A program made the position numbers and the translations under genes. The notes under the pieces are model-generated. The model was not told the DNA's origin. It worked only from the letters and a program-made list of their open reading frames with translations, and did no database searches. Below are positions 1 to 64,000 of a stretch of 64,000 bases of DNA, in pieces. The DNA is taken from contig CAZCGA010000010.1 of assembly GCA_964498075.1 (NCBI GenBank), positions 9,247 to 73,246 of the forward strand. The letters are read 5' to 3'. The DNA is from an uncultured Candidatus Binatia bacterium. Its GTDB lineage: Bacteria > Desulfobacterota > Binatia > HRBIN30. Every line of letters starts with the position of its first letter. Within the stretch, counting starts at the first letter, position 1.

Positions 1-438
1 CCGCTGCTCAGCACTCGCCGCTATGGCTTCATCATTGCCGGTAAGGAAGCGTCCACCCGCGGCACGTACGGCACGGGGCTCAGCATCTGCGGACTAAAGA
101 CGGCCACTTACGGAAGCGTGGTCGCCGGCGTCCTGACGGATCAGAGCTGCGCGGTTGCCGACGGCGGCGTTGCCGATTTCGTCTTGCTGCGCGCGACCGC
201 TAGTCTGCTGCGCTTTAACGACGACCTGTCGGGCGGGGTGACGGCGACCTTCCCCTTGCGCGGCGTGTTGACCGACGTGCTCGGTAGCGTCGGCGTCGGC
301 GGCTCGTTCTCGGACTCGCCGGACACCATGTATCCCATCGGAAGCGACCTGGGCGCCCTGCTCCGGGTCCGCGGAGCCAACGCGTCGGATCGCGGGAGCT
401 ATACGCTGACGGTCGAATCGGCATCGTTCCGGCAGTAG
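1..438 (+). CDS. 3' end of a CDS entering from upstream (secreted protein C-terminal domain, function unknown)
   Basis: Frame 1 is open from base 1 to TAG 436-438; track ORF 118..438 is its tail and there is no start inside the window. The ending ...DRGSYTLTVESASF resembles PPC/pre-peptidase-type beta-sandwich C-termini. Product call is weak. Confidence 0.35.
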   Translation, partial: PLLSTRRYGFIIAGKEASTRGTYGTGLSICGLKTATYGSVVAGVLTDQSCAVADGGVADFVLLRATASLLRFNDDLSGGVTATFPLRGVLTDVLGSVGVGGSFSDSPDTMYPIGSDLGALLRVRGANASDRGSYTLTVESASFRQ

Positions 439-521
439 GGACCGGCCGAATGGTCGGACTTTGACTTGACGCAGCTGGAGAGCGTGGTGTATGCGACACG
501 CTGCTAGTACTCAGGAGGGCT

Positions 522-3500
522 GTGGTGCGGGAGTCGATCGTTGGGCCGTACGAGGTTTGGGTTTTCCCGCTGCCATCCCATGCACTCGCCCTGGCTGGAT
601 TGGCGCTGCTCCTCGCGGGCTGCGGCGGAGGCGGATCCGGCACGACGTCGAACGGTTCTCTCAATCTGCGGACAGCATGGGAGCGCGCCTCGGGCACCTC
701 GGCGTCGCGGTTGCGGCGTAGTACTGAAACCAGTTCACAAGTTCCGCCGAGCGTCACCACCATCGAGGTTCGAGTCGACAATGGCGGCCGGCGCATCCGC
801 ACCTTCGTGCGGGCTCAGCCCAACGAAGTGGTGGAGATTGACCAGTTGCAGAGCGGTGAAGCGATCATCCAGGTGTTCGGCTACGACCTCTCGTTCCTTC
901 CGCCATCGCCTTCGGATGAAACCATCCGCGGCTTTCTCGAACTGCGCGACCTACCCCCGGCCTTCAAGAGCGTCCCTATCTCGGTTGCGATTCAGGCCGG
1001 GGAGGTGACCGACGCGTGCGCCGCACAGCCCCCCGGGTGTACGGCCGACGGTGCCGTGCAGTTGTCAGCCCAGCCGTTCGTCACCGACTTCGAGCCGCTG
1101 CCGGGCATGGCGAACGTGCCCCCGTCGGCCACGGTGTCGTTTGTGATCGCGACGGCCGTGGGCACGATCAGCGAACCGAGCATCAACATCACCATCGGGG
1201 GGCAGCGCGCCGTTCAAGATGGGGTCGAGCAGAGCGGAGCCAACTTAGTTGAATGCGACGACTCCGGTGAGTCGAGCGACGTGCTGTGCCGGCTGAATTT
1301 TGAAAGCGACGTCGACCGTCAGCTGAGCGGGTTCCTGTTTGCCTACGACAGCCCGAATCCCTATCCCCAGAGCTCGCGAGTCGATGTCGTCGTGGGCGCG
1401 AGTAACGACGCGAGCCCGCCGCTCTCGTTCACCTTCCCCTATAGCTTCCTCACCGGCGTGGAGCCGACCGCGACACCGACGGAAGAAGTGCCGCCCTCCA
1501 ACACGCCAACTGAAGTGCCGACGGTAACGCCCACCAACTTACCGACCGCGACGAATACGCTGACGCTCACACCCACCGCCACGGCCACGCCAGTATCGAC
1601 CGCGACGACAACCAACTCGCCGACGGTGACCGCAACTGAACAGGCGACCGAGACACCGACCGGCACAGAGGCTCCGACCGATACGCCGACCGAGGTGCCG
1701 ACGGAGACGCCGACACCGACCGAAACAACCGCGCCCACCGCGACGGCAACAAGCTCCCCGGTGCCGGTCGATACCAGCACGCCCACCGAGACATCGACGC
1801 AGGCTCCCACACCCACGGCTACCGCGATGGCGACTGCAACTGCGTCACTGACCGCGACCGAGACGCTCGGGCCAACTGCGACGCCGACGGAGACGCCGGT
1901 CGAAGCGGCGACCGCAACCGCGACCGAGACGCCGGAAGCAGAAGCAACGGAGACGGCGGAACCCACGGAAACGGAGACCGCGGAGGCAACTGCGACGCCG
2001 ACGCCCACTGTGACCGTCGTGGTCGTGGAGACGCCCTCAGCAACCGCCACACCCTCCGAGATCGAAACACCTGTGGCAACCGCGACACCGACGGAGACGC
2101 CAACCGAGGCGGCGACCGAAACGCCGAGTGAGACACCTGGAGCGACCGAGACGGCGGAGCCCACAGAGACACCGTCTGAAACTGAAACCGCCGAGCCGAC
2201 CGAGACGCCGACGCAGACGCCCGCGGAGGTGGAGACGCCCACAGCAACCGCAACCCCGATGGCGGAGACGCCTTCCCCAACGACGACTCCCAGCGAGAGT
2301 GAAACACCGGGGGCGACAGCAACGCCGACGGAGACGCCAACCGAGGCGGCGACCGAAACGCCGAGTGAAACACCGGAAGCGACCGAGACGGCGGAGCCCA
2401 CAGAGACGCCCACTGAAGTCGGAACCGCCGAGCCGACCGAGACGCCGACGGAGGTTGAAACCCCAACAGCCACCGCGACACTCACAGCCGAAGAAACGCC
2501 GCCACCGACGACGACTGCCACCGAGACGGAAACACCAGGGCCGACTGCAATCCCGACGGACACCCCGGAAGCAACCGAGACGGCGGAGGCGACGGAGACG
2601 CCGACTGAGACCCGAACCCCCGAGCCCACCGAAACCGCGACCGATACGCCCGAACCGACGGCGACTGAGACGGCGACGGTGACACCGACGGAAACCGAGA
2701 CCCCCGAGCCGAGTGAGACACCAACCGAGTCACCGACACCAACGCCGACCCCGACGCCCACCGAGGTGGCCGGCTTGGCCTACATCTCCATCTCGGGGAG
2801 CAATGCGGTCACCGTGATCGATACGACCACTGCTGAGGTGGTGGACAGCGTGACGATGCTGGGCAGCGGCTCGGCCGGCGTGGCGGTGAACCCGATGGGC
2901 ACGCTCGTCTATGTGACAAACTTGTTCAGCAACTCCGTGTCGGTGATCGATGCTGTGACCAAGGAGGTCAGCGCGGTGATGTCCGCCAATCGGCCGTTTG
3001 GCGTGGCGGTGAATCCATTGACCCCGCGGCTGTACGTCGCCAATCAGTCGAGCAACACCCTCTCGGTGATCGACACCGACACCAACGAGCTGCTGAAGAC
3101 CCTGCAGGTGGGCAACGGACCCTCCGGCGTGGCGGTCAACCCGGCAGGGACGCGGGTCTACGTGACCAATCAGTTCAGCAACACCGTCTCGGTGATGGAC
3201 ACGTCGAACGACGAGGTCGTCGCCGTCGTTCCTGTCGGCAGCCAGCCGCTCGGCGTGGCAGTCGGTCCGTCGGGCCTGCAGATCTTTGTGACCGACGTGG
3301 CCAGTGATGGCGTATCGGTCATCGATGCCACGAACGTCGTCGCCGACACGATTGGAGTGGGTGATTTGCCGTTCGGCGTCGCAGTCAATCCGACGCAGCC
3401 ACGCGTGTACGTGACCAACGCCGGCGACGACACAGTGTCCATCATCGATATGACGGATCACTCGATCGCGACTGTCGACGTGGGCCACTTCCCGTACGGT

Positions 3501-3671
3501 GTCGACGTGAATCCTGCGGGGACCAAGGTCTTCGTGGCGAACTTCGTCAGCAACTCCGTGGCAGTGATCGATACCACAAACCAAAACGCCGTGAGTTTTG
3601 TGCCGGTGGGTGTGCACCCGATCGCGTTCGGTCGCTTCATCGGTCCGGTGCCCCCCGGCGAGATTCAGTGA
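522..3671 (+). CDS. Lipoprotein with long Thr/Pro/Glu low-complexity linker and C-terminal YVTN-family beta-propeller repeats
   Basis: GTG 522/525 follows AGGAGGG (513-519). Lipobox is LLLAGC followed by GGGGSG. A ~430-aa T/P/E-rich linker is followed by tandem ~40-aa repeats such as [45 protein letters not shown] and [15 protein letters not shown]. Confidence 0.8.
2088..2552 (+). repeat. Tandem duplication of a 237-bp (79-codon) unit inside the linker-coding region
   Basis: Copy 1 (2088-2324) and copy 2 (2325 to ~2552) both begin CCGACGGAGACGCCAACCGAGGCGGCGACCGAAACGCCGAGTGA... ([29 protein letters not shown]). There are only a few substitutions in the first ~90 nt. Copy 2 has a 3-4 codon deletion. 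Confidence 0.8.
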
Positions 3672-3771
3672 GGGGCTCGTGGACGAGGTCGTACGAGCCG
3701 CAGACGATGGAGAAGGTCACGCCTCGATATCCGTGACGGTTGGGCGTCGCGGCGGTGAGGGGGGTTGGAGC

Positions 3772-5340
3772 GTGGGGTTGGTTGATCGCAGAAGGATATG
3801 GCTCCTGTGCGCCGTGCTGGCGATCGTCCTCTTGGTGGGACGCGCCGATGCCAGTGTGCGCTCACAGGCACTGTATGCGCGTGGGCTGATCCCGTACCAC
3901 AGCGAGCAATGGGAGCAAGCCTATCGCTGGTTCGACAAGGCGGTGCAAGCGGACCACACCGATGCAGGGGCATTGCACTATCGCGGCTTGACACAAGCCC
4001 ACCGCGGAGCGCTTGGCGCCGCGATTCAGGACATCGAAGCAGCGCTCAAGCTCAATCCCACGCTGCCGCACGCGGCGCTGGATCTGGGTATCGCCTACTT
4101 CGATGCGGGGCAGTACCCGGCGGCGAAGACCTGGCTGGAACGCGCGCACCAGCAAATCAGCGATCGGTTTGCGGCGGCGTACTTCCTCGGCCTGACCCTG
4201 TATCGGCTGGGCGATGACGCGGCGGCAGTCAGCTCTCTGAACGAGGCGAAGGCCGATCCGGAGCTGCGACCGTCGGCGCAGTATTACGCCGGGCTGGCGC
4301 AGCTGCGCCAAGGCAACGCGGCGGCTGCACGAGCGGAGTTGGCGGAGACGGCGCACGCGCGGCCGGATACCGAGGTGGGCAAGGCGGCGCAAAACTATGG
4401 TGCCGCGGTGCCCCCTGAGGCGATGGAAGGCAAGCCCGGCAAACCCTGGTCGGTGTACGGTGAGCTCGACTTCCAGTACGACACCAACGTCGTCATCGCG
4501 CCATCCGACTCACAGGTGAAGGCCGCCGACGGAATCAGCCACCAGGACGACGGCCGGGCGGTGATTGCTGCCGGGGGTGAGTACACGCTGCTGGATACCA
4601 ACGTGGGATCGGTGCGTGCCGAGTACGACTTCTACCAGAGCGTGCACTTCAATCTGACCGAATTTGACCTGCAGGGACACCGCGGGCGCTTGGACTTCGC
4701 CTCGGCGGCGGGCCCGGTCAATTACGGCTTCTCCGGCGCCTACGACGTCTATTTGCTCAACTACCAGTCCTTTTACCATGCGCCCTTCGCGACCCCGTGG
4801 ATCGCGCTCGCCGAGGGCTCGCGGGCTGCCACGCAGATCTACTACACCTTTCGCTATCGTGACTTCCTGCGGCCGCCTTACAACCACGCGCGCGACGACT
4901 TCAACCATGCCGTCGGTGTGCGGCAGTTCTTCTCCCTCGACCGTCCCGAGCGGTTGCTGAACCTCGGATACCAGTTCGACTTGGACGACGGGGTCAAGAA
5001 TGATGCGGGGGCGCGCGACTTCGAATACCGCGGGCATCAGGTGGATGTGGGGCTGAGTTCGCCGTTGTTTGCGGGGACACACGCTCAGGCGGCGTATCTG
5101 TTTCGTCTGGAGGACTACCGGTTTCCCAACAGTCGCTCGGGTTGCGCGAACGTGACCTGCAGCGCCTTCAACTTCCGTCGTCACGACGGTGAACACGAGT
5201 TCGTCGTGTCGCTCACTCATGCGCTGACGCAAGAGATCACGCTCGCCTTGGACTACATCGGGGTGATCAACGGCTCGAATATTCCGGACTTCCAGTACGA
5301 CCGCAACATCATTTCGGCCGGCGTGCGGGTCACGTTCTGA
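3772..5340 (+). CDS. TPR-repeat protein fused to a C-terminal outer-membrane beta-barrel (Slam/DUF560-like architecture, tentative)
   Basis: GTG 3772 is in frame with track ORF 3598..5340 and gives signal peptide RRRIWLLCAVLAIVLLVGRADA. Several TPR-like helix pairs follow (YARGLIPYHSEQWEQAYRWFDKAV..., ALHYRGL..., AALDLGIAYFDAGQY...). The C-terminal ~300 aa has amphipathic strands rich in Y/D/N/G (ELDFQYDTNVVIAP...) and ends ...SAGVRVTF with a terminal Phe. Confidence 0.65.
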   Translation: MGLVDRRRIWLLCAVLAIVLLVGRADASVRSQALYARGLIPYHSEQWEQAYRWFDKAVQADHTDAGALHYRGLTQAHRGALGAAIQDIEAALKLNPTLPHAALDLGIAYFDAGQYPAAKTWLERAHQQISDRFAAAYFLGLTLYRLGDDAAAVSSLNEAKADPELRPSAQYYAGLAQLRQGNAAAARAELAETAHARPDTEVGKAAQNYGAAVPPEAMEGKPGKPWSVYGELDFQYDTNVVIAPSDSQVKAADGISHQDDGRAVIAAGGEYTLLDTNVGSVRAEYDFYQSVHFNLTEFDLQGHRGRLDFASAAGPVNYGFSGAYDVYLLNYQSFYHAPFATPWIALAEGSRAATQIYYTFRYRDFLRPPYNHARDDFNHAVGVRQFFSLDRPERLLNLGYQFDLDDGVKNDAGARDFEYRGHQVDVGLSSPLFAGTHAQAAYLFRLEDYRFPNSRSGCANVTCSAFNFRRHDGEHEFVVSLTHALTQEITLALDYIGVINGSNIPDFQYDRNIISAGVRVTF

Positions 5341-5349
5341 GGCGCGGAC

Positions 5350-6243
5350 ATGAAGCCATCAGCGATTCGGAGAGTGGTGTGGGTTGTGGGTGCGGTGCTC
5401 CTCGCTGCCGCCGGCGCGCAAGCGCAATCGGAGGTGGGCACGGTCGCGGCGACGCTCGGTATGCTGCAGATCCAGCGCGGCGGTACGTGGCAAGATGCAA
5501 CGCTCGGTGCGCCGGTGTTCGTCGGCGACCGGTTACGCACCGGGGGGACCGAGCAGGCCAAGATCGTCTTGCGCGATGATTCCGTGCTCGACTTGGCTCC
5601 CAACACCGAGCTGGTTCTGGAAACGCAAGTCTTCGATCCATCGGCGCATCGGTTTCAGTCGCTGCTGCGGCTCGCCAAAGGGAAGGTCCGCGCCTGGGTG
5701 AGCGAGTACTACCGCGAGCCGCGCGCCCGCTACGAAGTGGAAACGCCGACGGCGATCGCCGGGGTGCGCGGCACTGAGTTCATTACGCTGTACAACAGCG
5801 CTAGCGAGGTCACCGAGATTGTCGGCATCACCGAGCAAGTGGAGGTCGCCGGCAAGCTGGCGATGATCGGCGGCGCCGTGCAGGTCGGCCCGCAACTGTT
5901 CACCCAGGTGCAAAAGGGACGTTTCCCGACGGTGCCGCAACGTCTCGACGATGCGCGCTTTCGCCAATACCTGGAAGGTCTGGAGATCATTGGCACCGGG
6001 CGCCGTGACAGTCTGCACGTGCAGCATCCCGCCGTCGCTGGCCGCCTCCTGTCGCCGCAGGATTTGCCGAAGCCGGCCGCCGCCCGCGTCAGCGCTGAGG
6101 GGCTTGTTGTTGGAAGGCCTCAGAAGTTCCTCGCGGAGCGGCTGTCGCTGGACGTCCGTACCAACACGCAGCCGCTCGGTGTCTTCCAGTCGACGCCGCC
6201 GGGGCAAGTACCGACTGGCGGTGTGAAGGTGCGTATCTTCTGA
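5350..6243 (+). CDS. FecR-domain protein (secreted/periplasmic)
   Basis: Signal peptide is MKPSAIRRVVWVVGAVLLAAAGAQA. The FecR-like core is GMLQIQRGGTWQDATLGAPVFVGDRLRTGGTEQAKIVLRDDSVLDLAPNTELVLE. Confidence 0.65.
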   Translation: MKPSAIRRVVWVVGAVLLAAAGAQAQSEVGTVAATLGMLQIQRGGTWQDATLGAPVFVGDRLRTGGTEQAKIVLRDDSVLDLAPNTELVLETQVFDPSAHRFQSLLRLAKGKVRAWVSEYYREPRARYEVETPTAIAGVRGTEFITLYNSASEVTEIVGITEQVEVAGKLAMIGGAVQVGPQLFTQVQKGRFPTVPQRLDDARFRQYLEGLEIIGTGRRDSLHVQHPAVAGRLLSPQDLPKPAAARVSAEGLVVGRPQKFLAERLSLDVRTNTQPLGVFQSTPPGQVPTGGVKVRIF

Positions 6244-6352
6244 GCGCCGCGCCAACGGGGCCTTGCGGGCCTTGGGTTTTTGTGCAATGAACTTTGTCAC
6301 TGGCGGATTGACGAAATCCGACGTGACGGGAAAGCGAGAGGGAGGTGACGTG

Positions 6353-6613
6353 ATGCGGTTTGGAAGGCGGACTCAGGTTGCGGCATGTCTTGTCAGCTTA
6401 GGGTTGCTCGCGGGCGTCACGGCCGGCTGCGCGGCCAAACCGACCGCGGCGCAGGAATCAATGGCTGCGAGGGTGGAAGCGGCTGCCAGCAAGGCGGAGA
6501 TGGCCGCCAACAAGGCCGAAGCGGCGGCAAAGGGTGCGGCTGACGCGGCGGCCAGAGCCCAAGCGGCTGCTGATAAAGCCGAAGCGATGTTCCGAACAAA
6601 GTTGCACAAGTAG
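6353..6613 (+). CDS. Small alanine-zipper lipoprotein, Braun Lpp-like (copy 1)
   Basis: ATG 6353 follows GAGGGAGGTGACGTG. Lipobox is LLAGVTAGC. The Ala/Lys/Glu coiled-coil is AASKAEMAANKAEAAAKGAADAAARAQAAADKAEAMF. The C-terminal residue is Lys (...KLHK). Confidence 0.7.
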   Translation: MRFGRRTQVAACLVSLGLLAGVTAGCAAKPTAAQESMAARVEAAASKAEMAANKAEAAAKGAADAAARAQAAADKAEAMFRTKLHK

Positions 6614-6760
6614 CAGACGGACCGGAGAGGCAATCGGAGCCCGGCCCGAGGGAGCTGCTCCGTATTGTGACTACAAAAGCCGCGTGGTGTGGTTCCGAGT
6701 CTTCAGCCGATCTGTAGCGCTCGGAGGAGGTATCATGTGGCAACTTAGGGAGGTGACACG

Positions 6761-7015
6761 ATGAAAATCGGAAGAATGACCAGAGCGTTTGCAGGAGTTG
6801 GTGGTGTGATGCTGTTGGCTGGCGTTACAGCGGGGTGTGGGCCGACGCAGGCAGAGAAGGACCTGACCGCGAGAATGGAGGCGGCCGCCAGCAAGACCGA
6901 CATGGCTGCCAACAAGGCGGAGATGGCTGCTCGGAGCGCCTCCGAAGCGGCCCAGCGCGCTGAGGCTGCAGCCCAGAAGGCCGAGGCGATCTTTCAGAAG
7001 CACATGCGGAAGTAG
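6761..7015 (+). CDS. Small alanine-zipper lipoprotein, Braun Lpp-like (copy 2, paralog of 6353..6613)
   Basis: ATG follows GGGAGGTGACACG. It has the same lipobox (LLAGVTAGC) and the same motif (MEAAASK.DMAANKAEMAA...AAAQKAEAIF). The C-terminal residue is Lys (...HMRK). Confidence 0.7.
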   Translation: MKIGRMTRAFAGVGGVMLLAGVTAGCGPTQAEKDLTARMEAAASKTDMAANKAEMAARSASEAAQRAEAAAQKAEAIFQKHMRK

Positions 7016-7042
7016 CCAATCGCGCGTCGCAACGGTTTGACG

Positions 7043-7076
7043 AAGAGGGCGATCCGCCGGGTCGCCCTTTCTTGTC
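7043..7076. terminator. Rho-independent terminator between convergent genes
   Basis: Hairpin is AAGAGGGCGA-tccgccggg-TCGCCCTTTCTT, followed by a T-rich run. It lies 28 nt after the lipoprotein stop and ahead of the end of the minus-strand ADH gene. Confidence 0.55.
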
Positions 7077-7131
7077 TCTGCGCTGTGGCCCTTGGCACCG
7101 GGTAGATCAGCAGCCCGCTCGGGCTGCAGAC

Positions 7132-8160
7132 TCACCCACCAAACGTCACCAACGTCTTGACGGCCCGTTTGTCCTCGGCAGCCACGCGGTAGGCCTCGCC
7201 CGCAGCAGCCAGCGGAAAGCGGTGCGTCACCACCTGCCGCGCGGAGATGACGCCGGCGGCGATGTAGCGCAGCGCTGCGCGGGTATCGAGCGGACCGCAG
7301 GAATAGCTGGGGACGAGACGAATCTCGCGGAAGTACAGATTGTACGTGTCGAGGTGCAGGCGGGCCTCCGGCGGCGTGCCCATGAATTGCACGACCGTAC
7401 CACCCTTAGCGACACAGGCCAGGCCGATCTCCAAGGCCTCGATCGTTGCCGGGCCGACGATGACGACCTCGGCCCCGTCGCCACCGGTGGCCGTAGCCAC
7501 TTGCGCGGCCAGGTCGCCGGCAGCCGCATCAATCACCACGTCGGCACCCAGTTGGCGCGCCCGCTCGCAGCGTCCCCAGACAAGATCCGCACCGATCACG
7601 AGGCGCGCGCCTAGGTGCTTGGCCAAGACCACGTGCAGTTGACCCATCACGCCGAGCCCGATCACCAGGAGCGACGCGTCCGCCACGCGACCCGCACGCG
7701 TCAGTGACTTGACCACGCAGGCGGTCGGTTCCACCAACGCTCCATCGTCGTCCCCGACCGAGTCCGGCAGCATCAACGTGTCGCCGAACAGATTCGTTTC
7801 CGGGACCAGGAAGTACTCCGCCATACCTCCGGGAACGATCTGTGATGCGCGCCATGTGGGACACTGCACGAACTCCCCGCGGCGGCACGCCCCGCACGCC
7901 AGGCACGGCGCGTGATGGTGCACGAAGACGCGGGCGCCCGGCCGCACGTGGGTGACCTCGGCCCCGACCTCGACGATCTCCCCGACCGGCTCGTGGCCGA
8001 AGACCAAGGGCGCCTTCTTGCGGATGTACCACGGCACGACGTCACCCGAGCAGATGCCGCAGGCGCGTGTGCGTACCAGCGCCTCGCGGCGGCCCGGCCG
8101 CGGAATCGGTTCGTCTTCGATGCGGACGTCGAGGTAGTCGTACAGGCGGGCGACTTTCAT
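7132..8160 (-). CDS. Zinc-dependent alcohol dehydrogenase family (MDR) oxidoreductase
   Basis: MKVARLY... start at 8160. Motifs seen: GICSGD, GHEPVGEIVEVG, structural-Zn cysteines CLACGACRRGEFVQC, and Rossmann LVIGLGVMG. Confidence 0.8.
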   Translation of the reverse strand: MKVARLYDYLDVRIEDEPIPRPGRREALVRTRACGICSGDVVPWYIRKKAPLVFGHEPVGEIVEVGAEVTHVRPGARVFVHHHAPCLACGACRRGEFVQCPTWRASQIVPGGMAEYFLVPETNLFGDTLMLPDSVGDDDGALVEPTACVVKSLTRAGRVADASLLVIGLGVMGQLHVVLAKHLGARLVIGADLVWGRCERARQLGADVVIDAAAGDLAAQVATATGGDGAEVVIVGPATIEALEIGLACVAKGGTVVQFMGTPPEARLHLDTYNLYFREIRLVPSYSCGPLDTRAALRYIAAGVISARQVVTHRFPLAAAGEAYRVAAEDKRAVKTLVTFGG

Positions 8161-8164
8161 CGCC

Positions 8165-9190
8165 TCACGGCACCACCGCAAACTTGATCCCGTCGCCGCG
8201 CTGGTGGTCGCTGAGCGCTTGCGCCAGGCTCGGCAGCGGGTACACGCCGCTGATCAAGGCCTGTCCGCCGAAGCCCTCGCCAACCAACATCTCGTAGGCC
8301 CGGCGCACCGCCCGCGGCGTGAAATGGAACGGGCTGATCAGCCGGAGCTGGTCGTAGTGCAGCCGCTGCGTGTCGCACCGCATCTCCGTTCCCGGAGGGC
8401 ACCCGCCGAACAGCACCACCTGACCGCCGCGCCGCGCCAGTGTGGGCGCGGCCTCCCACACGTCGACTTGTCCGGTGCACTCGATCACCACGTCGGCTCC
8501 CCGCCCGTGCGTATAGTCCAGCACTTGCTCACGGCAGGCCGCTACCGGCCCGGTGATGACCGCGTCAGCGCCCAGCTGCCGCGCATACTGTGCGCGTTGC
8601 GGCCGGCGCCCGAGGACGATGATCCGTTCCAGCCTCATGGCACGCAGCACCAGCAGGTGCAGCAAGCTGATGGCGCCGGCCCCGATCAGAACGGCGGTGT
8701 CGTCCGGACGCAGGACCACGCTCTCGAGCCCGTGCACCACGCAGGCCAACGGCTCGAGCAGGGCGGCGACCGGATACGGGAGGGCGGGCGGCTTGCGGTA
8801 CAAGTTGATATTGACGATGCGCCCCGGCAGCTTGATGTACTCCGCATACGCGCCGAGCACCATCGTCTCCATCACCGTCTCGCAGAGGTTCTCCTGCTCA
8901 CGCTCGCAGTAGTAGCACCGGCCGCAGGGCGCCGTCGGCACCGCCATGATCGCATCGCCCTCCCGGAAGCCGCGGACGCGGGAGCCGACCGCAGCGATGT
9001 CGCCGGAGAACTCGTGACCGAAAGGGGTGGGCATGGGGAACTTGGGATGTCCTCGCAGGAACGCCTTCACATCGGTGCCGCAGGTCAGCGCGGCCCGCAC
9101 CTGTACCACCACCTCGTCGGGGCCCGGGAGCGGACGGGGCAGCTCACGGAACGAGATCTCTCCCGGCCGGACGAGCACGTGCCCCTGCAT
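8165..9190 (-). CDS. Zinc-dependent alcohol/threonine/sorbitol dehydrogenase family (MDR) oxidoreductase
   Basis: Start MQGHVLVRPGE at 9190. Motifs seen: CGTDVK, GHEFSGDIAAVG, CGRCYYCEREQENLC and VLIGAGAISLL. Confidence 0.8.
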   Translation of the reverse strand: MQGHVLVRPGEISFRELPRPLPGPDEVVVQVRAALTCGTDVKAFLRGHPKFPMPTPFGHEFSGDIAAVGSRVRGFREGDAIMAVPTAPCGRCYYCEREQENLCETVMETMVLGAYAEYIKLPGRIVNINLYRKPPALPYPVAALLEPLACVVHGLESVVLRPDDTAVLIGAGAISLLHLLVLRAMRLERIIVLGRRPQRAQYARQLGADAVITGPVAACREQVLDYTHGRGADVVIECTGQVDVWEAAPTLARRGGQVVLFGGCPPGTEMRCDTQRLHYDQLRLISPFHFTPRAVRRAYEMLVGEGFGGQALISGVYPLPSLAQALSDHQRGDGIKFAVVP

Positions 9191-9341
9191 CGACGCGCGG
9201 CCTTCCGAGCGCGTCGGTCCGACCGATGCAGTTTCTTGCATGGGGTAGCCGTATCTGCGGGTCTATCGGTTGTCAACCGAGCCCGGGCGTACCGTGATGA
9301 GCGGTGACTTCTGCCTGCCTGCAAGCTATACAACTCGTGCC

Positions 9342-10763
9342 ATGGCGCAGTCCGTATCAGTGGCGGCCCGCCACCCGCAGTTAGCTGCGGCGGTTCGCGC
9401 AGCGGCCGCCGGGCAGCACAAACCGGTCTATCTGTTGGCCGGCGAATCGTTCGAAACGCGCGCGGCGGCGCAGGCGTTGCTGGACGTTCTCGTGCCGGCG
9501 GAACGGCGCGCCTTCAACCTCGAGACGTACGACGGCCGTACCACACCACTGGCAGCGGTCATCGACAGCCTGCGCATGCCGGGGTTCTTTCCGGGGATCA
9601 AGGCGGTGTGGGTTCGCGAAACCACCCTGTTCCTGTCCGGCGAGAAACGTTCGGATCTCACCCACACGGTGCTCGCAGCCTGGAGCGACGGTCGCGAGCA
9701 GGAGGCGGCTGAAAAGCTCCTCACGCTGGCCGCACTCGCCGGGTGGTCGCAGGAGCAGTTTCGTGAGACGCGCCTATCGACACTCGGCAAGACACGCCTG
9801 CGCGAGCTGTGCGGCGAGGAGCCGGACCCCGAGCAGGCGGCGCTGCTCGACGCCGTGCAGGCGGCGTGCGTCGCCCGCGACCTCGGCGTCGGCGCCTATC
9901 GCGACGACAGCGCCGTGCTGATCGAGTTTCTCGACGCCGGTGTGGGTGCCGGCGGCGTGCTGGTGCTGACCGCCTCGGCGGTGGACGCCCGCAAGCGCCT
10001 GTACAAACGCTTGAAGGACATCGGGGCAGTGGTCGACGTCAGCGCGGCTCGCGAACGTAGCGGGGCCCTCAGCCGCGAGACCGTCGACGACCTGGTGCAG
10101 CACGTCGTGCACGAGTTCGGCAAGCGGCTGGAGACGAACGCGCACCAGCTGGTCGTGCGGCGCGCCGGCACCGATGTGGCCATGCTGGCGATGGAGCTGG
10201 AGAAGCTGTGTCTGTATGCCGGTGACCAACCCTCCATCAGTGAGGAAGACGTGCGCCAGGTGTTTCGCGACATGGGCGAGTCGTGGATCTTCGACTTCAC
10301 GGCGGCGCTGGCAAGCCGGCAGCTGGCGCCAGCGTTGCCGTTGCTCCGCGGGCTCTTGGAGCAAGGCGAACCGCCGCTGCGCCTGCTGGCCATGATCGCA
10401 CGCGAGCTGCGCTTGCTGCTGGTGGCGCGCGAGTGTCTCGATGACAGCCTGCGCGGCAAGTGGCGGGGGAATCTGCCGTTCAATGTCTTTCAAACCCGCC
10501 TGCTGCCGCTGCTCGATGCCGACACGCGTCAAGCGTTTGGGAATGCGCACCCCTTCGTCGTTTACAAGCGCCTGCAGGACGCCGCACGTATGGACACGCG
10601 CGCGCTCCGCGAGGCGTTGGTCCGGTTGTCGGATCTCGATGCACAGCTGAAGTCTTCGCGTAGCGATCCGGCGTTGTTGCTGGAGGCCTTCGTCATCGCG
10701 TGGTGCCGGGGCGCCGGCAAGGAGCGGTCGTCCTCGCGGCCGCTCGAATCCTCGCACCCGTGA
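9342..10763 (+). CDS. holA: DNA polymerase III delta subunit (HolA), unusually long
   Basis: N-terminus is KPVYLLAGESFETRAAAQALLD. The central part is DVAMLAMELEKLCLYAGDQPSISEEDVRQVF...ALPLLRGLLEQGEPPLRLLAMIARELRLL, typical of HolA. Confidence 0.7.
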   Translation: MAQSVSVAARHPQLAAAVRAAAAGQHKPVYLLAGESFETRAAAQALLDVLVPAERRAFNLETYDGRTTPLAAVIDSLRMPGFFPGIKAVWVRETTLFLSGEKRSDLTHTVLAAWSDGREQEAAEKLLTLAALAGWSQEQFRETRLSTLGKTRLRELCGEEPDPEQAALLDAVQAACVARDLGVGAYRDDSAVLIEFLDAGVGAGGVLVLTASAVDARKRLYKRLKDIGAVVDVSAARERSGALSRETVDDLVQHVVHEFGKRLETNAHQLVVRRAGTDVAMLAMELEKLCLYAGDQPSISEEDVRQVFRDMGESWIFDFTAALASRQLAPALPLLRGLLEQGEPPLRLLAMIARELRLLLVARECLDDSLRGKWRGNLPFNVFQTRLLPLLDADTRQAFGNAHPFVVYKRLQDAARMDTRALREALVRLSDLDAQLKSSRSDPALLLEAFVIAWCRGAGKERSSSRPLESSHP

Positions 10764-10774
10764 ACCCTGAGTGA

Positions 10775-11218
10775 TCAGTCGGCGCCGCGGCGAACCACGA
10801 ACACCGGACACGGTGCGTGTCGGATGATCTTCTCGGCGACGCTGCCCAGCACCAGATGCTGGATGCCGGTACGCCCGTGCGTCGAGGTGATGATCAAATC
10901 GACCCGGCGCCGGGTGGCGATAGCCGTCAACTGCTCGTACGGATCGCCGATCTCGACCAGCAGCTCGCACTTCGGATAGCCATCGAGCCGCTGGTCGCGC
11001 AGCTGCTCCAGCAGCACTCGGCTGCGGGACTTCGCCTCCTCGAACGTGAGGACATGGCCGTCCGCCTGATAGAGCTCGCCGCTCGGCACGTGAATGATGT
11101 GCGCCAGCACGAGCCACCCGTCGGCGGCCTTGGCGAAGCGCAGGCCGTAGTCGATGGCGTGGAATGACTCGTCGGAGAAATCGGTGGGACACAGGATGTT
11201 CTTGAACTCGCGCAGCAT
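10775..11218 (-). CDS. Universal stress protein (UspA family)
   Basis: Sequence runs MLREFKNILCPTDFSDES... to ...DLIITSTHGRTGIQHLVLGSVAEKIIRHAPCPVFVVR. Confidence 0.85.
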   Translation of the reverse strand: MLREFKNILCPTDFSDESFHAIDYGLRFAKAADGWLVLAHIIHVPSGELYQADGHVLTFEEAKSRSRVLLEQLRDQRLDGYPKCELLVEIGDPYEQLTAIATRRRVDLIITSTHGRTGIQHLVLGSVAEKIIRHAPCPVFVVRRGAD

Positions 11219-11231
11219 GCTCGTGCTCCTT

Positions 11232-13691
11232 TCAGGCGACAACGTTGGCAGCGCGCAGCGCGGCAATCGCCTCCGAGGTCAGGCCGAGCACACGCTGCAA
11301 GACCGTATTCGTATGTTCGCCAAGCAACGGACCGGGGGCTCGCACGTCGCCAGGCGTGTCCGACATCTTGAAGGGCACGCCGTCGAGCTCGACGGCCGCT
11401 CCCTCAGGCGTGTCCACGCACGCCCAGTATCGCCGCGCCTGCAAATGCGAGTCGCGCCGGCAAAGGTCCTCGGCGTTGGCCACGACGCCGGCGACGATCC
11501 CGGCACGCTGCAAGGTGGTCATGACGGCCTCGGCGCTGCGGCTGCGGGTCCAGGACTCCACGAGTGGTGCGAGCACTGACTCGTTCGCCACGCGAGCGCT
11601 GTGGCTGGCGAAGCGCACATCCCGGGTCCAATCCGGGTGCCCCAGTGCGCCGCAGAACCGCCTCCAGTCGTCGTCGCCGAACACGGCGATCGCGCACCAG
11701 CGGTCGCGTGCCGCCGCGTCACCAGACAGGTCTGCGCAACGATACACACCGTGCGGTGCACCTGGCATTTCCTGTGAACAATTGTCAAGTGCTGCGCACC
11801 CTGTCTCCAAAGCCTGACCGAGGAGAACGGCAAGCAGTCGCGGCCCGAGCAAGGCGGTCACGCTCTCGAACTGCGAGAGGTCGACGCGCTGACCTTCACC
11901 GGTACGGCGCCGATGCCACAGTGCCATCAAGACCGCGAGCGCGCCGCTGTAGCCGCCGGCCATGTCGGAGTATGAGAATCCCCAGCCCGCGGGTTCGCCG
12001 CCCGGATGGCACATGAGCAACGTATATCCCGACAAGGCCTGCAAGGTCGGGCCGTAGCTCACGTAGTCACGCTGCGGACCGGTGTGGCCGAAGCCGGACA
12101 TGCTGACCGTGATGATGTCCGGCTTGATGCGCCGCAGGTTGTCGTCGTCGAGTCCCCAGTTGCGCATGACGCGGGCACTGAAGTTGTCGATCACCACGTC
12201 GGCGGTTGCGATCAGTTCTTTGGCCAGTGCGATCCCGCGGGGCGTGCTCATGTTCAGCACGATGCTCTGCTTGCCGCGGTTGAGGTTGCCCGTCAGGCCG
12301 CCGCGACGCGATCCGAAATCGAGCCCGTCGCGGCGCTCGATCTTGATCACTTCGGCCCCATGATCGGCGAGAATCCGTGTCGCCACCGGGCCCGCGACCA
12401 CCCAGGTGAAGTCGATGACGCGCACGCCGTCCAAGGCTCGCGGACAGGTCCCCTCCCCTGTTGCCAATTCGGGCAACGGGGGAGGGCTAGGGAGGGGGCC
12501 TCTCTTCAGCTCTGCAAACACCACCTCGTTGTGCTCCCCAAGCAGCGGTGGTCGGCGGCGGATGCGCCACGGTGTCCGGCTGAACACGTACGGTGCGCCG
12601 GGATAGGTGAGCGTCGCGCCCAACTCCTCGTGAACGACTGGAACGAAGAAGCCGCGGTCGACGAGCTGCGGATTCTGTTGAAGCGTTTCGGGGGCGAGCA
12701 CCGCAGCGTACGGAATGCGCCGCAGCTGCGCGCCGTCGACCAGATCGGCGACGGTGTAATCCTTGGCCCACGCGTCGAGGACGTCGAAGAGATGGACGCA
12801 GTGATCGCGTCGGTGGTTGAAATCTTCCCACGCCGCCTCGCCGAGATCCTGTGCTTTGCCGTCGGCCTTTACCCACTCGATCAACGAGGTCCAGTCACCG
12901 AGCGTGCAGTGCATGACGTAGCCGTCCCTGCACCGGCCGACGCGGAAGTAGCGCGTCCAGTGCAAGCTGCCGTGGCGCTCGGCGATCGTATGGTCCTGAT
13001 GGAAGAAACTGCTCGCGTGCTCGACGCAGACGGCGACACATTCCTGAATGCTGACGTCGATCCACTGGCCGCGCTCGGTCTGCTCGCGTGCCAGCAGCGC
13101 CAGCAGGGCGCCGATGGCGGCGTAGCTCGAGGCGCTGTGGTAGGCCTGCAACCCGAGCCCCTGCAGGGGCGGTTCGTTGGGGAAGCCGTTGACGTAGACC
13201 ATTCCGCCGAGCGCCTGGCAGATCAAATCCGAGCCGCGGTAGTCACGGTGCGGCCCGTTCTGGCCGAACGGCGTGATCGAAACGACGCTCAGTACAGGGT
13301 TCCGCGCCGCCAGCGCGGCGTATCCCAAGCCGAGCTCGTCCATACGGCCGGGCGGCGCGGTCTCGATCACGATGTCGGCGCCTTCAGTCAACTGGAGGAA
13401 GCGCTCGCGATCGTGGAGGGCTTCGAGGTCGAGCGTCACGCTGCGCTTGCTCGTGTTGTAGTGCGAGAAGAAGAGCGACCGGTTCACCTCGTTGGCATCA
13501 CGGGCGTCGGTGGCGCGGGCGTCCCCGCCCGCGAAGAACGGCCCGATGCGTCGCATCGCGGCGCCGCCGGGCGGCTCGACGTTGACGACGTCGGCGCCCA
13601 TGTCCGCGAGCAGCTTGCCGCAGTACGCACCGGACTGATCCGCCAGATCGAGCACGCGCACGCCATCGAGTGCGCCGGGACGTTTGGCCAT
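11232..13691 (-). CDS. Tandem-fused family III CoA-transferase (two CaiB/BaiF-type domains in one chain)
   Basis: There are two N-terminal-type signatures: GALDGVRVLDLADQSGAYCGKLLADMGADVVNVEPPGG (aa ~5) and ALDGVRVIDFTWVVAGPVATRILADHGAEVIKIERRDG (aa ~420). Each is followed by its own full-length domain. Confidence 0.75.
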   Translation of the reverse strand: MAKRPGALDGVRVLDLADQSGAYCGKLLADMGADVVNVEPPGGAAMRRIGPFFAGGDARATDARDANEVNRSLFFSHYNTSKRSVTLDLEALHDRERFLQLTEGADIVIETAPPGRMDELGLGYAALAARNPVLSVVSITPFGQNGPHRDYRGSDLICQALGGMVYVNGFPNEPPLQGLGLQAYHSASSYAAIGALLALLAREQTERGQWIDVSIQECVAVCVEHASSFFHQDHTIAERHGSLHWTRYFRVGRCRDGYVMHCTLGDWTSLIEWVKADGKAQDLGEAAWEDFNHRRDHCVHLFDVLDAWAKDYTVADLVDGAQLRRIPYAAVLAPETLQQNPQLVDRGFFVPVVHEELGATLTYPGAPYVFSRTPWRIRRRPPLLGEHNEVVFAELKRGPLPSPPPLPELATGEGTCPRALDGVRVIDFTWVVAGPVATRILADHGAEVIKIERRDGLDFGSRRGGLTGNLNRGKQSIVLNMSTPRGIALAKELIATADVVIDNFSARVMRNWGLDDDNLRRIKPDIITVSMSGFGHTGPQRDYVSYGPTLQALSGYTLLMCHPGGEPAGWGFSYSDMAGGYSGALAVLMALWHRRRTGEGQRVDLSQFESVTALLGPRLLAVLLGQALETGCAALDNCSQEMPGAPHGVYRCADLSGDAAARDRWCAIAVFGDDDWRRFCGALGHPDWTRDVRFASHSARVANESVLAPLVESWTRSRSAEAVMTTLQRAGIVAGVVANAEDLCRRDSHLQARRYWACVDTPEGAAVELDGVPFKMSDTPGDVRAPGPLLGEHTNTVLQRVLGLTSEAIAALRAANVVA

Positions 13692-13778
13692 GCGCCGCCC
13701 GATAGAAGAGCGCTCGCGTGAAGTCAACGCGCCACGCTTCTGGCGCGTTCGCGCCGTATGCTACAGACAGAGACCGCG

Positions 13779-14156
13779 ATGCGCTGCCCGAAATGCCAGG
13801 CTGAGAACCTCCCCGACGCCGCGTTCTGCGAGCTGTGTGGCAGCACACTCGAGCTCGCGTGCAGCGCGTGTGGAGCAGGCAACCGCCCGCCCGCCAAGTT
13901 CTGCCGCAAGTGCAGCGCGCCGCTCACCGGCGCCCCCGCAGCCCGGCCTTCCGGTTCGCCGGCTGCGTACACCCCACGCCACCTCGCCGAAAAGATCCTC
14001 ACCTCGCGCAGCGCCCTCGAAGGCGAGCGCAAGCAGGTCACGGTGCTGTTCGTCGACGTGCAGGGGTCGATGGATCTCGCCGATCAGGTCGACCCGGAAG
14101 AGTGGCACCGGATCATGGATCGCTTCTTCGCCATCCTGGCGCGCGAGCTCGGATGA
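13779..14156 (+). pseudogene. 5' fragment of a double-zinc-ribbon / class III adenylate-guanylate cyclase gene (truncated)
   Basis: Zinc ribbons are MRCPKCQAEN..CELCG...CSACG..NRPPAKFCRKCSAPL. Then comes YTPRHLAEKILTSRSALEGERKQVTVLFVDVQGSMDLAD...MDRFF, the first ~35 residues of a cyclase homology domain. A stop follows immediately; the catalytic remainder is absent, and the convergent gene ends 72 nt later. Confidence 0.6.
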
Positions 14157-14228
14157 CTGCCAGAGGCGGAAGCCTGCGGTGACGGAGTCGCGAGTTCAAT
14201 GGCAACGACATCATGATGATCGTTGGGG

Positions 14229-15185
14229 TTACCAGGGCAGATTGTCGAGATCGACGTTCCCGCCGCTCAGCACAATGCCCACGCGCGCGACGTTGGTGAT
14301 CGCTCTGAGCTCGTCCGACAGCACGGCGGCGACGGCTACGGCCGCACTGGGCTCGATGAGGAGTTTGGCGCGTTCCCACATGAGACGCATCGCTGCCACG
14401 ATCTCGGCGTCGGTCACGGTGACGACGCGTTCCGCCTGATCGCGGATGATCGGCCAGGTCAGCTCGCCGAGACTCGTGCGCAGGCCGTCGGCGATGGTGT
14501 CCGGGGCGGTCTGCGGGATGAGCGTCCCTGCGGCCTTCGAGCGCGCGGCGTCATCAGCCCCACGCGGCTCGGCGGCGAAGATGCGAATCGATGGGTCGAG
14601 GCCGTGGGCGGCGATACAGACGCCCGAGATCAGTCCGCCGCCGCCGACCGGGGCGACGATCGCGTCGAGAGGAGCCGCCTGCCCGAGAAGCTCCAGTGCG
14701 GCGGTGCCCTGGCCCGCGATGATGTCGGGATGATCGTACGGATGGATGAACGTCCCGCCCGTCTCAGCGAGTACCGCAGCGGCGGTGGTTTCGCGCGCCG
14801 CCAGCGTCGCGTCGCACTCGATCACGTGTCCGCCGTACGCCGCCACGGCGCGGCACTTCACTGGCGAGGCGGTGCGCGGCATGACGATGCGTGCCGGGAT
14901 GCCGCGCAGCTGCGCCGCCAAGGCCAGCGCCTGGGCGTGATTGCCGGAGCTGTGCGTGACCACGCCGCGCGCCGCCACCGCGTCGCTGAGTCGCAGCACG
15001 GCGTTGCAGGCGCCGCGAAACTTGAAGGCGCCGACCTTCTGCAGGTGCTCGCACTTGAAGAAGAGGCGGCGTCCGGCCAATCGGTCCAATGTGGCGCACG
15101 TGGTGACCGGTGTGCGGTGTATGACACCGGCGATGCGTTCAGCGGCGGCCCGGACAGCCAGAAGGTTGACAGCATAGCGGCCCAT
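14229..15185 (-). CDS. PLP-dependent serine/threonine dehydratase family (threonine ammonia-lyase / serine racemase-like)
   Basis: PLP-lysine motif is FKCEHLQKVGAFKFRGACNA. The SGNHAQALA and GGGGLISG loops are present. Confidence 0.8.
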   Translation of the reverse strand: MGRYAVNLLAVRAAAERIAGVIHRTPVTTCATLDRLAGRRLFFKCEHLQKVGAFKFRGACNAVLRLSDAVAARGVVTHSSGNHAQALALAAQLRGIPARIVMPRTASPVKCRAVAAYGGHVIECDATLAARETTAAAVLAETGGTFIHPYDHPDIIAGQGTAALELLGQAAPLDAIVAPVGGGGLISGVCIAAHGLDPSIRIFAAEPRGADDAARSKAAGTLIPQTAPDTIADGLRTSLGELTWPIIRDQAERVVTVTDAEIVAAMRLMWERAKLLIEPSAAVAVAAVLSDELRAITNVARVGIVLSGGNVDLDNLPW

Positions 15186-15275
15186 GCGTGCACTCTATGC
15201 CTCTTCGTGGGCGATGTGTCATCCGGGCCTCTCGCAGCTTGGCGTCTCTGCGGCAAATCGGATAGGGAAGCCACT

Positions 15276-16094
15276 GTGCCACGCCTCAGGATCGGTGACC
15301 TTGCGCTCAACTACGAACAGGAAGGTCAGGGGACCGACCTCGTGCTGATTCATGGTCTGGGCGCCGACTTGCACATCTGGGATGCGGACGTGGCGGTGTT
15401 CGCGCGCCATCACCGGGTCCTCCGGCCGGACGTGCGCGGGTTCGGCGCCTCAGACAAGCCGCCGGGACCGTACTCGCCGGCGCTGTTTGCGCGCGACCTC
15501 GACGGGCTGTGTGCGGCGTGTGGCATCGTCGATGCGCACGTGTTGGGGATTTCCATGGGCGGCGTGATTGCGCAACGCTTCGCGCTCGATTTCCTGCGGC
15601 GCGTCCGCTCGCTGGTGTTGGTGAGCACCTCGAGCGAGGTGGGTGCAACGTCCGTTGCCGCGTGGCAGCGCCTCGCCGACACGATCGAGCGCGATGGCTT
15701 CGATGCACGCAGCGCGGATGCGTCGCGCGCATTCTCGCCGGCGTTTGCCGCGAGTCATCCGGAGGTCGTGGATGATCTCGGACGCCGCAATGCAGCCTGC
15801 GATTCGCAGGGTTACGCGGCGGCGGCGCGCGCGGTGAGTGATTACAACTGGACCGCGGAGTTGCCGCGGCTGAGGGTGCCGACACTGATCCTGCAAGGGC
15901 TCGACGACCAGCTGACGCCGCCCGGCGGCTCGGTCAAGATGAGCCGTCAGCTGGCGCACGCGCGTTTGCTGCTGGTGGAGGCCTGCGGACACAATCTCCC
16001 GATCGAGCAGCCGGCGGTGTTTCACTCCAGCGTGCTCGGGTTCACCGCCGGGGTCGATTTCGCGCGCGGCTGTGCGTCGAGCCCCGGCGATTGA
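15276..16094 (+). CDS. Alpha/beta hydrolase (3-oxoadipate enol-lactonase-like)
   Basis: GTG 15276 is in frame with track ORF 14223..16094. Motifs seen: LVLIHGLGADLHIWD, nucleophile elbow GISMGG and C-terminal CGHNLPIEQP. The upstream part of the track ORF is antisense to the dehydratase. Confidence 0.75.
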   Translation: MPRLRIGDLALNYEQEGQGTDLVLIHGLGADLHIWDADVAVFARHHRVLRPDVRGFGASDKPPGPYSPALFARDLDGLCAACGIVDAHVLGISMGGVIAQRFALDFLRRVRSLVLVSTSSEVGATSVAAWQRLADTIERDGFDARSADASRAFSPAFAASHPEVVDDLGRRNAACDSQGYAAAARAVSDYNWTAELPRLRVPTLILQGLDDQLTPPGGSVKMSRQLAHARLLLVEACGHNLPIEQPAVFHSSVLGFTAGVDFARGCASSPGD

Positions 16095-16108
16095 CTGTGC
16101 CGCGGACC

Positions 16109-19100
16109 ATGTCTACGCGAACGACGGGTGCGGCCCTCGGGCTGCTCATCGGTCTGCTCTTCTTCATTTCCGGATTCACCGGCCTCGTGTACGAGGTCAT
16201 CTGGGCCAAGTACCTGGCGCTGTTGCTCGGGAGCACGGCCTACGCACAGGTGGGGGTGCTGGCGGTCTTCATGGGCGGGTTGGCGGCCGGCAGTGTAGTG
16301 TGGGGTGGCCGGGTCGATCGCGGCAGCCGAGCGCTGGCGCTGTATGGGGCGCTGGAGATCGGGATCGGTCTGTGCGCCGTGGTCTTTGCGTCGGGGTTCG
16401 ATGCGCTGAGTCAGGCCTACTGGTGGGCGCTGGCGACGGTCGGCGCCACGGGACTCGCGGCCGCCGTAGTCAAGACAGGGCTGTGTGTCATCGCGATGTT
16501 TCCTTCGACTTTCTGCATGGGCGGGACCCTGCCGGTGTTGAGCCGGGCGCTTGGGGTGGAGCGTCCCGGGTTGGGCCGTGGCGTCGCCTACCTGTATACG
16601 GTGAACAGCCTGGGTGCGGCGCTCGGCGCGGTCCTCACCGGCTTCTATCTCGTTGCGATGTGGGGCTTCGATGCGCCGTTCTTCACTGCGGCGCTCGTCA
16701 ACGTTGGGGTTGGACTCATTGCTCTGGCGGCGTCGTCGCGAGTGTCCGACCAGCGTCGCGAGGCGCGTCCGGCGGCGAAGGAAGCAGAGGTCGCTGTCCC
16801 AGAGATCGACGAGGTGCGAGGTTACGCATCCTTGGTTCTCACGGCCGCCGCGGTCTCGGGCGCCGTCGCGATGGTCTACGAGGTCGCATGGATACGGTTG
16901 TGCAGCTTGGTGCTCGGCTCGTCGACGTACTCGTTCTCCATCATGCTCACGGCCTTCATTACGGGCATCGCGGCGGGCAGTCTGGTGTACAGCCTGACCG
17001 ACCCGGCGCGCCGGCGACCGTTGCGATTCTTCGCCTACAGCTCGCTGGTGGCGGCGGCGGTGTTGGTCTTGTGCCTGCCGGCGTATGAGCGGCTGCCATA
17101 TTATCTTGGGCGGCTTACGGCCATCCTGCGGCAGCGCGACGCGTCATTCGCGACGTATCAAACGGCGACGTTGCTCTTCTGCGTAGCCGTGATGCTACCG
17201 CTGACCTTCGTGAGTGGTTTGAACTTCCCCGCGTTGGCGCATGCGGCTGGGCAGGCGCGTGCAGGAATCGGTCGACCGGTGAGTCGGGTGCTATTTGCGA
17301 ATACGGCGGGCACGATCTGCGGGGCCGTTGTCGGTGGGCTCTATCTGCTCCCCGCGGCCGGCCTTCACGGAACGTTCCTTCTCGGCATTACGGCAACCGC
17401 GCTGGTGGCCCTGGTGGTATTGGCGCGTGACCGTGGTGTCCCACGCCGCAGGGTGCAGCTGCTCAGCGCAGTGTCACTGGCGGTGTTGGCGGCGTACGCG
17501 GTGATTGGACCGGGATGGGACCTCCGGTTGCTGGTTGCCGGCGAGTTCCGTCGCCACGAGGGCATCGAGGCCGGCACCTTTGCGGAGTATCGTGCCGGCT
17601 TGGAGCAGCAACTGCTCTTCTACCGGGACGGCATCAGCGCGACCGTCAGCGTCGAGCGTCAGCCGCCGGACGAAGTGACCTTGCGGGTGAATGGCAAGGC
17701 CGACGCGTCGGCCAAGGGGGATCGCGACACGGAGCTGTTGTCCGGCCACTTGCCGGCCATCCTGCATCCGACGGCGCGCCGCGCGTTGGTCATCGGGTAT
17801 GGCAGCGGCATCACGGTCGGCGCGCTGTTGCGCCATCCCATCGAGTCGGTCGACGTCGTCGAGATCTCTCCGGAAGTGATCGCCGCCGACGAGCAGTTTC
17901 GACCGTACAACCATGACCCGCTGCACGATCCACGCACGCACCTCTACGTCGAGGACGCGCGCACCTTTCTCTACCGTGTCGAGGAGCAGTACGACCTGAT
18001 CGTGAGCGAGCCCTCCAACCCCTGGATTGCCGGGATCGCCAACCTCTTTACGGTCGAGTTCTTCGACCAGGTGCGCAGTCGACTCGCCCCGGACGGCGTG
18101 CTCGTGCAATGGTTCCACACCTACGAGACCTCCGACACGCTGGTGCGACTCATTCTGCGGACCGTTGCCCAGGGTTTCGGGGAGGTACGGGTCTTCCAGC
18201 CGAATCGCTGGGACGTCTTTGTGGTTGCGGCGCCGTCACGACGCATCGTGAGCCGCACGGCCATGGAAGCGGCTTTCCGTGAGGCTGGGGAGCTGGGCGA
18301 AGTGGGGATCAACCGTGTCGCAACCGTGCTTGGGCTGGAGATGCTCGCCGACGCGGCGGTGCGCAGGCAAGCGGGAGCCGGCGTCGTGAACCGCGATCGC
18401 CTCCCGGTGCTCGAGTACATGGCGCCGCGGGCATTCTTCGATGGCAAGAACGCCAGTCTCATCGCCAAGGGTGCTATCGAGGACGGATTCGTGCAACCGG
18501 CGATCGGACTCGATGCAGACGACTACCGCGACCTCACTGCGTACCTGAAGAGAGCCGACCTGCTGCACTACAACCAGGCGCTGCGCATCGTGGCGGCGTG
18601 GCTGGCGGCCGCCCCACAGGACCAGACGGCGGCCAAGATGCTGACGGACTGGACAACCAGCAACCCCAACTCGCCCGTGTTGCTGGAGACGTTGAGCGGC
18701 GCCGCCTCCCACACCGACCCGGCGACGCGCGACGCCTATGCAGGGTTGCTGATGCGCGTGGTGTGGTCGCTGCACCTCAAACCCGCCGCGCGCGATGTCG
18801 CCGCGGTCGCCCCGATCGTTCGGACGGCGGCGCAGGGGTCTGAGCAGGCCGTTGAGCTGCTCACCCAGCTCGGTGAGCTCTACGTGGCGAGCGGTGCGTA
18901 TGCGGACGCCATCGAGACACTGGATGCCGCCTTGGCACAGTCCGCATCCGCCGGGCTCGACGGCGCATCGGAGCCGTCGGCGTTGCACTGCGCGCGTGGG
19001 CGCGCCTTCGAGAAGTTGGGTAACGTGCCGGCGGCGCAGGCGGCGTTGGCCCTGTGTCGGCCGGCGGCCCCCGATGCCGCGCATCCGTTCGCCGAGTCGC

Positions 19101-19126
19101 GGCGCCTGGACCAGGCCGTCCCCTGA
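16109..19126 (+). CDS. Membrane-fused spermidine-synthase-like (polyamine aminopropyltransferase family) protein with C-terminal helical/TPR-like region
   Basis: About 450 aa of predicted TM helices (FISGFTGLVYEVIWAKYL...) precede a class I MTase/SpeE-like core: ALVIGYGSGITVGALLRHPIESVDVVEISPEVI...YDLIVSEPSNPWIAGIANLFTVEFF. The tail is Ala/Leu-rich and helical. Confidence 0.6.
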   Translation: MSTRTTGAALGLLIGLLFFISGFTGLVYEVIWAKYLALLLGSTAYAQVGVLAVFMGGLAAGSVVWGGRVDRGSRALALYGALEIGIGLCAVVFASGFDALSQAYWWALATVGATGLAAAVVKTGLCVIAMFPSTFCMGGTLPVLSRALGVERPGLGRGVAYLYTVNSLGAALGAVLTGFYLVAMWGFDAPFFTAALVNVGVGLIALAASSRVSDQRREARPAAKEAEVAVPEIDEVRGYASLVLTAAAVSGAVAMVYEVAWIRLCSLVLGSSTYSFSIMLTAFITGIAAGSLVYSLTDPARRRPLRFFAYSSLVAAAVLVLCLPAYERLPYYLGRLTAILRQRDASFATYQTATLLFCVAVMLPLTFVSGLNFPALAHAAGQARAGIGRPVSRVLFANTAGTICGAVVGGLYLLPAAGLHGTFLLGITATALVALVVLARDRGVPRRRVQLLSAVSLAVLAAYAVIGPGWDLRLLVAGEFRRHEGIEAGTFAEYRAGLEQQLLFYRDGISATVSVERQPPDEVTLRVNGKADASAKGDRDTELLSGHLPAILHPTARRALVIGYGSGITVGALLRHPIESVDVVEISPEVIAADEQFRPYNHDPLHDPRTHLYVEDARTFLYRVEEQYDLIVSEPSNPWIAGIANLFTVEFFDQVRSRLAPDGVLVQWFHTYETSDTLVRLILRTVAQGFGEVRVFQPNRWDVFVVAAPSRRIVSRTAMEAAFREAGELGEVGINRVATVLGLEMLADAAVRRQAGAGVVNRDRLPVLEYMAPRAFFDGKNASLIAKGAIEDGFVQPAIGLDADDYRDLTAYLKRADLLHYNQALRIVAAWLAAAPQDQTAAKMLTDWTTSNPNSPVLLETLSGAASHTDPATRDAYAGLLMRVVWSLHLKPAARDVAAVAPIVRTAAQGSEQAVELLTQLGELYVASGAYADAIETLDAALAQSASAGLDGASEPSALHCARGRAFEKLGNVPAAQAALALCRPAAPDAAHPFAESRRLDQAVP

Positions 19127-19138
19127 ATGCGGTAAAGT

Positions 19139-19157
19139 GACGTCCCGGCGGGACGTC
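19139..19157. terminator. Short bidirectional hairpin between convergent genes
   Basis: GACGTCCC-ggc-GGGACGTC is a perfect 8-bp stem. It sits in the 32-nt gap between stops at 19126 (+) and 19159 (-). Confidence 0.45.
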
Positions 19158-19158
19158 T

Positions 19159-19515
19159 CTAATCGGGAGACTTGAAGGTCATCAGGTAGGTGATGAGGTC
19201 GCCGGTTTGCTCGTGATTGAGCGACGCGCCGAACGCCATCATCGCCGTGCCACGCTTGCCGTGCTCGATCACCTCCGCCATTCCTTCCGGCGTTGCGGTT
19301 CTCCAGAAATCCGCGATGCTGAAGTTGGTCGGTGGAGGTTTGAGTGCTTTTCCAGCCGGCCCATCACCCTTGCCTTCCTTGCCATGACAGAAGGCGCAGC
19401 GGGCATCGTACGACGCTTTGCCTTTCGCGGCGTCGCCAGCGTGCGCCACCCCGGCGGACACACACCACAGCGACAGTGAGGCACACATCAGCCAAGGCAA
19501 CCACGGCAGTTGCAT
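19159..19515 (-). CDS. Class I c-type cytochrome (monohaem)
   Basis: Signal peptide is MQLPWLPWLMCASLSLWCVSAGVAHA. The haem motif is CAFCHG, with a distal Met region GTAMMAFG. Confidence 0.8.
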   Translation of the reverse strand: MQLPWLPWLMCASLSLWCVSAGVAHAGDAAKGKASYDARCAFCHGKEGKGDGPAGKALKPPPTNFSIADFWRTATPEGMAEVIEHGKRGTAMMAFGASLNHEQTGDLITYLMTFKSPD

Positions 19516-19664
19516 CGTCTCTCGTGTGGCCACGTCTCGTGTCATGGGCGGGTGGCTTACTATCAAGCCTCGGCAATCGTCAAGGCGCGCCGTCCGTGCG
19601 GCGGAGAACTTTGACTCTGCGCGGTAGTTCCTCTACTGGTGCGACGGCATGCAAGAGGAACGTG

Positions 19665-20123
19665 ATGAGCCGACGCGACGCCATTCAACTCACCGCCGAT
19701 GAGCAGGAACAGTTTCTCAAACACACGAGGACGATTGTTCTCTCGACCTTGGATCCGCGGGGCTATCCGCATTCGGTGGCCATGTGGTACGAGATGGAGG
19801 ACGGCGGCTTCGTGATGACCACGTATGCCAAGTCGCAAAAGGCGCTGAACATCCAGCGCGACCCCAAGGTGGCGCTGTTGGCCGAGTCGGGCGCGACATA
19901 CGACACGCTGAAAGGTGTGCTCATCCGCGGCCGTGCCGAGTTGATTCACGACCTCGACACGTGCGTGAAAGTGCTGTCACGCATCCATCGAAAGATGATG
20001 GGCTCGATGCCCGAGGGGATCGAAGCAGCGCTCAAGCAGCAAGCCCGCAAACGGGTGGTCATCCGGGTGACGCCCGAGCGCGTCAGCAGCTGGGACCACA
20101 GCAAGTTGGGTGGTGCGTACTAG
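19665..20123 (+). CDS. Pyridoxamine 5'-phosphate oxidase-family (PPOX/F420- or FMN-binding split-barrel) protein
   Basis: Sequence is MSRRDAIQLTADEQEQFLKHTRTIVLSTLDPRGYPHSVAMWY...DPKVALLAESG...LKGVLIRGRAELI. Confidence 0.65.
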   Translation: MSRRDAIQLTADEQEQFLKHTRTIVLSTLDPRGYPHSVAMWYEMEDGGFVMTTYAKSQKALNIQRDPKVALLAESGATYDTLKGVLIRGRAELIHDLDTCVKVLSRIHRKMMGSMPEGIEAALKQQARKRVVIRVTPERVSSWDHSKLGGAY

Positions 20124-20327
20124 CTTGGCTGCGCACCGTCACGCGGGCTACGGGACAGGCCGCCGCCAGCACCGCCGCTTGAGCGCCGCAATCAAGCTCG
20201 GAGACGCCGCGGCGGCTGATTCGCGCACGCACCGTATTGCAAATCGTAGACGGGAGGCGCATTAAGGCCCCCTGTCAGACTTCCCGATGTTTCCGCACCA
20301 TGCCTCGCGCTCCAGGAATTCGACGTC

Positions 20328-22808
20328 ATGAACGGGATCAGCGGACTCGCGCGGGCAGCGGTGTTTCTTTGCTGCGTTGCGGCGACTGCGGCAGCCGCCG
20401 ACGGGGCGCCGGGCGATTTGGACTGCCTGACCCCTGGCGACATTACCGCGGTCGTTGAGGCGATCTTCAACGGCAGCACGTGTCCGGGAACGGACGTCAA
20501 CAGGGATGGACGCGTCACCGCTGCGGATCTTCCCGCAGCCGTTCGCGCCCTCCCGGTGCCACTGACCCCGAGCCTCACCCCAAGCTTGACCCCGGGCCTC
20601 GCCGCGAGCCCATCGGTCACGGCAACCCTGCAGTCACGCTCACCGACCGCCACGCCTACTCACACGGCTTCGACGACGCCGACCGCGACGCGGTTCGCGA
20701 CGCCGAGCTCCACTGCGTCGGCGTCGAATACGCCCACGGTTCGTTCGACGCCGGTTGCGACCGCGACAGGTCCGCTGTCCGTGACGCCGACCCCGTCACC
20801 CACGTCCTCGCGGACCGCGAGCGGTACCCCCTCGGCAACGCGCACGCCGTCGCCGCTATTGACCGCCCAGGCATCCATGACGCCGACGAGCACTGGAACG
20901 GCGACGTCCGCGTCTTCGCCAACGGTTTCGGCGACCGCTGCCGCGAGCGCAACGGTCACGAGCACCCCAACCGCCACGGGCACTGCGACCGCCACGCCCA
21001 CTGGGGCCACCGCTACGCCGGGAACGGTGACCCCCAACACCGCAACCCCAACTGCGTCCGCAAGCCCTAGCATTGCCGCAACGGCTACGCTGACACCGCC
21101 ACCCGACAGTACGGTTTCTCCACTCCCGCTCACGCCGACAGAAAGCCCGACGCCGGCCGCGACTCCAACACCCACCGCCAGTCCCGTGCTGACCCCGCCG
21201 ACGGCCGCGTCGTCATCAACGGTGACGCGGACAGCTACGCGGACCCTTACGCCGACCGCCTCTGCGACACCGAGTGCCACGCGCGTGCTGCCGCCCACCC
21301 TCACCCCCTCACGCACCGGGACTCCCGGCCCGACCGCTACGATGACCCGGACACCTTCGATCACGCGCACGCCCACGGTCACGCGGACGCCGACCGTAAC
21401 GTTGACACCGAGCCGGTCGCGAACGCCGAGCCGAACCGCGACGCCCTCGGTGACGCCAACCTCAACCAACACGCCGAGGGCTACCGCGACCGCCACCACG
21501 ACCAGAACACCGACACTCACACCAACGGCGACAAAGAGCCGGACGGCGAGCGGAACGCCCACGGCGACGGCGACCGGGACGGACACTGCCACCCCCACCG
21601 TGACGGCGACCCCGACGAACACACGGACGCCCACCCGGACCAAGACGTTGAGCGCCACGGCTACCTCCACGCCAACCTCCACCCTGACGCCAACGGTCAC
21701 TCAGACTCCGAGCCGAACGACCACCGGGACGGACACGCCGACCGCAACGCTCAGCCCCACACGCACGGCCACCAGGACAAAGACGGACACCGCGACGCGG
21801 ACACCGACGCGCACGGCGACCCGGACCGCGACATCAACCCCGACGCGCACATTCACTGCGACACCAACTGCGACGGCGACGCGTACGCCCCTCGGTACCG
21901 CCACGACGACCGCTACGCGTACCACAACGCCGACGGCGACGATGACTCGCACCCCCACCGCGACGGCGACATCGACAGTAACGCGCACGCCAACGGCGAC
22001 ACGGACGTTTTCGCGGACGCCAACCCAGACGGCGACTCGGTCACCAACACGTAGTGCGTCGCCCACTCGAACCGCCACCGGCACGCCGACGCCGCTCCCA
22101 CCGGATGCGGGACCGAAGGTGCTGTTCCTCGGAGTCGTCACCAACGCGGACGGCTGCGTGTTTTGTTGCGACGACACCTGCGTGACGACCCCGACCCCGA
22201 CGCCGGCGTTCGATGTTCAGGGACGCCGGGTCTACGAGGTAAAAAACGGTCAGTTCATCATCGTGGTGGAAGGTGCCGCCGGTGCGAGTCTCGCGGCTCC
22301 CGGCAAATCGCTGCAACCGGTCGCTCCAAGCAACCGGCCGGACCTGCAGATTCAAAACACTCGGGATATGGGAAACGGGAGTTCGCAGGTATGCGATACG
22401 GGTCCGGCGTCGTCCGGCGGTGGAGGCATTCCGGGGATCAACCCTGCGAGCTTCGCGCCAGGCAATCCGACGATCTCCGACGCGCTCAACGATTTCGCCT
22501 GTCGCTTCGATCCGTTTGTCAGCGCAAGTTCACCCTGCACGATCAAGGATCCAGGGCGCGAGCCGAAGACCATCATGACGGACGCCACGGCGCAGTTCTG
22601 CGACGTTGTGACAACGACCGCCGAATTTCCAACCGGCGAGTCGGTCGTGACGGTGAAACTGCGCGACGTGATCGGCAACCTCGGACCAACTGCCGAAATC
22701 GTGGTCCGGGTGGCCACACTCGCACCCACGCCGACGCGCACCGCGAGCCGCACCGCGAGCCGCACCCCGACACTGACTGCAACCCGTACCCCGACCCGCA
22801 CGCCGTAA
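20328..22808 (+). CDS. Secreted protein: dockerin/EF-hand-like loop, ~500-aa Thr/Pro/Ala/Arg low-complexity linker, conserved Cys-containing C-terminal domain (paralog A)
   Basis: A signal peptide is followed by [32 protein letters not shown], then long TPT/TRT repeats. The C-terminal ~230 aa includes [41 protein letters not shown]...[14 protein letters not shown]. Confidence 0.7.
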
Positions 22809-22916
22809 GTGGGAGTGCATCGGTGTGGCGGGAAATTTCTCGTGGTGCATTGCAAACGGCGCGCAGTCCAGGCATGAGAGATCGGCCTGATTCACTTGAG
22901 GCCGTTTGTTGTTCGT

Positions 22917-25451
22917 ATGTCGCGTCTTGCTCACCTGCCTGCGGGGAAATTTGTCTACAATGCGGCAGGGCGGTTGGTCGTGGCCGCGATCGTTGCCTGT
23001 CTCGGTGCAGCGCCGGCAGTTGCTGCCTGCCTGCCCGGCGATGCGGACTGCGATAGCGCCGCGGATTCCCGCGACGTAAGCGGCGTGATCGCCGCGATCT
23101 TCGGCGACAACAGCTGCGAGTGTGCTGACGCCAACGGCGACGGTCGCGTAACGGCTGCCGACGTCCTGGCGGAGCTACGGCGGTTGCCGGTCCCGACGCC
23201 AACCGCGACGGTCGAAGCGTCGCCGACTGCCACGCAACCGTCACTGTCGCCGAGTCCGACACCGAGCGCTTCGCCGACCGAGTCGGCCACGCGGGGGGGC
23301 TCGCCATCACCCACGAGTACTCCCACGGGGGTGTTGACGCCGGGACAGACGGCGCTGCCTTCGGCAACGCTCATGCCCACACCGACACGAACATTGACGC
23401 CGTCAGGAACATCCACGGCGTCGAGTAGCCCGGCGTCGACACGCACGACATCGCCCTCGCCGACGCCGGAGGCGACGGCGACGCAATCGACGACGTCGGC
23501 TCCAACGGCATCGCCGACGGAGGCGACCACGGCGACGGTTCCGCCGTCGTCGACCTCCACCCCCGGGGACACACCGACATCGTCTGCGACGCCGACGGAG
23601 ACCGCTACGCTGCCGCCGTCCCAAACTCCAACCATTACGGGGACGCCCACGGTCACACCGACCGAGTCCGATACGCCGACGGTGACGCAGACGTTGACGC
23701 CCTCACGGACAGGAACGGCGACGCGCACGGGAACCGTCACTCACACGCCCCGCGCGACCGCAACGACAACAACCACACGCACCTTCACGCGCACTGGGAC
23801 ACCCTCGGCGACCCCGACGATAACGCGCACACCGACCAATTCCCGGACGCCAACGATTACGCGGACGCCGCCGCCAACGGGAACCGACACGCCGACTCCG
23901 ACGCCTTCGTCCACCGGAACGGTTGCCACGACACCACCGGTGACTTCCACGCTGAGCGCGAGTCATACGCCGTCCATTACCGCGACGGCCGCAACGACTC
24001 CCATGGACACCGCTACCCTCGCGCCGACAGAAACCGCACCGCCGGGCTCGACGCAGACAGCAACGTTCACAGCGAGCCAGACGACCCCCACGGCGACCCC
24101 GACGCTCACGTGGACTCCGACGAACACCAAGACGCCGTCACTGACCCGGACGCCGACGGTCACGCGGACACCCACAACAACACGCACAGACACACCGACC
24201 CCCACCAATACGTGGACCTTCACTCTGACGGCGACGCAGACGGTGACGAGAACCCCGACGGTGACCGCCACCGCAACGGTGACGCGAACGCCATCGGCAA
24301 CGCGTACCGCAACCGCGACGCCGACGTCGACCCGCACAGCGAGCGGCACCGGTACCTCGACGACGACGCGCACGCCGACGGCGACGCCGACGGGGAGCGG
24401 GACGCAAACGCCCACCCGCACCCCAAGCGCGACGGCCTCTGCGACGGTGACCGCGACGCCGACGGCGACGCGCACGTCGACCGCAACGGCGACGGCAACA
24501 CCGTCGCAGACGGCGACGCGCACCCCGACGACGACGGCCACGCGGAGTGCAACACCCAGCCCGACGTCGACACGAACGCTGACGGCAACCCGAACCAACA
24601 CGACCACGGCGACGCCGTCGCGGACACCCACCTCGACCGCCACGCGGACCGCAACAGCGACGCTGACATCGACACGGACGGCTACGTCGACCGCGACCCC
24701 GTCGGTAACGCCGCCGTCGACGCCAACGCGTACCCCGACGCGGACACCTACAGCGACGTCGACGCGAACGGCGACGCGGACGCCGCCTCCGACGTCATCA
24801 CTTCCGGGCCCGCGCGTGCTGAAGCTTGTCGTGGCTAACGGCAACGGATGCGCCGCCTGCGACGATCCGCTCTGTCAATGCACCGGCACGCCGTCACCCA
24901 CGCCGAAGATCGAGCAAGGGCTGCAGGTTTTCGACCGACCGTTTGGCTGTGGCTTCATCATAGTGGTCGAGGGCCAGCCGGCGACTCCACAGAGCCCGGC
25001 GGTGGGCACCTCGTTGCAGCCGCCGCTTCCACCCCCGACTCCCCAGACCACCCGACCCGACCTGCAGATTGAGGCGAGCCGCAATCTCGGAAACGGGAGC
25101 CTGACGGTGTGTGACCGCGGCCCGGCATCGTCCGGTGGTGGTGGGATCCCTGGAATCGACCCTGCCAACTTCGGGGCGGGCCAAGATATCACTGATGCCT
25201 TGTGGGACTTCTCGTGCCGCTTTGATCTCGGTACGCCCTGCACTCTGGGGTCGAACGGTGACAGTGCGTTCCTGGCACCGGAGTGCAACCTCCCCGCGAA
25301 TCAGTGCCGTCAATTCTGCCGATTGGTGCCTGGCACCGAGGGTTTTCCCGCCGGCGATACTATCCTAACGGCGCAGTTGCGCGACGTTGCGAAGAACATC
25401 GGCCCCGCGACCCAGATCGTCGTCCGGGTGGCGGCGGCCTGTGGGCCGTGA
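22917..25451 (+). CDS. Secreted protein, paralog B of 20328..22808 (dockerin-like loop + Thr/Pro/Arg linker + same C-terminal domain)
   Basis: ATG is at 22917 (the track starts at TTG 22896). N-terminal part is [30 protein letters not shown], followed by a TRTPT-type linker. The C-terminal domain includes [41 protein letters not shown]...LTAQLRDVAKNIGP. Confidence 0.7.
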   Translation: MSRLAHLPAGKFVYNAAGRLVVAAIVACLGAAPAVAACLPGDADCDSAADSRDVSGVIAAIFGDNSCECADANGDGRVTAADVLAELRRLPVPTPTATVEASPTATQPSLSPSPTPSASPTESATRGGSPSPTSTPTGVLTPGQTALPSATLMPTPTRTLTPSGTSTASSSPASTRTTSPSPTPEATATQSTTSAPTASPTEATTATVPPSSTSTPGDTPTSSATPTETATLPPSQTPTITGTPTVTPTESDTPTVTQTLTPSRTGTATRTGTVTHTPRATATTTTTRTFTRTGTPSATPTITRTPTNSRTPTITRTPPPTGTDTPTPTPSSTGTVATTPPVTSTLSASHTPSITATAATTPMDTATLAPTETAPPGSTQTATFTASQTTPTATPTLTWTPTNTKTPSLTRTPTVTRTPTTTRTDTPTPTNTWTFTLTATQTVTRTPTVTATATVTRTPSATRTATATPTSTRTASGTGTSTTTRTPTATPTGSGTQTPTRTPSATASATVTATPTATRTSTATATATPSQTATRTPTTTATRSATPSPTSTRTLTATRTNTTTATPSRTPTSTATRTATATLTSTRTATSTATPSVTPPSTPTRTPTRTPTATSTRTATRTPPPTSSLPGPRVLKLVVANGNGCAACDDPLCQCTGTPSPTPKIEQGLQVFDRPFGCGFIIVVEGQPATPQSPAVGTSLQPPLPPPTPQTTRPDLQIEASRNLGNGSLTVCDRGPASSGGGGIPGIDPANFGAGQDITDALWDFSCRFDLGTPCTLGSNGDSAFLAPECNLPANQCRQFCRLVPGTEGFPAGDTILTAQLRDVAKNIGPATQIVVRVAAACGP

Positions 25452-25481
25452 GGCATTATCAAACTATTTTCGCTTTTCCGC

Positions 25482-25510
25482 TTGACTAGTTTTGCGGAAT
25501 GCGGCATAGA
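25482..25510 (+). promoter_or_regulatory. Candidate sigma70-type promoter for the four-paralog operon
   Basis: TTGACT (25482-25487), a 17-nt spacer, then CATAGA (25505-25510). It sits in a locally AT-rich gap (GGCATTATCAAACTATTTTCGCTTTTCC...) ~80 nt upstream of the ATG at 25588. The -10 element is weak. Confidence 0.3.
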
Positions 25511-25587
25511 AACTGTCGCGTTTTCACCGGGATCGAGGAGGTCCCTGCTTGATGGTAGACGCTGGAGTTACCGAAAGGAGGCGTGCA

Positions 25588-26952
25588 ATGCGTGGGTTAA
25601 AGCGGAATCCTTGGCTGTTTGGCCTTGGGGTACTGCTCGCTGTCCTGGTGGTGTATGGAGGGCATGCCCGAGCCGACGTCACCACCGACCAGTCGGGCTC
25701 GCTCATCTTCTTCCCGAAGGTGATCGCCGATGGGACGCGAGATACACTGATCGAACTGACCAACACCTCGAACATGGCGGCGTATGTGCACTGCTTCTAC
25801 GTCAATGCGTCCGGGCACTGCCGCGTCTCCGGTGAGGCGTGCAAGACAGACATCGACTGCCCGACGGATCCGGTAGTGGAGACCTGCGACCGGCAGTGTG
25901 TGCCGAATGACTTCGACCTCCTGCTGACGGCTCAGCAGCCGACTATGTGGCGAGTGTCGACCGGCCGCATCACCAACCTCTTCTTCCCGCCGCCGTGCCG
26001 CATCGGTCAGCGGTGTGCCTGCGCGGGTGGCGTCCAGTGCGACGGCAATGGCCTGTCGGGTAGCCAGTGCTGCCCAGGCGATGAGCCGGGCCTGGCGGGG
26101 CAGAACTCGTTCGCGGTACCGAAGACCGGAACCGACTTCGAGGGGCTGCTGAAGTGCGTTCAAGTCGACGAGAACTTCGAGATGCCTGTGATGCAAAACT
26201 CGCTCAAGGGCGAAGCGGTGCTCGAAACCTTGGAGTCCGGACAAGTCAGTGAGTACAATGCACTCTCGATTACGGCGTCCACGGGCCTGGACAGCAACCT
26301 CGATCTCCACCTCCTGAGCCCTGTGCCGTCAGGTGTCGTCAACGGCGTGAACGAGTACAATGGCTGCCCAACGAGCCTGGTGCTCAACCACTACGCTGAC
26401 GGGGCGGTCGATGCCTTCTCGGGCGCGTCGGTCACGACCGAGCTGACGCTCGTACCGTGCACGGACCTTCTGGAGGCGGCCCGTCCGACTCATACCGTAG
26501 TGAGCTTCAACCTGATCGACGAGTTTGAGGATCTGATCGGCAGTGCCGACGCAGTCGGTTTTGACTGCTTCTTCAACAGTCGCCTCGGCGACATCAGGAA
26601 TTTCTTCAAATCGAAACTCGTGGGAGGCGCGGTTCCCGTCACCAGCCCATTTGCCAAGACAAGGATCAAGGTCTCCTCAGGGTCGGTTTGTTACAGCGGG
26701 GACAACATCGGCAAGGGGTGCAACCCGGCCAACGGCGATGATGACTGCACGGGATTCGAAACCACGGACACCGGTACGTCGCTGGGCTGCCGGGCGTCCA
26801 GCGCGGTTCTGGGCGTGGCAGAGGAGTTCCACTCAATTATCGGTCGTCCTGACGGCACCGCGGCTGTAAACCTCATTCAAGAGGGTAGCCGCACCGGGAA
26901 CGATGGTCGCATGGGTGACCTCATTGTCGCTCCACGGTTGAAGCACGACTGA
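25588..26952 (+). CDS. Secreted Cys-rich protein, uncharacterised paralog family (member 1)
   Basis: AAGGAGG lies 6 nt before the ATG. Signal peptide is MRGLKRNPWLFGLGVLLAVLVVYGGHARA. Family motifs: SLIFFPKVIADGTRDTLIELTNTSN..HCFYVNA, LKGEA, EYNALS, EYNGCPTSLVLNHYADG, ELTLVPC, IDEFE. Confidence 0.75.
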   Translation: MRGLKRNPWLFGLGVLLAVLVVYGGHARADVTTDQSGSLIFFPKVIADGTRDTLIELTNTSNMAAYVHCFYVNASGHCRVSGEACKTDIDCPTDPVVETCDRQCVPNDFDLLLTAQQPTMWRVSTGRITNLFFPPPCRIGQRCACAGGVQCDGNGLSGSQCCPGDEPGLAGQNSFAVPKTGTDFEGLLKCVQVDENFEMPVMQNSLKGEAVLETLESGQVSEYNALSITASTGLDSNLDLHLLSPVPSGVVNGVNEYNGCPTSLVLNHYADGAVDAFSGASVTTELTLVPCTDLLEAARPTHTVVSFNLIDEFEDLIGSADAVGFDCFFNSRLGDIRNFFKSKLVGGAVPVTSPFAKTRIKVSSGSVCYSGDNIGKGCNPANGDDDCTGFETTDTGTSLGCRASSAVLGVAEEFHSIIGRPDGTAAVNLIQEGSRTGNDGRMGDLIVAPRLKHD

Positions 26953-27044
26953 CGCGAGCCGGAGGAGAGGTGATGGCGATGAATCTGAACCCTATCGTTA
27001 CTGGTTCGGGACGCTCCGGCGAGCGGAACGAAAGGAGAGGGGCA

Positions 27045-28409
27045 ATGATGAAGATTGCGCGAGTTGCTTCCGTGACTGCGTTGGTGGGGCTCGCGGCGGG
27101 AGTGGGGTTCTTCTCGGCCACTCCAATCGCCCGAGCGGCAAGTACTTCCGACAAGCCCGCAGCGATTCTGACATGGCCGAAGGTTGTGGTAGACACGCTC
27201 GGAAACTTTGGGGTGTGTGTCGACAGCCTAGGCAAGTCGTGCAGCAAGAACTCCGACTGCGGTAGCGGAGGCGTGTGCAACGCAACCCCAACTGACACGC
27301 TCATCCAGCTGAGCAACACTAGCCGAGTGCCGAAGCAGGCCCGTTGCTTTTACGTGGATGCGACGGATCACTGCAACGACGGCAGCGACCGAGTCTGCCG
27401 AGGTGCTTCCGATTGCCCACTCGACGGCGGTGGGTTTGCGCCATGTGCACAAAACTGGAACGAGATCGATTTCGACATCTTCATCACCCCTGACCAACCG
27501 CTGGCCTGGTACGCAAGCAGGGGGCTGCACAGAACAGAGTTCCCGAAGGAGGGGCCGGGCACGTGCAACAATCGTCCAGGCCTGTTCTGCTTCAGTGACA
27601 ACGACTGCGGCGCGGGGGGCTGCAACCTTGGCGACACCAACCTCGGTAGCGGCGTGCCACCGACGTCCGAAGATCCGTTCATCGGCTCGCTAACGTGTAT
27701 CGAATTTGACCCCACGAAGAGGCCGCCTGTGCCTGATCAGTCTGATACGAGAAACACCCTGAAGGGCGAGGCTGCAATCATCGCTCTTCCGCCTGATAGC
27801 GAATTGCGCGCCGGCGTTGACGTCCAGAAGTACAACGCGGTGGGCCTACAGGCGACCGGCAACCAGTCGGGTCTAACCGGTCAATTGCAGATCGGTCCGG
27901 ACAACGGCGACACCGGGGGCCAGGAGTACGCGGCTTGCCCAGCAACCCTCATTCTGAATCACCTCTTCGATGGCGCGACGGATCCGATTTCGGGTGACAC
28001 TGAAGTCGACGCAACGGTGCGCACGGACCTGACCCTGGTGCCCTGCGGCAACAACCTGCTCACGCAAACCCCCGGTCGCGTGATCGCTCACTTCCTGGTC
28101 TTCAACGAATTCGAACAACGGTTCTCAGCAATCCGGACGGTCGACTGCTTCCTGGAGAGTCAGCTTTCGCGGATCGACACCTCGAATCCCACGCGCTCAA
28201 TATTCAACGCGGGTGTGTCGGGCACGATTGCGGGTCAGAGCCGAATCCGAGGGGTGGGTTCAGCGGCGACAGGCCGTGGACTTCTCGGCGTGGCACGCGT
28301 GTTCTTCGCCAACGCCGAAACGACCTGGGAATCCGGCGCGGGCTACAACCTGCACCAATTCGGCGAACCCGCTGACAACGTGCAGGCAGACGTCATTACG
28401 ATTCCCTAG
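27045..28409 (+). CDS. Secreted Cys-rich protein, same paralog family (member 2)
   Basis: AAAGGAGAGG precedes the ATG and a signal peptide is present. Family motifs: ILTWPKVVVD...DTLIQLSNTS..ARCFYVDA, LKGEA, KYNAVGL, EYAACPATLILNHLFDG, DLTLVPC, FLVFNEFEQRFS. Confidence 0.75.
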   Translation: MMKIARVASVTALVGLAAGVGFFSATPIARAASTSDKPAAILTWPKVVVDTLGNFGVCVDSLGKSCSKNSDCGSGGVCNATPTDTLIQLSNTSRVPKQARCFYVDATDHCNDGSDRVCRGASDCPLDGGGFAPCAQNWNEIDFDIFITPDQPLAWYASRGLHRTEFPKEGPGTCNNRPGLFCFSDNDCGAGGCNLGDTNLGSGVPPTSEDPFIGSLTCIEFDPTKRPPVPDQSDTRNTLKGEAAIIALPPDSELRAGVDVQKYNAVGLQATGNQSGLTGQLQIGPDNGDTGGQEYAACPATLILNHLFDGATDPISGDTEVDATVRTDLTLVPCGNNLLTQTPGRVIAHFLVFNEFEQRFSAIRTVDCFLESQLSRIDTSNPTRSIFNAGVSGTIAGQSRIRGVGSAATGRGLLGVARVFFANAETTWESGAGYNLHQFGEPADNVQADVITIP

Positions 28410-28469
28410 CTCCGTCGTGTCGGCGAGGCGCGGTTAGTTCAGGCGGTGATGGCGAAAAGGAGGGAACTC

Positions 28470-29660
28470 ATGAGGACGATCCAAAGCGTGCGCGCCGGCT
28501 GGCTCGTGGGTGCACTCGGAGCATGTCTTGTAATTGCGGGCGCGGCGCGAGCGGATGTATCCACGGAGCGCCCAGGGTCCATCCTAATCTTCCCGAAGGT
28601 CGTCAACGATGGAACCCGTGACACAATCATCCAGGTTACGAACACCGGAAACATGATTAATCGCCTTCGATGCTTTTACCTCGACGGTGAGCTCGGGCGC
28701 AACGGCCGGCCGATCTGCCAGGAAACAGACTTCTTCCTTATACTAACCAAGCAGCAGCCGACCCATTGGCGGGTGAGTACTGGCCGTGAAGCAAACATCC
28801 TGTCAGCGTTCGGGAGTGAAGAAGCCGGGCTCGATCCGGGTGTGGTGCCAGCCCAAGCGGTAGGATTTCAAGGTGCGTTGGTATGTGTCGAGGTGAACGA
28901 AGATGAACGACCGGTCTCCCAGAGCAAGCTCTTGGGAACCGCAACGCTCCTCGGACGGGTAAAGGGAGACCCGAGCTTGGCGTCGGAGCTGAGTAAGTAC
29001 AATGGAATTGCCATCGCTGGATTGGCGGGAAACAACATGGATGGCGATCTGAAGCTCGAGGCGGAACCGGGCGACGATCCCAAAACCAAGGAGTACAACG
29101 CCTGCCCGGCAACAAACATCCTGAATTTCATTCCGGACGGGGGCTTGGATCCGGTAATCCAAGCGTTCGGAAACGGCGGGATCTGCGACGCCGCTAGCGA
29201 TGTGCCTGGGGCGCCCTGTAATGTGAACGACGCCGGCGCATGTCCCAACGGGTCCTGCGACGCGAGCGTAGCCCGTTCGAGTGTGACGACGAACCTGACG
29301 GTGTTGCCGTGCGATCTAGACTTCCGCAACGGGATCCCGACCACGGTGACCCTGCAGTTTGAGGTGCGGGATGAGTTCGAGACGCTGATCACGGGAGGTC
29401 GCAGGAACGTGACCTGCGTGCAGAGCTTCGAGATCGGCAGCGGCACCCTGACGCAGATGCGGTCCAGTCTGCTGCCGCAGGGGGCCGTATTTACTCAGTA
29501 CGCAACGGTTCGTATCAACGCCACTGTCGGTGGCCCCGTGCTAGCGGTGGCTGAGTCCTTCCATACCGACAGCATCGGTAATACCGCTGCAAGCGCTGAG
29601 AACCTGAGCGTTGAGGGGACCGATCCAAGCGCTCAGATCAAGCTATCCGACGGGCCGTGA
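28470..29660 (+). CDS. Secreted Cys-rich protein, same paralog family (member 3)
   Basis: AAAAGGAGGG precedes the ATG. Signal peptide is MRTIQSVRAGWLVGALGACLVIAGAARA. Family motifs: SILIFPKVVNDGTRDTIIQVTNTGN..LRCFYLDG, KYNGIAI, EYNACPATNILNFIPDG, NLTVLPC, VRDEFE. Confidence 0.75.
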   Translation: MRTIQSVRAGWLVGALGACLVIAGAARADVSTERPGSILIFPKVVNDGTRDTIIQVTNTGNMINRLRCFYLDGELGRNGRPICQETDFFLILTKQQPTHWRVSTGREANILSAFGSEEAGLDPGVVPAQAVGFQGALVCVEVNEDERPVSQSKLLGTATLLGRVKGDPSLASELSKYNGIAIAGLAGNNMDGDLKLEAEPGDDPKTKEYNACPATNILNFIPDGGLDPVIQAFGNGGICDAASDVPGAPCNVNDAGACPNGSCDASVARSSVTTNLTVLPCDLDFRNGIPTTVTLQFEVRDEFETLITGGRRNVTCVQSFEIGSGTLTQMRSSLLPQGAVFTQYATVRINATVGGPVLAVAESFHTDSIGNTAASAENLSVEGTDPSAQIKLSDGP

Positions 29661-29731
29661 GGGGAACGCAGGATGGCGAGGCGCGAGAGAGAATGCGCGG
29701 CGATTGCTCAGGGACCCAAAGGAGACGCACG

Positions 29732-30934
29732 ATGAAGAAGCGGGTATTGTCGATGGCGGTGGTCGGTGGTCTCGCGGCGTTTGGGGCGCTCCTCGGAGTA
29801 CCGCACCGAGGTGAGGCGCAAGCCATGATTGGGTCGGACCGGTCTGCCGGGCTGGTCATTTTTCCGAAGATCGTGGTCGATTCCGCTGGGGTATTTCACG
29901 GGGGTCGAGCGGTCGATACAGTGATTCAGCTTACCAATACGGCGCAGCAAGGGGATTTCAACACCGACGATACTGGTCTGCGATTCGTTCACTGTAGCTT
30001 GGTGAACGCGACTGGGCATTGCGGGAGCTGCGATCCCAACCTGTCCGGCCCGGCGTGCGAGACGAACGCACAGTGCGGACCAGGGGGCATCTGTGAGGCA
30101 TGTTGGAGTGAGACGGACTTCACCTTTTCAATGACCCACGACCAGCCTACCGGTTGGCGCGCCAGCGAAGGAATAGCAGGTAGCGTCGGGAATACACCCG
30201 AGGATCCGTTCGTCGGTGAGCTGAAGTGCTTCGAAGTGAATGGTGCGATACCGCCGGATGCCCTGCTACCGATTAATGCGAATGATCTGATCGGCAAGGC
30301 AACCATTGAGGAGGTAACAGGCGGTGCACCGGGGAGTGTGGACGCGAGAACGTATAGCGCGATTGGAGTGCCGGCTGTCTTGGCGGATGGGTCCGTGCAG
30401 GGCGATGAGGTGCTGTGCCTCGGGTCGAACTCAGCGTCCAGCGAGTGCGCCGGTGCTGAGTACGCGAGCTGTCCCAGCACGCTGATCCTCAACCACTTCT
30501 TCGATAACGTCGGGGCAGTGGAGAGCACGACAACAGACCTTACGCTGGTTCCGTGCACCGAGAACATAGTGGATCCGGATGCGCAACCGATTACGGCAGT
30601 GCAGTTCCTGGTCTTCAACGAGTTCGAGCAGCGTTTGTCTGGGAGCCTTAGGATTAGTTGCTTCAAGGAGACACGTCTATCCAATATCGACCGGAGAGTC
30701 GGCCAGGAGCTGTCCTCCATATTCAACGTCGCCCTTCAGGGGACGTTGGCGGGGCAGACGCGGATTCGACCGGTCACGGGCTCCGAGACTGACACGGGAC
30801 ACGGCCTGCTCGCCCTTGCTGAGGAGTTCCGCACGGCCGGCAGGGGAGAGTTCCGCGGATCGGCCGCGTTCAACGTTGGTTATGCGGGGACGAACGATAA
30901 CAAGGCGGATTTCATTCGGTTCTTGGTCAAGTAG
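29732..30934 (+). CDS. Secreted Cys-rich protein, same paralog family (member 4)
   Basis: AAAGGAG precedes the ATG. Signal peptide is MKKRVLSMAVVGGLAAFGALLG. Family motifs: GLVIFPKIVVD...DTVIQLTNTAQ..VHCSLVNA, TYSAIGV, EYASCPSTLILNHFFD, DLTLVPC, FLVFNEFEQRLS. Confidence 0.75.
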   Translation: MKKRVLSMAVVGGLAAFGALLGVPHRGEAQAMIGSDRSAGLVIFPKIVVDSAGVFHGGRAVDTVIQLTNTAQQGDFNTDDTGLRFVHCSLVNATGHCGSCDPNLSGPACETNAQCGPGGICEACWSETDFTFSMTHDQPTGWRASEGIAGSVGNTPEDPFVGELKCFEVNGAIPPDALLPINANDLIGKATIEEVTGGAPGSVDARTYSAIGVPAVLADGSVQGDEVLCLGSNSASSECAGAEYASCPSTLILNHFFDNVGAVESTTTDLTLVPCTENIVDPDAQPITAVQFLVFNEFEQRLSGSLRISCFKETRLSNIDRRVGQELSSIFNVALQGTLAGQTRIRPVTGSETDTGHGLLALAEEFRTAGRGEFRGSAAFNVGYAGTNDNKADFIRFLVK

Positions 30935-30964
30935 CAAGCTGGGGAGTTGTCGGAAGCTGCGAGA

Positions 30965-31005
30965 GGGCCGACCGTCCGAAGGGACGGCCGGCCCTTGTGC
31001 GTCTT
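30965..31005 (+). terminator. Rho-independent terminator closing the four-paralog operon
   Basis: GGGCCGACCGTCC-gaag-GGACGGCCGGCCC is a 13-bp stem with one mismatch. It is followed by TTGTGCGTCTT and lies 30 nt after the stop at 30934. Confidence 0.65.
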
Positions 31006-31178
31006 GGACGTTCACCTGTTGAACACTTGGAAGCCGTACGCTCAGATCTGTACAGCCTGGAGGAGAATTGCCCCGCCAGGTGTGTGCGGTTGTTGGCGTC
31101 TAGTTGGGCATGCGGAGTGCTTTCGATCCGCTGGCAGTGGCGGGGATTTTGGGTGGGGAGCGGCGCGGTGGCCAGGGA

Positions 31179-31577
31179 ATGACACGAAAGAAGATCCTAG
31201 TGGTCGAGGACAACCTGGATAACAGGAGAATACTAGTCTACCGCCTTAGACGGATGGGAGACTTCGAGATCACTGAGGCCAGCAACGGGCAGGAGGCGCT
31301 TGCCGCGATTGAGGTGGAGGTGCCTGATGTGGTGTTTATGGACCTTAAGATGCCTGTGATGGACGGCTGGGAGGCAACGCGGCGCATACGGGCTCTAGAT
31401 CGAGGGCAACGGATTCCAATCATCGCGTTGACGGCGCAGGCAATGGCCGGTGACGAGCAGAAGGCGCTTGCCGCAGGTTGTGACGACTACATAGCGAAGC
31501 CCATTGTCGATCCCTGCGTGGTACGGGATAAGTTGGAACGGCTGTTGGCAATCGGGCGTGATGAAAGCCGAGCGTAG
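31179..31577 (+). CDS. Single-domain response regulator (CheY-like receiver)
   Basis: Sequence is MTRKKILVVEDNLDNRR...DVVFMDLKMPVMDGWEATRRIR...PIIALTAQAM...AGCDDYIAKP. Confidence 0.85.
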   Translation: MTRKKILVVEDNLDNRRILVYRLRRMGDFEITEASNGQEALAAIEVEVPDVVFMDLKMPVMDGWEATRRIRALDRGQRIPIIALTAQAMAGDEQKALAAGCDDYIAKPIVDPCVVRDKLERLLAIGRDESRA

Positions 31578-31786
31578 AAGTAGGTCGTCTGGGCGCGCGG
31601 GGATGCTGTGGTGCATCCCGAAGGCCATCCAGGGGTTGCCTTTAGGTGGGCACGATCGACCCGCGAACCTAGAAAGCGGAGGAAGAGCGATCCGTGCGGC
31701 CGGTCTTGTGACTATGGTCGGGAGCGGTGAGGGAATTTAGACTCCATCCGCGGTTGAGGAGCCCGCGGCGCTTGAGGAGGGAGCTA

Positions 31787-32026
31787 CTAGTGTGTAGTGA
31801 GGCTCTCATCATCTAGCGGATTCTTCCCGGTGGCCTCTAGTGACAGGCCGTGCCGCGCTGCAACCTCCATGAGCGTCGCCCTTGCTAGCTTGCTCGGTCG
31901 AAAGCGGCGGTTCTCCCATCGGTTGACGGTGCCTACCGTAATTCCCAACTCATGAGCGAACTCCTCTTGCGTCATTTTGAGTTGATGGCGCAGGGAGCGA
32001 ACCATCTGGCTCATATCATCGAACAT
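31787..32026 (-). CDS. XRE-family helix-turn-helix transcriptional regulator
   Basis: Sequence is LRHQLKMTQEEFAHELGITVGTVNRWENRRFRPS. Confidence 0.75.
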   Translation of the reverse strand: MFDDMSQMVRSLRHQLKMTQEEFAHELGITVGTVNRWENRRFRPSKLARATLMEVAARHGLSLEATGKNPLDDESLTTH

Positions 32027-32312
32027 GTGCGTTGCTCCTCCGGTTCCTTCGCAGCTAACCGCTGCATCTGCTTCGGTAGTCGACAGAGCAAGTCAGGTGC
32101 CACGAACGATTCACACCCACCCGGTGCGCCGGCCAATACGCGAACTGTCACGGGTATAGCGAGACCCGAAGAAGGGGGTGCTTTTGGTGACGAATCCGTT
32201 AGGAAGGTGCTTCTTGGTTCATCGCCGTCGGATTTTTCCGGGCATCCGCTTACGCATGACCCGAGTGGCGCTGTGACTGGACTTCTGAAGGCGGCCGCGG
32301 ATGGAGCTCACA

Positions 32313-32756
32313 TCAGGGTTTCGGGGGTGGGCCGGTCGCGATGCGTTGCGGCAGTCCGGAGGCTTCGTTACCCTGCGGGCGAATCTCCTTCGTCTTCAGA
32401 TTGGAGCGCCACACAGCCACTTTGCGTTCGGAGCCCTCCTTCCACAGGAGCGTCACCTCGTACTCTGGCCCGTCACGCTGAATGGCATCCCAGCTGAATT
32501 CGCCGACGTAGATGTCCTGCTCCTTTGCCTTCAGCGAGTAGCCCCGGATCATGTCGTAGAGGCTCTCGGAGCCCGTTGGCTTGAAACTCTTCACCAACTC
32601 GATCGCATCGTTCTTCTTGTCTGCCCAACGCTCCCCGACGATGAGTGGCGCGCCAATGTAGACAGCAAAGCCGACTGCAAAGGCGGCGAGGCTTCCCCAC
32701 CCGAGTATCGCTCCCAAGGAACTCTCGTGCTTTGACTCCGTGTCCTGCGCCATCAT
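32313..32756 (-). CDS. Hypothetical single-pass membrane protein
   Basis: Start MMAQDTESKHE at 32756. One TM helix is present (LGAILGWGSLAAFAVGFAVYIGAPLIV). No family recognised. Confidence 0.45.
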   Translation of the reverse strand: MMAQDTESKHESSLGAILGWGSLAAFAVGFAVYIGAPLIVGERWADKKNDAIELVKSFKPTGSESLYDMIRGYSLKAKEQDIYVGEFSWDAIQRDGPEYEVTLLWKEGSERKVAVWRSNLKTKEIRPQGNEASGLPQRIATGPPPKP

Positions 32757-33029
32757 TTCCCCCGATCCACTGGGCGTGCCGCCGTCGTCATGGTCTCGGC
32801 TTGCGCAATTAGCCGACCGTGAGGCCGAACGCAAGCGGAGCAGAGGTCGGCACCGGGGCCGGCCGCGGAGCAACCCACACGTTCAAAATACGTAGCGGTG
32901 TCAATCCGTTTTCGTTGCGCTGTCGTCGCAGTGCCCACAAAGAATACCGCGACGCCAACGGCGCACTGGCATAGAGCTTGCGGTATCACTCGCGCCATGA
33001 CGCGCGACACGCGTGCGTGAGGTTCCCCG

Positions 33030-34418
33030 ATGGTTGACGCATGGGCTGGGAACCTGCTCGCGAAGTACGAGGAAGAACGAGGCCGATTGACTCGCCGGCG
33101 AACCCAAACGGCCGCACTCCTGGGGATCTCCATCATCCCTTTCTACGGTGTGAGCGACTACCTGCTGTACCCTCGGTATTTCCGGATCTTGCTGATGACG
33201 CGCGTGCTGTCCGTACTGCTGGGTGTCGCCAGTCTGACACTCGTGCGCAGTCACTTCGGCGAATCGTTCCCCTACTTGATTGGAATGACGCTCGGCATCG
33301 GCTTCGCCATGACGGCTTCCGGAGTCCCCGTGTTCCTGCTCGGGTACGGTGTCGTCTACTACGTCGGGTGTATTGTCGTGATTTTCGGGATGGCATTGCT
33401 GCTCCCGTGGCGCTTTGTACACGCGGCCGGGCTGTCGCTTGCGCTTTTGGCGATGTACATCGGTGCTGCCTTGCTGCACGGATCGATCCCCGATTGGCCT
33501 GAGTTCGTGTGCTATGCGTCCATCATCGGCGCCTCGATCGGGATCGCGCTAGTCGGCATGACCGCGAGCGAAGCGCTGCGACTCCGCGAGTTCCGCAGCC
33601 GCGTCGCGTTTCAGGATGAGTTCGACAAGAAGTGTCAACTCGCAGCAGCCCTCGCCGAGAAGACCGCCAAGCTCGAATCTCTCAATCGCGAGATGGAGGA
33701 TCTCCTCTACGTCGCCTCGCACGATCTGCGCGCTCCCTTGATCAACGTGCAAGGGTTCTCGCGCGAGCTCCAGATCGGTTTGGCTCAGCTGCGCAGTCAG
33801 AACGGCAAGTCTCCCGAGACCAGCGCGGTGCTCACCGATACCGACGAGTCACTGCAATTCATCCTGACTGCCGTCGCGCGCATGGACTCATTGATCAACT
33901 CGTTGCTCAGCGTCTCGCGTATCACGACCCGAACGAACCCCACGGAACAGGTAGATTTGAACGGCCTCGTAGTGAAACTCGCGGCGTCGTTTCACTACCA
34001 GCTGACAGAGAAGCAGATCGCGCTCGAATGGGATCCGTTGCCCGTCGTTGTCGGCGACCCCGTCCGACTTGGACAGTTGTTCGGCAATCTCATCGACAAC
34101 GCCATCAAATACATGGGAGACCGCCCGGTGCGCCGCATCCACGTGGGGGTAGACAACGGCGGCGGCGAACGGCGGTTCTTCGTTCGTGACACCGGCCCGG
34201 GCATCCCGAGGGACGAACACGAGCAGGTGTTTCGTCTGTTCCGACGGCTCGCGAACGGCGACTGTCCGGGCGAAGGGATCGGCCTCGCGATGGTTCGCAA
34301 GATCGTTGAGAAGCACGGCGGAAAGATTTGGGTCGATCCGGCGGCGGCACCGGGTGCGACTTTTTGGTTCACGCTGCAAGGTTCGTTACCGGTCTTCGAG
34401 AACGGAGGTGTGCAGTGA
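33030..34418 (+). CDS. Membrane sensor histidine kinase
   Basis: The N-terminal ~190 aa has multiple TM helices. HisKA is LYVASHDLRAPLINVQGFSREL. HATPase_c has NLIDNAIKY, DTGPGIP and GEGIGLAMVRKIVEKHGGKIWV. Confidence 0.85.
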   Translation: MVDAWAGNLLAKYEEERGRLTRRRTQTAALLGISIIPFYGVSDYLLYPRYFRILLMTRVLSVLLGVASLTLVRSHFGESFPYLIGMTLGIGFAMTASGVPVFLLGYGVVYYVGCIVVIFGMALLLPWRFVHAAGLSLALLAMYIGAALLHGSIPDWPEFVCYASIIGASIGIALVGMTASEALRLREFRSRVAFQDEFDKKCQLAAALAEKTAKLESLNREMEDLLYVASHDLRAPLINVQGFSRELQIGLAQLRSQNGKSPETSAVLTDTDESLQFILTAVARMDSLINSLLSVSRITTRTNPTEQVDLNGLVVKLAASFHYQLTEKQIALEWDPLPVVVGDPVRLGQLFGNLIDNAIKYMGDRPVRRIHVGVDNGGGERRFFVRDTGPGIPRDEHEQVFRLFRRLANGDCPGEGIGLAMVRKIVEKHGGKIWVDPAAAPGATFWFTLQGSLPVFENGGVQ

Positions 34419-34906
34419 TGCTGGAGCGGAAAGCAGTAACCATCCTCCTGGTAGAGGATGACGATGGACACGCTCGCCTGTTGGAAAAAAACCTGCGCCG
34501 CGGCGGTGTGAGTAACCGCTTGGTACGGGTCGCAGACGGCCAGGAGGCCGTCGACTACGTGTCGCGAACGCCACCGTACAACGATGCGACGACGCACCCC
34601 GCTCCGAGCATCATCTTGTTGGACGTGCGCATGCCGAGGTTGGATGGCTTCGAGGTCTTGGCTCATCTGAAGAGCGATCCCTTGTTGATGAAGATTCCCG
34701 TCATCATGCTCACATCAACCGACAACCAAGCCGAGATCAATCGCGCTTACGAGATGGGAGCGAATGGCTATGTGGTCAAACCCGTCGGGGTTGAGTCATT
34801 CATCGATCGAGTCGTCAAGCTCGGGATGTTCATCGAGGTCATCGAGCTTCCGGAGCACGAGTGGGAACAGCATGGATCAAGCGACGAGCGACATATTGGT
34901 GGTTGA
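34418..34906 (+). CDS. Response regulator (receiver domain only)
   Basis: The ATG overlaps the kinase stop (GTGATG). Sequence is VTILLVEDDDGHARLL...IILLDVRMPRLDGFEVLAHLK...PVIMLTSTDN...GANGYVVKP. Confidence 0.85.
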   Translation: MLERKAVTILLVEDDDGHARLLEKNLRRGGVSNRLVRVADGQEAVDYVSRTPPYNDATTHPAPSIILLDVRMPRLDGFEVLAHLKSDPLLMKIPVIMLTSTDNQAEINRAYEMGANGYVVKPVGVESFIDRVVKLGMFIEVIELPEHEWEQHGSSDERHIGG

Positions 34907-36323
34907 AGACGACACCGGTCAGGCGCTTCTGGTGCAGCGCACTCTGCGGCGCGCCGGCTTCCAGGTGAGCCATGTCCCCGATGCGGATTCGTGCCTGCGC
35001 CAGGTGCGCCGGTTGCCTCCCACATTCGTTCTGCTCGATCGGGGTCTCCCTGACGCCGACGGGCTCGATCTGCTGCGCTGCTTGCGCGCCGAAGCCCCCG
35101 CGGTGTGCGTCATCATGCTGACCGGTGCCGATGACGCCGCCGTGGCCGTCGACGCCATGCGCATTGGGGCGTGGGATTACGTTGTCAAGCGTCCGGACCT
35201 CTCCCACCTCAACGACCTGCCGCTGGTTCTCGAGCGCAATCAGGCGCGCCTGCGCCTGTTGCGCGAACACCAAGCCCTCAACGAGTCGGTCCGGGCGTCC
35301 GAGGAACGCTTCCGAGATTTGTTCGACAACGCCTCGGACACCATCTTTGTCTGCGACTGTGCCGGCGCCTTGCAGCAGGTGAATCAAGCGTTCGTCAATC
35401 TCACGGGCCGGGCACACACGGACATTCATGGCCGCAACTTGAATGACTTCCTGGCTCCGACCAGTCCCACATCCGCGGAGGGCCTCCGCCAGCGCAGCGC
35501 GCGGCCCGGGCGCTCACCGACCACCGAGGTTCATCTCGTCGCCCCAGACGGCGCCAAGACCGTGTTGGACGTGACCACGCGGCCGATTATGACCGCCGGG
35601 GAGCTGCGTGGATTTCAAGGCATTGGCCGTGACGTGACCGAACGCCGGCAGGTGGAGCAGATGAAGGCCGACTTCCTGGCGATGGTCACCCACGACATGA
35701 AGAACCCCGTCAGCATCATCGTCGGCTACTCGGAGATCCTCCTCAATGACGGTGTTGCCGGCGCGGACTGGCGCGAGATGCTGGTGAGCATCGATTCGAG
35801 CGCCCGCGGTCTGCTGCATCTCATCATGAACTTCTTGGATCTCTCCAAGATCGAGGCGGGCGCGCTCCGCCTGCACCAGGTCGAGAGCAACATCAACGAA
35901 ATCCTCCACCAAGTGGTGGAGTACCAGAGCCCCTTGGCGCGCGCCAAGCGGATCGACGTGGTGGAGAACTTCGCGCCGGTGCCGCCGTTGCAGGTGGATC
36001 GGAGCCAGATGGACCGTATCTTCGTCAACTTGATCGGGAACGCGATCAAGTTTACCCCACCCGCCGGACGTGTCTCCGTCAACACCGCATGCTGCAACGG
36101 GACGGTGGAGGTGCGCATCAGTGACACAGGCCCCGGCATCCCGGCGGAGCACGTGGCGCAACTCTTCGGCAAGTATCAGCGTCTCGCACCCGCGGCGCAC
36201 ACCGAAGGGACCGGGCTCGGCTTGTTCATCGCCAAGTCGATGATCGAGGCGCACCACGGCATGGTACGGGTCGAGAGCGCGCCGAACTGTGGCGCGACGT
36301 TCATCGTCTCCCTGCCCGTGTGA
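34872..36323 (+). CDS. Hybrid receiver-PAS-histidine kinase
   Basis: ATG 34872 overlaps the previous gene by 35 nt. REC is ILVVEDDTGQALL...FVLLDRGLPDADGLDLL...VIMLTGADD. A PAS-like part is ERFRDLFDNASDTIFVCD. HisKA is FLAMVTHDMKNPVS. HATPase has NLIGNAIKFTP and GTGLGLFIAKSMIEAHHG. Confidence 0.85.
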   Translation: MDQATSDILVVEDDTGQALLVQRTLRRAGFQVSHVPDADSCLRQVRRLPPTFVLLDRGLPDADGLDLLRCLRAEAPAVCVIMLTGADDAAVAVDAMRIGAWDYVVKRPDLSHLNDLPLVLERNQARLRLLREHQALNESVRASEERFRDLFDNASDTIFVCDCAGALQQVNQAFVNLTGRAHTDIHGRNLNDFLAPTSPTSAEGLRQRSARPGRSPTTEVHLVAPDGAKTVLDVTTRPIMTAGELRGFQGIGRDVTERRQVEQMKADFLAMVTHDMKNPVSIIVGYSEILLNDGVAGADWREMLVSIDSSARGLLHLIMNFLDLSKIEAGALRLHQVESNINEILHQVVEYQSPLARAKRIDVVENFAPVPPLQVDRSQMDRIFVNLIGNAIKFTPPAGRVSVNTACCNGTVEVRISDTGPGIPAEHVAQLFGKYQRLAPAAHTEGTGLGLFIAKSMIEAHHGMVRVESAPNCGATFIVSLPV

Positions 36324-36332
36324 GCGATCCGG

Positions 36333-36938
36333 CTAGTCCGCTACGGGTTTGTACACCAGGTACTGCCACCCTCCAGCAATTGCGTCCTCGGCAATGGGGT
36401 CGATCTCCACGCGCGCTTTCTCGAACGCGTCGCCGTCCGTCCAGTGTGAGAACGAGCCGACGAAGAGCGGATCCTGAAAGCCACGGAATACGACATGCGT
36501 GATGTGCCCCGCGGACGCAGCGAGTGCTTGCCACATCCTCTCTTCCCGCGCTCGCCACGTGCTGCCGTCCCTGACGAGGCGACCGACGGCCCGTGCCGCA
36601 ATGCTCCCCTCGGGCAGATCCAGCCCCTTGGTTGATGTGAGTGGCCCGACCAGCTCTACGACCAGCCGCTCCGGCGCGGTCGTGAGCACGGCTCGGGCGC
36701 GGCGCTCGAGCGGCGTGCCTTGCAAGTGCTGGCGCGCGCCGTCGACCGCCTTCCTGCCGTCCCATTCGGAATAGATGAGCCGCTGCAGCGGAGCCGTGGC
36801 GACGTAGTAGATCCGATGTGTGACGTAGCCCTGCTTGCGACGCAGAATCTGCCACGCTTCGTGGTCGTACTGCGTCCGCTCAGACTCGGCTCCCGCCCTG
36901 ACGGCAACGGATAGCAGCTCGGCGATCGGTCGCTTCAT
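36333..36938 (-). CDS. Hypothetical protein, possibly two ABM-like (dimeric alpha/beta-barrel) halves
   Basis: Start MKRPIAELL at 36938. There are two similar halves (...GYVTHRIYYVATAPLQRLIYSEWDGRKAVDGA... and ...GHITHVVFRGFQDPLFVGSFSHWTDGDAFEKA...). Family call is weak. Confidence 0.35.
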   Translation of the reverse strand: MKRPIAELLSVAVRAGAESERTQYDHEAWQILRRKQGYVTHRIYYVATAPLQRLIYSEWDGRKAVDGARQHLQGTPLERRARAVLTTAPERLVVELVGPLTSTKGLDLPEGSIAARAVGRLVRDGSTWRAREERMWQALAASAGHITHVVFRGFQDPLFVGSFSHWTDGDAFEKARVEIDPIAEDAIAGGWQYLVYKPVAD

Positions 36939-37053
36939 GCGGCCTACGATTGCTGTTTTTGCCGAATGGGGCAAGCCGTGATGCGGCCTGATCCGTAGTC
37001 GTTCGGCCAAAAACTCTCAGATTGCGGCGATCCCCGCGCGGGAGTGTTCGGGC

Positions 37054-37791
37054 TTACAGCTGGCGAGGCGTGGGCGCGCCACGCACCTCGCGACGCCCCT
37101 TCCGTAGCAACGGTATGGAGAGGATCCTCTCCTCGTGCAGAATTTCCCAGATGACACCGCGCGGACGCGGATGGAGACTCGGGGCGGCAATCACCTGGTC
37201 GGGGGTGATCAGGAAGTCGACCGGGATGTCGTGCCCGCGCATGGGCAACCGCTCCTCGATGATTTGCACCGGATGCACGGTGGTCAAAATGGGCGTGTAC
37301 TCGCGGATCTTGCCCTCCGTGCGCAGTAACGCGTACTCGAGGTCGCAGTAGCCGTCGCCACGCCCCAAGCGCGCCCCCTGGCGGGTCACCGCCACCGAGC
37401 CGCAGATGATCAAATCCACCGGCCGCATCTCCTGTGGCGGCATCAAACGCCCGAACTGCATCGCGCCCTTGATGCTCGCCACACGCACGACCTTGGGACC
37501 GAGCTTCTCGGGATCCAGCTCGACGAAGCAGCGCTCGCTGCGCAACCGCGGGATCGCCATGTATACGATCTTCCCGTCGCGCAAAGCGGCACGCCGGATC
37601 GACAGCTGCGGGGCGTCGGCATTGATCTTGATCACCTTCGCCCGCTTCCACATCGGGAGCTCACACAACAGCTGCGCCGCACGGTCGGCGCCCAGAAAAT
37701 TCGGCACCCGTGCATCGACGCCGGGAAAGCGTGCGACACCAGCCAGCTTTAGCCGCGTACGAACCTTCTGGCGGATCTCATCCTTGGTCAT
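37054..37791 (-). CDS. 5-formyltetrahydrofolate cyclo-ligase family protein
   Basis: N-terminus is MTKDEIRQKVRTRLK. The C-terminal motif GARLGRGDGYCDLEYALL resembles the G-x-G-x-G-Y-Y-D signature. Confidence 0.6.
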   Translation of the reverse strand: MTKDEIRQKVRTRLKLAGVARFPGVDARVPNFLGADRAAQLLCELPMWKRAKVIKINADAPQLSIRRAALRDGKIVYMAIPRLRSERCFVELDPEKLGPKVVRVASIKGAMQFGRLMPPQEMRPVDLIICGSVAVTRQGARLGRGDGYCDLEYALLRTEGKIREYTPILTTVHPVQIIEERLPMRGHDIPVDFLITPDQVIAAPSLHPRPRGVIWEILHEERILSIPLLRKGRREVRGAPTPRQL

Positions 37792-37836
37792 GAAAAACAA
37801 GCTACGAGACGAAAAAAACCGGTACTACAAGCGTGC

Positions 37837-38655
37837 TCAGGAGTCAAAGGCTTTCTGCGCCGCGGCCGCCGCGTTCCGTCGCGCGACGACGATGAACCCC
37901 GTGTGGCCGATCATGCGGTGCTCGGGTCGAATGCTGAGCTGCTTCACGTGCCAGAAGCGCAGCATCGTTTCGAACAGTTGAACCGCCGCGAAGCCGCCGT
38001 GCGCGCGCAGCGCATCGACCAGTTGCTTGACCTGCAGCACCGTGGGGACGTAGCCGACGATCAGACCGCCCGGCCGTAACGCGGCGGCTGCGGCGGGCAA
38101 CAAGTGCCAGGGCTCCGCGATGTCGATCGTCATGCGATCGACCTCGCGCTCGTCGATGCCGGCTCCGGCGTCGACGACTTTGATGGTCCAGTTCGGTGCC
38201 TCTCCGTAGAACTGACGCACGTTGGCCTGCGCCATTTCCGCGAAGTCCTGCCGCGCTTCGTATGACACCAAGCGCCCCTGCGGCCCCACCGCACGCAACA
38301 ACGCCATGCTGAGCGCGCCCGGACCGGCGCCGACTTCGATCACCGTAGCGCCCGGATAAATGTCGCCCCACAGTAGGATCGGTCCAATGTCCTTGGGGTA
38401 GATGACCTGGGCGCGCCGCGGCAGGTTGGGGATCAACTGGGCAAACGTCGGCCGCAGCACCAGGAACGCTTCCTGCGCGGTGTTGTAGACCGTCCGCCCC
38501 TCTTCCAGTCCGATCAGATGATCGGCTTGCACCGTGCCGGCGCGAATGTGCACGCGCGTGCCGGCTCGCAAGACGCGAAGATACTCGCGCTCCTTCTGGT
38601 CGATGAACAATACGGCGTCGCCGGCGCGTAATCGGCCGCTCTCCGGTGCGTGCAT
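37837..38655 (-). CDS. trmI: tRNA (adenine58-N1)-methyltransferase TrmI/Gcd14 family
   Basis: ATG is at 38655. Sequence is LRPTFAQLIPNLPRRAQVIYPKDIGPILLWGDIYPGATVIEVGAGPGALSMALLRAVGPQGRLVSYE...DRMTIDIAEPW. Confidence 0.8.
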   Translation of the reverse strand: MHAPESGRLRAGDAVLFIDQKEREYLRVLRAGTRVHIRAGTVQADHLIGLEEGRTVYNTAQEAFLVLRPTFAQLIPNLPRRAQVIYPKDIGPILLWGDIYPGATVIEVGAGPGALSMALLRAVGPQGRLVSYEARQDFAEMAQANVRQFYGEAPNWTIKVVDAGAGIDEREVDRMTIDIAEPWHLLPAAAAALRPGGLIVGYVPTVLQVKQLVDALRAHGGFAAVQLFETMLRFWHVKQLSIRPEHRMIGHTGFIVVARRNAAAAAQKAFDS

Positions 38656-38666
38656 ACCCCCATCTC

Positions 38667-39602
38667 TCAGTGACGGCCGCCCGGCCCGGCTGCCTGGCGT
38701 CGGTCGCGCTTGCTTTCGACTTCGCGGGTCAGACTGCAGAAGGAGCACAGGGAACCGAACGCCGGCATGCCACAGCGCTCGCAGGTCTGGGGTTCCCCGT
38801 CGACACCCGGCGCAAACGCCGGACGACCGACCCGCAAGAACTCCTGCACGAAGCTGAGCTTGGTGCCGGGCATCGTTGCTTCCAGACGATTCAACACGTC
38901 CTTGTAGATCAATTGCGTCGCCCCGACGCTGTTGGGGCACTCGTCGACGACGTAATCGATGCCGCGCATGAACGCATACACGGCCGTCTCGTATTCGCTG
39001 AGCCGAAACAGCGGCTTCACCTTGCGGGCGAACTTCTCATGAGTCGCCTCCAGAACCGGATGCTGTTTGGCCAGGTGCTTGACTTGCCAGCGCAGCACGT
39101 TCCCCAGCAGGCGTGCGGCTTCATCGTCGAGGTTGTGGCCGGTCGCCAAGACCGGAAAGCCATGCTCGAATGCCACGCGGTCGAAGTAATGGCGCTTGGC
39201 CGTGCCGCAGGCCGCACACGCCGGGCGATTCGTGAAGCCCGCCAACGTTGGGATGGCGAGCCCCTCCTCCTCGAGGCGGACGGTGATCAAACGCAGCCCG
39301 CGCCGCTGTGCAAAGTCTTCGGTCTTGGCCGTCGAGTGGTGCGAGTAAGTCCCGATGCCCAGCGCCAAGTGGACCCCCGCGGTGCGGTACCCGAGCGTAC
39401 TCAAGACGTCCCACAATGCCAGGCTGTCCTTGCCGCCGGAGACGGCCACCAGCACGTCCTCCTCCCGGCTGAACATGTGCTCCTGCTCGATGGCCCGCTG
39501 CACCTGGCGTTGGAAGACGAAGATGAAACAGGTGCGGCAGAAGGCGGCGTTGTGCTGGCGGATCTGAACCTCCGCCTTGCCGCGACAGCGCTTGCACTTC
39601 AT
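38667..39602 (-). CDS. ttuA: PP-loop ATPase of the TtuA/NcsA family (tRNA 2-thiolation)
   Basis: The N-terminal zinc ribbon is MKCKRCRGKAEVQIRQHNAAFCRTCF and the PP-loop is AVSGGKDSLAL. Fe-S Cys candidates are CAACG and DECPNS. The C-terminal zinc ribbon is CERCGMPAFGSLCSFCS. The track ORF extends to TTG 39641. Confidence 0.75.
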   Translation of the reverse strand: MKCKRCRGKAEVQIRQHNAAFCRTCFIFVFQRQVQRAIEQEHMFSREEDVLVAVSGGKDSLALWDVLSTLGYRTAGVHLALGIGTYSHHSTAKTEDFAQRRGLRLITVRLEEEGLAIPTLAGFTNRPACAACGTAKRHYFDRVAFEHGFPVLATGHNLDDEAARLLGNVLRWQVKHLAKQHPVLEATHEKFARKVKPLFRLSEYETAVYAFMRGIDYVVDECPNSVGATQLIYKDVLNRLEATMPGTKLSFVQEFLRVGRPAFAPGVDGEPQTCERCGMPAFGSLCSFCSLTREVESKRDRRQAAGPGGRH

Positions 39603-39637
39603 CGTCTTCTGCAGTCCCAGGTCGTCGATGTGCCGCG

Positions 39638-39832
39638 TCAACCACCTGAGATCACGTTGCGGATCTCGATGGATTCATCCGCTTCCACGACGTCGTCGTC
39701 GCACGCCAGCTCGTCACCGCGGATCACCATGACCGTTCCAGGCAACAGTCCGAGATGACGCAGAATGTCGCCCACCCGCCGGCGGCCGTCGAGCTCGACC
39801 TGCTTGTGCTGTGGTAAGAGCGTGATCTGCAT
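39638..39832 (-). CDS. ttuB: ThiS/MoaD-family ubiquitin-like sulfur carrier ending in Gly-Gly (TtuB-like)
   Basis: It is 64 aa (MQITLLPQHKQVELDG...VMVIRGDEL...ESIEIRNVISGG then stop) and lies immediately upstream of ttuA on the same strand. Confidence 0.7.
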   Translation of the reverse strand: MQITLLPQHKQVELDGRRRVGDILRHLGLLPGTVMVIRGDELACDDDVVEADESIEIRNVISGG

Positions 39833-39869
39833 GTGAGGGCTTCGACAATAGGGAATGCGAAGAAGTGAG

Positions 39870-40472
39870 TCAACGCGAGGCGGGCGCGCGTGGCGCCGCC
39901 TGCAGGACGTCCAACAGCCCCGTCAGAATCCGGTGCGTGAGCCCCCAGATCGTGTGCCCCGCATAGATGAACGCGGGATGCTCGAGCTCCTGTCCTTCGA
40001 CGGTGTGGCGGAATGTCCCGTGCACCTCACGGCGATGCAACGACGCCAGCGGCACCCAGAAGGCGCTTTGCACTTCGTGATGATTGGGCACCAGCTCGAC
40101 CGGCGCCGTCACGGCGCAGACGAACGGTGTGATGATCAGATCCAGCGGTCGCCCACGGCCGATGGCGCGCAAGTCATCGAGGTTTCCAAGCCGCTCGCCG
40201 TACCGTTCCAGGTCGACTCCGACCTCCTCGTTTGTTTCGCGCGCCGCCGTCACGAACAGATCACGGTCGGACGGCTGCTGGCGTCCTCCCGGCAAGGCCA
40301 TGTGCCCGGACCACGGGTCACCACGGCGATGCGACCGGTGGATGACGATGAACTCTGCCCCGTCTTCCGCGTCGCGCAGCACAATCGCCACCGCGGCCCG
40401 GGCGAACCCCGTCCCGTCGACCACCGGGGGCCGGTGATGGCGCAGCCGCTCACGGATGATGTCGATCGTCAT
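39870..40472 (-). CDS. NUDIX hydrolase (CoA pyrophosphatase-like)
   Basis: ATG is at 40472 (MTIDIIRERL). The Nudix box is GGRQQPSDRDLFVTAARETNEEVG, preceded by IHRSHRRGDPWSGHMALPGG. The track ORF extension to 41069 overlaps the next gene out of frame. Confidence 0.75.
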   Translation of the reverse strand: MTIDIIRERLRHHRPPVVDGTGFARAAVAIVLRDAEDGAEFIVIHRSHRRGDPWSGHMALPGGRQQPSDRDLFVTAARETNEEVGVDLERYGERLGNLDDLRAIGRGRPLDLIITPFVCAVTAPVELVPNHHEVQSAFWVPLASLHRREVHGTFRHTVEGQELEHPAFIYAGHTIWGLTHRILTGLLDVLQAAPRAPASR

Positions 40473-40495
40473 CGAGCCTCCGCGGTCCCCCCGAC

Positions 40496-41116
40496 TCAGG
40501 ACTGCTGCAGCGCGGCAACCACGTCTTGGCTCGTGGTGACGGTCGCCAGCAGCGCGAGGATGCGCTCGATCGAAAAGCGGTGCATCTCGTCCGGCACGCT
40601 GGCGCAACAGTCCTCGGGCACCACCACGTCGAACAGCCGGTTGACCGCGCCGCGCACCGTTCCCTCCACGGCGAAGTTGGTCGACACTCCCATCGTCACA
40701 ATGATAGACCGTCCGAGCGCCCGCAACGTGCCGAAGAGGCTCGATCCGTATGAGGCATCGATGCTGAGGAAGCGACGGATGACGTAATCGCCGGGTTGCG
40801 GTGCGATGGCGGCGTGGACGTCCGCACCCCACGTACCTTCGAGGAGGATGGGGTTGCGCTTGCCGAAACGGAAGATGGGCGCATTGGTCGTCGGGATCCC
40901 GGGCTTGCTCTCCTTGTTTGCGTAGAACACGGGAACCTGTGCTGTCCGTGCGGCGTCGAGCACCCGGGCGATGTGCTCGATGAGGTGGCGCTCCTGAGCG
41001 GCCGCGGCCAGCGCGCCGCCGATGCCTGCCGTCCCGATCTTCGATTCGTGAAGGAGATCGTTCTGGCACTCGATCACGACGACCGCGGTGCGGTCACGGG
41101 GGAGCGTCAAAGCCAT
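40496..41116 (-). CDS. Isochorismatase-family cysteine hydrolase
   Basis: Sequence is RTAVVVIECQNDLL...VFYANKE...IIVTMGVSTNFAVEGTVRGAVN. Confidence 0.7.
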   Translation of the reverse strand: MALTLPRDRTAVVVIECQNDLLHESKIGTAGIGGALAAAAQERHLIEHIARVLDAARTAQVPVFYANKESKPGIPTTNAPIFRFGKRNPILLEGTWGADVHAAIAPQPGDYVIRRFLSIDASYGSSLFGTLRALGRSIIVTMGVSTNFAVEGTVRGAVNRLFDVVVPEDCCASVPDEMHRFSIERILALLATVTTSQDVVAALQQS

Positions 41117-41203
41117 ACGGCAACGAGTCGCTCATCGGCGATGCCGGACCGCGATCCGTTCTCGAGACCGCGATGAGCCATACGCCATGAGCCACGAGCG
41201 CGG

Positions 41204-41683
41204 TCAGTTGAGTGCTTGTGGGTCGGCGCGCGCAATCAGGGTGCGCAGCCGTTCGCAGTGGACGTCCTCTTCGCGACACAAGTCGTCGAACAGCCGGGCC
41301 GTGCTGGGAAGCGTCTCGGCGAAGTGAACCGCCAGCTCACGCAAGCGCCGGAAGGAGGTCCGGTGCGACTCGAGATCCTGCACGAGGCGCGCCCAGTGGT
41401 TCGAGGCGCCTGGAGGGAGCGGCACTTCGGCCACCGCGGACGGAGTCTTCCCCGCCGTTCGTACTGCCTCGCCGAGCCGCTCGACCTGCGTCGCCTCGGC
41501 ACTGGCCAACTCGTTGAGCGCCTCCTGGCTATAGCTCTGCGGCGCCATCTCCGCGTGGCGGCCGAGCTGGCGAGCCTGCGTGACGCAGCGCGCGTAGCAC
41601 TGTTCCAACACCTCCGTCGCTTCGTACCTGGCCGCGGCAGTCCCGCCGATGACCAGACGCGAAAGCTTGTTCAACACGCCCAT
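41204..41683 (-). CDS. Hypothetical helical protein
   Basis: Start is MGVLNKLSRL. The composition looks helical and no family was recognised. Confidence 0.35.
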   Translation of the reverse strand: MGVLNKLSRLVIGGTAAARYEATEVLEQCYARCVTQARQLGRHAEMAPQSYSQEALNELASAEATQVERLGEAVRTAGKTPSAVAEVPLPPGASNHWARLVQDLESHRTSFRRLRELAVHFAETLPSTARLFDDLCREEDVHCERLRTLIARADPQALN

Positions 41684-41797
41684 ACGGCGGCGCAACCGTA
41701 GTAATCGTCCTCTCCCCTGTCAAGCAGAGGGTGTTCCCGGGCGGGGTTTCTCCGCTGGCCGATTTTCGCTATAGAGGGGGCTCGATAAGGAGACACC

Positions 41798-42001
41798 ATG
41801 GCACGTATCACCGTTGAAGATTGCCTCGAAAAGGTTCCGAACCGGTTTGAGCTGGTCCTGCTGGCGGCACGGCGGGCGAAGCAGTTGCTCAAGGGGGCCC
41901 GACCGCTGGTCAATAGTGACAACAAAGAGGTTGTCGCCGCCCTGCGCGAGATTGGTGAAGGCAAGGTCAGTATGCAGTATCCGGAGGCTTCAGAGTCCTG
42001 A
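41798..42001 (+). CDS. rpoZ: DNA-directed RNA polymerase subunit omega
   Basis: Sequence is [34 protein letters not shown]; 67 aa. Confidence 0.9.
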
Positions 42002-42088
42002 GAGACGCGTGCTGGGCCATGAGCTGCCAATCTTCGTCCGCGAAGGGACCGTGCAGCGCTCAGCACTCGGGAGTCAAGACTCTGCGAG

Positions 42089-43210
42089 ATGGCTGCGAAG
42101 GATCTCTATGCGGTGTTGGGAGTGGCGCGCACCGCGACTGCGGACGAGATCCGGAAGGCCTACCGAAAGCTGGCGCGCCGCCATCACCCGGATGTCAATC
42201 CGGGTAACCAGCAAGCCGAAGAACGCTTCAAAGAGATATCCCACGCCTACGAGGTCTTGAGCGATCCCGAGAAGCGGAAGCTCTACGACCAGTTCGGCAT
42301 GGAAGGCCTGCAGGCGGGCTTCGACGCCGGGCAAGCGGGGACATTCCGCCGCGGGACGCGACGGCGGCAGCCGGGGGCCGAGGAGTTCTTCAGCCAGGGT
42401 GGCTTCGGTCAGTACTCGAGCTTCGACGACCTCTTCGCCGATGCCCTTGGCGGCGCTAGACGATCGGTCCGGCAGTCCGGAGAAGACGCCGAAGCGTCGG
42501 TGGAAATCAGCTTGCTCGACGCCATTCGCGGGGTCTCCACGCAACTCAGCATCAAGCGACCCGAGGCGTGTCACACGTGCGGCGGCTCGGGCAACGATCC
42601 CAGCTCGCAGACTGCCTGCCCGGAATGCAAAGGGCAGGGTCAGGTGCAGATGGGGCGAGGTCCCATCGCGTTCGCCCGCACGTGCCCGCGCTGCAGTGGC
42701 AGCGGTCAGATAGGCACGCGCTCCTGCACCGCGTGCAACGGACGCGGCGAGACGTCACACCATGAACGCCTCACCGTGCACATTCCACCCGGCGTCGACA
42801 CCGGATCGCGCGTCCGGGTCGCCGGCAAGGGCACCGCCGGCCACGGCGGCCCGCCGGGCGACCTGTACATCGTCGTCCACGTGCGGCCTCACCCGCTCTT
42901 GGAACGGCGCGGCAAAGATCTCTATCTCGACGTCCCCGTCACGATCGGCGAGGCGGCCTTGGGTGCGACGATCACCGTGCCCACCCCAGACGGTGACGTG
43001 CGCGTGAAGGTGCCCCCGGGCAGCCAGAGCGGCAAGCAGCTGCGTATCCGCGGTCATGGCGTTCCCGCGTTGAAGAGTGGCGAACGCGGCGATCTCTTCA
43101 TCCGCGTGATGGTGCAAGTGCCCGTTGATGCCAGCGAGAAGGTACGCGACTCCATTCAGGCGCTGGAAGCCGCGTACGGGAAGGACCTCCGCAGTGGTTT
43201 GCGGCTGTAG
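42089..43210 (+). CDS. dnaJ: Molecular chaperone DnaJ (type I, with zinc-finger domain)
   Basis: The J domain is [35 protein letters not shown]. There are four CxxCxGxG repeats ([32 protein letters not shown]). The C-terminal domains include GDLYIVVHV. Confidence 0.9.
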
Positions 43211-43219
43211 AGGCTGTGC

Positions 43220-43528
43220 ATGTCACACCGGTACGTGAAGGTCACCGAAGTGGTCGCCGATTTGCACGTGGATGGCGCCTTCCTGAGCGCGCTCGAGGCG
43301 GAAGACCTCATCCATACCAAGCGCACCTCCGAAGGCGACCTGGTGATCTCATCCGAGGATGCGGAACGCGTCCGCGTGGCCCTCCTGCTGACCGGCGAGC
43401 TGGACGTCAATCTGCCCGGCGTCGAGGTCATCATGCACATGCGCGACTCGATGCTGGCCATGCAACGACAGTTCTCGGAAATCCTGGACGCCGTAGTCAA
43501 GGAGATCCGGCGGCAAGCGCCGCGCTGA
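43220..43528 (+). CDS. Small MerR-like / CbpM-HspR-like chaperone-modulating protein
   Basis: It is 102 aa and lies directly after dnaJ. Sequence is VKVTEVVADLHVDGAFLSALEAEDLI...EVIMHMRDSMLAMQRQFSEI, which resembles CbpM / MerR-HTH-2 proteins. Confidence 0.45.
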   Translation: MSHRYVKVTEVVADLHVDGAFLSALEAEDLIHTKRTSEGDLVISSEDAERVRVALLLTGELDVNLPGVEVIMHMRDSMLAMQRQFSEILDAVVKEIRRQAPR

Positions 43529-43589
43529 CGGCAGGTGCCGGCTTGCCGCACTGCGGCGAAGCCGTTAAAGTTCCGGCCAATACGATCCG

Positions 43590-44549
43590 ATGGCAGACGA
43601 CCTCCATCCGAACGACGACCCAGAACGGGAGCCCCCCGAAGCCGCAGTGGCCGATGCCGAGACGCCGGAGGAGCCCTCGACCGGCGCCGTCGCCCGCTAC
43701 GATCCGCTGCAGCGCTACCTGGCTGAAATCCGCCGCTATCCGTTGCTGTCGCGCGAGGAAGAGCACGCAATCGCGGTGCGCTACCGCGAACACCAAGACC
43801 TCGAAGCGGCGTATCGTCTGGTGACCGCCAACCTGCGGCTCGTCGTCATGATCGCGCGCGAGTATCAACGCGCCTTTCGCAACCTGCTCGACCTCGTTCA
43901 AGAGGGCAACATCGGGCTGATGGAGGCGGTGAAGAACTTCGACCCGTACCGCGGCGTCCGCTTCCCGTCATACGCCGTCTGGTGGGTCCGGGCGTACATC
44001 ATCCGTTACATCATGAACAACTGGCGGATGGTGAAGATCGGCACCACTCAGGCGCAACGCAAGCTCTTCTTCAACCTGCAGAAGGAGAAGGATCGGTTGG
44101 AGGCCGAGGGGTTCGCTGCCGGGCCGAAGCTGCTGGCACAACGCTTGGACGTGAAAGAGGCCGAAGTCATCGAGATGGAGCAACGGCTGTCCGGGCGCGA
44201 TCTGTCCGTCGATGCGCCGCTCGACGCAGGCGACGAGTCGACGATGCTCGACTTCCTGCAGAGCAAGGGCGCCACCGCCGAGGAGGCGGTCGCCGACGCC
44301 GAGTCCCGCGAGTTGATCTCTCGCAAGGTCAAAGAGTTCGGTGCCTCGTTGACCGGGAAGGAGCGCGTCATCTTCGATACGCGCCTCATGGCGGAGGACC
44401 CGCTCACGCTGCAGGAGCTTGGCGATCGCTACGACATCAGCCGCGAGCGCGTACGTCAGATCGAGGAGCGCATCAAGAAGAAGCTGAAAGCTTACCTGCT
44501 CGCCGAGAGCCCCGACCTCAAAGACGCCGTCGTCGAGATCATCCGCTGA
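43590..44549 (+). CDS. rpoH: RNA polymerase sigma-32 (heat-shock sigma factor RpoH)
   Basis: Region 2 is GNIGLMEAVKNFDPYRGVRFPSYAVWWVRAYI. The RpoH box is TTQAQRKLFFNLQKEK. Region 4 is TLQELGDRYDISRERVRQIEERI. Confidence 0.85.
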   Translation: MADDLHPNDDPEREPPEAAVADAETPEEPSTGAVARYDPLQRYLAEIRRYPLLSREEEHAIAVRYREHQDLEAAYRLVTANLRLVVMIAREYQRAFRNLLDLVQEGNIGLMEAVKNFDPYRGVRFPSYAVWWVRAYIIRYIMNNWRMVKIGTTQAQRKLFFNLQKEKDRLEAEGFAAGPKLLAQRLDVKEAEVIEMEQRLSGRDLSVDAPLDAGDESTMLDFLQSKGATAEEAVADAESRELISRKVKEFGASLTGKERVIFDTRLMAEDPLTLQELGDRYDISRERVRQIEERIKKKLKAYLLAESPDLKDAVVEIIR

Positions 44550-44558
44550 CTGCTCGCC

Positions 44559-44635
44559 GATGGCAGGTGGCCTGTGGCGGATGGTAGAAAGGGAACCTAA
44601 CCACCAGCGATCTTCCATCTGCCATCAGCCGTCCC
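44559..44635. repeat. 7-nt-periodic imperfect hairpin repeat downstream of rpoH
   Basis: Parse: GATGGCA GGTGGCC TGTGGCG GATGGTA GAAAGGG AACCTAA CCACCAG CGATCTT CCATCTG CCATCAG CCGTCCC. GATGGCAGGTGG pairs with CCATCTGCCATC with one G:U. Confidence 0.7.
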
Positions 44636-44699
44636 GCCGCCTTGCGCATGCGCGACAGCCGGTTATATAGTGCGGCCGCACAGAAGGATCGATATCGGG

Positions 44700-46349
44700 A
44701 TGGCAGAGATCCATGGCGGGCGCGTTGTCGCCAAGGCCCTGAAGGCCGAGAACGTCCCCTACATCTTCACGCTGTGTGGGGGACACGTGATGCCCATCTA
44801 CGACGGCTGCGTCGATGAAGGCATCCGCGTCATCGATGTCCGTCACGAGCAGACCGCGGCCCACGCGGCCGATGGCTGGGCGAGGGTCACCGGCCAACCC
44901 GGCGTCGCCGTCGTCACCGCAGGGCCGGGACTCACCGACGCCGTCACCGGCGTCGCGAGCGCTCACCGCGCCAACATCCCGATGCTCATCTTCGGCGGCC
45001 AGGGGCCGCGCCCGTTCGCCGACATGGGCTCGCTGCAGGACATGAACCACGTCGAGCTGATGCGCCCAATCACCAAGTGGGCGGCCTCGGTCCCGGAGGG
45101 CCGGCGGCTCGCTGAGTACGTCAGCATGGCCTTCCGCATCGCCACGACAGGGCTGCCGGGGCCGGTCTACCTCGAGATGCCCATCGATCAGCTGTTCAAC
45201 TCCTACGACGAGACCCGGCTGGTCTTTCCAGGCAAGTACCGCACTGACGCCGGCACGGCAGGGGATCCGCGCTACATCGAGCGCGCCTTCGACCTACTGC
45301 GCAAGGCGCAACGGCCGGTGGCGTTGGTGGGGAGTCAACTGCGCTGGTCGAAACGCCGTGAGGCGTACCCGGTCTTTGCGCAGACGTTCGGCATCCCCAT
45401 CTATGTCAACGGGCTGGGCCGTGGATCGCTGCCGCCGGACAACCCGTACTTTTTCTCGCAGACGCGCAAGGACGCCCTGAAGCAAGCGGATGTGGTCCTC
45501 ATCTTCGGCACGCCGCTGGACTTTCGGCTGGGGTACGGACGCGAGTCGCACTTCAACCCGGCCGCCGCGATCATCCAGGTCGACCTGGATGGCGGCGAGA
45601 TCGGACGCAACCGTCCCATCGACGTCGGCATCGTCGGCGACACCGGCCTCGTCATGGAGCAGCTGACCACGTGCGCGCAGTCCGACGGGTACAGCGCTGC
45701 CATGGTGAAGCCGTGGCTCGATCAGATGCGACAACGCGAACAGCAGAAGTGGGAGCGCATGCGTGCCGAGATGGAATCGGATGCGGTGCCGATCAACCCG
45801 CTGCGCGCCTGCAAAGAGATCGCCGCGGGATTGAGCAAGGACGCGATCGTCATCGGTGACGGCGGTGACTTTGTGGCGACCGCGGCGTCCGTCCTGCGCA
45901 TCTACGAGCAGGGGCACTGGCTCGATCCCGGCCCGCTCGGCACCCTCGGGGTCGGCCCGGGCTACGCCATGGCGGCCAAGCTCGCCAAGCCGAAGAACCC
46001 GGTGGTGATCGTCTACGGCGACGGGGCCTTCGGCCTGCACGGCTTGGAGTTCGAGGCCATGGTCCGACAGAAGATCAATGTCGTGGGCGTGATCGGCAAC
46101 GACGCGGCCTGGCAACAGATCCGCCGCGGCCAAGTGCAGCTCTACGGGGTGGAGCGCGCCGTGGCGACCGGCTTGAGCTTCGCGCACTACGAGCGCGTCG
46201 TCGAGGCCCTGGGCGGCCATGGCGAATACGTCGAACGCCCGGAGCAGATCCGCCCCGCCCTCGAGCGTGCCCTGGCGGCGGGCAAACCGGCGCTGGTGAA
46301 CATCAAGCTCGGGAGCAGCGACTTCCGCAAGGATGCGATCTCAATTTGA
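44700..46349 (+). CDS. Thiamine-pyrophosphate-dependent enzyme (acetolactate synthase / oxalyl-CoA decarboxylase-like)
   Basis: Start is MAEIHGGRVVAKALKAENVPYIFTLCGGHVMPIYDG. Motifs seen: HEQTAAHAADGWARVTG and the TPP motif GDGAFGLHGLEFEAMVRQKINVVGVIGNDAAW. Confidence 0.8.
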   Translation: MAEIHGGRVVAKALKAENVPYIFTLCGGHVMPIYDGCVDEGIRVIDVRHEQTAAHAADGWARVTGQPGVAVVTAGPGLTDAVTGVASAHRANIPMLIFGGQGPRPFADMGSLQDMNHVELMRPITKWAASVPEGRRLAEYVSMAFRIATTGLPGPVYLEMPIDQLFNSYDETRLVFPGKYRTDAGTAGDPRYIERAFDLLRKAQRPVALVGSQLRWSKRREAYPVFAQTFGIPIYVNGLGRGSLPPDNPYFFSQTRKDALKQADVVLIFGTPLDFRLGYGRESHFNPAAAIIQVDLDGGEIGRNRPIDVGIVGDTGLVMEQLTTCAQSDGYSAAMVKPWLDQMRQREQQKWERMRAEMESDAVPINPLRACKEIAAGLSKDAIVIGDGGDFVATAASVLRIYEQGHWLDPGPLGTLGVGPGYAMAAKLAKPKNPVVIVYGDGAFGLHGLEFEAMVRQKINVVGVIGNDAAWQQIRRGQVQLYGVERAVATGLSFAHYERVVEALGGHGEYVERPEQIRPALERALAAGKPALVNIKLGSSDFRKDAISI

Positions 46350-46386
46350 GGAGACCGGTTCGCTTCTACCGGCTCCGCAGCCTTCC

Positions 46387-47115
46387 ATGCGCGATACGAC
46401 CGCCGCGATCATCGTGATCGGCAATGAGATCCTCTCCGGAAAGGTCGTGGACACGAATGCGTCGTTTCTCACGCAAGAGCTGCGCCGCCTGGGCGTCTGG
46501 CTGCGCCGCATCCTCGTCATCCCGGACGAGGTCGACGCCATTGCCGAGGCGATCCGCGCCTACCGTCCCGCCTTCGATATCCTCTTCACCTCCGGCGGTG
46601 TGGGCCCGACGCACGATGACGTCACCATGGCTGGCATCGCCCGCGGGCTCGACCGTCCGGTCATCCAGCATCCGGCGCTCGAGCAGAAGATTCGCGAGTT
46701 CCTGGGGCACAAGGTGAACGAGGTGCACCTGAAGATGGCCGAGGTGCCCGACGGCGCGGAGTTGATTTTCGCCGGGCTCGCCTTCCCGACCGTGCAGGTG
46801 GAGAACATCTACATTCTCCCGGGGATTCCGGAGATCTTCCGCGAGAAGTTTCTGGCCATCAAGGCGCGCTTCGCGGTCGATCCGTATTTCCTGCGTGTGG
46901 TATATATGCGGGCCATGGAGAGCACGATTGCGCGGTACTTGAACGAGACGCTGGCAGCGTTTCCGTTCGTGCAGATGGGATCGTACCCGAAGCTCGGCGA
47001 TCCGGAGTACCGCGTGCGGGTGACCCTGGAATCGAAGGATCAGGACTACGTGAATCGAGCCTTTGAGCATCTGATCCGTCGGCTCCCGGCGGAAACGATC
47101 GTGCGCACGGAATGA
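46387..47115 (+). CDS. CinA-N-terminal / MoCF-biosynthesis (molybdopterin-binding) domain protein
   Basis: Sequence is TAAIIVIGNEILSGKVVDTNASFLTQELRRLGV...ILFTSGGVGPTHDDVT. Confidence 0.6.
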   Translation: MRDTTAAIIVIGNEILSGKVVDTNASFLTQELRRLGVWLRRILVIPDEVDAIAEAIRAYRPAFDILFTSGGVGPTHDDVTMAGIARGLDRPVIQHPALEQKIREFLGHKVNEVHLKMAEVPDGAELIFAGLAFPTVQVENIYILPGIPEIFREKFLAIKARFAVDPYFLRVVYMRAMESTIARYLNETLAAFPFVQMGSYPKLGDPEYRVRVTLESKDQDYVNRAFEHLIRRLPAETIVRTE

Positions 47116-47138
47116 TGCGAGTGGGGAAGGGAGGCCGT

Positions 47139-47474
47139 ATGGTGCGGAGGGCGGTGGTGGTCGGAGTGCTGCTGTGTGTGTTGGCGCAGGTCGCGGTGGC
47201 GAAGGAAAAGCAGAAGGAAGGCAGTGTCTGGGGCGATGCCGGATGGGGCCTGCTGGCAGTGACGGCCAACCTGCTCTACATGCCGGCGAAGGTGGTGTAC
47301 GCCAGTGTGGGCACGATCACCGGCGGGCTCGCCTATCTGTTGACGGCGGGTGACTCGGAGACCGCGCAGCGGGTGTGGAACCCGTCGATCGGCGGCAGCT
47401 ACGTGATCACCCCGGCGATGCTGCGCGGCGATGAAGAGATCCTGTTCAACGGACCGAGCTACTCGAATGACTGA
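47139..47474 (+). CDS. Small hypothetical secreted/membrane protein
   Basis: ATG follows GGGGAAGGGAGG. Signal peptide is MVRRAVVVGVLLCVLAQVAVA. A Gly-rich hydrophobic stretch is present. No family recognised. Confidence 0.45.
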   Translation: MVRRAVVVGVLLCVLAQVAVAKEKQKEGSVWGDAGWGLLAVTANLLYMPAKVVYASVGTITGGLAYLLTAGDSETAQRVWNPSIGGSYVITPAMLRGDEEILFNGPSYSND

Positions 47475-47513
47475 GCGTCCACGCCACCGGCGCGTGCACC
47501 GCTCCAAGGGGGA

Positions 47514-48110
47514 GTGATGAACAAAAACGTCATTGGCGGCATCGGCGCCGTCGTGCTGATCGCCGTCGGGTTCTTCGCGTACAAAGCCGTCATTCTGCGC
47601 GGCGAGACCGCCAAGTGGTCGGGGCCGATGCAAGAGATCGCCGAGGAGAAGATCGATCACGACAACACCATGACGCATGCGCGCTTCGTGTCGGTCATCG
47701 ACGCGCCGGTCGCCAAAGTACAGAGCGCCATCTGGAACGTGGAAGGCAGCCAGCAGATGGTCGAGAACATCAAGATGTCCAAGCTTCTCGAGAGCAAGGA
47801 GAACTCCAAGCTGGTGGAGATCAACCTGCAATCGCTCAACCTGCCGCTGCAGAACTTCACGATGCAGTGGACACTCTACCCCGACGAGCATCGGATCACG
47901 TTCAAGACGGTCAAGTCGCAGGCCCAGGACATCGAAGGCGAGTACAAGCTCGAAGCCTCCCCCGATGGTACGAAGACGCGGCTGGTGTACACCACCACGT
48001 CGAAGGACAAGGTCGCCGTGCCGTTCCCGCAGTCCGTCCTCGACAGCGCCAACCGCGAGACCTACGTGAACACCGTGCGCGGCATCCAGAGGGTCGTCAA
48101 GCAGGGCTAG
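47514..48110 (+). CDS. SRPBCC (START/polyketide-cyclase-like) superfamily protein with N-terminal anchor
   Basis: N-terminal TM segment is IGGIGAVVLIAVGFFAY. The next part is VIDAPVAKVQSAIWNVEGSQQMVENI...FTMQWTLYPDEHRITFKTV...GEYKLEASPDGTKTRLVY. Confidence 0.5.
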   Translation: MMNKNVIGGIGAVVLIAVGFFAYKAVILRGETAKWSGPMQEIAEEKIDHDNTMTHARFVSVIDAPVAKVQSAIWNVEGSQQMVENIKMSKLLESKENSKLVEINLQSLNLPLQNFTMQWTLYPDEHRITFKTVKSQAQDIEGEYKLEASPDGTKTRLVYTTTSKDKVAVPFPQSVLDSANRETYVNTVRGIQRVVKQG

Positions 48111-48116
48111 ACGAGT

Positions 48117-48193
48117 GGTTTCTGGTTGCTGGTTCCTCGTCTCTGGTGAACGAATCGAAACCAGAAACTGGAAACCAGAGACCGGAAACGATG
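48117..48193. repeat. 7-nt-periodic hairpin repeat filling the gap before engB
   Basis: Parse: GGTTTCT GGTTGCT GGTTCCT CGTCTCT GGTGAAC GAATCGA AACCAGA AACTGGA AACCAGA GACCGGA AACGATG. GGTTTCTGGTT is the reverse complement of AACCAGAAACC-type units. The last unit contains the engB ATG. Confidence 0.7.
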
Positions 48194-48781
48194 CAGCAAA
48201 CCCACACCGCCCGCTTCGTCGCTGGGGCCGCTGAGCTGGCGCGGCTACCGGCGCTGCGCCAACCCGAGATCGCCTTCGCCGGGCGCTCGAACGTCGGCAA
48301 GTCGTCGTTGCTGAATCGCCTCGTCGGGCACCACGGCCTGGCCCGCGTCAGCAAGACCCCGGGGCGCACCCAGCAGATCAACTTCTTCCTCATCGACGAG
48401 CGGCTGACGTTCGTCGACTTGCCCGGCTACGGCTTCGCGCGTGTACCGCTCCCGGTCAAAGAGCAGTGGAAGCAGCTGGTGGAGGCCTATCTGGGGCGCC
48501 GCCCGAACCTGCGCGCCGTGGTGGTCATCGTCGACCTGCGCCGTGGCGTCCAAGATGACGATGCGGCGCTGCTCGCCTCCCTGCGTGCGCAGGACCTGCC
48601 GGCGATCGTCGCGGCAACCAAGGCGGACAAGCTTGCCCGCGGCGAGCAGAAGCGCCGGGCGCAGGAGATCGCCGAGGCGGTGCCCGGCGCGTGCGTGGTC
48701 ATCACCTCCGCCACCAGCGGCGAGGGCATCGACCGCTTGTGGCAGGAGATCGCGGCACGTGTCGAACCGGTGCGGCGGTAG
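48191..48781 (+). CDS. engB: Ribosome-biogenesis GTPase EngB/YihA/YsxC
   Basis: Sequence is PEIAFAGRSNVGKSSLLNRLVG...SKTPGRTQQINFF...FVDLPGYGFA...ATKADKL. Confidence 0.85.
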   Translation: MQQTHTARFVAGAAELARLPALRQPEIAFAGRSNVGKSSLLNRLVGHHGLARVSKTPGRTQQINFFLIDERLTFVDLPGYGFARVPLPVKEQWKQLVEAYLGRRPNLRAVVVIVDLRRGVQDDDAALLASLRAQDLPAIVAATKADKLARGEQKRRAQEIAEAVPGACVVITSATSGEGIDRLWQEIAARVEPVRR

Positions 48782-49128
48782 GCGGAATGCACCATCAGGT
48801 ACAGCCGTGCGTGCTCTTGCTTGTCCGTCGCACGTCTCGCCACTCGCTTCTTGCCATCTGCGTGTAGCATTGAGTAGAGTGCCACCATGCCGAGTGCTGG
48901 ACGGGCACTCAGAGAAGACGGAGGTGGTCGCAAGAGGGCAGCCCTTGGAGATCGAGATCCTCGACGCGTCGAAGGTTGTGCAGAAGAAGGACGTGGAGGT
49001 CTCGATGGCGGCATTGTTTCTCGACCGGGTAGTGAGGGCGTCGGCTCGCGAGGCGAGCCTGGCGGGATGCCCGTGACGCTTGGACCGCCCACGAGCACGA
49101 ACACGAGTCACGAGAGGTAGGCGTGGCA

Positions 49129-49239
49129 ATGAGCGGCAGGGTGGCATTCGGCGAGTTCTTCCGGACGGCGACGGGCAAGCGCCCGTCCGACGACCAGCGA
49201 CGGCTGGCGGGCGAGGCGGGAGGAGCGAGCGCACAGTGA
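49129..49239 (+). pseudogene. Short degenerate copy of a cas3 5' end (fragment A)
   Basis: It encodes MSGRVAFGEFFRTATGKRPSDDQRRLAGEAGGASAQ then stop. At nucleotide and protein level it parallels fragment B (FSEFFREATG..P.DYQRRLA) and the intact Cas3 N-terminus (FGPFFRLVYGYNPFPWQERLA). The upstream GAGTCACGA is shared with fragment B. Confidence 0.5.
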
Positions 49240-49260
49240 AAGCATTGGGGAGGTGACGCG

Positions 49261-49533
49261 ATGGGACAGTGCATCTACGTGGCAGAAACAGAGAAGGGCC
49301 CGAGCACGCGCGAGATGCCGAGCGAGATGTGGATGAGCCCCGCCGCCGCGGGAGCTGAACTCGCGAAGGGGCATCTGCTCAATACGACCATCGGCGTGTG
49401 GTTTTACGAACGCGATCTCTGGGATAAGGCGGCGTTGCGGCGCCGCTTGCTCGCGCTGGTCGATTACGTCACCGCGCCCGAGTTCTTGCGCCACTACGAG
49501 GAATGGGGGCAGCAACAGCTCCGCAAGCGGTGA
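49261..49533 (+). CDS. Hypothetical 90-aa protein between the two cas3 fragments
   Basis: The ORF follows GGGGAGGTGACGCG. No family recognised. Confidence 0.3.
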   Translation: MGQCIYVAETEKGPSTREMPSEMWMSPAAAGAELAKGHLLNTTIGVWFYERDLWDKAALRRRLLALVDYVTAPEFLRHYEEWGQQQLRKR

Positions 49534-49604
49534 GGTCGAAGAGGCAGAGCCGGGATGGCTGCAGATCCGAGGCGAGTCACGAACCACCAGCACGGGTCAC
49601 GCAC

Positions 49605-49806
49605 ATGACCTTCAGCGAGTTCTTCCGTGAGGCGACGGGCTGCGAGCCGTTCGACTATCAGCGGCGGCTGGCGACGGAGGTGTGTGCCGAGGGCCGGCCC
49701 GAAGTCGCTGGCGATCAACGTGCCGATGGGTGCGGGGAAGACCGCCGCGGCGGTGCTCGCGTGGCTGTGGAATCGCCGCGGGCCGGAGGCTTTCTGCGAG
49801 TTGTAG
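49605..49806 (+). pseudogene. Frameshifted, truncated cas3 5' fragment (fragment B) retaining the helicase Walker A region
   Basis: Frame 1 reads MTFSEFFREATGCEPFDYQRRLATEVCAEGRP. After a +1 shift it continues KSLAINVPMGAGKTAAAVLAWLWNRRGPEAFCEL then stop. The intact Cas3 reads PFPWQERLASDV....VLALPTSAGKTAAIDIAVFAL. Confidence 0.6.
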
Positions 49807-49865
49807 CCAACCGCGATGTGGGTGATTGGAATCATTCACGTCGGTATCAGATGGAGGAGTAGACA

Positions 49866-51122
49866 ATGGCTGACAAAGCGGAGGTTCCGAACATCACGTT
49901 TGAGCAACTGAAGAAGGCGGTTGGCGGAAGCGCCGCCGCGATCCGCGTGGTCACCAAGCTCATGCCGGCTGGCGGACCAGGCGACAAGGTGTTCCCGCCG
50001 ACATACGAGGGGGGTAAGTATGCCACCGAGCGGCGCCGAGTTGGAGACCAAGAGATCGATACCGTGCTGCTCGACTCGGTGCAATCCCAAGCCAATCGGA
50101 TGGAACTCGCACTGAAAGCGGCTTTCGAGCGCGAAGAAGTGAAGTTTCCTTTGTTGGCCGTGGATTTCAGCAAGGAATTTCCCCAAATCGGCGTGATCAC
50201 CGCTTTGGACGCGCCGCACCGGATTGCGGACGCCATCTTTCGGGATAGCTTGCTGGACGGAAGGCCGTTTCGCGAATCAGAAAAGGGAAAGCTGTTCACC
50301 AGTGCGAGGGTAAGCAACGCGACGCCGCTATTCGAGTTGTGCCCGACGGCGCTAGTCTTCGGCATGTGGGACTCGAACATCAAACTCGGCGGAACTGGTG
50401 CAAAGTTCGCGCGCGCGCTGGTTTCCGAAATTGTAGGATTCGCGGCCGTGCTGGGAAAGAAGACTTCAAGCCGAATCGACCCCCTTCAGATCGTCAAAGC
50501 GGCCGGTCCGATCTTCGAGGGCAAACAGGGCGGCTGGACTTCAAACGAAGCTCGCGCGCGCACAGAGACCAAGAAGACGAAGGAGGGTGGCAAGGAGGTC
50601 GAGAAGACCATCCCAATCCCGTTTGGTGGAGGCAACCCTGCCGACCTCATCCATGGGAACATTCCGCCGACGATTGCCGATGGTGGGTTCACGATCAGCC
50701 ACGCGATCCAGACCACGGTACTGTCACTACCCGCGCTGCGCCGCCTCCGCTTCCCGCTCGCCGGCTCGAAAGCCGATCCTCGAGTAGACCAGGCTGCGCG
50801 CACCGTACTCGCCGCCTTGGCACTGACAGCCATCACCTATCAACGGGAAGAGGGATATGACCTACGCTCCCGTTGCCTACTTGTACCGACGGAACGCTCG
50901 ATCTTCGAACTTCTGCCGGGTGACGGCACTGCTGCAAGCCAGTTCGAAATGCGTACGACCGAGGCTCGTACGCTCTTGGAGCAGGCCGTCGAGACGGCGC
51001 GCAAAGCTAAGCTACCCTGGCGGGATGACGCGCTGATCGAGCTGAAGCCTGGCCCCGACCTAGTGGAACTGGTTAGGAGAAGTATCGAGATCCAAGCGCA
51101 GTCGCTGCAACCCGAGGCGTGA
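49866..51122 (+). CDS. csb1: Type I-G (I-U) CRISPR-associated RAMP protein Csb1 / Cas7
   Basis: GGAGGAG lies 8 nt before the ATG. The N-terminus is ...IRVVTKLMPAGGPGDKVFPPTYEGGKYA...LDSVQSQANRME, as I recall for GSU0053-family Cas7u. Operon context supports the call. Confidence 0.7.
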   Translation: MADKAEVPNITFEQLKKAVGGSAAAIRVVTKLMPAGGPGDKVFPPTYEGGKYATERRRVGDQEIDTVLLDSVQSQANRMELALKAAFEREEVKFPLLAVDFSKEFPQIGVITALDAPHRIADAIFRDSLLDGRPFRESEKGKLFTSARVSNATPLFELCPTALVFGMWDSNIKLGGTGAKFARALVSEIVGFAAVLGKKTSSRIDPLQIVKAAGPIFEGKQGGWTSNEARARTETKKTKEGGKEVEKTIPIPFGGGNPADLIHGNIPPTIADGGFTISHAIQTTVLSLPALRRLRFPLAGSKADPRVDQAARTVLAALALTAITYQREEGYDLRSRCLLVPTERSIFELLPGDGTAASQFEMRTTEARTLLEQAVETARKAKLPWRDDALIELKPGPDLVELVRRSIEIQAQSLQPEA

Positions 51123-52577
51123 ATGCTCATCCTCGCGCTTGAGTACCTGACGGGGCGTGCGGTCGCGACGCGCTTCAGCGAGCGCGACGAGCCGGAGTGG
51201 CCGCCACACCCGGCACGGTTGTTCTCCGCCATGGTGGCCGCAATGCATGAGACGGGGAACGATGCCGGCGAACGTGCCACCCTGCAATGGCTAGAACAGC
51301 AAGAGCCACCTGCGCTGTCGGTGAGTGTAGCGACACAGCGAACAACCGTATCCACCTTTGTGCCCGTCAACGATTCCAACGACCAATTCAAGAGAAAGAA
51401 GGATGGCATCCGACTCCTGCAGCAGATTTCCGCGACGTGTGAGTTGCGACGCGACAGGCAGGTGCGCTCCTTCCCGTCAGTGACACCCGAGAACGCAAGC
51501 GTTCACTTTGTGTGGGACCGGGCCGAGCCATCTGAGGGCGTCCGTGCCGCGCTTTCGGCACTTGCGGCCAAGGTGACCTATCTGGGCCACTCGTCCTCAC
51601 TAGTGTCGTTGCGGGTTTCCAACGATCGACCGGATGCTGCGCTGCTCCCAGACGATGCCGGAAGCCTTGCTCTGCGCGTTCCTGGTCCTGGGCAGTTGGA
51701 AGCGCTAGAGCGCGCCTTCCAGACTTACGCAAGGTCGGGTCAGCGGGTTCGTTTGCCCGCTCGTTTCCAGAAGTACCGACGTCAAGACAAGGACGCGCCG
51801 ATGCCGGCCGACGAAGTGCTTGGTGTCTTCGGAGACCTGATCGTGTTTCGGCGCGTCGAGGGACGGGCAGCCCCGCTCACCGCTGCGACAGCGGTTGCAA
51901 GTGCGATGAGAAATGCGGCGATGCGGAAGGCTATTCAACCTGTTCCAGAGGTCCTGAGTGGACACCGGCCCGATGGTACGCCCAGCGAGATTGCTCACGT
52001 TGCTTTCGTTGCCCTTGGTGACGTTGGTCACGACCATGCCGACGGCCACCTGATGGGTGTGGCGGCAGTGCTTCCGAGGAGCTTGGTCGGCGACGAGCGT
52101 CGCGCAGTGCTGCAGGCACTTGGGAGAATTGAGAAACTGACAATGGGTTCCCTTGGTGTTTGGGGAATGGAACGCGTAACTACCGAGGTAACGCAACGAG
52201 GGCTAACGACCACAACTTGGACGCGGTCCGCGAAACGTTGGGCAAGCGTCACGCCGGTTGTGCTCGACCGGTTCCCCAGCGAGCGATATGGGGCTGAGGC
52301 TGAAGATATCGTGGCGACGTCATGCGAACGCGCCGGACTGCCCCGGCCGATGGATGTTGTCGTCGCACCCGTATCGCTCATTCAGGGTGTTCCCCCGAGC
52401 CGCAGTTTTCAACCCCAACAGAAGCCCGGAATGCCGCGCCGTCTGCACGTACACGTCGTTCTCACATTTCCGACCGCCGTGCGTGGGCCGGTGTTGATCG
52501 GTGCGGGGCGCTACCGTGGCCTAGGCTTGTGCCGGCCATTGTCTGGCTCGTCCTCCGGCTCCGAACGCCAGCTATGA
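51123..52577 (+). CDS. csb2: Type I-G (I-U) CRISPR-associated protein Csb2 (Cas5/Cas6-like fusion)
   Basis: The ATG directly abuts the csb1 stop. The N-terminus MLILALEYLTGRAVATRFSERDEPEWPPHPARLFSAMVAA matches the characteristic Csb2 opening (GSU0054 family). Confidence 0.7.
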   Translation: MLILALEYLTGRAVATRFSERDEPEWPPHPARLFSAMVAAMHETGNDAGERATLQWLEQQEPPALSVSVATQRTTVSTFVPVNDSNDQFKRKKDGIRLLQQISATCELRRDRQVRSFPSVTPENASVHFVWDRAEPSEGVRAALSALAAKVTYLGHSSSLVSLRVSNDRPDAALLPDDAGSLALRVPGPGQLEALERAFQTYARSGQRVRLPARFQKYRRQDKDAPMPADEVLGVFGDLIVFRRVEGRAAPLTAATAVASAMRNAAMRKAIQPVPEVLSGHRPDGTPSEIAHVAFVALGDVGHDHADGHLMGVAAVLPRSLVGDERRAVLQALGRIEKLTMGSLGVWGMERVTTEVTQRGLTTTTWTRSAKRWASVTPVVLDRFPSERYGAEAEDIVATSCERAGLPRPMDVVVAPVSLIQGVPPSRSFQPQQKPGMPRRLHVHVVLTFPTAVRGPVLIGAGRYRGLGLCRPLSGSSSGSERQL

Positions 52578-55552
52578 AGCCCAGCGACTTCGGTCCGTTC
52601 TTCCGTCTCGTGTACGGCTACAACCCGTTCCCTTGGCAGGAGCGCCTAGCGTCGGATGTGATCACTCGCGGAACCTGGCCCTCGGTCCTCGCACTGCCCA
52701 CGAGCGCCGGAAAGACAGCAGCCATCGACATCGCCGTGTTTGCCCTGGCCTGTGAAGCGGACCGACCGCTTCAGCAGCGTCATGCCCCTTTACGAATCTT
52801 CTTCGTGATCGACCGCCGCATCGTGGTCGACGAGGCATATGCCCGTGCCCAGTTTCTGGCAGAGAAGCTTCGCGCCGCTCTCAAGGAACCCTCAGGCATC
52901 TTGCGCCAAGTGGCTGAGCGCCTGGTCGCACTCGGTGGAAGCGCCCCACTTCAGGTGTGTGCGATGCGTGGGGGGATGTACCGCGACACCACCTGGGCTC
53001 GCTCACCGGCTCAGCCGACCGTTTGTGTCTCAACGGTCGACCAAGTGGGCTCGCGCCTTTTGTTCCGGGGATACGGATTGGGTAGCGGCGTGTGCAACAC
53101 GCGCTCGATCCATGCTGGGCTAACGGGAAGTGATGCGCTCATCATTCTGGACGAAGCGCATCTGTCACAGCCGTTTCGCGAGACGCTTGGTGCGCTTGAG
53201 CGCTATCGCGCTTGGGCAGAGCGGTCGCTCTCCACACCTTGGCAAACCGTCCTCATGTCGGCCACCCCCGCACAAGGGGATGGTCTTTTCCGAGACGAAG
53301 CTGAGGATCGAGCGCACCCGGTCCTTGGAAAGCGCCTGACAGCGCGGAAGCGCGCCCGCCTAGTGCCCGTAACGTGCGAGATCGCGAAAGATAAGGACCC
53401 TGCTGAACGTAAGCGAGAGCTGGAACAGAAGAACCGCGACGTGCTTGTTGGCGCGATCTGTACACAGGTCATGCGTCTATGCGAGGACTTGCCCACCGGG
53501 AGTGTCGTCGGCATTGTCGTGAATCGCGTCGGCACCGCCCGGGGGGTATTCGATCGCCTTCGCGAGCAAGCGGATGCCGACACGATCTTGCTCACCGGCC
53601 GCACGCGGTCCTACGATCGGGACCGTCTGTTGGACCGGTGGCTCCCGCGAATGAAAGCAGGCCGTGACCGCACGGTGCAGGCGGAGCGCAGCCTCTTTGT
53701 CGTCGCCACGCAATGCATAGAAGTCGGAGCGAACCTTGATTTCGACGTCTTGGTGACTGAATGCGCCTCTCTGGATGCGCTGCGCCAACGCTTTGGACGA
53801 CTCGATCGGCTGGGCGAACTTGGGGATTCGCGCGCAGTGATCGTTGTTCGCAGCGACCACGCCAAGGCAACCGACGATGCAGTGTACGGATCAGCGCTCG
53901 CCGCAACGTGGAAATGGCTGAACGCTCAGGTGACGGTCCAGGGCCGAGGGAAAAACAAGGAATCGTTCGTTGACCTCGGAGTTGTGGCGAGCGCGGAACG
54001 ATTGCCGGAAGGCGACGTGCTCGCCAAGCTTTGCTCCCCGGCGCCCCACGCGCCGGTGATGCTTCCTGCCCATCTCGACATGTGGGTACAGACCAGCCCG
54101 GTGCCAGCACCAGATCCGGATGTGGCCCTCTTCCTCCATGGCCCAACATCGGGACCTCCGGACGTTCAGGTCGTCTGGCGAGGGGACTTGGTGGAGGGTC
54201 GAGAAGTAGAGTGGGCAGACGTCGTCGCGCTCGTTCCACCGTCGTCAGGTGAGGCGATGCCTATACCACTCTATGCCGCACGCGCCTGGCTGGCGAAGCC
54301 CGAGGCCACGGACGCGGCGAACCAGATGGCAGATGTCGAGGGGACGGAGGAGTCCGAGCTTGAGAACACACCCGGCGTCGGCCGGAACGCGCTCCGGTGG
54401 AGAGGGCTGGAGCAGAGCGAGATCATCCGCGCCGACGGGTTGCGCCCTGGTGACACCGTTGTGCTTCCCTCGACGTATGGCGGAGCAGATGAGTTTGGAT
54501 GGAATCCAACTTCAAGCGCTCTAGTCACAGATATTGGAGACGCAGTCTCGATGCGGCAAAGGTCGACTGCCGCACTACGCATCTACCCTACTGTGATTCG
54601 CGAATGGCTCCCCAAGCAGCCCGACGGTTCCTCCAACGCACTCTCGGCTGCCATTTACCGCCTCATCGACAGTATCGACACGGACGAGGAAGTGGGGGAG
54701 TCTGACGTCCTGGTTGCGATCTCCGAGAGTCTGGAGATCGCCGAGTCCGTGCGCCAGGCGGCGACGGTATTGGCCGCTGATCGCCGCTGTCGGCGCATGA
54801 TCTACCCAGACAGAAAAGGGCTTGCTTTCACAGCCAGTCGTCGGTTGCCATTGGCGGCGAGGGCGCTGGTTGATGCCGAGCTAGTTGCCCAGTTCACGGA
54901 CGAAGACGATGCCTCCTGCATGACCCGCAAGGTTACGCTGAGCGAGCATAGTTGCGGCGTAGTATCGTTCGCCCGGCAGTTCGCTACGGCGTGCCGATTA
55001 CCCAACGACCTCATCGACGATCTTGCGCTTGCGGCCTGGCTGCACGATGTTGGCAAGGCCGACCCTCGCTTTCAGGTAATGCTCCACGGTGGAGACGAAG
55101 TGGCCGCAGCGGTAGCTGGCGAGCCAGTTGCGAAGTCCGGCATGAATCCGCGCAACCGCGGAGCATACAGACTCGCACGCGAGCGCTCGTGCTACCCCGA
55201 CGGCGGGCGGCATGAATGCCAATCGCTTGCGCTCGTTGCCGCAAACGACGAAGCGCTTGCCAGCGCGCATGACCGGGACCTCGTCCTCCACCTCGTGGGC
55301 AGCCATCACGGCTGCGGACGCCCGTTCATGCCGGTGGTCAACGACCTATCTCCGGTCGATGTGTCGGTCCGGCATGGCGATATCCAGCTAGCGGCGAGCA
55401 GTGCTCACCGGTTGGAGCGGTTGGATTCGGGCGTGTCGGATCGATTCTGGCGGCTCGTCCGCCGATACGGCTGGTATGGCCTCGCGCATCTCGAAGCGAT
55501 TCTCCGCTTGGCCGACCATCGACGGTCAGAGCAAGAGGAGGAGCCACCATGA
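52574..55552 (+). CDS. cas3: Type I-G (I-U) Cas3 helicase-nuclease with C-terminal HD domain
   Basis: ATG 52574 overlaps the csb2 stop (ATGA). Motif I is LPTSAGKTAA and the DEAH box is LIILDEAHLS. The C-terminal HD is AAWLHDVGKADPRFQ...LVGSHHG...LADHRRS. Confidence 0.85.
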   Translation: MKPSDFGPFFRLVYGYNPFPWQERLASDVITRGTWPSVLALPTSAGKTAAIDIAVFALACEADRPLQQRHAPLRIFFVIDRRIVVDEAYARAQFLAEKLRAALKEPSGILRQVAERLVALGGSAPLQVCAMRGGMYRDTTWARSPAQPTVCVSTVDQVGSRLLFRGYGLGSGVCNTRSIHAGLTGSDALIILDEAHLSQPFRETLGALERYRAWAERSLSTPWQTVLMSATPAQGDGLFRDEAEDRAHPVLGKRLTARKRARLVPVTCEIAKDKDPAERKRELEQKNRDVLVGAICTQVMRLCEDLPTGSVVGIVVNRVGTARGVFDRLREQADADTILLTGRTRSYDRDRLLDRWLPRMKAGRDRTVQAERSLFVVATQCIEVGANLDFDVLVTECASLDALRQRFGRLDRLGELGDSRAVIVVRSDHAKATDDAVYGSALAATWKWLNAQVTVQGRGKNKESFVDLGVVASAERLPEGDVLAKLCSPAPHAPVMLPAHLDMWVQTSPVPAPDPDVALFLHGPTSGPPDVQVVWRGDLVEGREVEWADVVALVPPSSGEAMPIPLYAARAWLAKPEATDAANQMADVEGTEESELENTPGVGRNALRWRGLEQSEIIRADGLRPGDTVVLPSTYGGADEFGWNPTSSALVTDIGDAVSMRQRSTAALRIYPTVIREWLPKQPDGSSNALSAAIYRLIDSIDTDEEVGESDVLVAISESLEIAESVRQAATVLAADRRCRRMIYPDRKGLAFTASRRLPLAARALVDAELVAQFTDEDDASCMTRKVTLSEHSCGVVSFARQFATACRLPNDLIDDLALAAWLHDVGKADPRFQVMLHGGDEVAAAVAGEPVAKSGMNPRNRGAYRLARERSCYPDGGRHECQSLALVAANDEALASAHDRDLVLHLVGSHHGCGRPFMPVVNDLSPVDVSVRHGDIQLAASSAHRLERLDSGVSDRFWRLVRRYGWYGLAHLEAILRLADHRRSEQEEEPP

Positions 55553-56481
55553 ACCCCTTGGTGCTATCCGGCTTGAACGGAGGCGAGCCACTTGGTTTCC
55601 TTGCGGCACTAGGCACTCTTCGCCTCCTGGGTTCGAAGCGACCCGAACTCAAGCTGTCGTGGTGTTGGGAAGGCACATGGCAACCAGCCCTCACCGCCGG
55701 CTGTCTCTTAGACAAGAAAGGCGTCGCCACCGATCTCGTCGAAGCAATGCAGCAGACCCGGCGGCTGCATCTGACATTGGGTCCGACCATAAAGGTCGAC
55801 CCGGCGGCGTTCCGCGAGTTTGCCATGTGGGCCCAGGCGTGGGCGATAGCGCGCACCGATCGCGAATGGGCTGACTATTGTGTTGCCTTCGGCTCTGAGT
55901 GCGCAACTGCTCGCTCGACCGGTGACGTGAAGCCGACGGCGCTCGACATGACTTCCGGCCAACAAAATTTCCTTGAGAAAGCGGGCCGGCTGACGGCAGA
56001 ATTTGGCGGTATGGCAGCGAGCCAGGAGACCCGGCCCCCTATTGAGAAGATCGAGGAGACGCTCTTTGGTCCGTGGCAGTACAGAGACGTTCAGCACAGT
56101 CTCGGGTGGGACGCGGGCGCCGAGCGTCTATATGCACTCCGTGCGCGCGATCCATCCCCCGAAAAGATGTGCACGGTTTCCGGAGCTGTCCGTCTGGCGT
56201 TTGAAGCATTGCCGTTGTTCCCAACTGCGCCGATAGGGAAACGACTTGAGACACGTGGATTTGCAAGAGTGAACGGCGCGACGTTCTTTACGTGGCCGCT
56301 CTGGACCACTCCCATCGGCCTCGCGACAGTTGCCTCCGTTCTCGCGCTCCCTGAACTCACGCTGCCCCAGCCAAGTACGTCGCTTCGAGCGCGTGGCATA
56401 GCCTGCGTCTGTCGTGCCCGGCGAGGCGAGCTAGGCTCAAAAGGGTACGCGATATTTCGCGCCACAGAGGTTTGCTGGTAG
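55549..56481 (+). CDS. Small Cas8u2/Cas8g2 (Csb3-like) candidate, type I-G accessory/large-subunit protein
   Basis: The ATG overlaps the cas3 stop (ATGA). It is 310 aa (MNPLVLSGLNGGEPLGFLAALGTLRLL...). Its position directly after cas3 matches GSU0052-type genes. The assignment rests on context and weak recall only. Confidence 0.45.
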   Translation: MNPLVLSGLNGGEPLGFLAALGTLRLLGSKRPELKLSWCWEGTWQPALTAGCLLDKKGVATDLVEAMQQTRRLHLTLGPTIKVDPAAFREFAMWAQAWAIARTDREWADYCVAFGSECATARSTGDVKPTALDMTSGQQNFLEKAGRLTAEFGGMAASQETRPPIEKIEETLFGPWQYRDVQHSLGWDAGAERLYALRARDPSPEKMCTVSGAVRLAFEALPLFPTAPIGKRLETRGFARVNGATFFTWPLWTTPIGLATVASVLALPELTLPQPSTSLRARGIACVCRARRGELGSKGYAIFRATEVCW

Positions 56482-56514
56482 GTGCCATGTACCCGGCGGC
56501 AACTCCGGCATCAT

Positions 56515-56616
56515 CGGCCACTCCGCCCACTTCGGCCTCGGGCAGTTCAGACCGATTGACGATTGAACCATTGGGTCATTGCCGATTGAGCCATTGAGTG
56601 AGCATGAATGATCGCA
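56515..56616 (+). repeat. Composite junction repeat, copy a (conserved core + ~7-8-nt stutter)
   Basis: The core is CGGCCACTCCGCCCACTTCGGCCTCGGGCAGTTCAGACC (56515-56553). It is followed by GATTGAC GATTGAA CCATTGG GTCATTG CCGATTG AGCCATT GAG.... Confidence 0.75.
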
Positions 56617-56627
56617 GGGCGTGAACG

Positions 56628-56957
56628 GTGCCCATCGTAACCGCGAGAGCAATTCGATCGCTCGCCCGCGCCGGGCGCTACGCCTTGTCACTGCACGCTG
56701 AGCGTGAGCGCCAAGCCGATCGCATCACCATGGCTGAGCTCGAAACCGCGCTGTCGGCGGCCGAGATCATCGAGCGCTATCCGGACGATCCCCGTGGGCC
56801 GAGCTGCCTTGTGCTCGGTTACGCTGGGCGACGGCCGCTCCATGCTGTGTGCGCCGTGAAAGACCAGCCGCGTGAAATCCTGCTGATCACCGTGTATGAT
56901 CCGCGCCGGCAGCCGGAGCGATGGTCGGTGGACTTCCGCGCGAGGAGAAAGACATGA
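56628..56957 (+). CDS. DUF4258-family putative toxin
   Basis: GTG start. Sequence is ARAIRSLARAGRYALSLHAERERQADRITMAELETALSAAEIIERYPDDPRGPSCLVLGYAGRRPLHAVCAV...ILLITVYDP. Confidence 0.65.
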   Translation: MPIVTARAIRSLARAGRYALSLHAERERQADRITMAELETALSAAEIIERYPDDPRGPSCLVLGYAGRRPLHAVCAVKDQPREILLITVYDPRRQPERWSVDFRARRKT

Positions 56958-57202
56958 AGCGTCGCTACAACCGATGCCACTTCTGCGGCGGCCGCGTGAC
57001 CGAACGCGCGGTGGTCGTGGACTATCGCTGGGGCGACGACCTGCTCGCCATCATCGAGAACGTCCCCGCCGGCGTGTGCGAAGTCTGCGGCGAACGCTAC
57101 TTCAAAGCCGGCGTCGTGAAGGCGCTGGAACGTACCGCGCACGCCCGCACCAGGGCCCGCAACACCGTGACCGTTCCGGTGCGTCAGCTGAAAGTTGCGT
57201 GA
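56954..57202 (+). CDS. YgiT/MqsA-type zinc-ribbon antitoxin-like protein
   Basis: ATGA overlap with the upstream gene. Sequence is CHFCGGRVTERAVVVDYRWGDDLLAIIENVPAGVCEVCGERYF, with two CxxC pairs. Confidence 0.65.
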   Translation: MKRRYNRCHFCGGRVTERAVVVDYRWGDDLLAIIENVPAGVCEVCGERYFKAGVVKALERTAHARTRARNTVTVPVRQLKVA

Positions 57203-57222
57203 CTTCTTTGATCGCTCGCTCT

Positions 57223-57327
57223 CGGCCACTCCGCACTCGGGCAGTTCAGACCGGCAGACGATGAGCGATGAGAGATGAACGATTAAGGATGAGGGATGAG
57301 GGCGAACGATCGGGGATCAATGACGAC
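57223..57327 (+). repeat. Composite junction repeat, copy b
   Basis: The core is CGGCCACTCCGCACTCGGGCAGTTCAGACC, the same as copy a with a 9-nt internal deletion. It is followed by GATGAGC GATGAGA GATGAAC GATTAAG GATGAGG GATGAGG .... Confidence 0.75.
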
Positions 57328-57420
57328 GGACTCGGCAAAGCTCAGTGCCTTGCGACGGCGGAGATGCAGACTCTGGGACAATGGGCGTTGCTAGAACACC
57401 AATATTGGTGTAGCTCGTAG

Positions 57421-57774
57421 ATGGACTTCGCGATCGAGTTCTATGAGACGGCCAAGGGTGACAAGCCCGTCGAAGAGTTCCTCGATGCCCTCAAGGCGTC
57501 TGACCCGGACGTCCACGCGCGTGTGCTCGCCGGTCTGGCCCGGCTGCGCGAGCGCCGCAATCACCGCGAGCCGCTCTGCAAGGCCATCGGTCAGGGGCTT
57601 CTCGAATTGCGCGTCATCAGCCGTCTCAATGCCCGCGTGCTGTGGTTCTTCCAACGTGGCCAGCGCATCATCGTGGTGCACGGTGTGCGCCACAAGGGTC
57701 AGAAGCTGCCACCGGAAGCCCTGCGCATTGCGTTGGCGCGCAAAACCGACTGGGAACGGAGACAGGGTCGATGA
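57421..57774 (+). CDS. higB: RelE/HigB-type toxin (Gp49/DUF891-like)
   Basis: Sequence is IEFYETAKGDKPVEEFLDAL........GLLELRVISRLNARVLWFFQRGQRIIVVHGVRHKGQKLP. Confidence 0.7.
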   Translation: MDFAIEFYETAKGDKPVEEFLDALKASDPDVHARVLAGLARLRERRNHREPLCKAIGQGLLELRVISRLNARVLWFFQRGQRIIVVHGVRHKGQKLPPEALRIALARKTDWERRQGR

Positions 57775-58118
57775 AGAAGCCGACAAACTTTGATCGTTAC
57801 CTCGATCGCCAGCTGCACGACCCGGCGTTCGCCCGCCGCTATCGGCAGGCCGAGGAGGAGTGGAACGTGGCGCTCCAGCTGGCGGCGTTGCGCCAGGCGC
57901 GCAGTCTCACGCAGCGCGATGTGGCGCGCTTGGTGGGCACGACACAGCAGCAGATCAGCCGAATGGAGTCAGCCGAGTATCAGGGCCATTCACTCTCCAT
58001 GCTGCGGAAGGTGGTTGCCGCCCTCGGCGGCTCCGTCCGTCTGCGCATCGAACCTACGCGCGGCGCGCTCCATCCGTCACCCGCACCGACGCCCCGACGC
58101 GCGCGTCGTGCTGCCTGA
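57771..58118 (+). CDS. higA: XRE-HTH antitoxin (HigA-like)
   Basis: ATGA overlap with higB. Sequence is LRQARSLTQRDVARLVGTTQQQISRMESAEYQGHSLSMLRKVVAALGGSV. Confidence 0.7.
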   Translation: MKKPTNFDRYLDRQLHDPAFARRYRQAEEEWNVALQLAALRQARSLTQRDVARLVGTTQQQISRMESAEYQGHSLSMLRKVVAALGGSVRLRIEPTRGALHPSPAPTPRRARRAA

Positions 58119-58126
58119 CTCGCCCT

Positions 58127-58271
58127 CGGGCACTCCTGCCACTTCGGCCTCGGGCAGTTCGGCTGACTGGGAGGATGAGCGATGAACGATGAAGGATGAA
58201 CGATCAACACGCGACGATTCCGTGGGCAACCCTCATCCCTCATCGCTCATCTTTCATCGCTCCGTTCTTCA
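58127..58271 (+). repeat. Composite junction repeat, copy c (core + 14 in-register heptamers forming inverted arms)
   Basis: The core is GCACTCCTGCCACTTCGGCCTCGGGCAGTTC (58130-58160). The stutter is GATGAGC GATGAAC GATGAAG GATGAAC GATCAAC ACGCGAC GATTCCG TGGGCAA CCCTCAT CCCTCAT CGCTCAT CTTTCAT CGCTCCG TTCTTCA (58174-58271). Confidence 0.8.
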
Positions 58272-58425
58272 CCCGCCCACTTCGGCCTCGGGCAGCTCAA
58301 ACCACTGGGAGGATGAGGGATGAACCATCAAGGGATGAGGGATGAGCGGCAAGCGGCCCGCGATCAAGAATGAGGGATGACGGATGAACGTCCCGCATCG
58401 TTCATTGCCCATCTTCATCGCCTCG
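58272..58425 (+). repeat. Composite junction repeat, copy d
   Basis: The core is CGCCCACTTCGGCCTCGGGCAGCTCAAACC (58274-58303). The stutter is GATGAGG GATGAAC CATCAAG GGATGAG GGATGAG ... GAATGAG GGATGAC GGATGAA CGTCCCG CATCGTT CATTGCC CATCTTC. Confidence 0.8.
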
Positions 58426-58483
58426 TCGCGCTTGCGAGCGCCTGCCGACTGAGGTAGTGACTGTCACTACATCGGAGGTCTCG

Positions 58484-58762
58484 ATGCAACTCGGGCTGCG
58501 TGAAGCCAACCAGCATTTCTCCAAAGCCATCAAGGCGGTGAAGGCGGGCCAAGAGGTCATCCTCACCGAACGCGGCAAGCCGATCGCGGTGATCAAGCCC
58601 CTGCCGGCGGCCGACGACCTCGACGCGAAACTGGATCGCCTCGCGGCCGCAGGCGTGCTCCAACGTGCCACCAAACGCGGGCCGATGCCTCCATTCAAAC
58701 CGCGGCGGATCAAAGGGCCCCCGCTGTCGCAGACGATCAGCGAAGAACGCGATGAGCGGTGA
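58484..58762 (+). CDS. Phd/YefM-family antitoxin
   Basis: GGAGG lies 5 nt before ATG 58484. Sequence is MQLGLREANQHFSKAIKAVKAGQEVILTERGKPIAVIKP. Confidence 0.7.
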   Translation: MQLGLREANQHFSKAIKAVKAGQEVILTERGKPIAVIKPLPAADDLDAKLDRLAAAGVLQRATKRGPMPPFKPRRIKGPPLSQTISEERDER

Positions 58763-59198
58763 CCCCCGCCCCCCGGCCTACTTCGACAGCAGCGCGCTGG
58801 TCAAACGCTACGTCGCTGAGCCCGGCTCCGCGGCCGCTCGTGGATTCCTCATGGAGTATCGCGTCTTCTCCTCACGACTGGCGCCTCTCGAAATCACTGC
58901 GGCGGTTCGCCGGCGCCACCACGAGCGGCGCATATCGAGGGTCCAGTTTGCGGACATCCTTCAAGCCGTGCGCGACGATCAGTTGTATTGGGAGCTCGCC
59001 GATCTCGACCGAGGGATTCTCCGCTATGCCGAGGAACTGCTCCGATCGGCGAGCGTCCGCACGCTCGACGCCCTCCACGTCGGCTCGGCCTCTTCAACCC
59101 AAACGGCACTGGGCGTGGATCTTCCATTCGTGACTGCCGACGCGCGCCAGCGCGATGTTGCGCGGCAGGTAGGGCTGAAGGTGACGTGGGTCGAGTAA
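58752..59198 (+). CDS. vapC: PIN-domain toxin VapC
   Basis: It overlaps the antitoxin by 11 nt. Sequence is AYFDSSALVKRYVAEPGS...LDALHVGSA...FVTADARQ, showing the acidic PIN residues. Confidence 0.75.
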   Translation: MSGDPRPPAYFDSSALVKRYVAEPGSAAARGFLMEYRVFSSRLAPLEITAAVRRRHHERRISRVQFADILQAVRDDQLYWELADLDRGILRYAEELLRSASVRTLDALHVGSASSTQTALGVDLPFVTADARQRDVARQVGLKVTWVE

Positions 59199-59201
59199 GC
59201 C

Positions 59202-59507
59202 ATGCCCCGCAACACTTACCTCGTCTGCTACGACATCTCCGACGACAAACGCCTGAGGACGGTCTACAAGAACATGCGCGACTTCGGCGATCACCTGCAG
59301 TACTCGATCTTCGAGTGCCAGTTCACACCGACCGATCTGGTGCGCTGCCGCCACGTGCTCAGCGAGATCATCGATCATCGCGAGGATCAGGTCCTGTTCG
59401 TCGACCTCGGCCCCGTCGAGGGCCGCGGCGATCGCGTCATCACCGCGCTGGGACGCGCCTACTCGGTAATCGATAGCCCGTGCATCGTCGTGGATGGCGA
59501 ATCGTGA
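59202..59507 (+). CDS. cas2: CRISPR-associated endoribonuclease Cas2
   Basis: Sequence is MPRNTYLVCYDISDDKRLRTVYKNMRDFGDHLQYSIFEC...VLFVDLGP. Confidence 0.85.
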   Translation: MPRNTYLVCYDISDDKRLRTVYKNMRDFGDHLQYSIFECQFTPTDLVRCRHVLSEIIDHREDQVLFVDLGPVEGRGDRVITALGRAYSVIDSPCIVVDGES

Positions 59508-59618
59508 GTCGGGCTCGTGAATCGTGCGTGGGAGAATAGGCCCTGGTGGGACGGGCGTCGAGCCTGTCCCCGCTAGAGACGGCAGGCGAGGACGCCTGCC
59601 CCACTTGGGGAGGGAGTC

Positions 59619-61442
59619 ATGGCTGCTGATCCTCGACCGAACGCAAGCGGAATGCCCGAACGCGCGACGGCGCATCGGGCGCGGCGGCGCACCGTCGAGC
59701 TACCCGAGTACCTGCCGGCACGCATGCTCAACGAGTTCGTCTATTGCCCGCGCCTCTTCTTCTACGAATGGGTCGAAGGCGTCTTCGCGCACAGCGCCGA
59801 CACGGTCGAAGGAGCGCTGCGTCACGAAAAGCTGGAGACCAAGGCCGACCCGTTGCCACCCGCCAATGCGACGGCCGACGCGGCGATCCGCTCGCGCTCC
59901 GTCGAGCTGGCGAGCGACACGCACAAGCTGATCGCCAAGATCGATCTGGTGGAAGGTGAGGGCGGCGTGGTCAGCCCGGTCGACTACAAGCGCGGCGCGC
60001 CACGCGACGGCGACGACGGGCCCGAAGCCTGGCCGGCGGACCGCGCCCAGGTGTGCGCGCAGGCGCTGGTGCTGCGTGACAACGGCTACACGTGCAACGA
60101 AGCCGTCGTCTACTACAACGCTACGAAGCAACGCGTCCGCGTGCCCATCGACGACGCCCTCGTCGCCGAGACTCTGCAGGCCGTCGCCGCCGCACGGGCA
60201 CTCGCTGCGGCAGGCCGCATCCCGCCGCCGCTGATCGATAGCCCGAAGTGTCCGCGCTGCTCGCTGGTCACGATCTGTCTTCCCGACGAAACCGCGGCGT
60301 CGATGTCGTTGCCGGTCGAGGCGGTCGCGCAGCAGCTGTCGTTGTTCGCGCCGGCGGACGTGGTGGAGACGCGGCCGCTGGAGTCGAACCAACCGGCCGC
60401 CGATGCGGTGCGCCGGCTGGTCCCGGCGCGCGACGATTTGCGGCCGCTCTACGTCACCGGCAACGGTCTATCGGTGGGCAAGTCCGGCGAGGTCCTACAG
60501 GTCCGCGATCGGCAGAAGCTGGTGCAGGAGGCGCGCATCGGCGAGATCTCGCAGGTCAATCTCTTCGGCAACGTCGGGCTCACGGCGCCGGCGTTGCAGG
60601 GCCTGTGCTGGGCGGAGAAGCCCGTCGCGCACTTCTCGTACGGCGGCTGGTTCTACGGGCTGACGCAGGGGCTGGGATTGAAGAACGTCTTCCTGCGGCG
60701 CGACCAGTTCCGCCGCGCCGAGGAGTCGGGCTTCTGCCTGCAGGTGGCGCGGGACATCGTGGCGTCCAAGATCCGCAATCAGCGTACGTTGCTGCAGCGC
60801 AACCACGTCGAGCCGCCGGCGCCGGTGCTGCAACGCCTGCGGCGGTTGGCGCAGCAGGCCGGCGCGGCGACGGAGATGGACGAGCTGCTGGGCATCGAGG
60901 GCAGCGCGGCGCGGCTGTACTTCGAGCACTTCGGCGGCATGATCAAGGTGGAGGACGACAGCGAGCGGCCCGCCTTCGACTTCGCCCACCGCAACCGCCG
61001 GCCGCCGCGGGATCCGGTCAACGCGTTGTTGTCGTTTGCCTACAGCCTGCTGACCAAGGACCTGACGATCGTCTGCCACAGCATCGGCTTCGATCCGTTC
61101 ATCGGCTTCTATCATCAGCCGCGCTTCGGGCGGCCGGCCCTGGCGCTCGACCTGATGGAAGGCTTCCGCCCGCTGGTGGCCGACTCGGCGGTGCTTAGCG
61201 CGGTGAACACGCGGATGGTGAGCGCCGGCGATTTCATCTCCGTCGGCGGCGCCGTGGCGCTGACGCCCGCCGGCCGCAAGGGCTTCATCCGCGCCTACGA
61301 GCAGCGCATCGATACGCTGGTGACCCATCCGCTGTTCGGTTATCGTGTCAGCTACCGTCGAGTCTTGGAGATCCAAGCCCGCTTGCTGGCGCGGCTCGTG
61401 AGCGGTGAGCTGTTGCGCTATCCAGGGTTCGAGACGCGATAG
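59619..61442 (+). CDS. cas4-cas1: Cas4-Cas1 fusion protein
   Basis: The Cas4 part has FVYCPRLFFYEW, DLVE...VDYKRG and CPRCSLVTIC. The Cas1 part has EGSAARLYFEHF, RRPPRDPVNALLSFAYSLL and GFYHQPRFGRPALALDLMEGFRPLVAD. Confidence 0.9.
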   Translation: MAADPRPNASGMPERATAHRARRRTVELPEYLPARMLNEFVYCPRLFFYEWVEGVFAHSADTVEGALRHEKLETKADPLPPANATADAAIRSRSVELASDTHKLIAKIDLVEGEGGVVSPVDYKRGAPRDGDDGPEAWPADRAQVCAQALVLRDNGYTCNEAVVYYNATKQRVRVPIDDALVAETLQAVAAARALAAAGRIPPPLIDSPKCPRCSLVTICLPDETAASMSLPVEAVAQQLSLFAPADVVETRPLESNQPAADAVRRLVPARDDLRPLYVTGNGLSVGKSGEVLQVRDRQKLVQEARIGEISQVNLFGNVGLTAPALQGLCWAEKPVAHFSYGGWFYGLTQGLGLKNVFLRRDQFRRAEESGFCLQVARDIVASKIRNQRTLLQRNHVEPPAPVLQRLRRLAQQAGAATEMDELLGIEGSAARLYFEHFGGMIKVEDDSERPAFDFAHRNRRPPRDPVNALLSFAYSLLTKDLTIVCHSIGFDPFIGFYHQPRFGRPALALDLMEGFRPLVADSAVLSAVNTRMVSAGDFISVGGAVALTPAGRKGFIRAYEQRIDTLVTHPLFGYRVSYRRVLEIQARLLARLVSGELLRYPGFETR

Positions 61443-61675
61443 TTTGGGTGAAGGCTTGTTCGTGAATCGTGAATCAAAGGCGCCGGGCGCCGCTCGACAC
61501 GCGAGCGGCGCGGTGACGGCGAAACCACGGACACCGCTCGCGGCGGGAAAGGGCAACCGGGCCGGGCGCTTGCCGCCGTCTCGCGATCGCGATAGGGCGA
61601 TGGCCAGCGCTGCGACGATGATCGCTCGCAAACGTCCCTGCGGATCTTTGAAAACTCGGTGGTTGGAACGGTAGA
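61443..61675 (+). promoter_or_regulatory. CRISPR leader
   Basis: This is the 233-nt non-coding stretch between the cas4-cas1 stop and the first repeat. It starts with CGTGAAT CGTGAAT heptamers. The last ~35 nt are locally AT-richer (GGATCTTTGAAAACTCGGTGGTTGGAACGGTAGA). Confidence 0.6.
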
Positions 61676-63996
61676 CTCTCCGCGACCAATTGGTCGCGGC
61701 CCCATTGAAGCCCGGATACCCCGACAGTCACGCCGACGCCGACGGTGACACCTCTCCGCGACCAATTGGTCGCGGCCCCATTGAAGCCAGCAATCACCAT
61801 GTCTGGCTCAGTAGCCAGGGATATCTACTCTCCGCGACCAATTGGTCGCGGCCCCATTGAAGCCACCAACGAAGCTACCCGCCGTGGTCAGATTCGACAT
61901 GGCTCTCCGCGACCAATTGGTCGCGGCCCCATTGAAGCGTGAGGCGAATAGCGAGACCACACTGGGGTTCCTGCTGCTCTCCGCGACCAATTGGTCGCGG
62001 CCCCATTGAAGCTTGACCATTCGCATTGCGCCGAGCTTCGGCTCCGCGGCCTCTCCGCGACCAATTGGTCGCGGCCCCATTGAAGCGCATCATCAAGCAG
62101 CCCTATCGCCTCGGCCTGCTCCAGCTCTCCGCGACCAATTGGTCGCGGCCCCATTGAAGCGGCTCCGCGGCCGACGTGGCCAGCTCACGGATACACTCTC
62201 CGCGACCAATTGGTCGCGGCCCCATTGAAGCGCTTCTCCATCCAACACCTCCCTCGACTCAATGCTCCTCTCCGCGACCAATTGGTCGCGGCCCCATTGA
62301 AGCGTGCGGTGCCGTTCGCCGGGCAGGCCGCCCGTGCGTCACTCTCCGCGACCAATTGGTCGCGGCCCCATTGAAGCACTCTTCAGCGGCTGCGGTGGGA
62401 TTGACCTTGCGCTGGCTCTCCGCGACCAATTGGTCGCGGCCCCATTGAAGCGAGATTGCGCGAGATCGATCCTTCGTCGAAGATGACCCGCCTCTCCGCG
62501 ACCAATTGGTCGCGGCCCCATTGAAGCACCAATGAAATATGAGTCGTTGTCGGGAGCGCTTAGCTCTCCGCGACCAATTGGTCGCGGCCCCATTGAAGCC
62601 GACGGCAAGCTGAGGAAGGCACATCGAGTGTCGTGCTCTCCGCGACCAATTGGTCGCGGCCCCATTGAAGCGACGACTGGCGCGCAGACTGCCCGGCCGC
62701 GTGGCGACGACTCTCCGCGACCAATTGGTCGCGGCCCCATTGAAGCCACTCAGAATGACGATAATATCTGTACTATCTCGCGACTCTCCGCGACCAATTG
62801 GTCGCGGCCCCATTGAAGCACCATTCACTGGTCTCTGCATCCGCAGCGGGATCAGCTCTCCGCGACCAATTGGTCGCGGCCCCATTGAAGCCACTCTCCG
62901 GGCTCGACCCTCCGGCCCGAAGACGCCTCTCCGCGACCAATTGGTCGCGGCCCCATTGAAGCAGCAACACAGCCGCTGGCCAGATGCTCCCGACACATGG
63001 CTCTCCGCGACCAATTGGTCGCGGCCCCATTGAAGCCCCCTCAACCACCACAACGGTCTCACCGATATCGTCGACTCTCCGCGACCAATTGGTCGCGGCC
63101 CCATTGAAGCCGCGGCGACTACATCGAGCAGTCCGCGGCTAAAGGCTCTCCGCGACCAATTGGTCGCGGCCCCATTGAAGCCTGCATCGTGCTGCGCAGG
63201 CGGTCGACGTTGTGCGAAGTCCTCTCCGCGACCAATTGGTCGCGGCCCCATTGAAGCGACAAATGGTGCGGCAACCATAACAAGTACATGCTTGCCTCTC
63301 CGCGACCAATTGGTCGCGGCCCCATTGAAGCGAGCTCGGAAGCCGCGTCCTGCGCGAACTTATCCAGCTCCTCTCCGCGACCAATTGGTCGCGGCCCCAT
63401 TGAAGCGTGATTACTGATGCGAATGGCAATCCGAACACTGGCACCTCTCCGCGACCAATTGGTCGCGGCCCCATTGAAGCCCACACTTCTGGGGGACGTG
63501 TAAAGCCCGATGGGACGCCTCTCCGCGACCAATTGGTCGCGGCCCCATTGAAGCCGCGAAACGCCAGCCCTGCTCCCCCTGCACCACTGCGCCTCTCCGC
63601 GACCAATTGGTCGCGGCCCCATTGAAGCAGGTGCGCCAGGAGGTGCGGAACCGTGCTCAATGCGTAGCTCTCCGCGACCAATTGGTCGCGGCCCCATTGA
63701 AGCCCGACGCGCGGCCGTGCACCAAGGTAGGTCAACTCGCCTCTCCGCGACCAATTGGTCGCGGCCCCATTGAAGCGCGCACCCCCGGCACGGAATCACG
63801 GCGGAGTACTGCGTCTCTCCGCGACCAATTGGTCGCGGCCCCATTGAAGCGACGTGCTCGGTGCCGCCTACGATGCACGGATCAAGACTCTCCGCGACCA
63901 ATTGGTCGCGGCCCCATTGAAGCCTGCGGGGCCTCGTGCAGCGCAACGGGCATCATGGGTCTCTCCGCGACCAATTGGTCGCGGCCCCATTGAAGC
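61676..63996 (+). CRISPR. CRISPR array, 32 repeats in window (continues past base 64000)
   Basis: The repeat is CTCTCCGCGACCAATTGGTCGCGGCCCCATTGAAGC (36 bp) and contains the palindrome GCGACCAATTGGTCGC. All 32 copies look identical. Spacers are unique and 35-40 bp. The repeat ends in ATTGAAGC, so + is the transcribed sense and the leader is on the cas side. Confidence 0.97.
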
Positions 63997-64000
63997 GTGA

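Follow-up and report, generated by a model that had tools for sequence, protein, structure and literature searches.

What do four adjacent genes for Cys-rich secreted proteins do in a lineage about whose cell surface, to our knowledge, nothing is known, and do they belong to a larger extracellular system? Binatia occur widely and in abundance in soils and sediments, and we know of no cultured representative. Here, we analysed the genes, termed A to D, within a window of 64,000 nt (the whole stretch of DNA under study), together with their homologues and neighbours.

The four genes are co-directional on the forward strand, with open reading frames at the coordinates given by the original prediction. 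Gene A (25588-26952) encodes 454 aa with 20 cysteines in the mature protein and three Cys-rich insertions, B (27045-28409) 454 aa with 17 mature cysteines and a beta-type four-Cys loop 1, C (28470-29660) 396 aa with 10 on a minimal scaffold, and D (29732-30934) 400 aa with 13. They are separated by 92, 60 and 71 nt, and AAAGGAG stands 7-9 nt 5' of the chosen ATG of each. All four products begin with a signal peptide in which a positively charged n-region precedes the hydrophobic h-region and the AxA site, with cleavage between ARA and D in A and C, ARA and A in B, and AQA and M in D. By a heuristic combining hydrophobicity with the AxA site, 241 of the 244 full-length homologues likewise carry a signal peptide, whereas a lipobox is present in just eight of the 244. 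Thus, a strong Shine-Dalgarno site and a signal peptide for every gene were recovered as predicted, the Cys-rich insertions quoted earlier are present as given, and, with the conserved cysteines, the proposed exported, disulfide-rich nature of the proteins holds.

The intergenic gap before A (25452-25587, forward strand), which holds the Shine-Dalgarno site of this gene, had been described as AT-rich and promoter-like. It is AT-rich only in relative terms, with a GC content of 0.51 (0.42 in its first 60 nt) against 0.65 for the window, and because a consensus scan of the gap returned no sigma-70 match, a promoter before A is unproven. The strong terminator placed at 30965-31005 stood in part: a GC-rich hairpin does close the four-gene unit at 30963-31003 on the forward strand (dG -36.2 kcal/mol, z -2.9), but it has only a weak U-tract and was passed over by the consensus scan. 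This hairpin is likely the terminator of the A-D unit.

By alignment and profile comparison, A-D are truly homologous, with a similarity far above chance: they align collinearly with 63 invariant columns, their pairwise identities range from 30 to 40% (A-C 40.0%, B-D 39.5%, cross-type 30-36%), and a profile built from the four picks up relatives by the hundred with E-values under 1e-80. The common motif scaffold that had been outlined extends well beyond this locus, its motifs falling on invariant columns of the whole family (FPKV, DT.I.L.NT, CFY, TDF..QP..W, F.G.L.C, YNA, EY..CP, LTLVPC and NEFE are present family-wide). The family comprises 2124 clusters at 50% identity, appears restricted to Binatia-type MAGs, and contributes at least 8-12 genes per genome, spread over 4-6 loci. 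Five cysteines (C68, C139, C212, C281 and C316 in C numbering) are conserved universally, loop insertions of 0 to 97 residues occur at fixed sites, and the invariant polar residues include, in the same numbering, K43, D51, T52, N58, Q96, N152, Y177, N178, Y209, E302, E304 and S308. An internal duplication of the family protein was rejected, since its N and C halves proved unrelated in hhalign.

HMM typing divides the family into two ancient, strictly alternating types, alpha (A, or alpha1, and C, or alpha2) and beta (B, or beta1, and D, or beta2). The first gene was typed as alpha, and the second as beta, in 64 of 65 cases, the lone exception coming from a truncated contig on which the register is shifted. 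Gene order is almost always alpha then beta, in arrays of two, four or six; among 82 loci, the pattern was abab in 32, ab in 30 and ababab in two, and the remainder were mostly contig-end or frameshift truncations. Type-specific conservation is complementary, with alpha-specific residues N-terminal and beta-specific residues C-terminal. The quartet had been attributed to diversification by local tandem duplication; instead, it combines the two types in an A-B-C-D order that is orthologous in 23 other loci and in at least 22 other genomes. The strict alternation yields the testable prediction of an obligate heteromer, and we infer that the working unit of the family is an alpha-beta heteromer. 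The odd number of cysteines in 106 of 130 pair-locus proteins would fit a free thiol or a single disulfide between subunits.

As had been claimed, the family is not recognised by Pfam, NCBIfam or PDB searches. At E<=1, Pfam and NCBIfam returned for A-D merely a sub-threshold Myxo_Cys_RPT match in B and a chance CsoS4 match in D, and the family profile met only chance matches (E above 1) among PDB sequences. Residues 66-81 of B score 17.7 bits against TIGR04201 (cut-off 25), and the relative P0235 carries a true myxo_disulf_rpt (41 bits). The Cohesin profile (PF00963) likewise has no match to A-D in Pfam at E<=1, and a literature search on Binatia (dockerin, secreted, surface, metaproteome) found nothing about the family, which by these comparisons is new and nameless. 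Chaperone-usher or type V lipoprotein pilins were also considered and rejected, the window holding no such genes and lipoboxes being rare among the homologues (8/244).

The AlphaFold and Foldseek check that had been suggested was made on C. The model is all-beta, with ~22 strands (pLDDT 81, pTM 0.82), and lacks a convincing neighbour among solved structures; searches of the PDB and of viral structures gave no global match (TMq <= 0.22). TM1070 (1nc7), which belongs to the ASRT/ASRAH beta-sandwich superfamily, is its best structural neighbour, at E 3e-5 and a TMt of 0.65 for a target of 117 residues; for this superfamily, a pocket that would bind small molecules has been predicted, and the topology is akin to that of CBM4 (PMC2739507). 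A two-jelly-roll lectin and GH2 proteins come next among the matches. Matches to picornavirus capsids and tail fibres reflect generic beta structure, and the top 50 PDB matches include no chain of a cohesin, whose fold is a nine-stranded jelly roll.

Upstream of A lie TP1 (20328-22808) and TP2 (22896-25451), both on the forward strand. TP1 consists of a signal peptide, a degenerate dockerin-like Ca-loop module, a Thr/Pro/Ser/Ala stalk of ~520 aa and a C-terminal domain (CTD) of ~210 aa, and TP2 is a second protein with a dockerin-like module, a TP stalk and a CTD, and may in fact begin at an internal ATG close to 22917. The dockerin-like module is N-terminal in both, and the stalk measures roughly 500 residues. 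Against Dockerin_1 (PF00404, gathering cut-off 22.9 bits), TP1 scores 13.6-16.9 bits and TP2 18.6-20.9 bits, whereas six of nine orthologous N-terminal modules pass the gathering score, at 27-40 bits. Of the two Ca-binding loops (DxNxDGxV...D), each followed by a helix, TP2 has both, including GDADCDSAADSRDV, and TP1 retains the second alone intact; the TP orthologues display both. The CTDs of TP1 and TP2 are 50% identical. The CTD model (pLDDT 94) has no real neighbour in the PDB, where the best Foldseek match is the p53 core at a TM of about 0.3, and on this model the CTD is a novel domain. The idea that it might be a diverged member of the A-D family was dropped after a comparison found no relationship, as was that of TP proteins anchored as lipoproteins, the lipobox not being conserved across orthologues. 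No membrane or cell-wall anchor is present in the A-D and TP proteins of the window, so that their release or periplasmic retention is possible.

The arrangement of these genes is itself conserved. Orthologues of A come first in 22 quartet loci, a TP1 orthologue occurs in 22 of the 23 loci, and a TP2 orthologue in 20, either upstream or past the response regulator. This stand-alone receiver-domain regulator (31104-31577, forward strand; Pfam Response_reg) lies directly downstream in 22 of the 23 loci, with a median identity of 79%, and kinases are also found downstream of A-D in the window; whether the regulator is a functional part of the A-D/TP system is uncertain. The dockerin/Thr-Pro proteins upstream and the regulators downstream are thus where they had been reported, and the proposal that the 20.3-31 kb block forms one system is supported by the co-inheritance of the dockerin-loop proteins with the quartet (20-22 of 23 orthologous loci) and by one natural fusion. 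This co-inheritance of the quartet with two stalk proteins points to an undescribed cell-surface assembly. CTD-bearing TP proteins are confined to quartet loci, with the pair locus L081 as the one exception, and number two per quartet locus, matching the two alpha-beta pairs. A-D are fast-diverging relative to the flanking genes, their orthologues being 38-42% identical compared with 61-79% for the flanking genes of the same loci. A dockerin partnership for all pair loci was rejected, because just 10 of 58 alpha-beta pair loci have a dockerin-loop ORF nearby; the other 48 have none within 10 kb, and dockerin binding therefore cannot be a general role of the family. Most pair loci are set among housekeeping genes.

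Fusions in relatives are rare and involve few proteins, all from metagenome assemblies. P0133 unites two family domains with a PT linker, a module resembling a dockerin and the same CTD as in the TP proteins, and P0121 and P0179 carry a TP stalk with a Cys/transmembrane/Arg tail, a tripartite layout recognised by eye. Lipoboxes occur in P0196 and P0217, dockerin-like modules in P0235 and P0250, and beta-propellers in P0193 and P0204. The MYXO-CTERM tail (TIGR03901) is absent from the C-termini of A-D and TP1/TP2, and MYXO-CTERM membership of the P0121 and P0179 tails was rejected, as they do not match this profile. A neighbour protein at another locus (L010) scores 15.2 bits against it (cut-off 20), and a cohesin in that protein was unsupported.

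We assign a probability of roughly 40% to the reading in which alpha-beta heteromers serve a stalked surface assembly as its extracellular binding heads. A-D would fold in the oxidising envelope after Sec export, pair as A-B and C-D or form one heterotetramer, and join both stalk proteins in an extracellular or cell-surface fibrillar assembly. The alpha-beta units would then act as binding heads through a polar face that is conserved and Cys-knotted loops that change fast, their ligand most likely being a glycan or another surface. In this scheme, we infer that the units are heteromers, that they touch the stalk proteins, that the window's own proteins lie at the surface and that binding is their function. 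Identity of 40% within types against 30-36% between them, the complementary conservation and the 64/65 alternation speak for this reading, as do the outward-type fusions in relatives, P0133, the TP synteny, the fast loop turnover and the sugar-binding lead from TM1070. Against it, the invariant polar residues suit a catalytic or metal site equally well, synteny inside a single class can mirror shared ancestry rather than function, and A-D have no cohesin signature, with all structural matches at TMq <= 0.22. A bolder form of the same idea, which we regard as doubtful, is that heterodimeric heads dock on dockerin-tipped, mucin-like stalks without a cohesin and would represent new recognition modules of a Binatia-specific surface organelle, in which the Cys-knotted loops recognise a cell, prey, phage or mineral and the 4-6 loci per genome provide a specificity repertoire.

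The same polar residues, among them the strand-borne Glu-x-Glu (NEFEQR), could instead form the active site of an extracellular jelly-roll-type enzyme, carbohydrate-active or otherwise hydrolytic or lytic, made up of the alpha-beta units, with the stalk proteins as substrates or co-displayed partners. The 94-100% conservation of E302 and E304 in both types, on a predicted strand, would suit such an enzyme, and so would the number of invariant polar residues, the GH2 and lectin jelly-rolls among the Foldseek neighbours and the one pair-locus type that adjoins UDP-glucose dehydrogenase and sugar-modifying genes. We nevertheless consider it unlikely, given that A-D have no CAZy-type Pfam match at E<=1, that the structural matches are generic beta-sandwiches and that the same residues are kept in alpha and beta, unlike in many catalytic/pseudo-catalytic pairs. 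The ExDxxE catalytic motif of GH16/GH7 is also missing from the family, in which E-F-E is the only conserved part, and a specific assignment of A-D to GH16-like jelly-roll glycoside hydrolases was rejected for want of both this motif and a Pfam match.

A structural role strikes us as improbable; here alpha and beta would polymerise together into a sheath, a fibril or a lattice resembling an S-layer, with alternative subunits drawn from the several pair loci of each genome and the TP proteins as decoration. The strong Shine-Dalgarno site on every gene, the spread of 8 to 12 or more family genes over several loci of a genome, the surface-type fusions and an obligate pairing that recalls two-component lattices are all compatible with it. 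However, no repeat or lattice-forming domain was recognised, an anchoring domain (SLH, OmpA-like and similar) is absent, the sequences diverge, and the loops turn over, more than a lattice protein would lead one to expect, and the literature search for expression evidence came up empty. Least credible are periplasmic heterodimers independent of the stalk proteins, for example with a redox, metal-handling or chaperone-like task that relies on a conserved free cysteine, the TP synteny then being historical: five universal cysteines, the predominance of odd Cys counts, window proteins without anchor or secretion tag and pair loci among housekeeping genes would agree with them, but dockerin, TP-stalk, C-terminal sorting-tail and propeller fusions point outward, exposed proteins typically show such fast divergence and hypervariable, Cys-knotted loops, and the family has no conserved metal-binding His/Cys/Met motif.

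The family is thus one of Binatia's expanded secreted families and yet, like the CTD, has been missed by every annotation library; at minimum, the two provide new domain families for Pfam deposition, and the conserved seven-gene cluster offers a defined target for further work. If the binding heads recognise dockerins, they would constitute a cohesin-independent dockerin receptor, and if they recognise glycans or cells, they would give a first handle on Binatia attachment and interaction.

Among known systems, two-jelly-roll lectins and GH2 sugar-binding/Ig domains share with C a multi-domain beta-sandwich (Foldseek E 4e-5 to 1e-3), although TM values of 0.12-0.15 and an rmsd of about 20 A amount to generic similarity, and C has no catalytic TIM barrel. 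Like ASRT/TM1070 (ASRAH) and CBM4-like domains, the C model is an all-beta sandwich, and TM1070 has a predicted ligand-binding pocket (PMC2739507). However, the match covers about one third of C (TMq 0.22) without a sequence relationship, and ASRAH proteins are small, mostly cytoplasmic and marked by a conserved His/Cys pocket. The likeness is at fold level for one part only; ASRAH membership of A-D was rejected, the family profile having no PDB sequence match.

Myxococcus TraA-type stalked receptors combine a variable head with a Cys-rich stalk and MYXO-CTERM sorting (PMC11980579). P0121 and P0179, with a head domain, a Thr/Pro stalk and a Cys/transmembrane/Arg tail, resemble them, as do the Cys-rich repeat-like insertions of the family (weak TIGR04201 match) and its fast-evolving heads. 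The Binatia system differs in having no PA14 domain, no TIGR03901 match and no TraB-like partner; the window proteins are tail-less, and their heads are putative alpha-beta heteromers rather than a single polymorphic domain.

From the cohesin-dockerin assemblies of the cellulosome, the system departs in that A-D have neither a cohesin sequence signature nor a cohesin among their top 50 structural matches, the TP dockerin is N-terminal and joined to a stalk and a CTD with no recognised catalytic domain, and the Binatia cluster, in a diderm-type lineage, encodes no carbohydrate-active enzymes. What the two have in common are type-I-dockerin-like double Ca-loop modules (here at the N-termini of the TP proteins), long Thr/Pro linkers, secretion of all components and non-dockerin beta-sandwich proteins, here A-D, encoded alongside.

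The genes A (25588-26952), B (27045-28409), C (28470-29660) and D (29732-30934) appear in the six-frame ORF list as four co-directional plus-strand genes with the originally predicted boundaries, separated by gaps of 92, 60 and 71 nt. Each has its own Shine-Dalgarno sequence (AAAGGAG, 7-9 nt before the ATG codons at 25588, 27045, 28470 and 29732), and each product starts with a signal peptide in which a basic n-region and a hydrophobic core precede an AxA cleavage site. The collinear scaffold described for all four was recovered as an alignment with 63 invariant columns; the quoted motifs and Cys-rich insertions are likewise present, and the mature proteins contain 20 (A), 17 (B), 10 (C) and 13 (D) Cys residues. 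Pairwise identity reaches 40.0% for A-C and 39.5% for B-D, against 30-36% between these two groups, hereafter alpha (A, C) and beta (B, D). The terminator predicted after D consists of a strong hairpin (dG -36.2 kcal/mol, z -2.9) with a weak U-tract, and the gap before A is AT-rich only in relative terms (GC 0.51 vs 0.65 for the window). Given the ORF list, Shine-Dalgarno sequences, signal peptides, alignment, hairpin and a sigma-70 consensus scan of the gap that returned nothing, the original description of these genes stands except for the promoter before A.

The view that the family was unrecognised also held, as A-D gave no informative Pfam or NCBIfam match at E<=1 (the sole profile matches were one by chance in D and one, below threshold, to Myxo_Cys_RPT within an insertion of B), and a PDB search with a four-sequence profile matched no chain. 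A-D very probably constitute a new exported family. A word-indexed search retrieved at least 471 relatives, every one labelled "hypothetical" and, where the source was named, originating from Candidatus Binatia or an unclassified "Deltaproteobacteria" MAG, while an exhaustive HMM search of 1.84 billion representatives yielded 2124 clusters at E<=1e-3, 703 of them reaching E<=1e-30. Scanning one genome per GTDB species revealed 79 loci, the majority labelled Binatia, with taxon labels being the submitters' own. The loci in Margulisiibacteriota, Myxococcales and Mycobacterium bins share the synteny of the Binatia loci, and these bins are probably mis-assigned. Individual genomes carry 3-4 loci with at least 8-12 genes, counts that are lower bounds from a scan with a single peptide pattern. 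According to a hydrophobicity/AxA heuristic, 241 of 244 full-length homologues possess a signal peptide and eight of the 244 a lipobox.

When all ORFs of 82 loci were scanned with the family HMM, the family genes invariably formed same-strand tandem arrays. Typing by best hit, and then by HMMs built from A+C and from B+D, assigned alpha to the first and beta to the second gene in 64 of 65 pair loci each, the lone exception being a register shift on a truncated contig. The array patterns were abab (32 loci), ab (30) and ababab (2), the remainder mostly reflecting arrays cut off at contig ends or, in long-read assemblies, genes fragmented by frameshifts; the real exceptions are the loci L021 and L029 (aba), L042 (aab) and L080 (abb). 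In L002 (12445-15138), L051 (11125-13747) and L077 (9968-12532), on contigs with MFD-type or ERZ-type names, family genes are split into several short ORFs, and these apparent frameshifts probably stem from errors in long-read assembly, not from pseudogene formation. Both types share a core (PK, DT, N, C, DF, T, QP, W, G, F.G.L.C, N.LKG, YNA, Y..C, T..PC, E.E, S, C), with alpha-only conserved residues lying towards the N-terminus and beta-only ones towards the C-terminus; the beta type additionally conserves four Cys in loop 1. The family has five universal Cys, an odd number. At pair loci, 51 of 65 alpha proteins and 55 of 65 beta proteins have an odd total, a parity that would fit one intersubunit disulfide or a free thiol. 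Judged from the sequences, alpha and beta likely form a heteromer, and an obligate one would be the simplest reading of the typing, alternation and Cys data.

The A-B-C-D order is orthologous to the window in 23 loci, with best and second-best scores well apart. Neighbours were counted at these loci by ORF clustering and direct comparison with the window genes. Upstream of A lie TP1 (20328-22808) and TP2 (22896-25451), proteins with a dockerin-like module, a Thr-Pro stalk and a C-terminal domain (CTD); counterparts occur in 22 of 23 (median identity to the window 42%) and 20 of 23 loci (38.5%), respectively. One CTD-bearing protein always lies directly upstream; the second is likewise upstream in some loci, including the window, and in others follows the regulator, a stand-alone response regulator directly 3′ of the quartet (31104-31577; 22/23 loci, median 79%). 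A small single-pass membrane protein (32313-32873, minus strand) is found in 20 of 23 loci (median 61.5%) and shows a weak SepH-like match (24 bits vs a cut-off of 40). Upstream of TP1, gene conservation ends. The A-D orthologues, present in all 23 loci, diverge far more than the flanking genes (38-42% vs 61-79% median identity), and insertions of 0-97 residues, often Cys-rich, were gained or lost at fixed loop sites. The conservation of the receiver protein is unusually high. TP proteins with this CTD are confined to quartet loci, except for the pair locus L081. A functional link between A-D and the TP proteins is somewhat favoured, although synteny in a single class may overstate such linkage.

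The dockerin-like modules of TP1 and TP2 are degenerate (13.6-20.9 bits), whereas orthologous N-terminal modules have two canonical Ca loops, and six of nine tested pass the Pfam Dockerin_1 gathering score. The CTDs (22095-22730 in TP1, 24801-25448 in TP2; ~210 aa) have 140 Binatia homologues, none with a Pfam domain. The CTD model (pLDDT 94, pTM 0.91) found no structural neighbour in the PDB (best TM ~0.3, p53 core) and may represent a new fold or a family in its own right; on comparison it proved unrelated to A-D.

An AlphaFold2 model of C, the minimal paralog, computed from an alignment of 119 homologues, is confident (pLDDT 81, pTM 0.82) and all-beta, with ~22 strands. Foldseek found no global neighbour of it in the PDB (TMq <= 0.22). 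The top match was TM1070 (1nc7; TM 0.65 over its 117 residues), followed by a two-jelly-roll mushroom lectin, GH2 enzymes and transglutaminases (TM 0.12-0.15); a viral structure library added nothing. TM1070 belongs to the ASRT/ASRAH beta-sandwich superfamily, whose topology is related to that of CBM4 and for which a ligand-binding pocket is predicted (PMC2739507). On the model, this likeness is a lead, not a classification. Internal duplication was rejected, as the N- and C-terminal halves show no detectable relationship.

Among the best 150 family representatives, few carry extra parts. P0133, called as a gene on a contig of an NCBI assembly, combines two family domains, a dockerin-like module, a PT linker and a TP1/TP2-type CTD; P0235 and P0250 add dockerin-like modules and Cys-rich repeats, P0193 and P0204 N-terminal beta-propellers, and P0196 and P0217 a lipobox and TP linkers. 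P0121 and P0179 are gene-call read-throughs in which a TP stalk and a Cys/transmembrane-helix/Arg tail close the alpha gene; the three-part tail is organised like MYXO-CTERM-type sorting signals (PMC11980579), but membership was rejected, as TIGR03901 is unmatched. By these few architectures, the family domain would be extracellular, carried on stalks or anchors, and P0133 would tie it to the TP proteins. A 1049-aa window protein (522-3671), followed by TPR and FecR-domain proteins, has beta-propeller repeats of YNCE/lactonase type, to which the propellers of P0193 and P0204 are similar. Upstream of an alpha-beta pair in a Binatia-type MAG (L010, 4354-8171), an arrangement seen in ~10 loci, a 943-aa PD40-propeller protein is followed by a 329-aa protein. 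The first contains two true dockerins (40.9 bits), Cys-rich repeats and a stretch with weak likeness to cohesin; the second has a TP linker and ends in a tail resembling MYXO-CTERM (15.2 bits for TIGR03901, cut-off 20). Both surface display based on dockerins and a surface-sorting pathway that uses Cys tails are thereby suggested for Binatia.

Elsewhere, the window encodes a 1011-aa protein (16091-19126) in which an MFS-like multi-pass membrane domain is fused to a spermidine/spermine synthase-like domain, and a GSU0053/GSU0054-type CRISPR-Cas locus (type I-U/I-G-like; 49866-61442 and 61676-64000) with Cas_GSU0053, Cas_GSU0054, Cas3 (helicase and HD) and a Cas4-Cas1 fusion, followed by at least 32 copies of the 36-nt repeat CTCTCCGCGACCAATTGGTCGCGGCCCCATTGAAGC, spaced ~74 nt and reaching the window end.

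We propose that A-B and C-D would form extracellular heteromeric binding heads, acting with the two dockerin/stalk/CTD proteins as one surface or extracellular assembly, a reading to which we assign a probability of roughly 0.4. Against such an assembly stand the lack of a cohesin signature in A-D (Pfam; Foldseek), the lack of an anchor in the window proteins and the scarcity of dockerin-loop ORFs near pair loci (10 of 58). A binding function, as opposed to catalysis or a purely structural role, falls a little short of an even chance. A-D also have numerous invariant polar residues, among them a strand-borne E-x-E, that would equally suit an enzyme or a Ca site. The same residues favour an extracellular enzyme, which we nevertheless regard as unlikely, and a role as coat or fibre subunit is similarly improbable. 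That A-D are a periplasmic redox or metal-handling heterodimer seems more doubtful still.

With regard to the proposed assembly of binding heads and stalk proteins, the recognisable parts of the cluster are confined to signal peptides, dockerin-like loops, Thr/Pro linkers and the receiver domain. The A-D family and the TP CTD are absent from Pfam, NCBIfam and the PDB, and no mention of either was found in the literature searched. At the fold level, the modelled beta-sandwiches are nothing new; the family, its gene organisation and the cluster are undescribed. The proposed assembly might work in a way similar to that of cohesin-dockerin systems or TraA-type stalked receptors, but the membership tests place it in neither group.

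Follow-up and report, generated by a model that had tools for sequence, protein, structure and literature searches.

Toxin-antitoxin cassettes and copies of a csb2 gene end within a type I-G cas locus

Described systems that resemble this locus

Toxin-antitoxin (TA) pairs are already known from cas loci. In the model type I-G locus of Thioalkalivibrio sulfidiphilus, two TA systems lie between Csb2 and Cas4-1 (PMC9638904, Fig. 1A legend), and vapBC pairs are interspersed in the cas cassettes of Sulfolobales (PMC4390879). The locus that we describe here is similar: as in those loci, type II TA pairs, sometimes in several copies, lie between interference and adaptation genes, and the T. sulfidiphilus pairs occupy the identical interval (PMC9638904). 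Locus maintenance (addiction) has been proposed as the role of the TA genes in the known loci, as we propose here. However, neither PMC4390879 nor PMC9638904 describes duplicated gene ends or repeats bounding the TA pairs. Within the literature that we searched, delimitation of TA pairs by csb2-end repeats appears to be undescribed, and ours is the first description of cassette-wise shuffling, empty sites, and orphan csb2 ends. A first-pass annotation of the window (the whole 64-kb stretch of DNA that we analysed) knew of nothing similar, which was too strong given the known TA pairs in cas loci.

Some cas operons are guarded by CreTA, a CRISPR-regulated RNA toxin-antitoxin (PMC9458426). This is also an addiction-type module within a type I cas operon, but it is an RNA pair under an ectopic CRISPR-like repeat, whereas the pairs in the window are protein type II systems, and the gap that holds them contains neither a sequence like the CRISPR repeat nor a match to a spacer.

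Integrons, including sedentary chromosomal integrons with TA cassettes and integrase-less attC clusters (CALINs), share several features with this locus: an ordered, co-oriented array of small, promoter-poor or autonomous cassettes; a partly palindromic, variable, recombination-type element close behind each cassette; a combinatorial cassette order; and TA cassettes that stabilise the array. The locus differs from integrons in that it has no IntI gene and no R''/R' (RYYYAAC/GTTRRRY) boxes, its hairpins are optional, its conserved part is a 40-nt coding gene end instead of a structure-defined attC, and its platform is a cas operon. Islands that integrate in the 3' ends of tRNA or protein genes restore the gene and leave direct-repeat att copies, several of them by tandem accretion. 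Here too, the direct repeats reproduce the 3' end of a gene, there are tandem arrays and empty sites, and the gene stays intact thanks to its proximal copy (in loci with type-A csb2, see below). But the cassettes here measure 0.6-1 kb and have no integrase gene, the repeats have ragged edges, and in several loci the proximal copy is an orphan behind an unrelated stop codon. The XerC/D-bounded (pdif) modules of Acinetobacter plasmids are similar: they too are small and discrete, are often TA pairs, lie between short recombination sites, and are shuffled from replicon to replicon (by the host recombinase). However, pdif sites are 28-bp dif-like sites with dyad arms and alternating orientation, while the sites here are direct, not dif-like, and chromosomal.

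The effector-cas2 gap and its toxin-antitoxin pairs

In the window, a gap of 2.7 kb (56482-59201) separates the stop of the last effector-side gene (56481) from the start of cas2 (59202; Table 1). The gap holds six small co-oriented ORFs that form three type II TA pairs, and all six are supported by HMMs. The central observation of the first-pass annotation, of a 2.7-kb gap with three co-oriented TA pairs (overlaps of ATGA in cassettes 1 and 2 and of 11 nt in cassette 3) and four copies of a core repeat, is thus confirmed. That annotation described the gene upstream of the gap as cas8u-like. It matches NF049934 (6.4e-71), the NCBIfam model for the type I-G "Cas3-extension family", and is not Cas8u or Csx17; the gene has no match in Pfam, and there is no csx17 in the window.

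Table 1. Features of the type I-G locus (positions in the window)
Feature	Position	Strand	Evidence or remark
Second cas3 gene, frameshifted 5' stub	49605..49803	+	left locus edge; N-terminus and Walker A (NVPMGAGKTAAA) over two frames
csb1 / cas7g	49866..51122	+	Pfam Cas_GSU0053, 1.3e-52
csb2 of the window itself (Cas5-Cas6 fusion)	51123..52577	+	TIGR02165, 2.5e-101
cas3g helicase-nuclease	52574..55552	+	TIGR02621, 2.9e-235
Type I-G "Cas3-extension family" gene	55549..56481	+	NF049934, 6.4e-71 (NCBIfam)
Core copy C1	56510..56555	+	nhmmer, 52 bits
Stutter, ~8-nt period, ATTGA type	56554..56612	+	TRF period 8 at 56562-56598; no significant fold
DUF4258 putative toxin, cassette 1	56628..56957	+	Pfam, 3.7e-20
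YgiT/MqsA-type zinc-ribbon putative antitoxin, cassette 1	56954..57202	+	TIGR03831, 3.6e-12
Core copy C2	57218..57254	+	18.6 bits; internal ~9-nt deletion
GATGARN heptamer stutter	57260..57302	+	TRF period 7, 6.1 copies
Perfect palindrome ACACCAATATTGGTGT	57396..57411		upstream of Gp49; identical in L059
Gp49/DUF891 RelE/HigB-like toxin, cassette 2	57421..57774	+	Pfam, 7.4e-16
XRE/HTH_37 HigA-like antitoxin, cassette 2	57771..58118	+	Pfam, 6.6e-10; HTH_37/HTH_3 about 1e-9
Core copy C3	58122..58162	+	nhmmer, 41.7 bits
Hairpin, arms of GATGARN / NYTCATC heptamers	58170..58263		inverted repeats; fold -56.7 kcal/mol, z = -2.8
Core copy C4	58269..58304	+	nhmmer, 33.4 bits
GATGARN stutter, partial fold-back	58309..58416		repeat analyses
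Palindrome GTAGTGACTGTCACTAC	58454..58470		upstream of Phd; start of homology to L010, L059
Phd/YefM antitoxin, cassette 3	58484..58762	+	Pfam, 5.8e-9; TIGR01552, 3.7e-8
PIN (VapC-like) toxin, cassette 3	58752..59198	+	Pfam, 1.5e-9; stop 3 nt before cas2
cas2	59202..59507	+	Pfam, 1.1e-18
cas4-cas1 fusion	59619..61442	+	Cas1 5e-84, Cas4 9e-15
CRISPR array	61676..64000	+	36-nt repeat, at least 32 repeats, continues beyond window end

The YgiT zinc finger of cassette 1, whose gene overlaps the toxin gene by ATGA, went undetected with Pfam alone. The DUF4258 gene is 74.5% identical (nucleotides) to its counterpart in L030, and the Gp49 gene of cassette 2 is 97.5% identical to that of L059. (Related loci are numbered with an L; all of them are metagenome contigs or MAGs.) A cassette is made up of an operator/promoter, two genes, and 3-46 nt of trailing sequence. 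At least two of the cassettes in the window have their own operator-like palindromes: the palindrome upstream of Gp49 is likely to be an antitoxin operator, and the one upstream of Phd probably is an operator as well. The variable region has its right edge at the ATG of cas2, where homology between loci begins.

A csb2 gene end at the cassette junctions

The repeat at the junctions has a core of ~40 nt. This core is no anonymous sequence but the final ~14 codons (LGHSAHFGLGQFRP) of a variant form of type I-G csb2 ("type-A"), which the first-pass annotation missed. Genes that pass TIGR02165, the model for Csb2, have the core as their 3' terminus (last 14 codons) in L003, L004, L008, L022, L028, L029, and L061, and in relatives the core either ends csb2 or comes after its stop. 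Because the core is a csb2 3' end, the element derives from a gene, as an attachment (att) site or a scar would, which changes its meaning. The window's own csb2 is of another kind: it lies 4 kb upstream of the core copies, its C-terminus (..GAGRYRGLGLCRPL..) is unlike the core, and the core profile finds no match in it.

All four copies in the window are on the + strand and all are orphans. C1 is an orphan csb2 3' end (..IIGHSAHFGLGQFRPIDD and stop) that is not in frame with the upstream gene, and over about 41 nt it matches the ends of the csb2 genes in L004, L008, and L028 without a difference. C2 and C3 start 15 and 3 nt past the YgiT and XRE stops, respectively. There is no gene between C3 and C4, so C4 is an "empty" junction unit. 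We found no further copies in the 64-kb window, and dinucleotide shuffles give an expectation of 0 matches; the junction element is a real composite repeat. The first-pass annotation placed one or two copies at every junction, which is correct except for the 3-nt PIN-cas2 junction, which has no repeat. A degenerate core that it suggested at 59595-59610 was not detected by the core profile.

It also described a GATGARN stutter that folds back on itself after each core. Runs of three GATGARN heptamers do occur at 57260-57302 and 58174-58387, and nowhere else in the window (13 found versus 0.03 expected), but C1 is followed by an ~8-nt ATTGA-type stutter, which is also found in L003 and L060. Significant folds are limited to the C3 unit (z = -2.8) and the third junction as a whole (from C3 to C4, 58119-58483, z = -3.1). 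C1, C2, and C4 taken singly are not followed by a significant fold (C4 with its stutter, 58270-58419, has z = +0.96). Stutter hairpins of other short-period types are present in other intergenic DNA of the window (48113-48190, 49083-49113, and 41160-41200).

These other hairpins would fit a genome-wide REP- or MITE-like repeat that is dense here by chance, but for the core, this explanation is effectively refuted. The other ~61 kb of the window has 0 core copies. Scans of sequence collections found true matches in 6 of 185,579 species genomes and in about 12 metagenome contigs; all of these are inside type I-G loci, nearly always adjoining TA genes, and there were none in viral contigs or plasmids. 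(The scans used an exact 22-mer, so this sample is biased towards well-preserved cores.) Likewise, in 457 kb of retrieved DNA, three-heptamer GATGARN runs lie only within these cas loci.

That confinement could instead reflect a cis-acting regulatory element, in which the core with its stutter or hairpin terminates, insulates, or processes transcripts between the effector, cassette, and adaptation genes. With a TGA every 7 nt, the stutter places stops in all three frames every 21 nt; together with a stabilising hairpin, such an element might be needed by the cassettes, and its copies would have spread for this reason. The stable C3 hairpin and the conservation of non-coding proximal cores are consistent with this, as is a similar stutter after the stops of cas2 and cas4-cas1 and on both sides of an inserted gene in L008. 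However, we found no canonical or intrinsic terminators in the gap (0 versus 1.7 expected) and no Rfam match. Hairpins follow only some cores and are absent or not significant after most, collinear arrays differ in the type of stutter, and internal cores decay. Nor does a regulatory role account for the core's identity with the coding end of csb2, and we consider it very unlikely.

Related loci and the origin of the array

Across loci, the interval between csb2 or the effector genes and cas2 contains at least 10 TA families. DUF4258-YgiT is found in the window and L030 (74%); Phd-PIN in the window, L010, and L059; Gp49-XRE in the window, L059/60, and L061; DUF2283 in L019, L021, and L030; DUF433-DUF5615 in L004 and L028; and nucleotidyltransferase (NTase) pairs in L012 and L029. 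HicAB, MazF, and others are also among the core-separated pairs of relatives. Multi-core arrays, always on the + strand, are present in L004, L008, L010, L021 (three cores), L029, L030, L059/60, and L061-64, while the csb2-cas2 junction is empty in five loci (L022, L045, L052, L054, and L057). Because relatives have different combinations of cassettes and five empty junctions, the gap is a recurrent cassette hotspot. The comparison shows that the effector-cas2 interval in this type I-G family gains, loses, and exchanges autonomous TA cassettes, and that the portable junction that separates them is a copy of the ~40-nt type-A csb2 3' end with a fast-evolving 7-8-nt stutter. The first-pass interpretation is partly supported: the multi-core, differently filled, and empty sites favour its array built at a repeated recombination site, and the repeat is not genome-wide, while some of its labels and details were wrong, as described above. 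In function, it suggested that the cassettes could addict the cell to the locus, serve as abortive-infection back-up, or insulate transcription.

These loci are mosaics. Along the array, the window and L059 are between 61% and 97.5% identical, which is typical of frequent homologous exchange. Junction units vary in number between close relatives (C3-hairpin-C4 in the window versus a single core in L059), and L021 retains the C3-hairpin-C4 unit at 84% conservation with other genes to its left and right. Between L007 and L012, homology ends directly after the core. In L004, L008, and L028, the bodies of csb2 are saturated (third-codon-position identity of about 0.25-0.3 and no blastn hit), versus about 91-100% identity in the last ~56 nt of the gene and 78-86% in cas2 and cas4-cas1.

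We propose that cassettes accumulate at this hotspot by homologous recombination on portable csb2-end junctions and are retained by TA addiction. This is the most likely mechanism, in our judgement with somewhat better than even chances. Junction copies would be direct-repeat homology that ordinary (RecA-type) recombination could use, between sister copies or between related loci, to swap a cassette lying between two junctions, to loop out a cassette as a one-junction circle that re-inserts at any other junction, or to expand or contract the number of junction units; addiction would make cassette gains hard to lose. In the window, an original canonical module (cas3, csx17, csb1, and type-A csb2) was probably replaced by csb1, csb2, cas3g, and cas3-extension. 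This would have left the cas3 5' stub at the left edge and, at the right edge, the last 14 codons of the old csb2, so that C1 is most likely a scar of the replaced effector module. C2 to C4 would mark later cassette or junction events. Module replacement is suggested by the cas3 stub that the window shares with L061 (76% identity over 152 nt) and by an identical Cas2 protein beside different effector modules in L053 and L054. The csb2-end core, the multi-core arrays, the differing cassette combinations, the empty sites, the mosaic identity, and the lack of any integrase, transposase, or recombinase gene in or beside any array (partly judged by eye) argue for recombination. Neither a population-level insertion/deletion pair nor a circular intermediate was observed among the relatives.

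Several observations count against recombination on the junctions. A 40-nt core is a short substrate for RecA-type recombination, and the latest exchange tract between the window and L059 ends within the XRE gene, so the cores are not the sole crossover points. Recombination also does not explain how at least 10 unrelated TA pairs first acquired a csb2-end copy just a few nucleotides past their stops, or why there are no orphans with more than ~26 nt upstream of CCACTTCGG. And the effector-adjacent orphans are near-consensus despite being non-coding, which hints at selection on the site or directed insertion there.

Directed insertion would be expected from a dedicated integron- or att-like platform with the csb2 3' end as the attachment site, which we consider rather unlikely. 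Small circular TA cassettes with a ~45-nt site would be inserted by a recombinase acting in trans or, in the boldest version, by Cas4-Cas1-Cas2, which would duplicate the target as it does the CRISPR repeat. The csb2-proximal copy would be the entry point of new cassettes, and older copies would decay distally. Consistent with this, the cores have a uniform orientation and a bounded extent; orphans, including those in relatives, abut the preceding cassette (starting 3-44 nt past the TA stop) or lie right behind the stops of unrelated genes (type-B csb2, cas3-extension, MazF); copies that flank one cassette are the most alike (C1/C2 and C3/C4); and empty sites exist. In every array, preservation is best in the effector-proximal copy (with a gradient of 42 > 29 > 20 > 3 bits in L061), which recalls integrons, where insertion is attI-proximal, or CRISPR arrays, whose terminal repeats are degenerate, but part of this gradient is an artefact of a profile that was built on proximal copies. 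Also, no array has an integrase or transposase in or beside it, and by inspection the core lacks dyad symmetry, GTTRRRY/RYYYAAC boxes, and dif-like arms. The core is also unlike the CRISPR repeat. Its left edges are ragged (-3 to -26 nt), only some cores have hairpins, and the cassette adjoining cas2 often has no distal core (the window, L010, and L028).

Alternatively, the orphan cores could be passive scars, left over from unrelated illegitimate or homology-facilitated events that imported I-G DNA with a bit of the csb2 end, and play no part in later rearrangements. TA pairs would build up simply because insertions are tolerated at this site and TA modules are not easily lost. This explains C1 well, as a scar of module replacement, and it fits with exchange tracts that ignore core boundaries, with internal copies that decay by deletions and mismatches, and with cassettes or other cargo that lack any orphan core (L003, L028, L036-43, and L046-51). 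However, random breaks in a 1.5-kb gene should sometimes leave long stubs, and all of the ~16 orphans have at most 26 nt upstream of CCACTTCGG. Passive scars also do not account for gene-free tandem units (C3-C4 in the window, the three cores of L021) whose number differs between close relatives, for a junction unit that is conserved while both adjoining cassettes differ, or for non-coding proximal copies that are nearly the same in loci with cassettes of only about 74% identity. We therefore regard this explanation as improbable, and favour recombination on the csb2-end junctions.

Because related loci of other bacteria show the same pattern, this spot gains and swaps cassettes repeatedly. 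We predict that the cassettes are likely to stabilise the adaptation side of the locus.

Predicted toxin-antitoxin pairs in a type I-G CRISPR-Cas locus

The stretch from 49.8 to 64 kb of the window is a CRISPR-Cas locus of type I-G, with csb1, csb2, cas3g, cas2, cas4-cas1, and a CRISPR array all present. Just upstream of cas2 are six co-oriented small ORFs that form three overlapping pairs (ATGA overlaps at 56954 and 57771, and an 11-nt overlap at 58752). Family HMMs support every one of these ORFs, and the matches to the DUF4258, Gp49/RelE-like, and PIN toxins all exceed the Pfam cut-offs. Given the overlaps and the toxin and antitoxin families, we agree with the first-pass annotation that these are probably three type II toxin-antitoxin (TA) pairs. 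Each cassette comprises two small TA genes only, without an integrase gene. An exact-protein look-up gave no identical record for the Gp49 or DUF4258 protein.

Features of the type I-G locus in the window
Feature	Coordinates	Strand	Description
csb1/cas7g	49866-51122
csb2	51123-52577
cas3g	52574-55552
Cas3-extension gene	55549-56481		NCBIfam 'type I-G Cas3-extension family'
Gap with TA pairs	56482-59201		2.7 kb, between Cas3-extension gene and cas2
Core C1	56510-56555	+
Cassette 1			DUF4258 (3.7e-20) + YgiT-type zinc finger (TIGR03831, 3.6e-12)
Core C2	57218-57254	+	~9-nt deletion
Cassette 2			Gp49/DUF891, RelE/HigB-like (7.4e-16) + XRE helix-turn-helix, HTH_37/HTH_3 (about 1e-9)
Core C3	58122-58162	+
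Core C4	58269-58304	+
Cassette 3			Phd/YefM (5.8e-9) + PIN (1.5e-9)
cas2	59202-59507
cas4-cas1 fusion	59619-61442
CRISPR array	from 61676		at least 32 repeats of 36 nt

The palindrome ACACCAATATTGGTGT (57396-57411), just before the Gp49 start, is operator-like and is kept in the related locus L059. Another operator-like palindrome, GTAGTGACnGTCACTAC (58454-58470), lies just before the Phd start and is kept in L059 and L010. (L numbers denote related type I-G loci.) Because homology between loci begins exactly at these two palindromes, each cassette probably carries its own autoregulated promoter.

The gene upstream of the gap had been labeled as Cas8u-like, but NCBIfam places it in the Cas3-extension family and not in Cas8u/Csx17. 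For the large subunit (Cas8g/Csx17), there is no csx17 within the window, and the Cas3-extension family gene follows cas3g instead. Upstream of csb1, a cas3 stub and ORFs that look housekeeping-like are all that we saw. In the relatives L010, L046, and L057, csx17 is present. The resulting effector order at 49866-56481 (csb1-csb2-cas3g-Cas3-extension, without csx17/cas8g) is unusual. A search found 3202 homologs of Cas2 at E <= 1e-20, and Cas2 neighbors carry the labels Binataceae, Terriglobales, Acidobacteriota, and Vicinamibacterales.

The junction repeat is derived from the end of csb2

Four copies of a core of about 40 nt, all on the + strand, lie in a 1.8-kb stretch inside the gap. Shuffled sequences are expected to give zero matches, and no copy lies in the remaining ~61 kb, so the repeat is real. 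It was also described as present at every junction; this holds ahead of each of the three cassettes (C1-C4), but there is no repeat between the PIN gene and cas2. A degenerate core proposed at 59595-59610 is not detected by the core profile.

We scanned one genome per species (185,579 species) for the 22-mer CCACTTCGGCCTCGGGCAGYTC, an exact pattern that favors well-preserved cores, and obtained 11 loci. Five are unrelated coding matches, mostly to the CTC variant, and the other six share an extended context. In all six, the core is in frame and forms the final codons of a gene of ~500 amino acids, whose product ends with ..P-V-x-G-P-I-A-L-G-H-S-A-H-F-G-L-G-Q-F-R-P-stop. These genes score above the cut-off of the Csb2 equivalog TIGR02165, so the core is the 3' end (the last 14 codons) of one variant of csb2, which we call type A. 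In Csb2, the nuclease that processes crRNA is the C-terminal domain (PMC9638904), and we infer that the core encodes the glycine-rich loop at the C-terminus of the Cas6-like domain. L006 has a Cas3-extension-like gene and, after it, a stand-alone C-terminal half of Csb2 (300 amino acids) with the core at its end.

In the window, csb2 itself has another ending (..GAGRYRGLGLCRPL..) and is located 4 kb upstream, so all four cores there are orphans, that is, copies that do not end a csb2. The frame of C1 also differs from that of the preceding gene. Orphans extend at most about 26 nt upstream of CCACTTCGG, and none of them keeps the adjacent P-V-x-G-P motif.

A scan of metagenomes added about 12 true core loci. 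A scan of viral contigs gave 0 matches, and blastn of the whole gap against plasmids gave no match, so these viral and plasmid searches found no vehicle for the cassettes. The concern that the core might be a REP-like element scattered across genomes did not materialize: the true loci are all type I-G, the collection scans match only such loci, and the rest of the window is empty, which excludes, for the core, a genome-wide REP- or MITE-like repeat. Unrelated to the TA array, long tracts of 6/12/18-nt periodic repeats at 1670-2760 and 20560-24800 (such as CGACGCCGACGG, with as many as about 36 copies) probably code for acidic proteins that are rich in glycine and highly repetitive.

The cores are followed by short-period tracts, or stutters. 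The first-pass annotation described a GATGARN stutter that folds back after each core. GATGARN heptamers do follow C2, C3, and C4, but the tract after C1 is of an ATTGA type with a period of ~8 nt; and among single units, only that of C3 is significantly stable when folded (z = -2.8). The interval from C3 to C4, which makes up the whole third junction, has z = -3.1. Across loci, just 2 of 13 folded junctions have z < -2, so we rejected the hairpin as an obligatory part of the junction. In L030, whose array is otherwise collinear, the stutter at the position after C1 is GATGARG-type instead of ATTGA-type, and L008 and L061 share a third type (CGTGAGT + GGTCAAAGG). Within 457 kb of fetched DNA, GATGARN x3 is confined to these cas loci, where it also occurs after cas2, before cas4-cas1, and once upstream of the cas3 match of L026. 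Stutters of other types, with periods of 6-8 nt, are found in intergenic DNA of the window at 41160-41200, 48113-48190, 49083-49113, 59505-59530, and 61458-61476, and some of these directly follow the stops of cas2 and cas4-cas1. The one at 48113-48190 has inverted heptamer arms (GGTTnCT / GAAACCn) and looks hairpin-like. In L008 (oriented positions 5397-5858) and L025, cas2 and cas4-cas1 are separated by an inserted gene for a four-helix bundle (23S_rRNA_IVP, Pfam 2e-16). This gene has GATGARN-type stutter at its flanks and no core, so the stutter marks insertion points even without a copy of the csb2 end.

Cassette exchange among related loci

We ran the core profile on the core loci and on loci anchored on homologs of Cas2 or Gp49. 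These relatives are metagenome contigs or MAGs throughout, and TA identities were checked with Pfam or taken from precomputed Pfam results.

Array maps of related loci (C, core copy; csb2A, type-A csb2; NTase, nucleotidyltransferase)
Locus	Gene order
L004	csb2A(C) / 105 aa + DUF2283 / C / DUF433 + DUF5615 / cas2
L028	as L004 minus first cassette
L008	csb2A(C) / partial C / NTase (DUF6036/AbiEii) + 86 aa / C / cas2
L010	csx17-csb1-csb2 / orphan C + hairpin / DUF4258 + Zn ribbon / C + hairpin / Phd + PIN / cas2
L030	csb2 / orphan C / DUF4258 + YgiT / C / further cassettes
L061-64	split csb2A(C) / VapB-like + PIN / C / Gp49 + XRE / C / NTase pair / C remnant / cas2
L059/60	C / Gp49 + XRE / C / Phd + PIN / cas2
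L007	csb2 / orphan C / HicAB, opposite strand / cas4-cas1
L019	MazF / C / DUF2283 .. cas2

Across the mapped loci, every core is on the cas strand. An orphan core starts 3-44 nt past the stop codon of the preceding cassette, and the next cassette starts 70-280 nt further, beyond the stutter and an operator-like palindrome. The csb2-cas2 junction is empty in five loci (L022, L045, L052, L054, and L057); in L022, the core of a type-A csb2 is followed by cas2 after 17 nt. Some loci have a cassette or other cargo without an orphan core (L003, L028, L036-43, and L046-51). Related type I-G loci, which the first-pass annotation proposed to compare, have both empty and differently filled sites. The interval is a recurrent, variable cassette site.

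Cassettes and junctions act as separate units, and the same cassette is found with different neighbors. Cassette 1 of the window and both of its cores are collinear with L030 (74% identity over 799 nt), beyond which the arrays diverge. Phd-PIN-cas2 is common to the window, L010, and L059; Gp49-XRE is also present in L059/60 (97.5% nucleotide identity for Gp49) and in L061 (77%); and DUF2283, DUF4258'-Zn', and NTase pairs connect L019, L021, L030, L010, L029, and L012. The C3-hairpin-C4 unit is 84% identical to a unit in L021 whose flanking genes differ on both sides. Where the window has this unit, its close relative L059 has a single core, so junction units expand and contract.

Identity between the window and L059 also varies from gene to gene (Gp49 97.5%, XRE 87%, Phd 80%, PIN 61%, cas2 89%, and cas4-cas1 75%), and the near-identical tract terminates within the XRE gene. 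Since this newest tract ends inside a gene and homology starts at the palindromes, the idea that cassette boundaries are exactly the cores is only partly true. To the right of the variable region, the loci become homologous from the cas2 ATG onward. By these comparisons, exchange is frequent and not restricted to the cores. The PIN toxins (window 58752-59198 and L059 1208-1645), only 61% identical as DNA, are 44% identical as proteins, so the toxin allele seems to have been swapped inside an otherwise conserved Phd-PIN cassette.

The modules have sharply different histories. In L004, L008, and L028, the csb2 bodies are saturated (identity at third codon positions is about 0.25-0.3, even inside a conserved motif, with no blastn match); the final ~56 nt are about 91-100% identical; and cas2 and cas4-cas1 are 78-86% identical. 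Third codon positions were analyzed in unforced flanks only: we dropped their identity within the 22-mer as a sign of DNA-level selection, because the scan pattern forces it. Comparison of L007 with L012 gives 44/46 matching positions in the non-coding orphan core and 70-86% identity in the adjoining csb2; there is no homology directly past the core.

The effector module has a history of its own. Just before csb1 in the window is the frameshifted 5' stub of a second cas3 (49605-49803), with its Walker A motif NVPMGAGKTAAA split over two frames. This stub is 76% identical over 152 nt to a cas3 stub in L061 (2034-2185), which is followed by a DUF4258+DUF2283 pair and then by the split type-A csb2 with its in-gene core. 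The simplest reading is that the present effector module took the place of an ancestral canonical one that ended in a type-A csb2; the remnants would be the cas3 stub at the left and, at the right, C1 as the final 14 codons of the former csb2. L053 and L054 encode identical Cas2 proteins beside entirely different effector modules: L053 has the window-type module (csb1-csb2-cas3g-Cas3-extension), divergently oriented relative to cas2, and L054 has a canonical csb2 adjoining cas2 with a 9-nt spacer. We take this as direct evidence that modules have very recently been re-assorted at the upstream boundary of cas2. L061/L062 (about 2000-8300) have a decaying effector module, in which cas3 is a stub, csb2 is split, and csx17 and csb1 are missing; no CRISPR array is seen within 1.5 kb downstream. 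Five TA-type cassettes, cas2, and cas4-cas1 are retained, with housekeeping genes on the flanks. This pattern would fit a role of TA cassettes in stabilizing the adaptation side of the locus.

Possible mechanisms and significance

vapBC pairs are found within the cas cassettes of Sulfolobales (PMC4390879), and TA pairs are generally associated with archaeal CRISPR systems (PMC3973734). In the type I-G locus of T. sulfidiphilus, two TA systems and an xpf-like gene lie between Csb2 and Cas4-1 (PMC9638904, Fig. 1A legend), so the position itself is not new, and the first-pass statement that nothing of the kind had been described was too broad. It does stand for the repeats: none of these three papers reports delimiting repeats, and our full-text literature searches found no description of csb2-end duplications.

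Judged from its sequence, the array resembles in function an integron cassette array or tandem islands at the 3' end of a gene. With neither an integrase nor attC boxes, it falls outside the definition of both classes. At all inspected junctions, boxes of the R'' (RYYYAAC) and R' (GTTRRRY) type are absent, and a palindrome follows some cores only. As in 3'-end integrative elements, direct repeats duplicate the end of the target gene and relatives have empty target sites, but the window's cassettes encode no integrase. pdif/Xer modules have 28-bp dif-like sites with XerC/XerD arms in alternating orientation, whereas the cores are all direct and lack dyad arms. On inspection we ruled out the core as an attC or dif site. 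We also ruled out a CreTA-type guard: the best local match of the CRISPR repeat to the gap scores below the shuffle mean, no copy with <=3 mismatches occurs outside the array, and no spacer matches the gap or the relatives.

We consider it fairly probable that the junction copies serve as portable direct-repeat homology for homologous recombination, with TA addiction biasing the outcome towards accumulation. Ordinary recombination between copies could swap cassettes, loop a cassette out and re-insert it, or alter the number of junction units, and addiction would tilt the balance towards gain. Three observations are left unexplained: a copy of the csb2 end lies a few nt past the stop of at least 10 unrelated TA pairs; the upstream extent of every orphan is short; and the effector-proximal core is near-consensus even if non-coding, while distal copies decay (in L061, 42 > 29 > 20 > 3 bits), a gradient that may partly stem from the construction of the profile. 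On account of these points, a dedicated site-specific mechanism stays a candidate. We think it unlikely, as no recombinase gene, IntI-type or other, was found among the called genes of any array locus (the flanks in the window look housekeeping-like by eye) and the core has no dyad symmetry or attC or dif features. That the copies are passive scars is a weaker reading than the site-specific one and also unlikely.

We also entertain, as quite improbable, that the csb2 3' end is a true attachment site for an integron-like cassette-capture system that is tied to the adaptation modules of type I-G loci and uses an integrase in trans. The copy nearest csb2 would be the entry point for new cassettes, and the older junctions, in the direction of cas2, would be in decay. 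In the boldest form, Cas4-Cas1-Cas2 would duplicate its target when inserting kilobase-sized DNA, and the TA array would be a "giant-spacer" analog of the CRISPR array. Searches of the window and the gap with Rfam gave nothing at gathering score (sub-threshold matches were miRNA/snoRNA noise), a terminator scan found no intrinsic terminators, and a promoter consensus scan found one weak promoter-like site, inside an ORF. We give very little credence to a purely regulatory element, which is also weaker than the site-specific reading.

For years, TA pairs in cas loci have been recorded, but only as passengers scattered among the genes. The pairs described here make up an ordered array, delimited by repeats and shuffled combinatorially, at a single defined junction, and the delimiting repeat is a piece of a cas gene. 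The breakpoints, at Csb2 codon -14 and at the cas2 ATG, provide a sequence-level handle on the re-assortment of effector and adaptation modules, and the docking site can be mined for new TA, defense, or anti-defense cargo in thousands of related loci. The addiction hypothesis becomes testable, as the effector module of L061 is in decay, with the adaptation genes and five cassettes still in place. If the junction is a site-specific target, it would represent a new cassette-recombination system.
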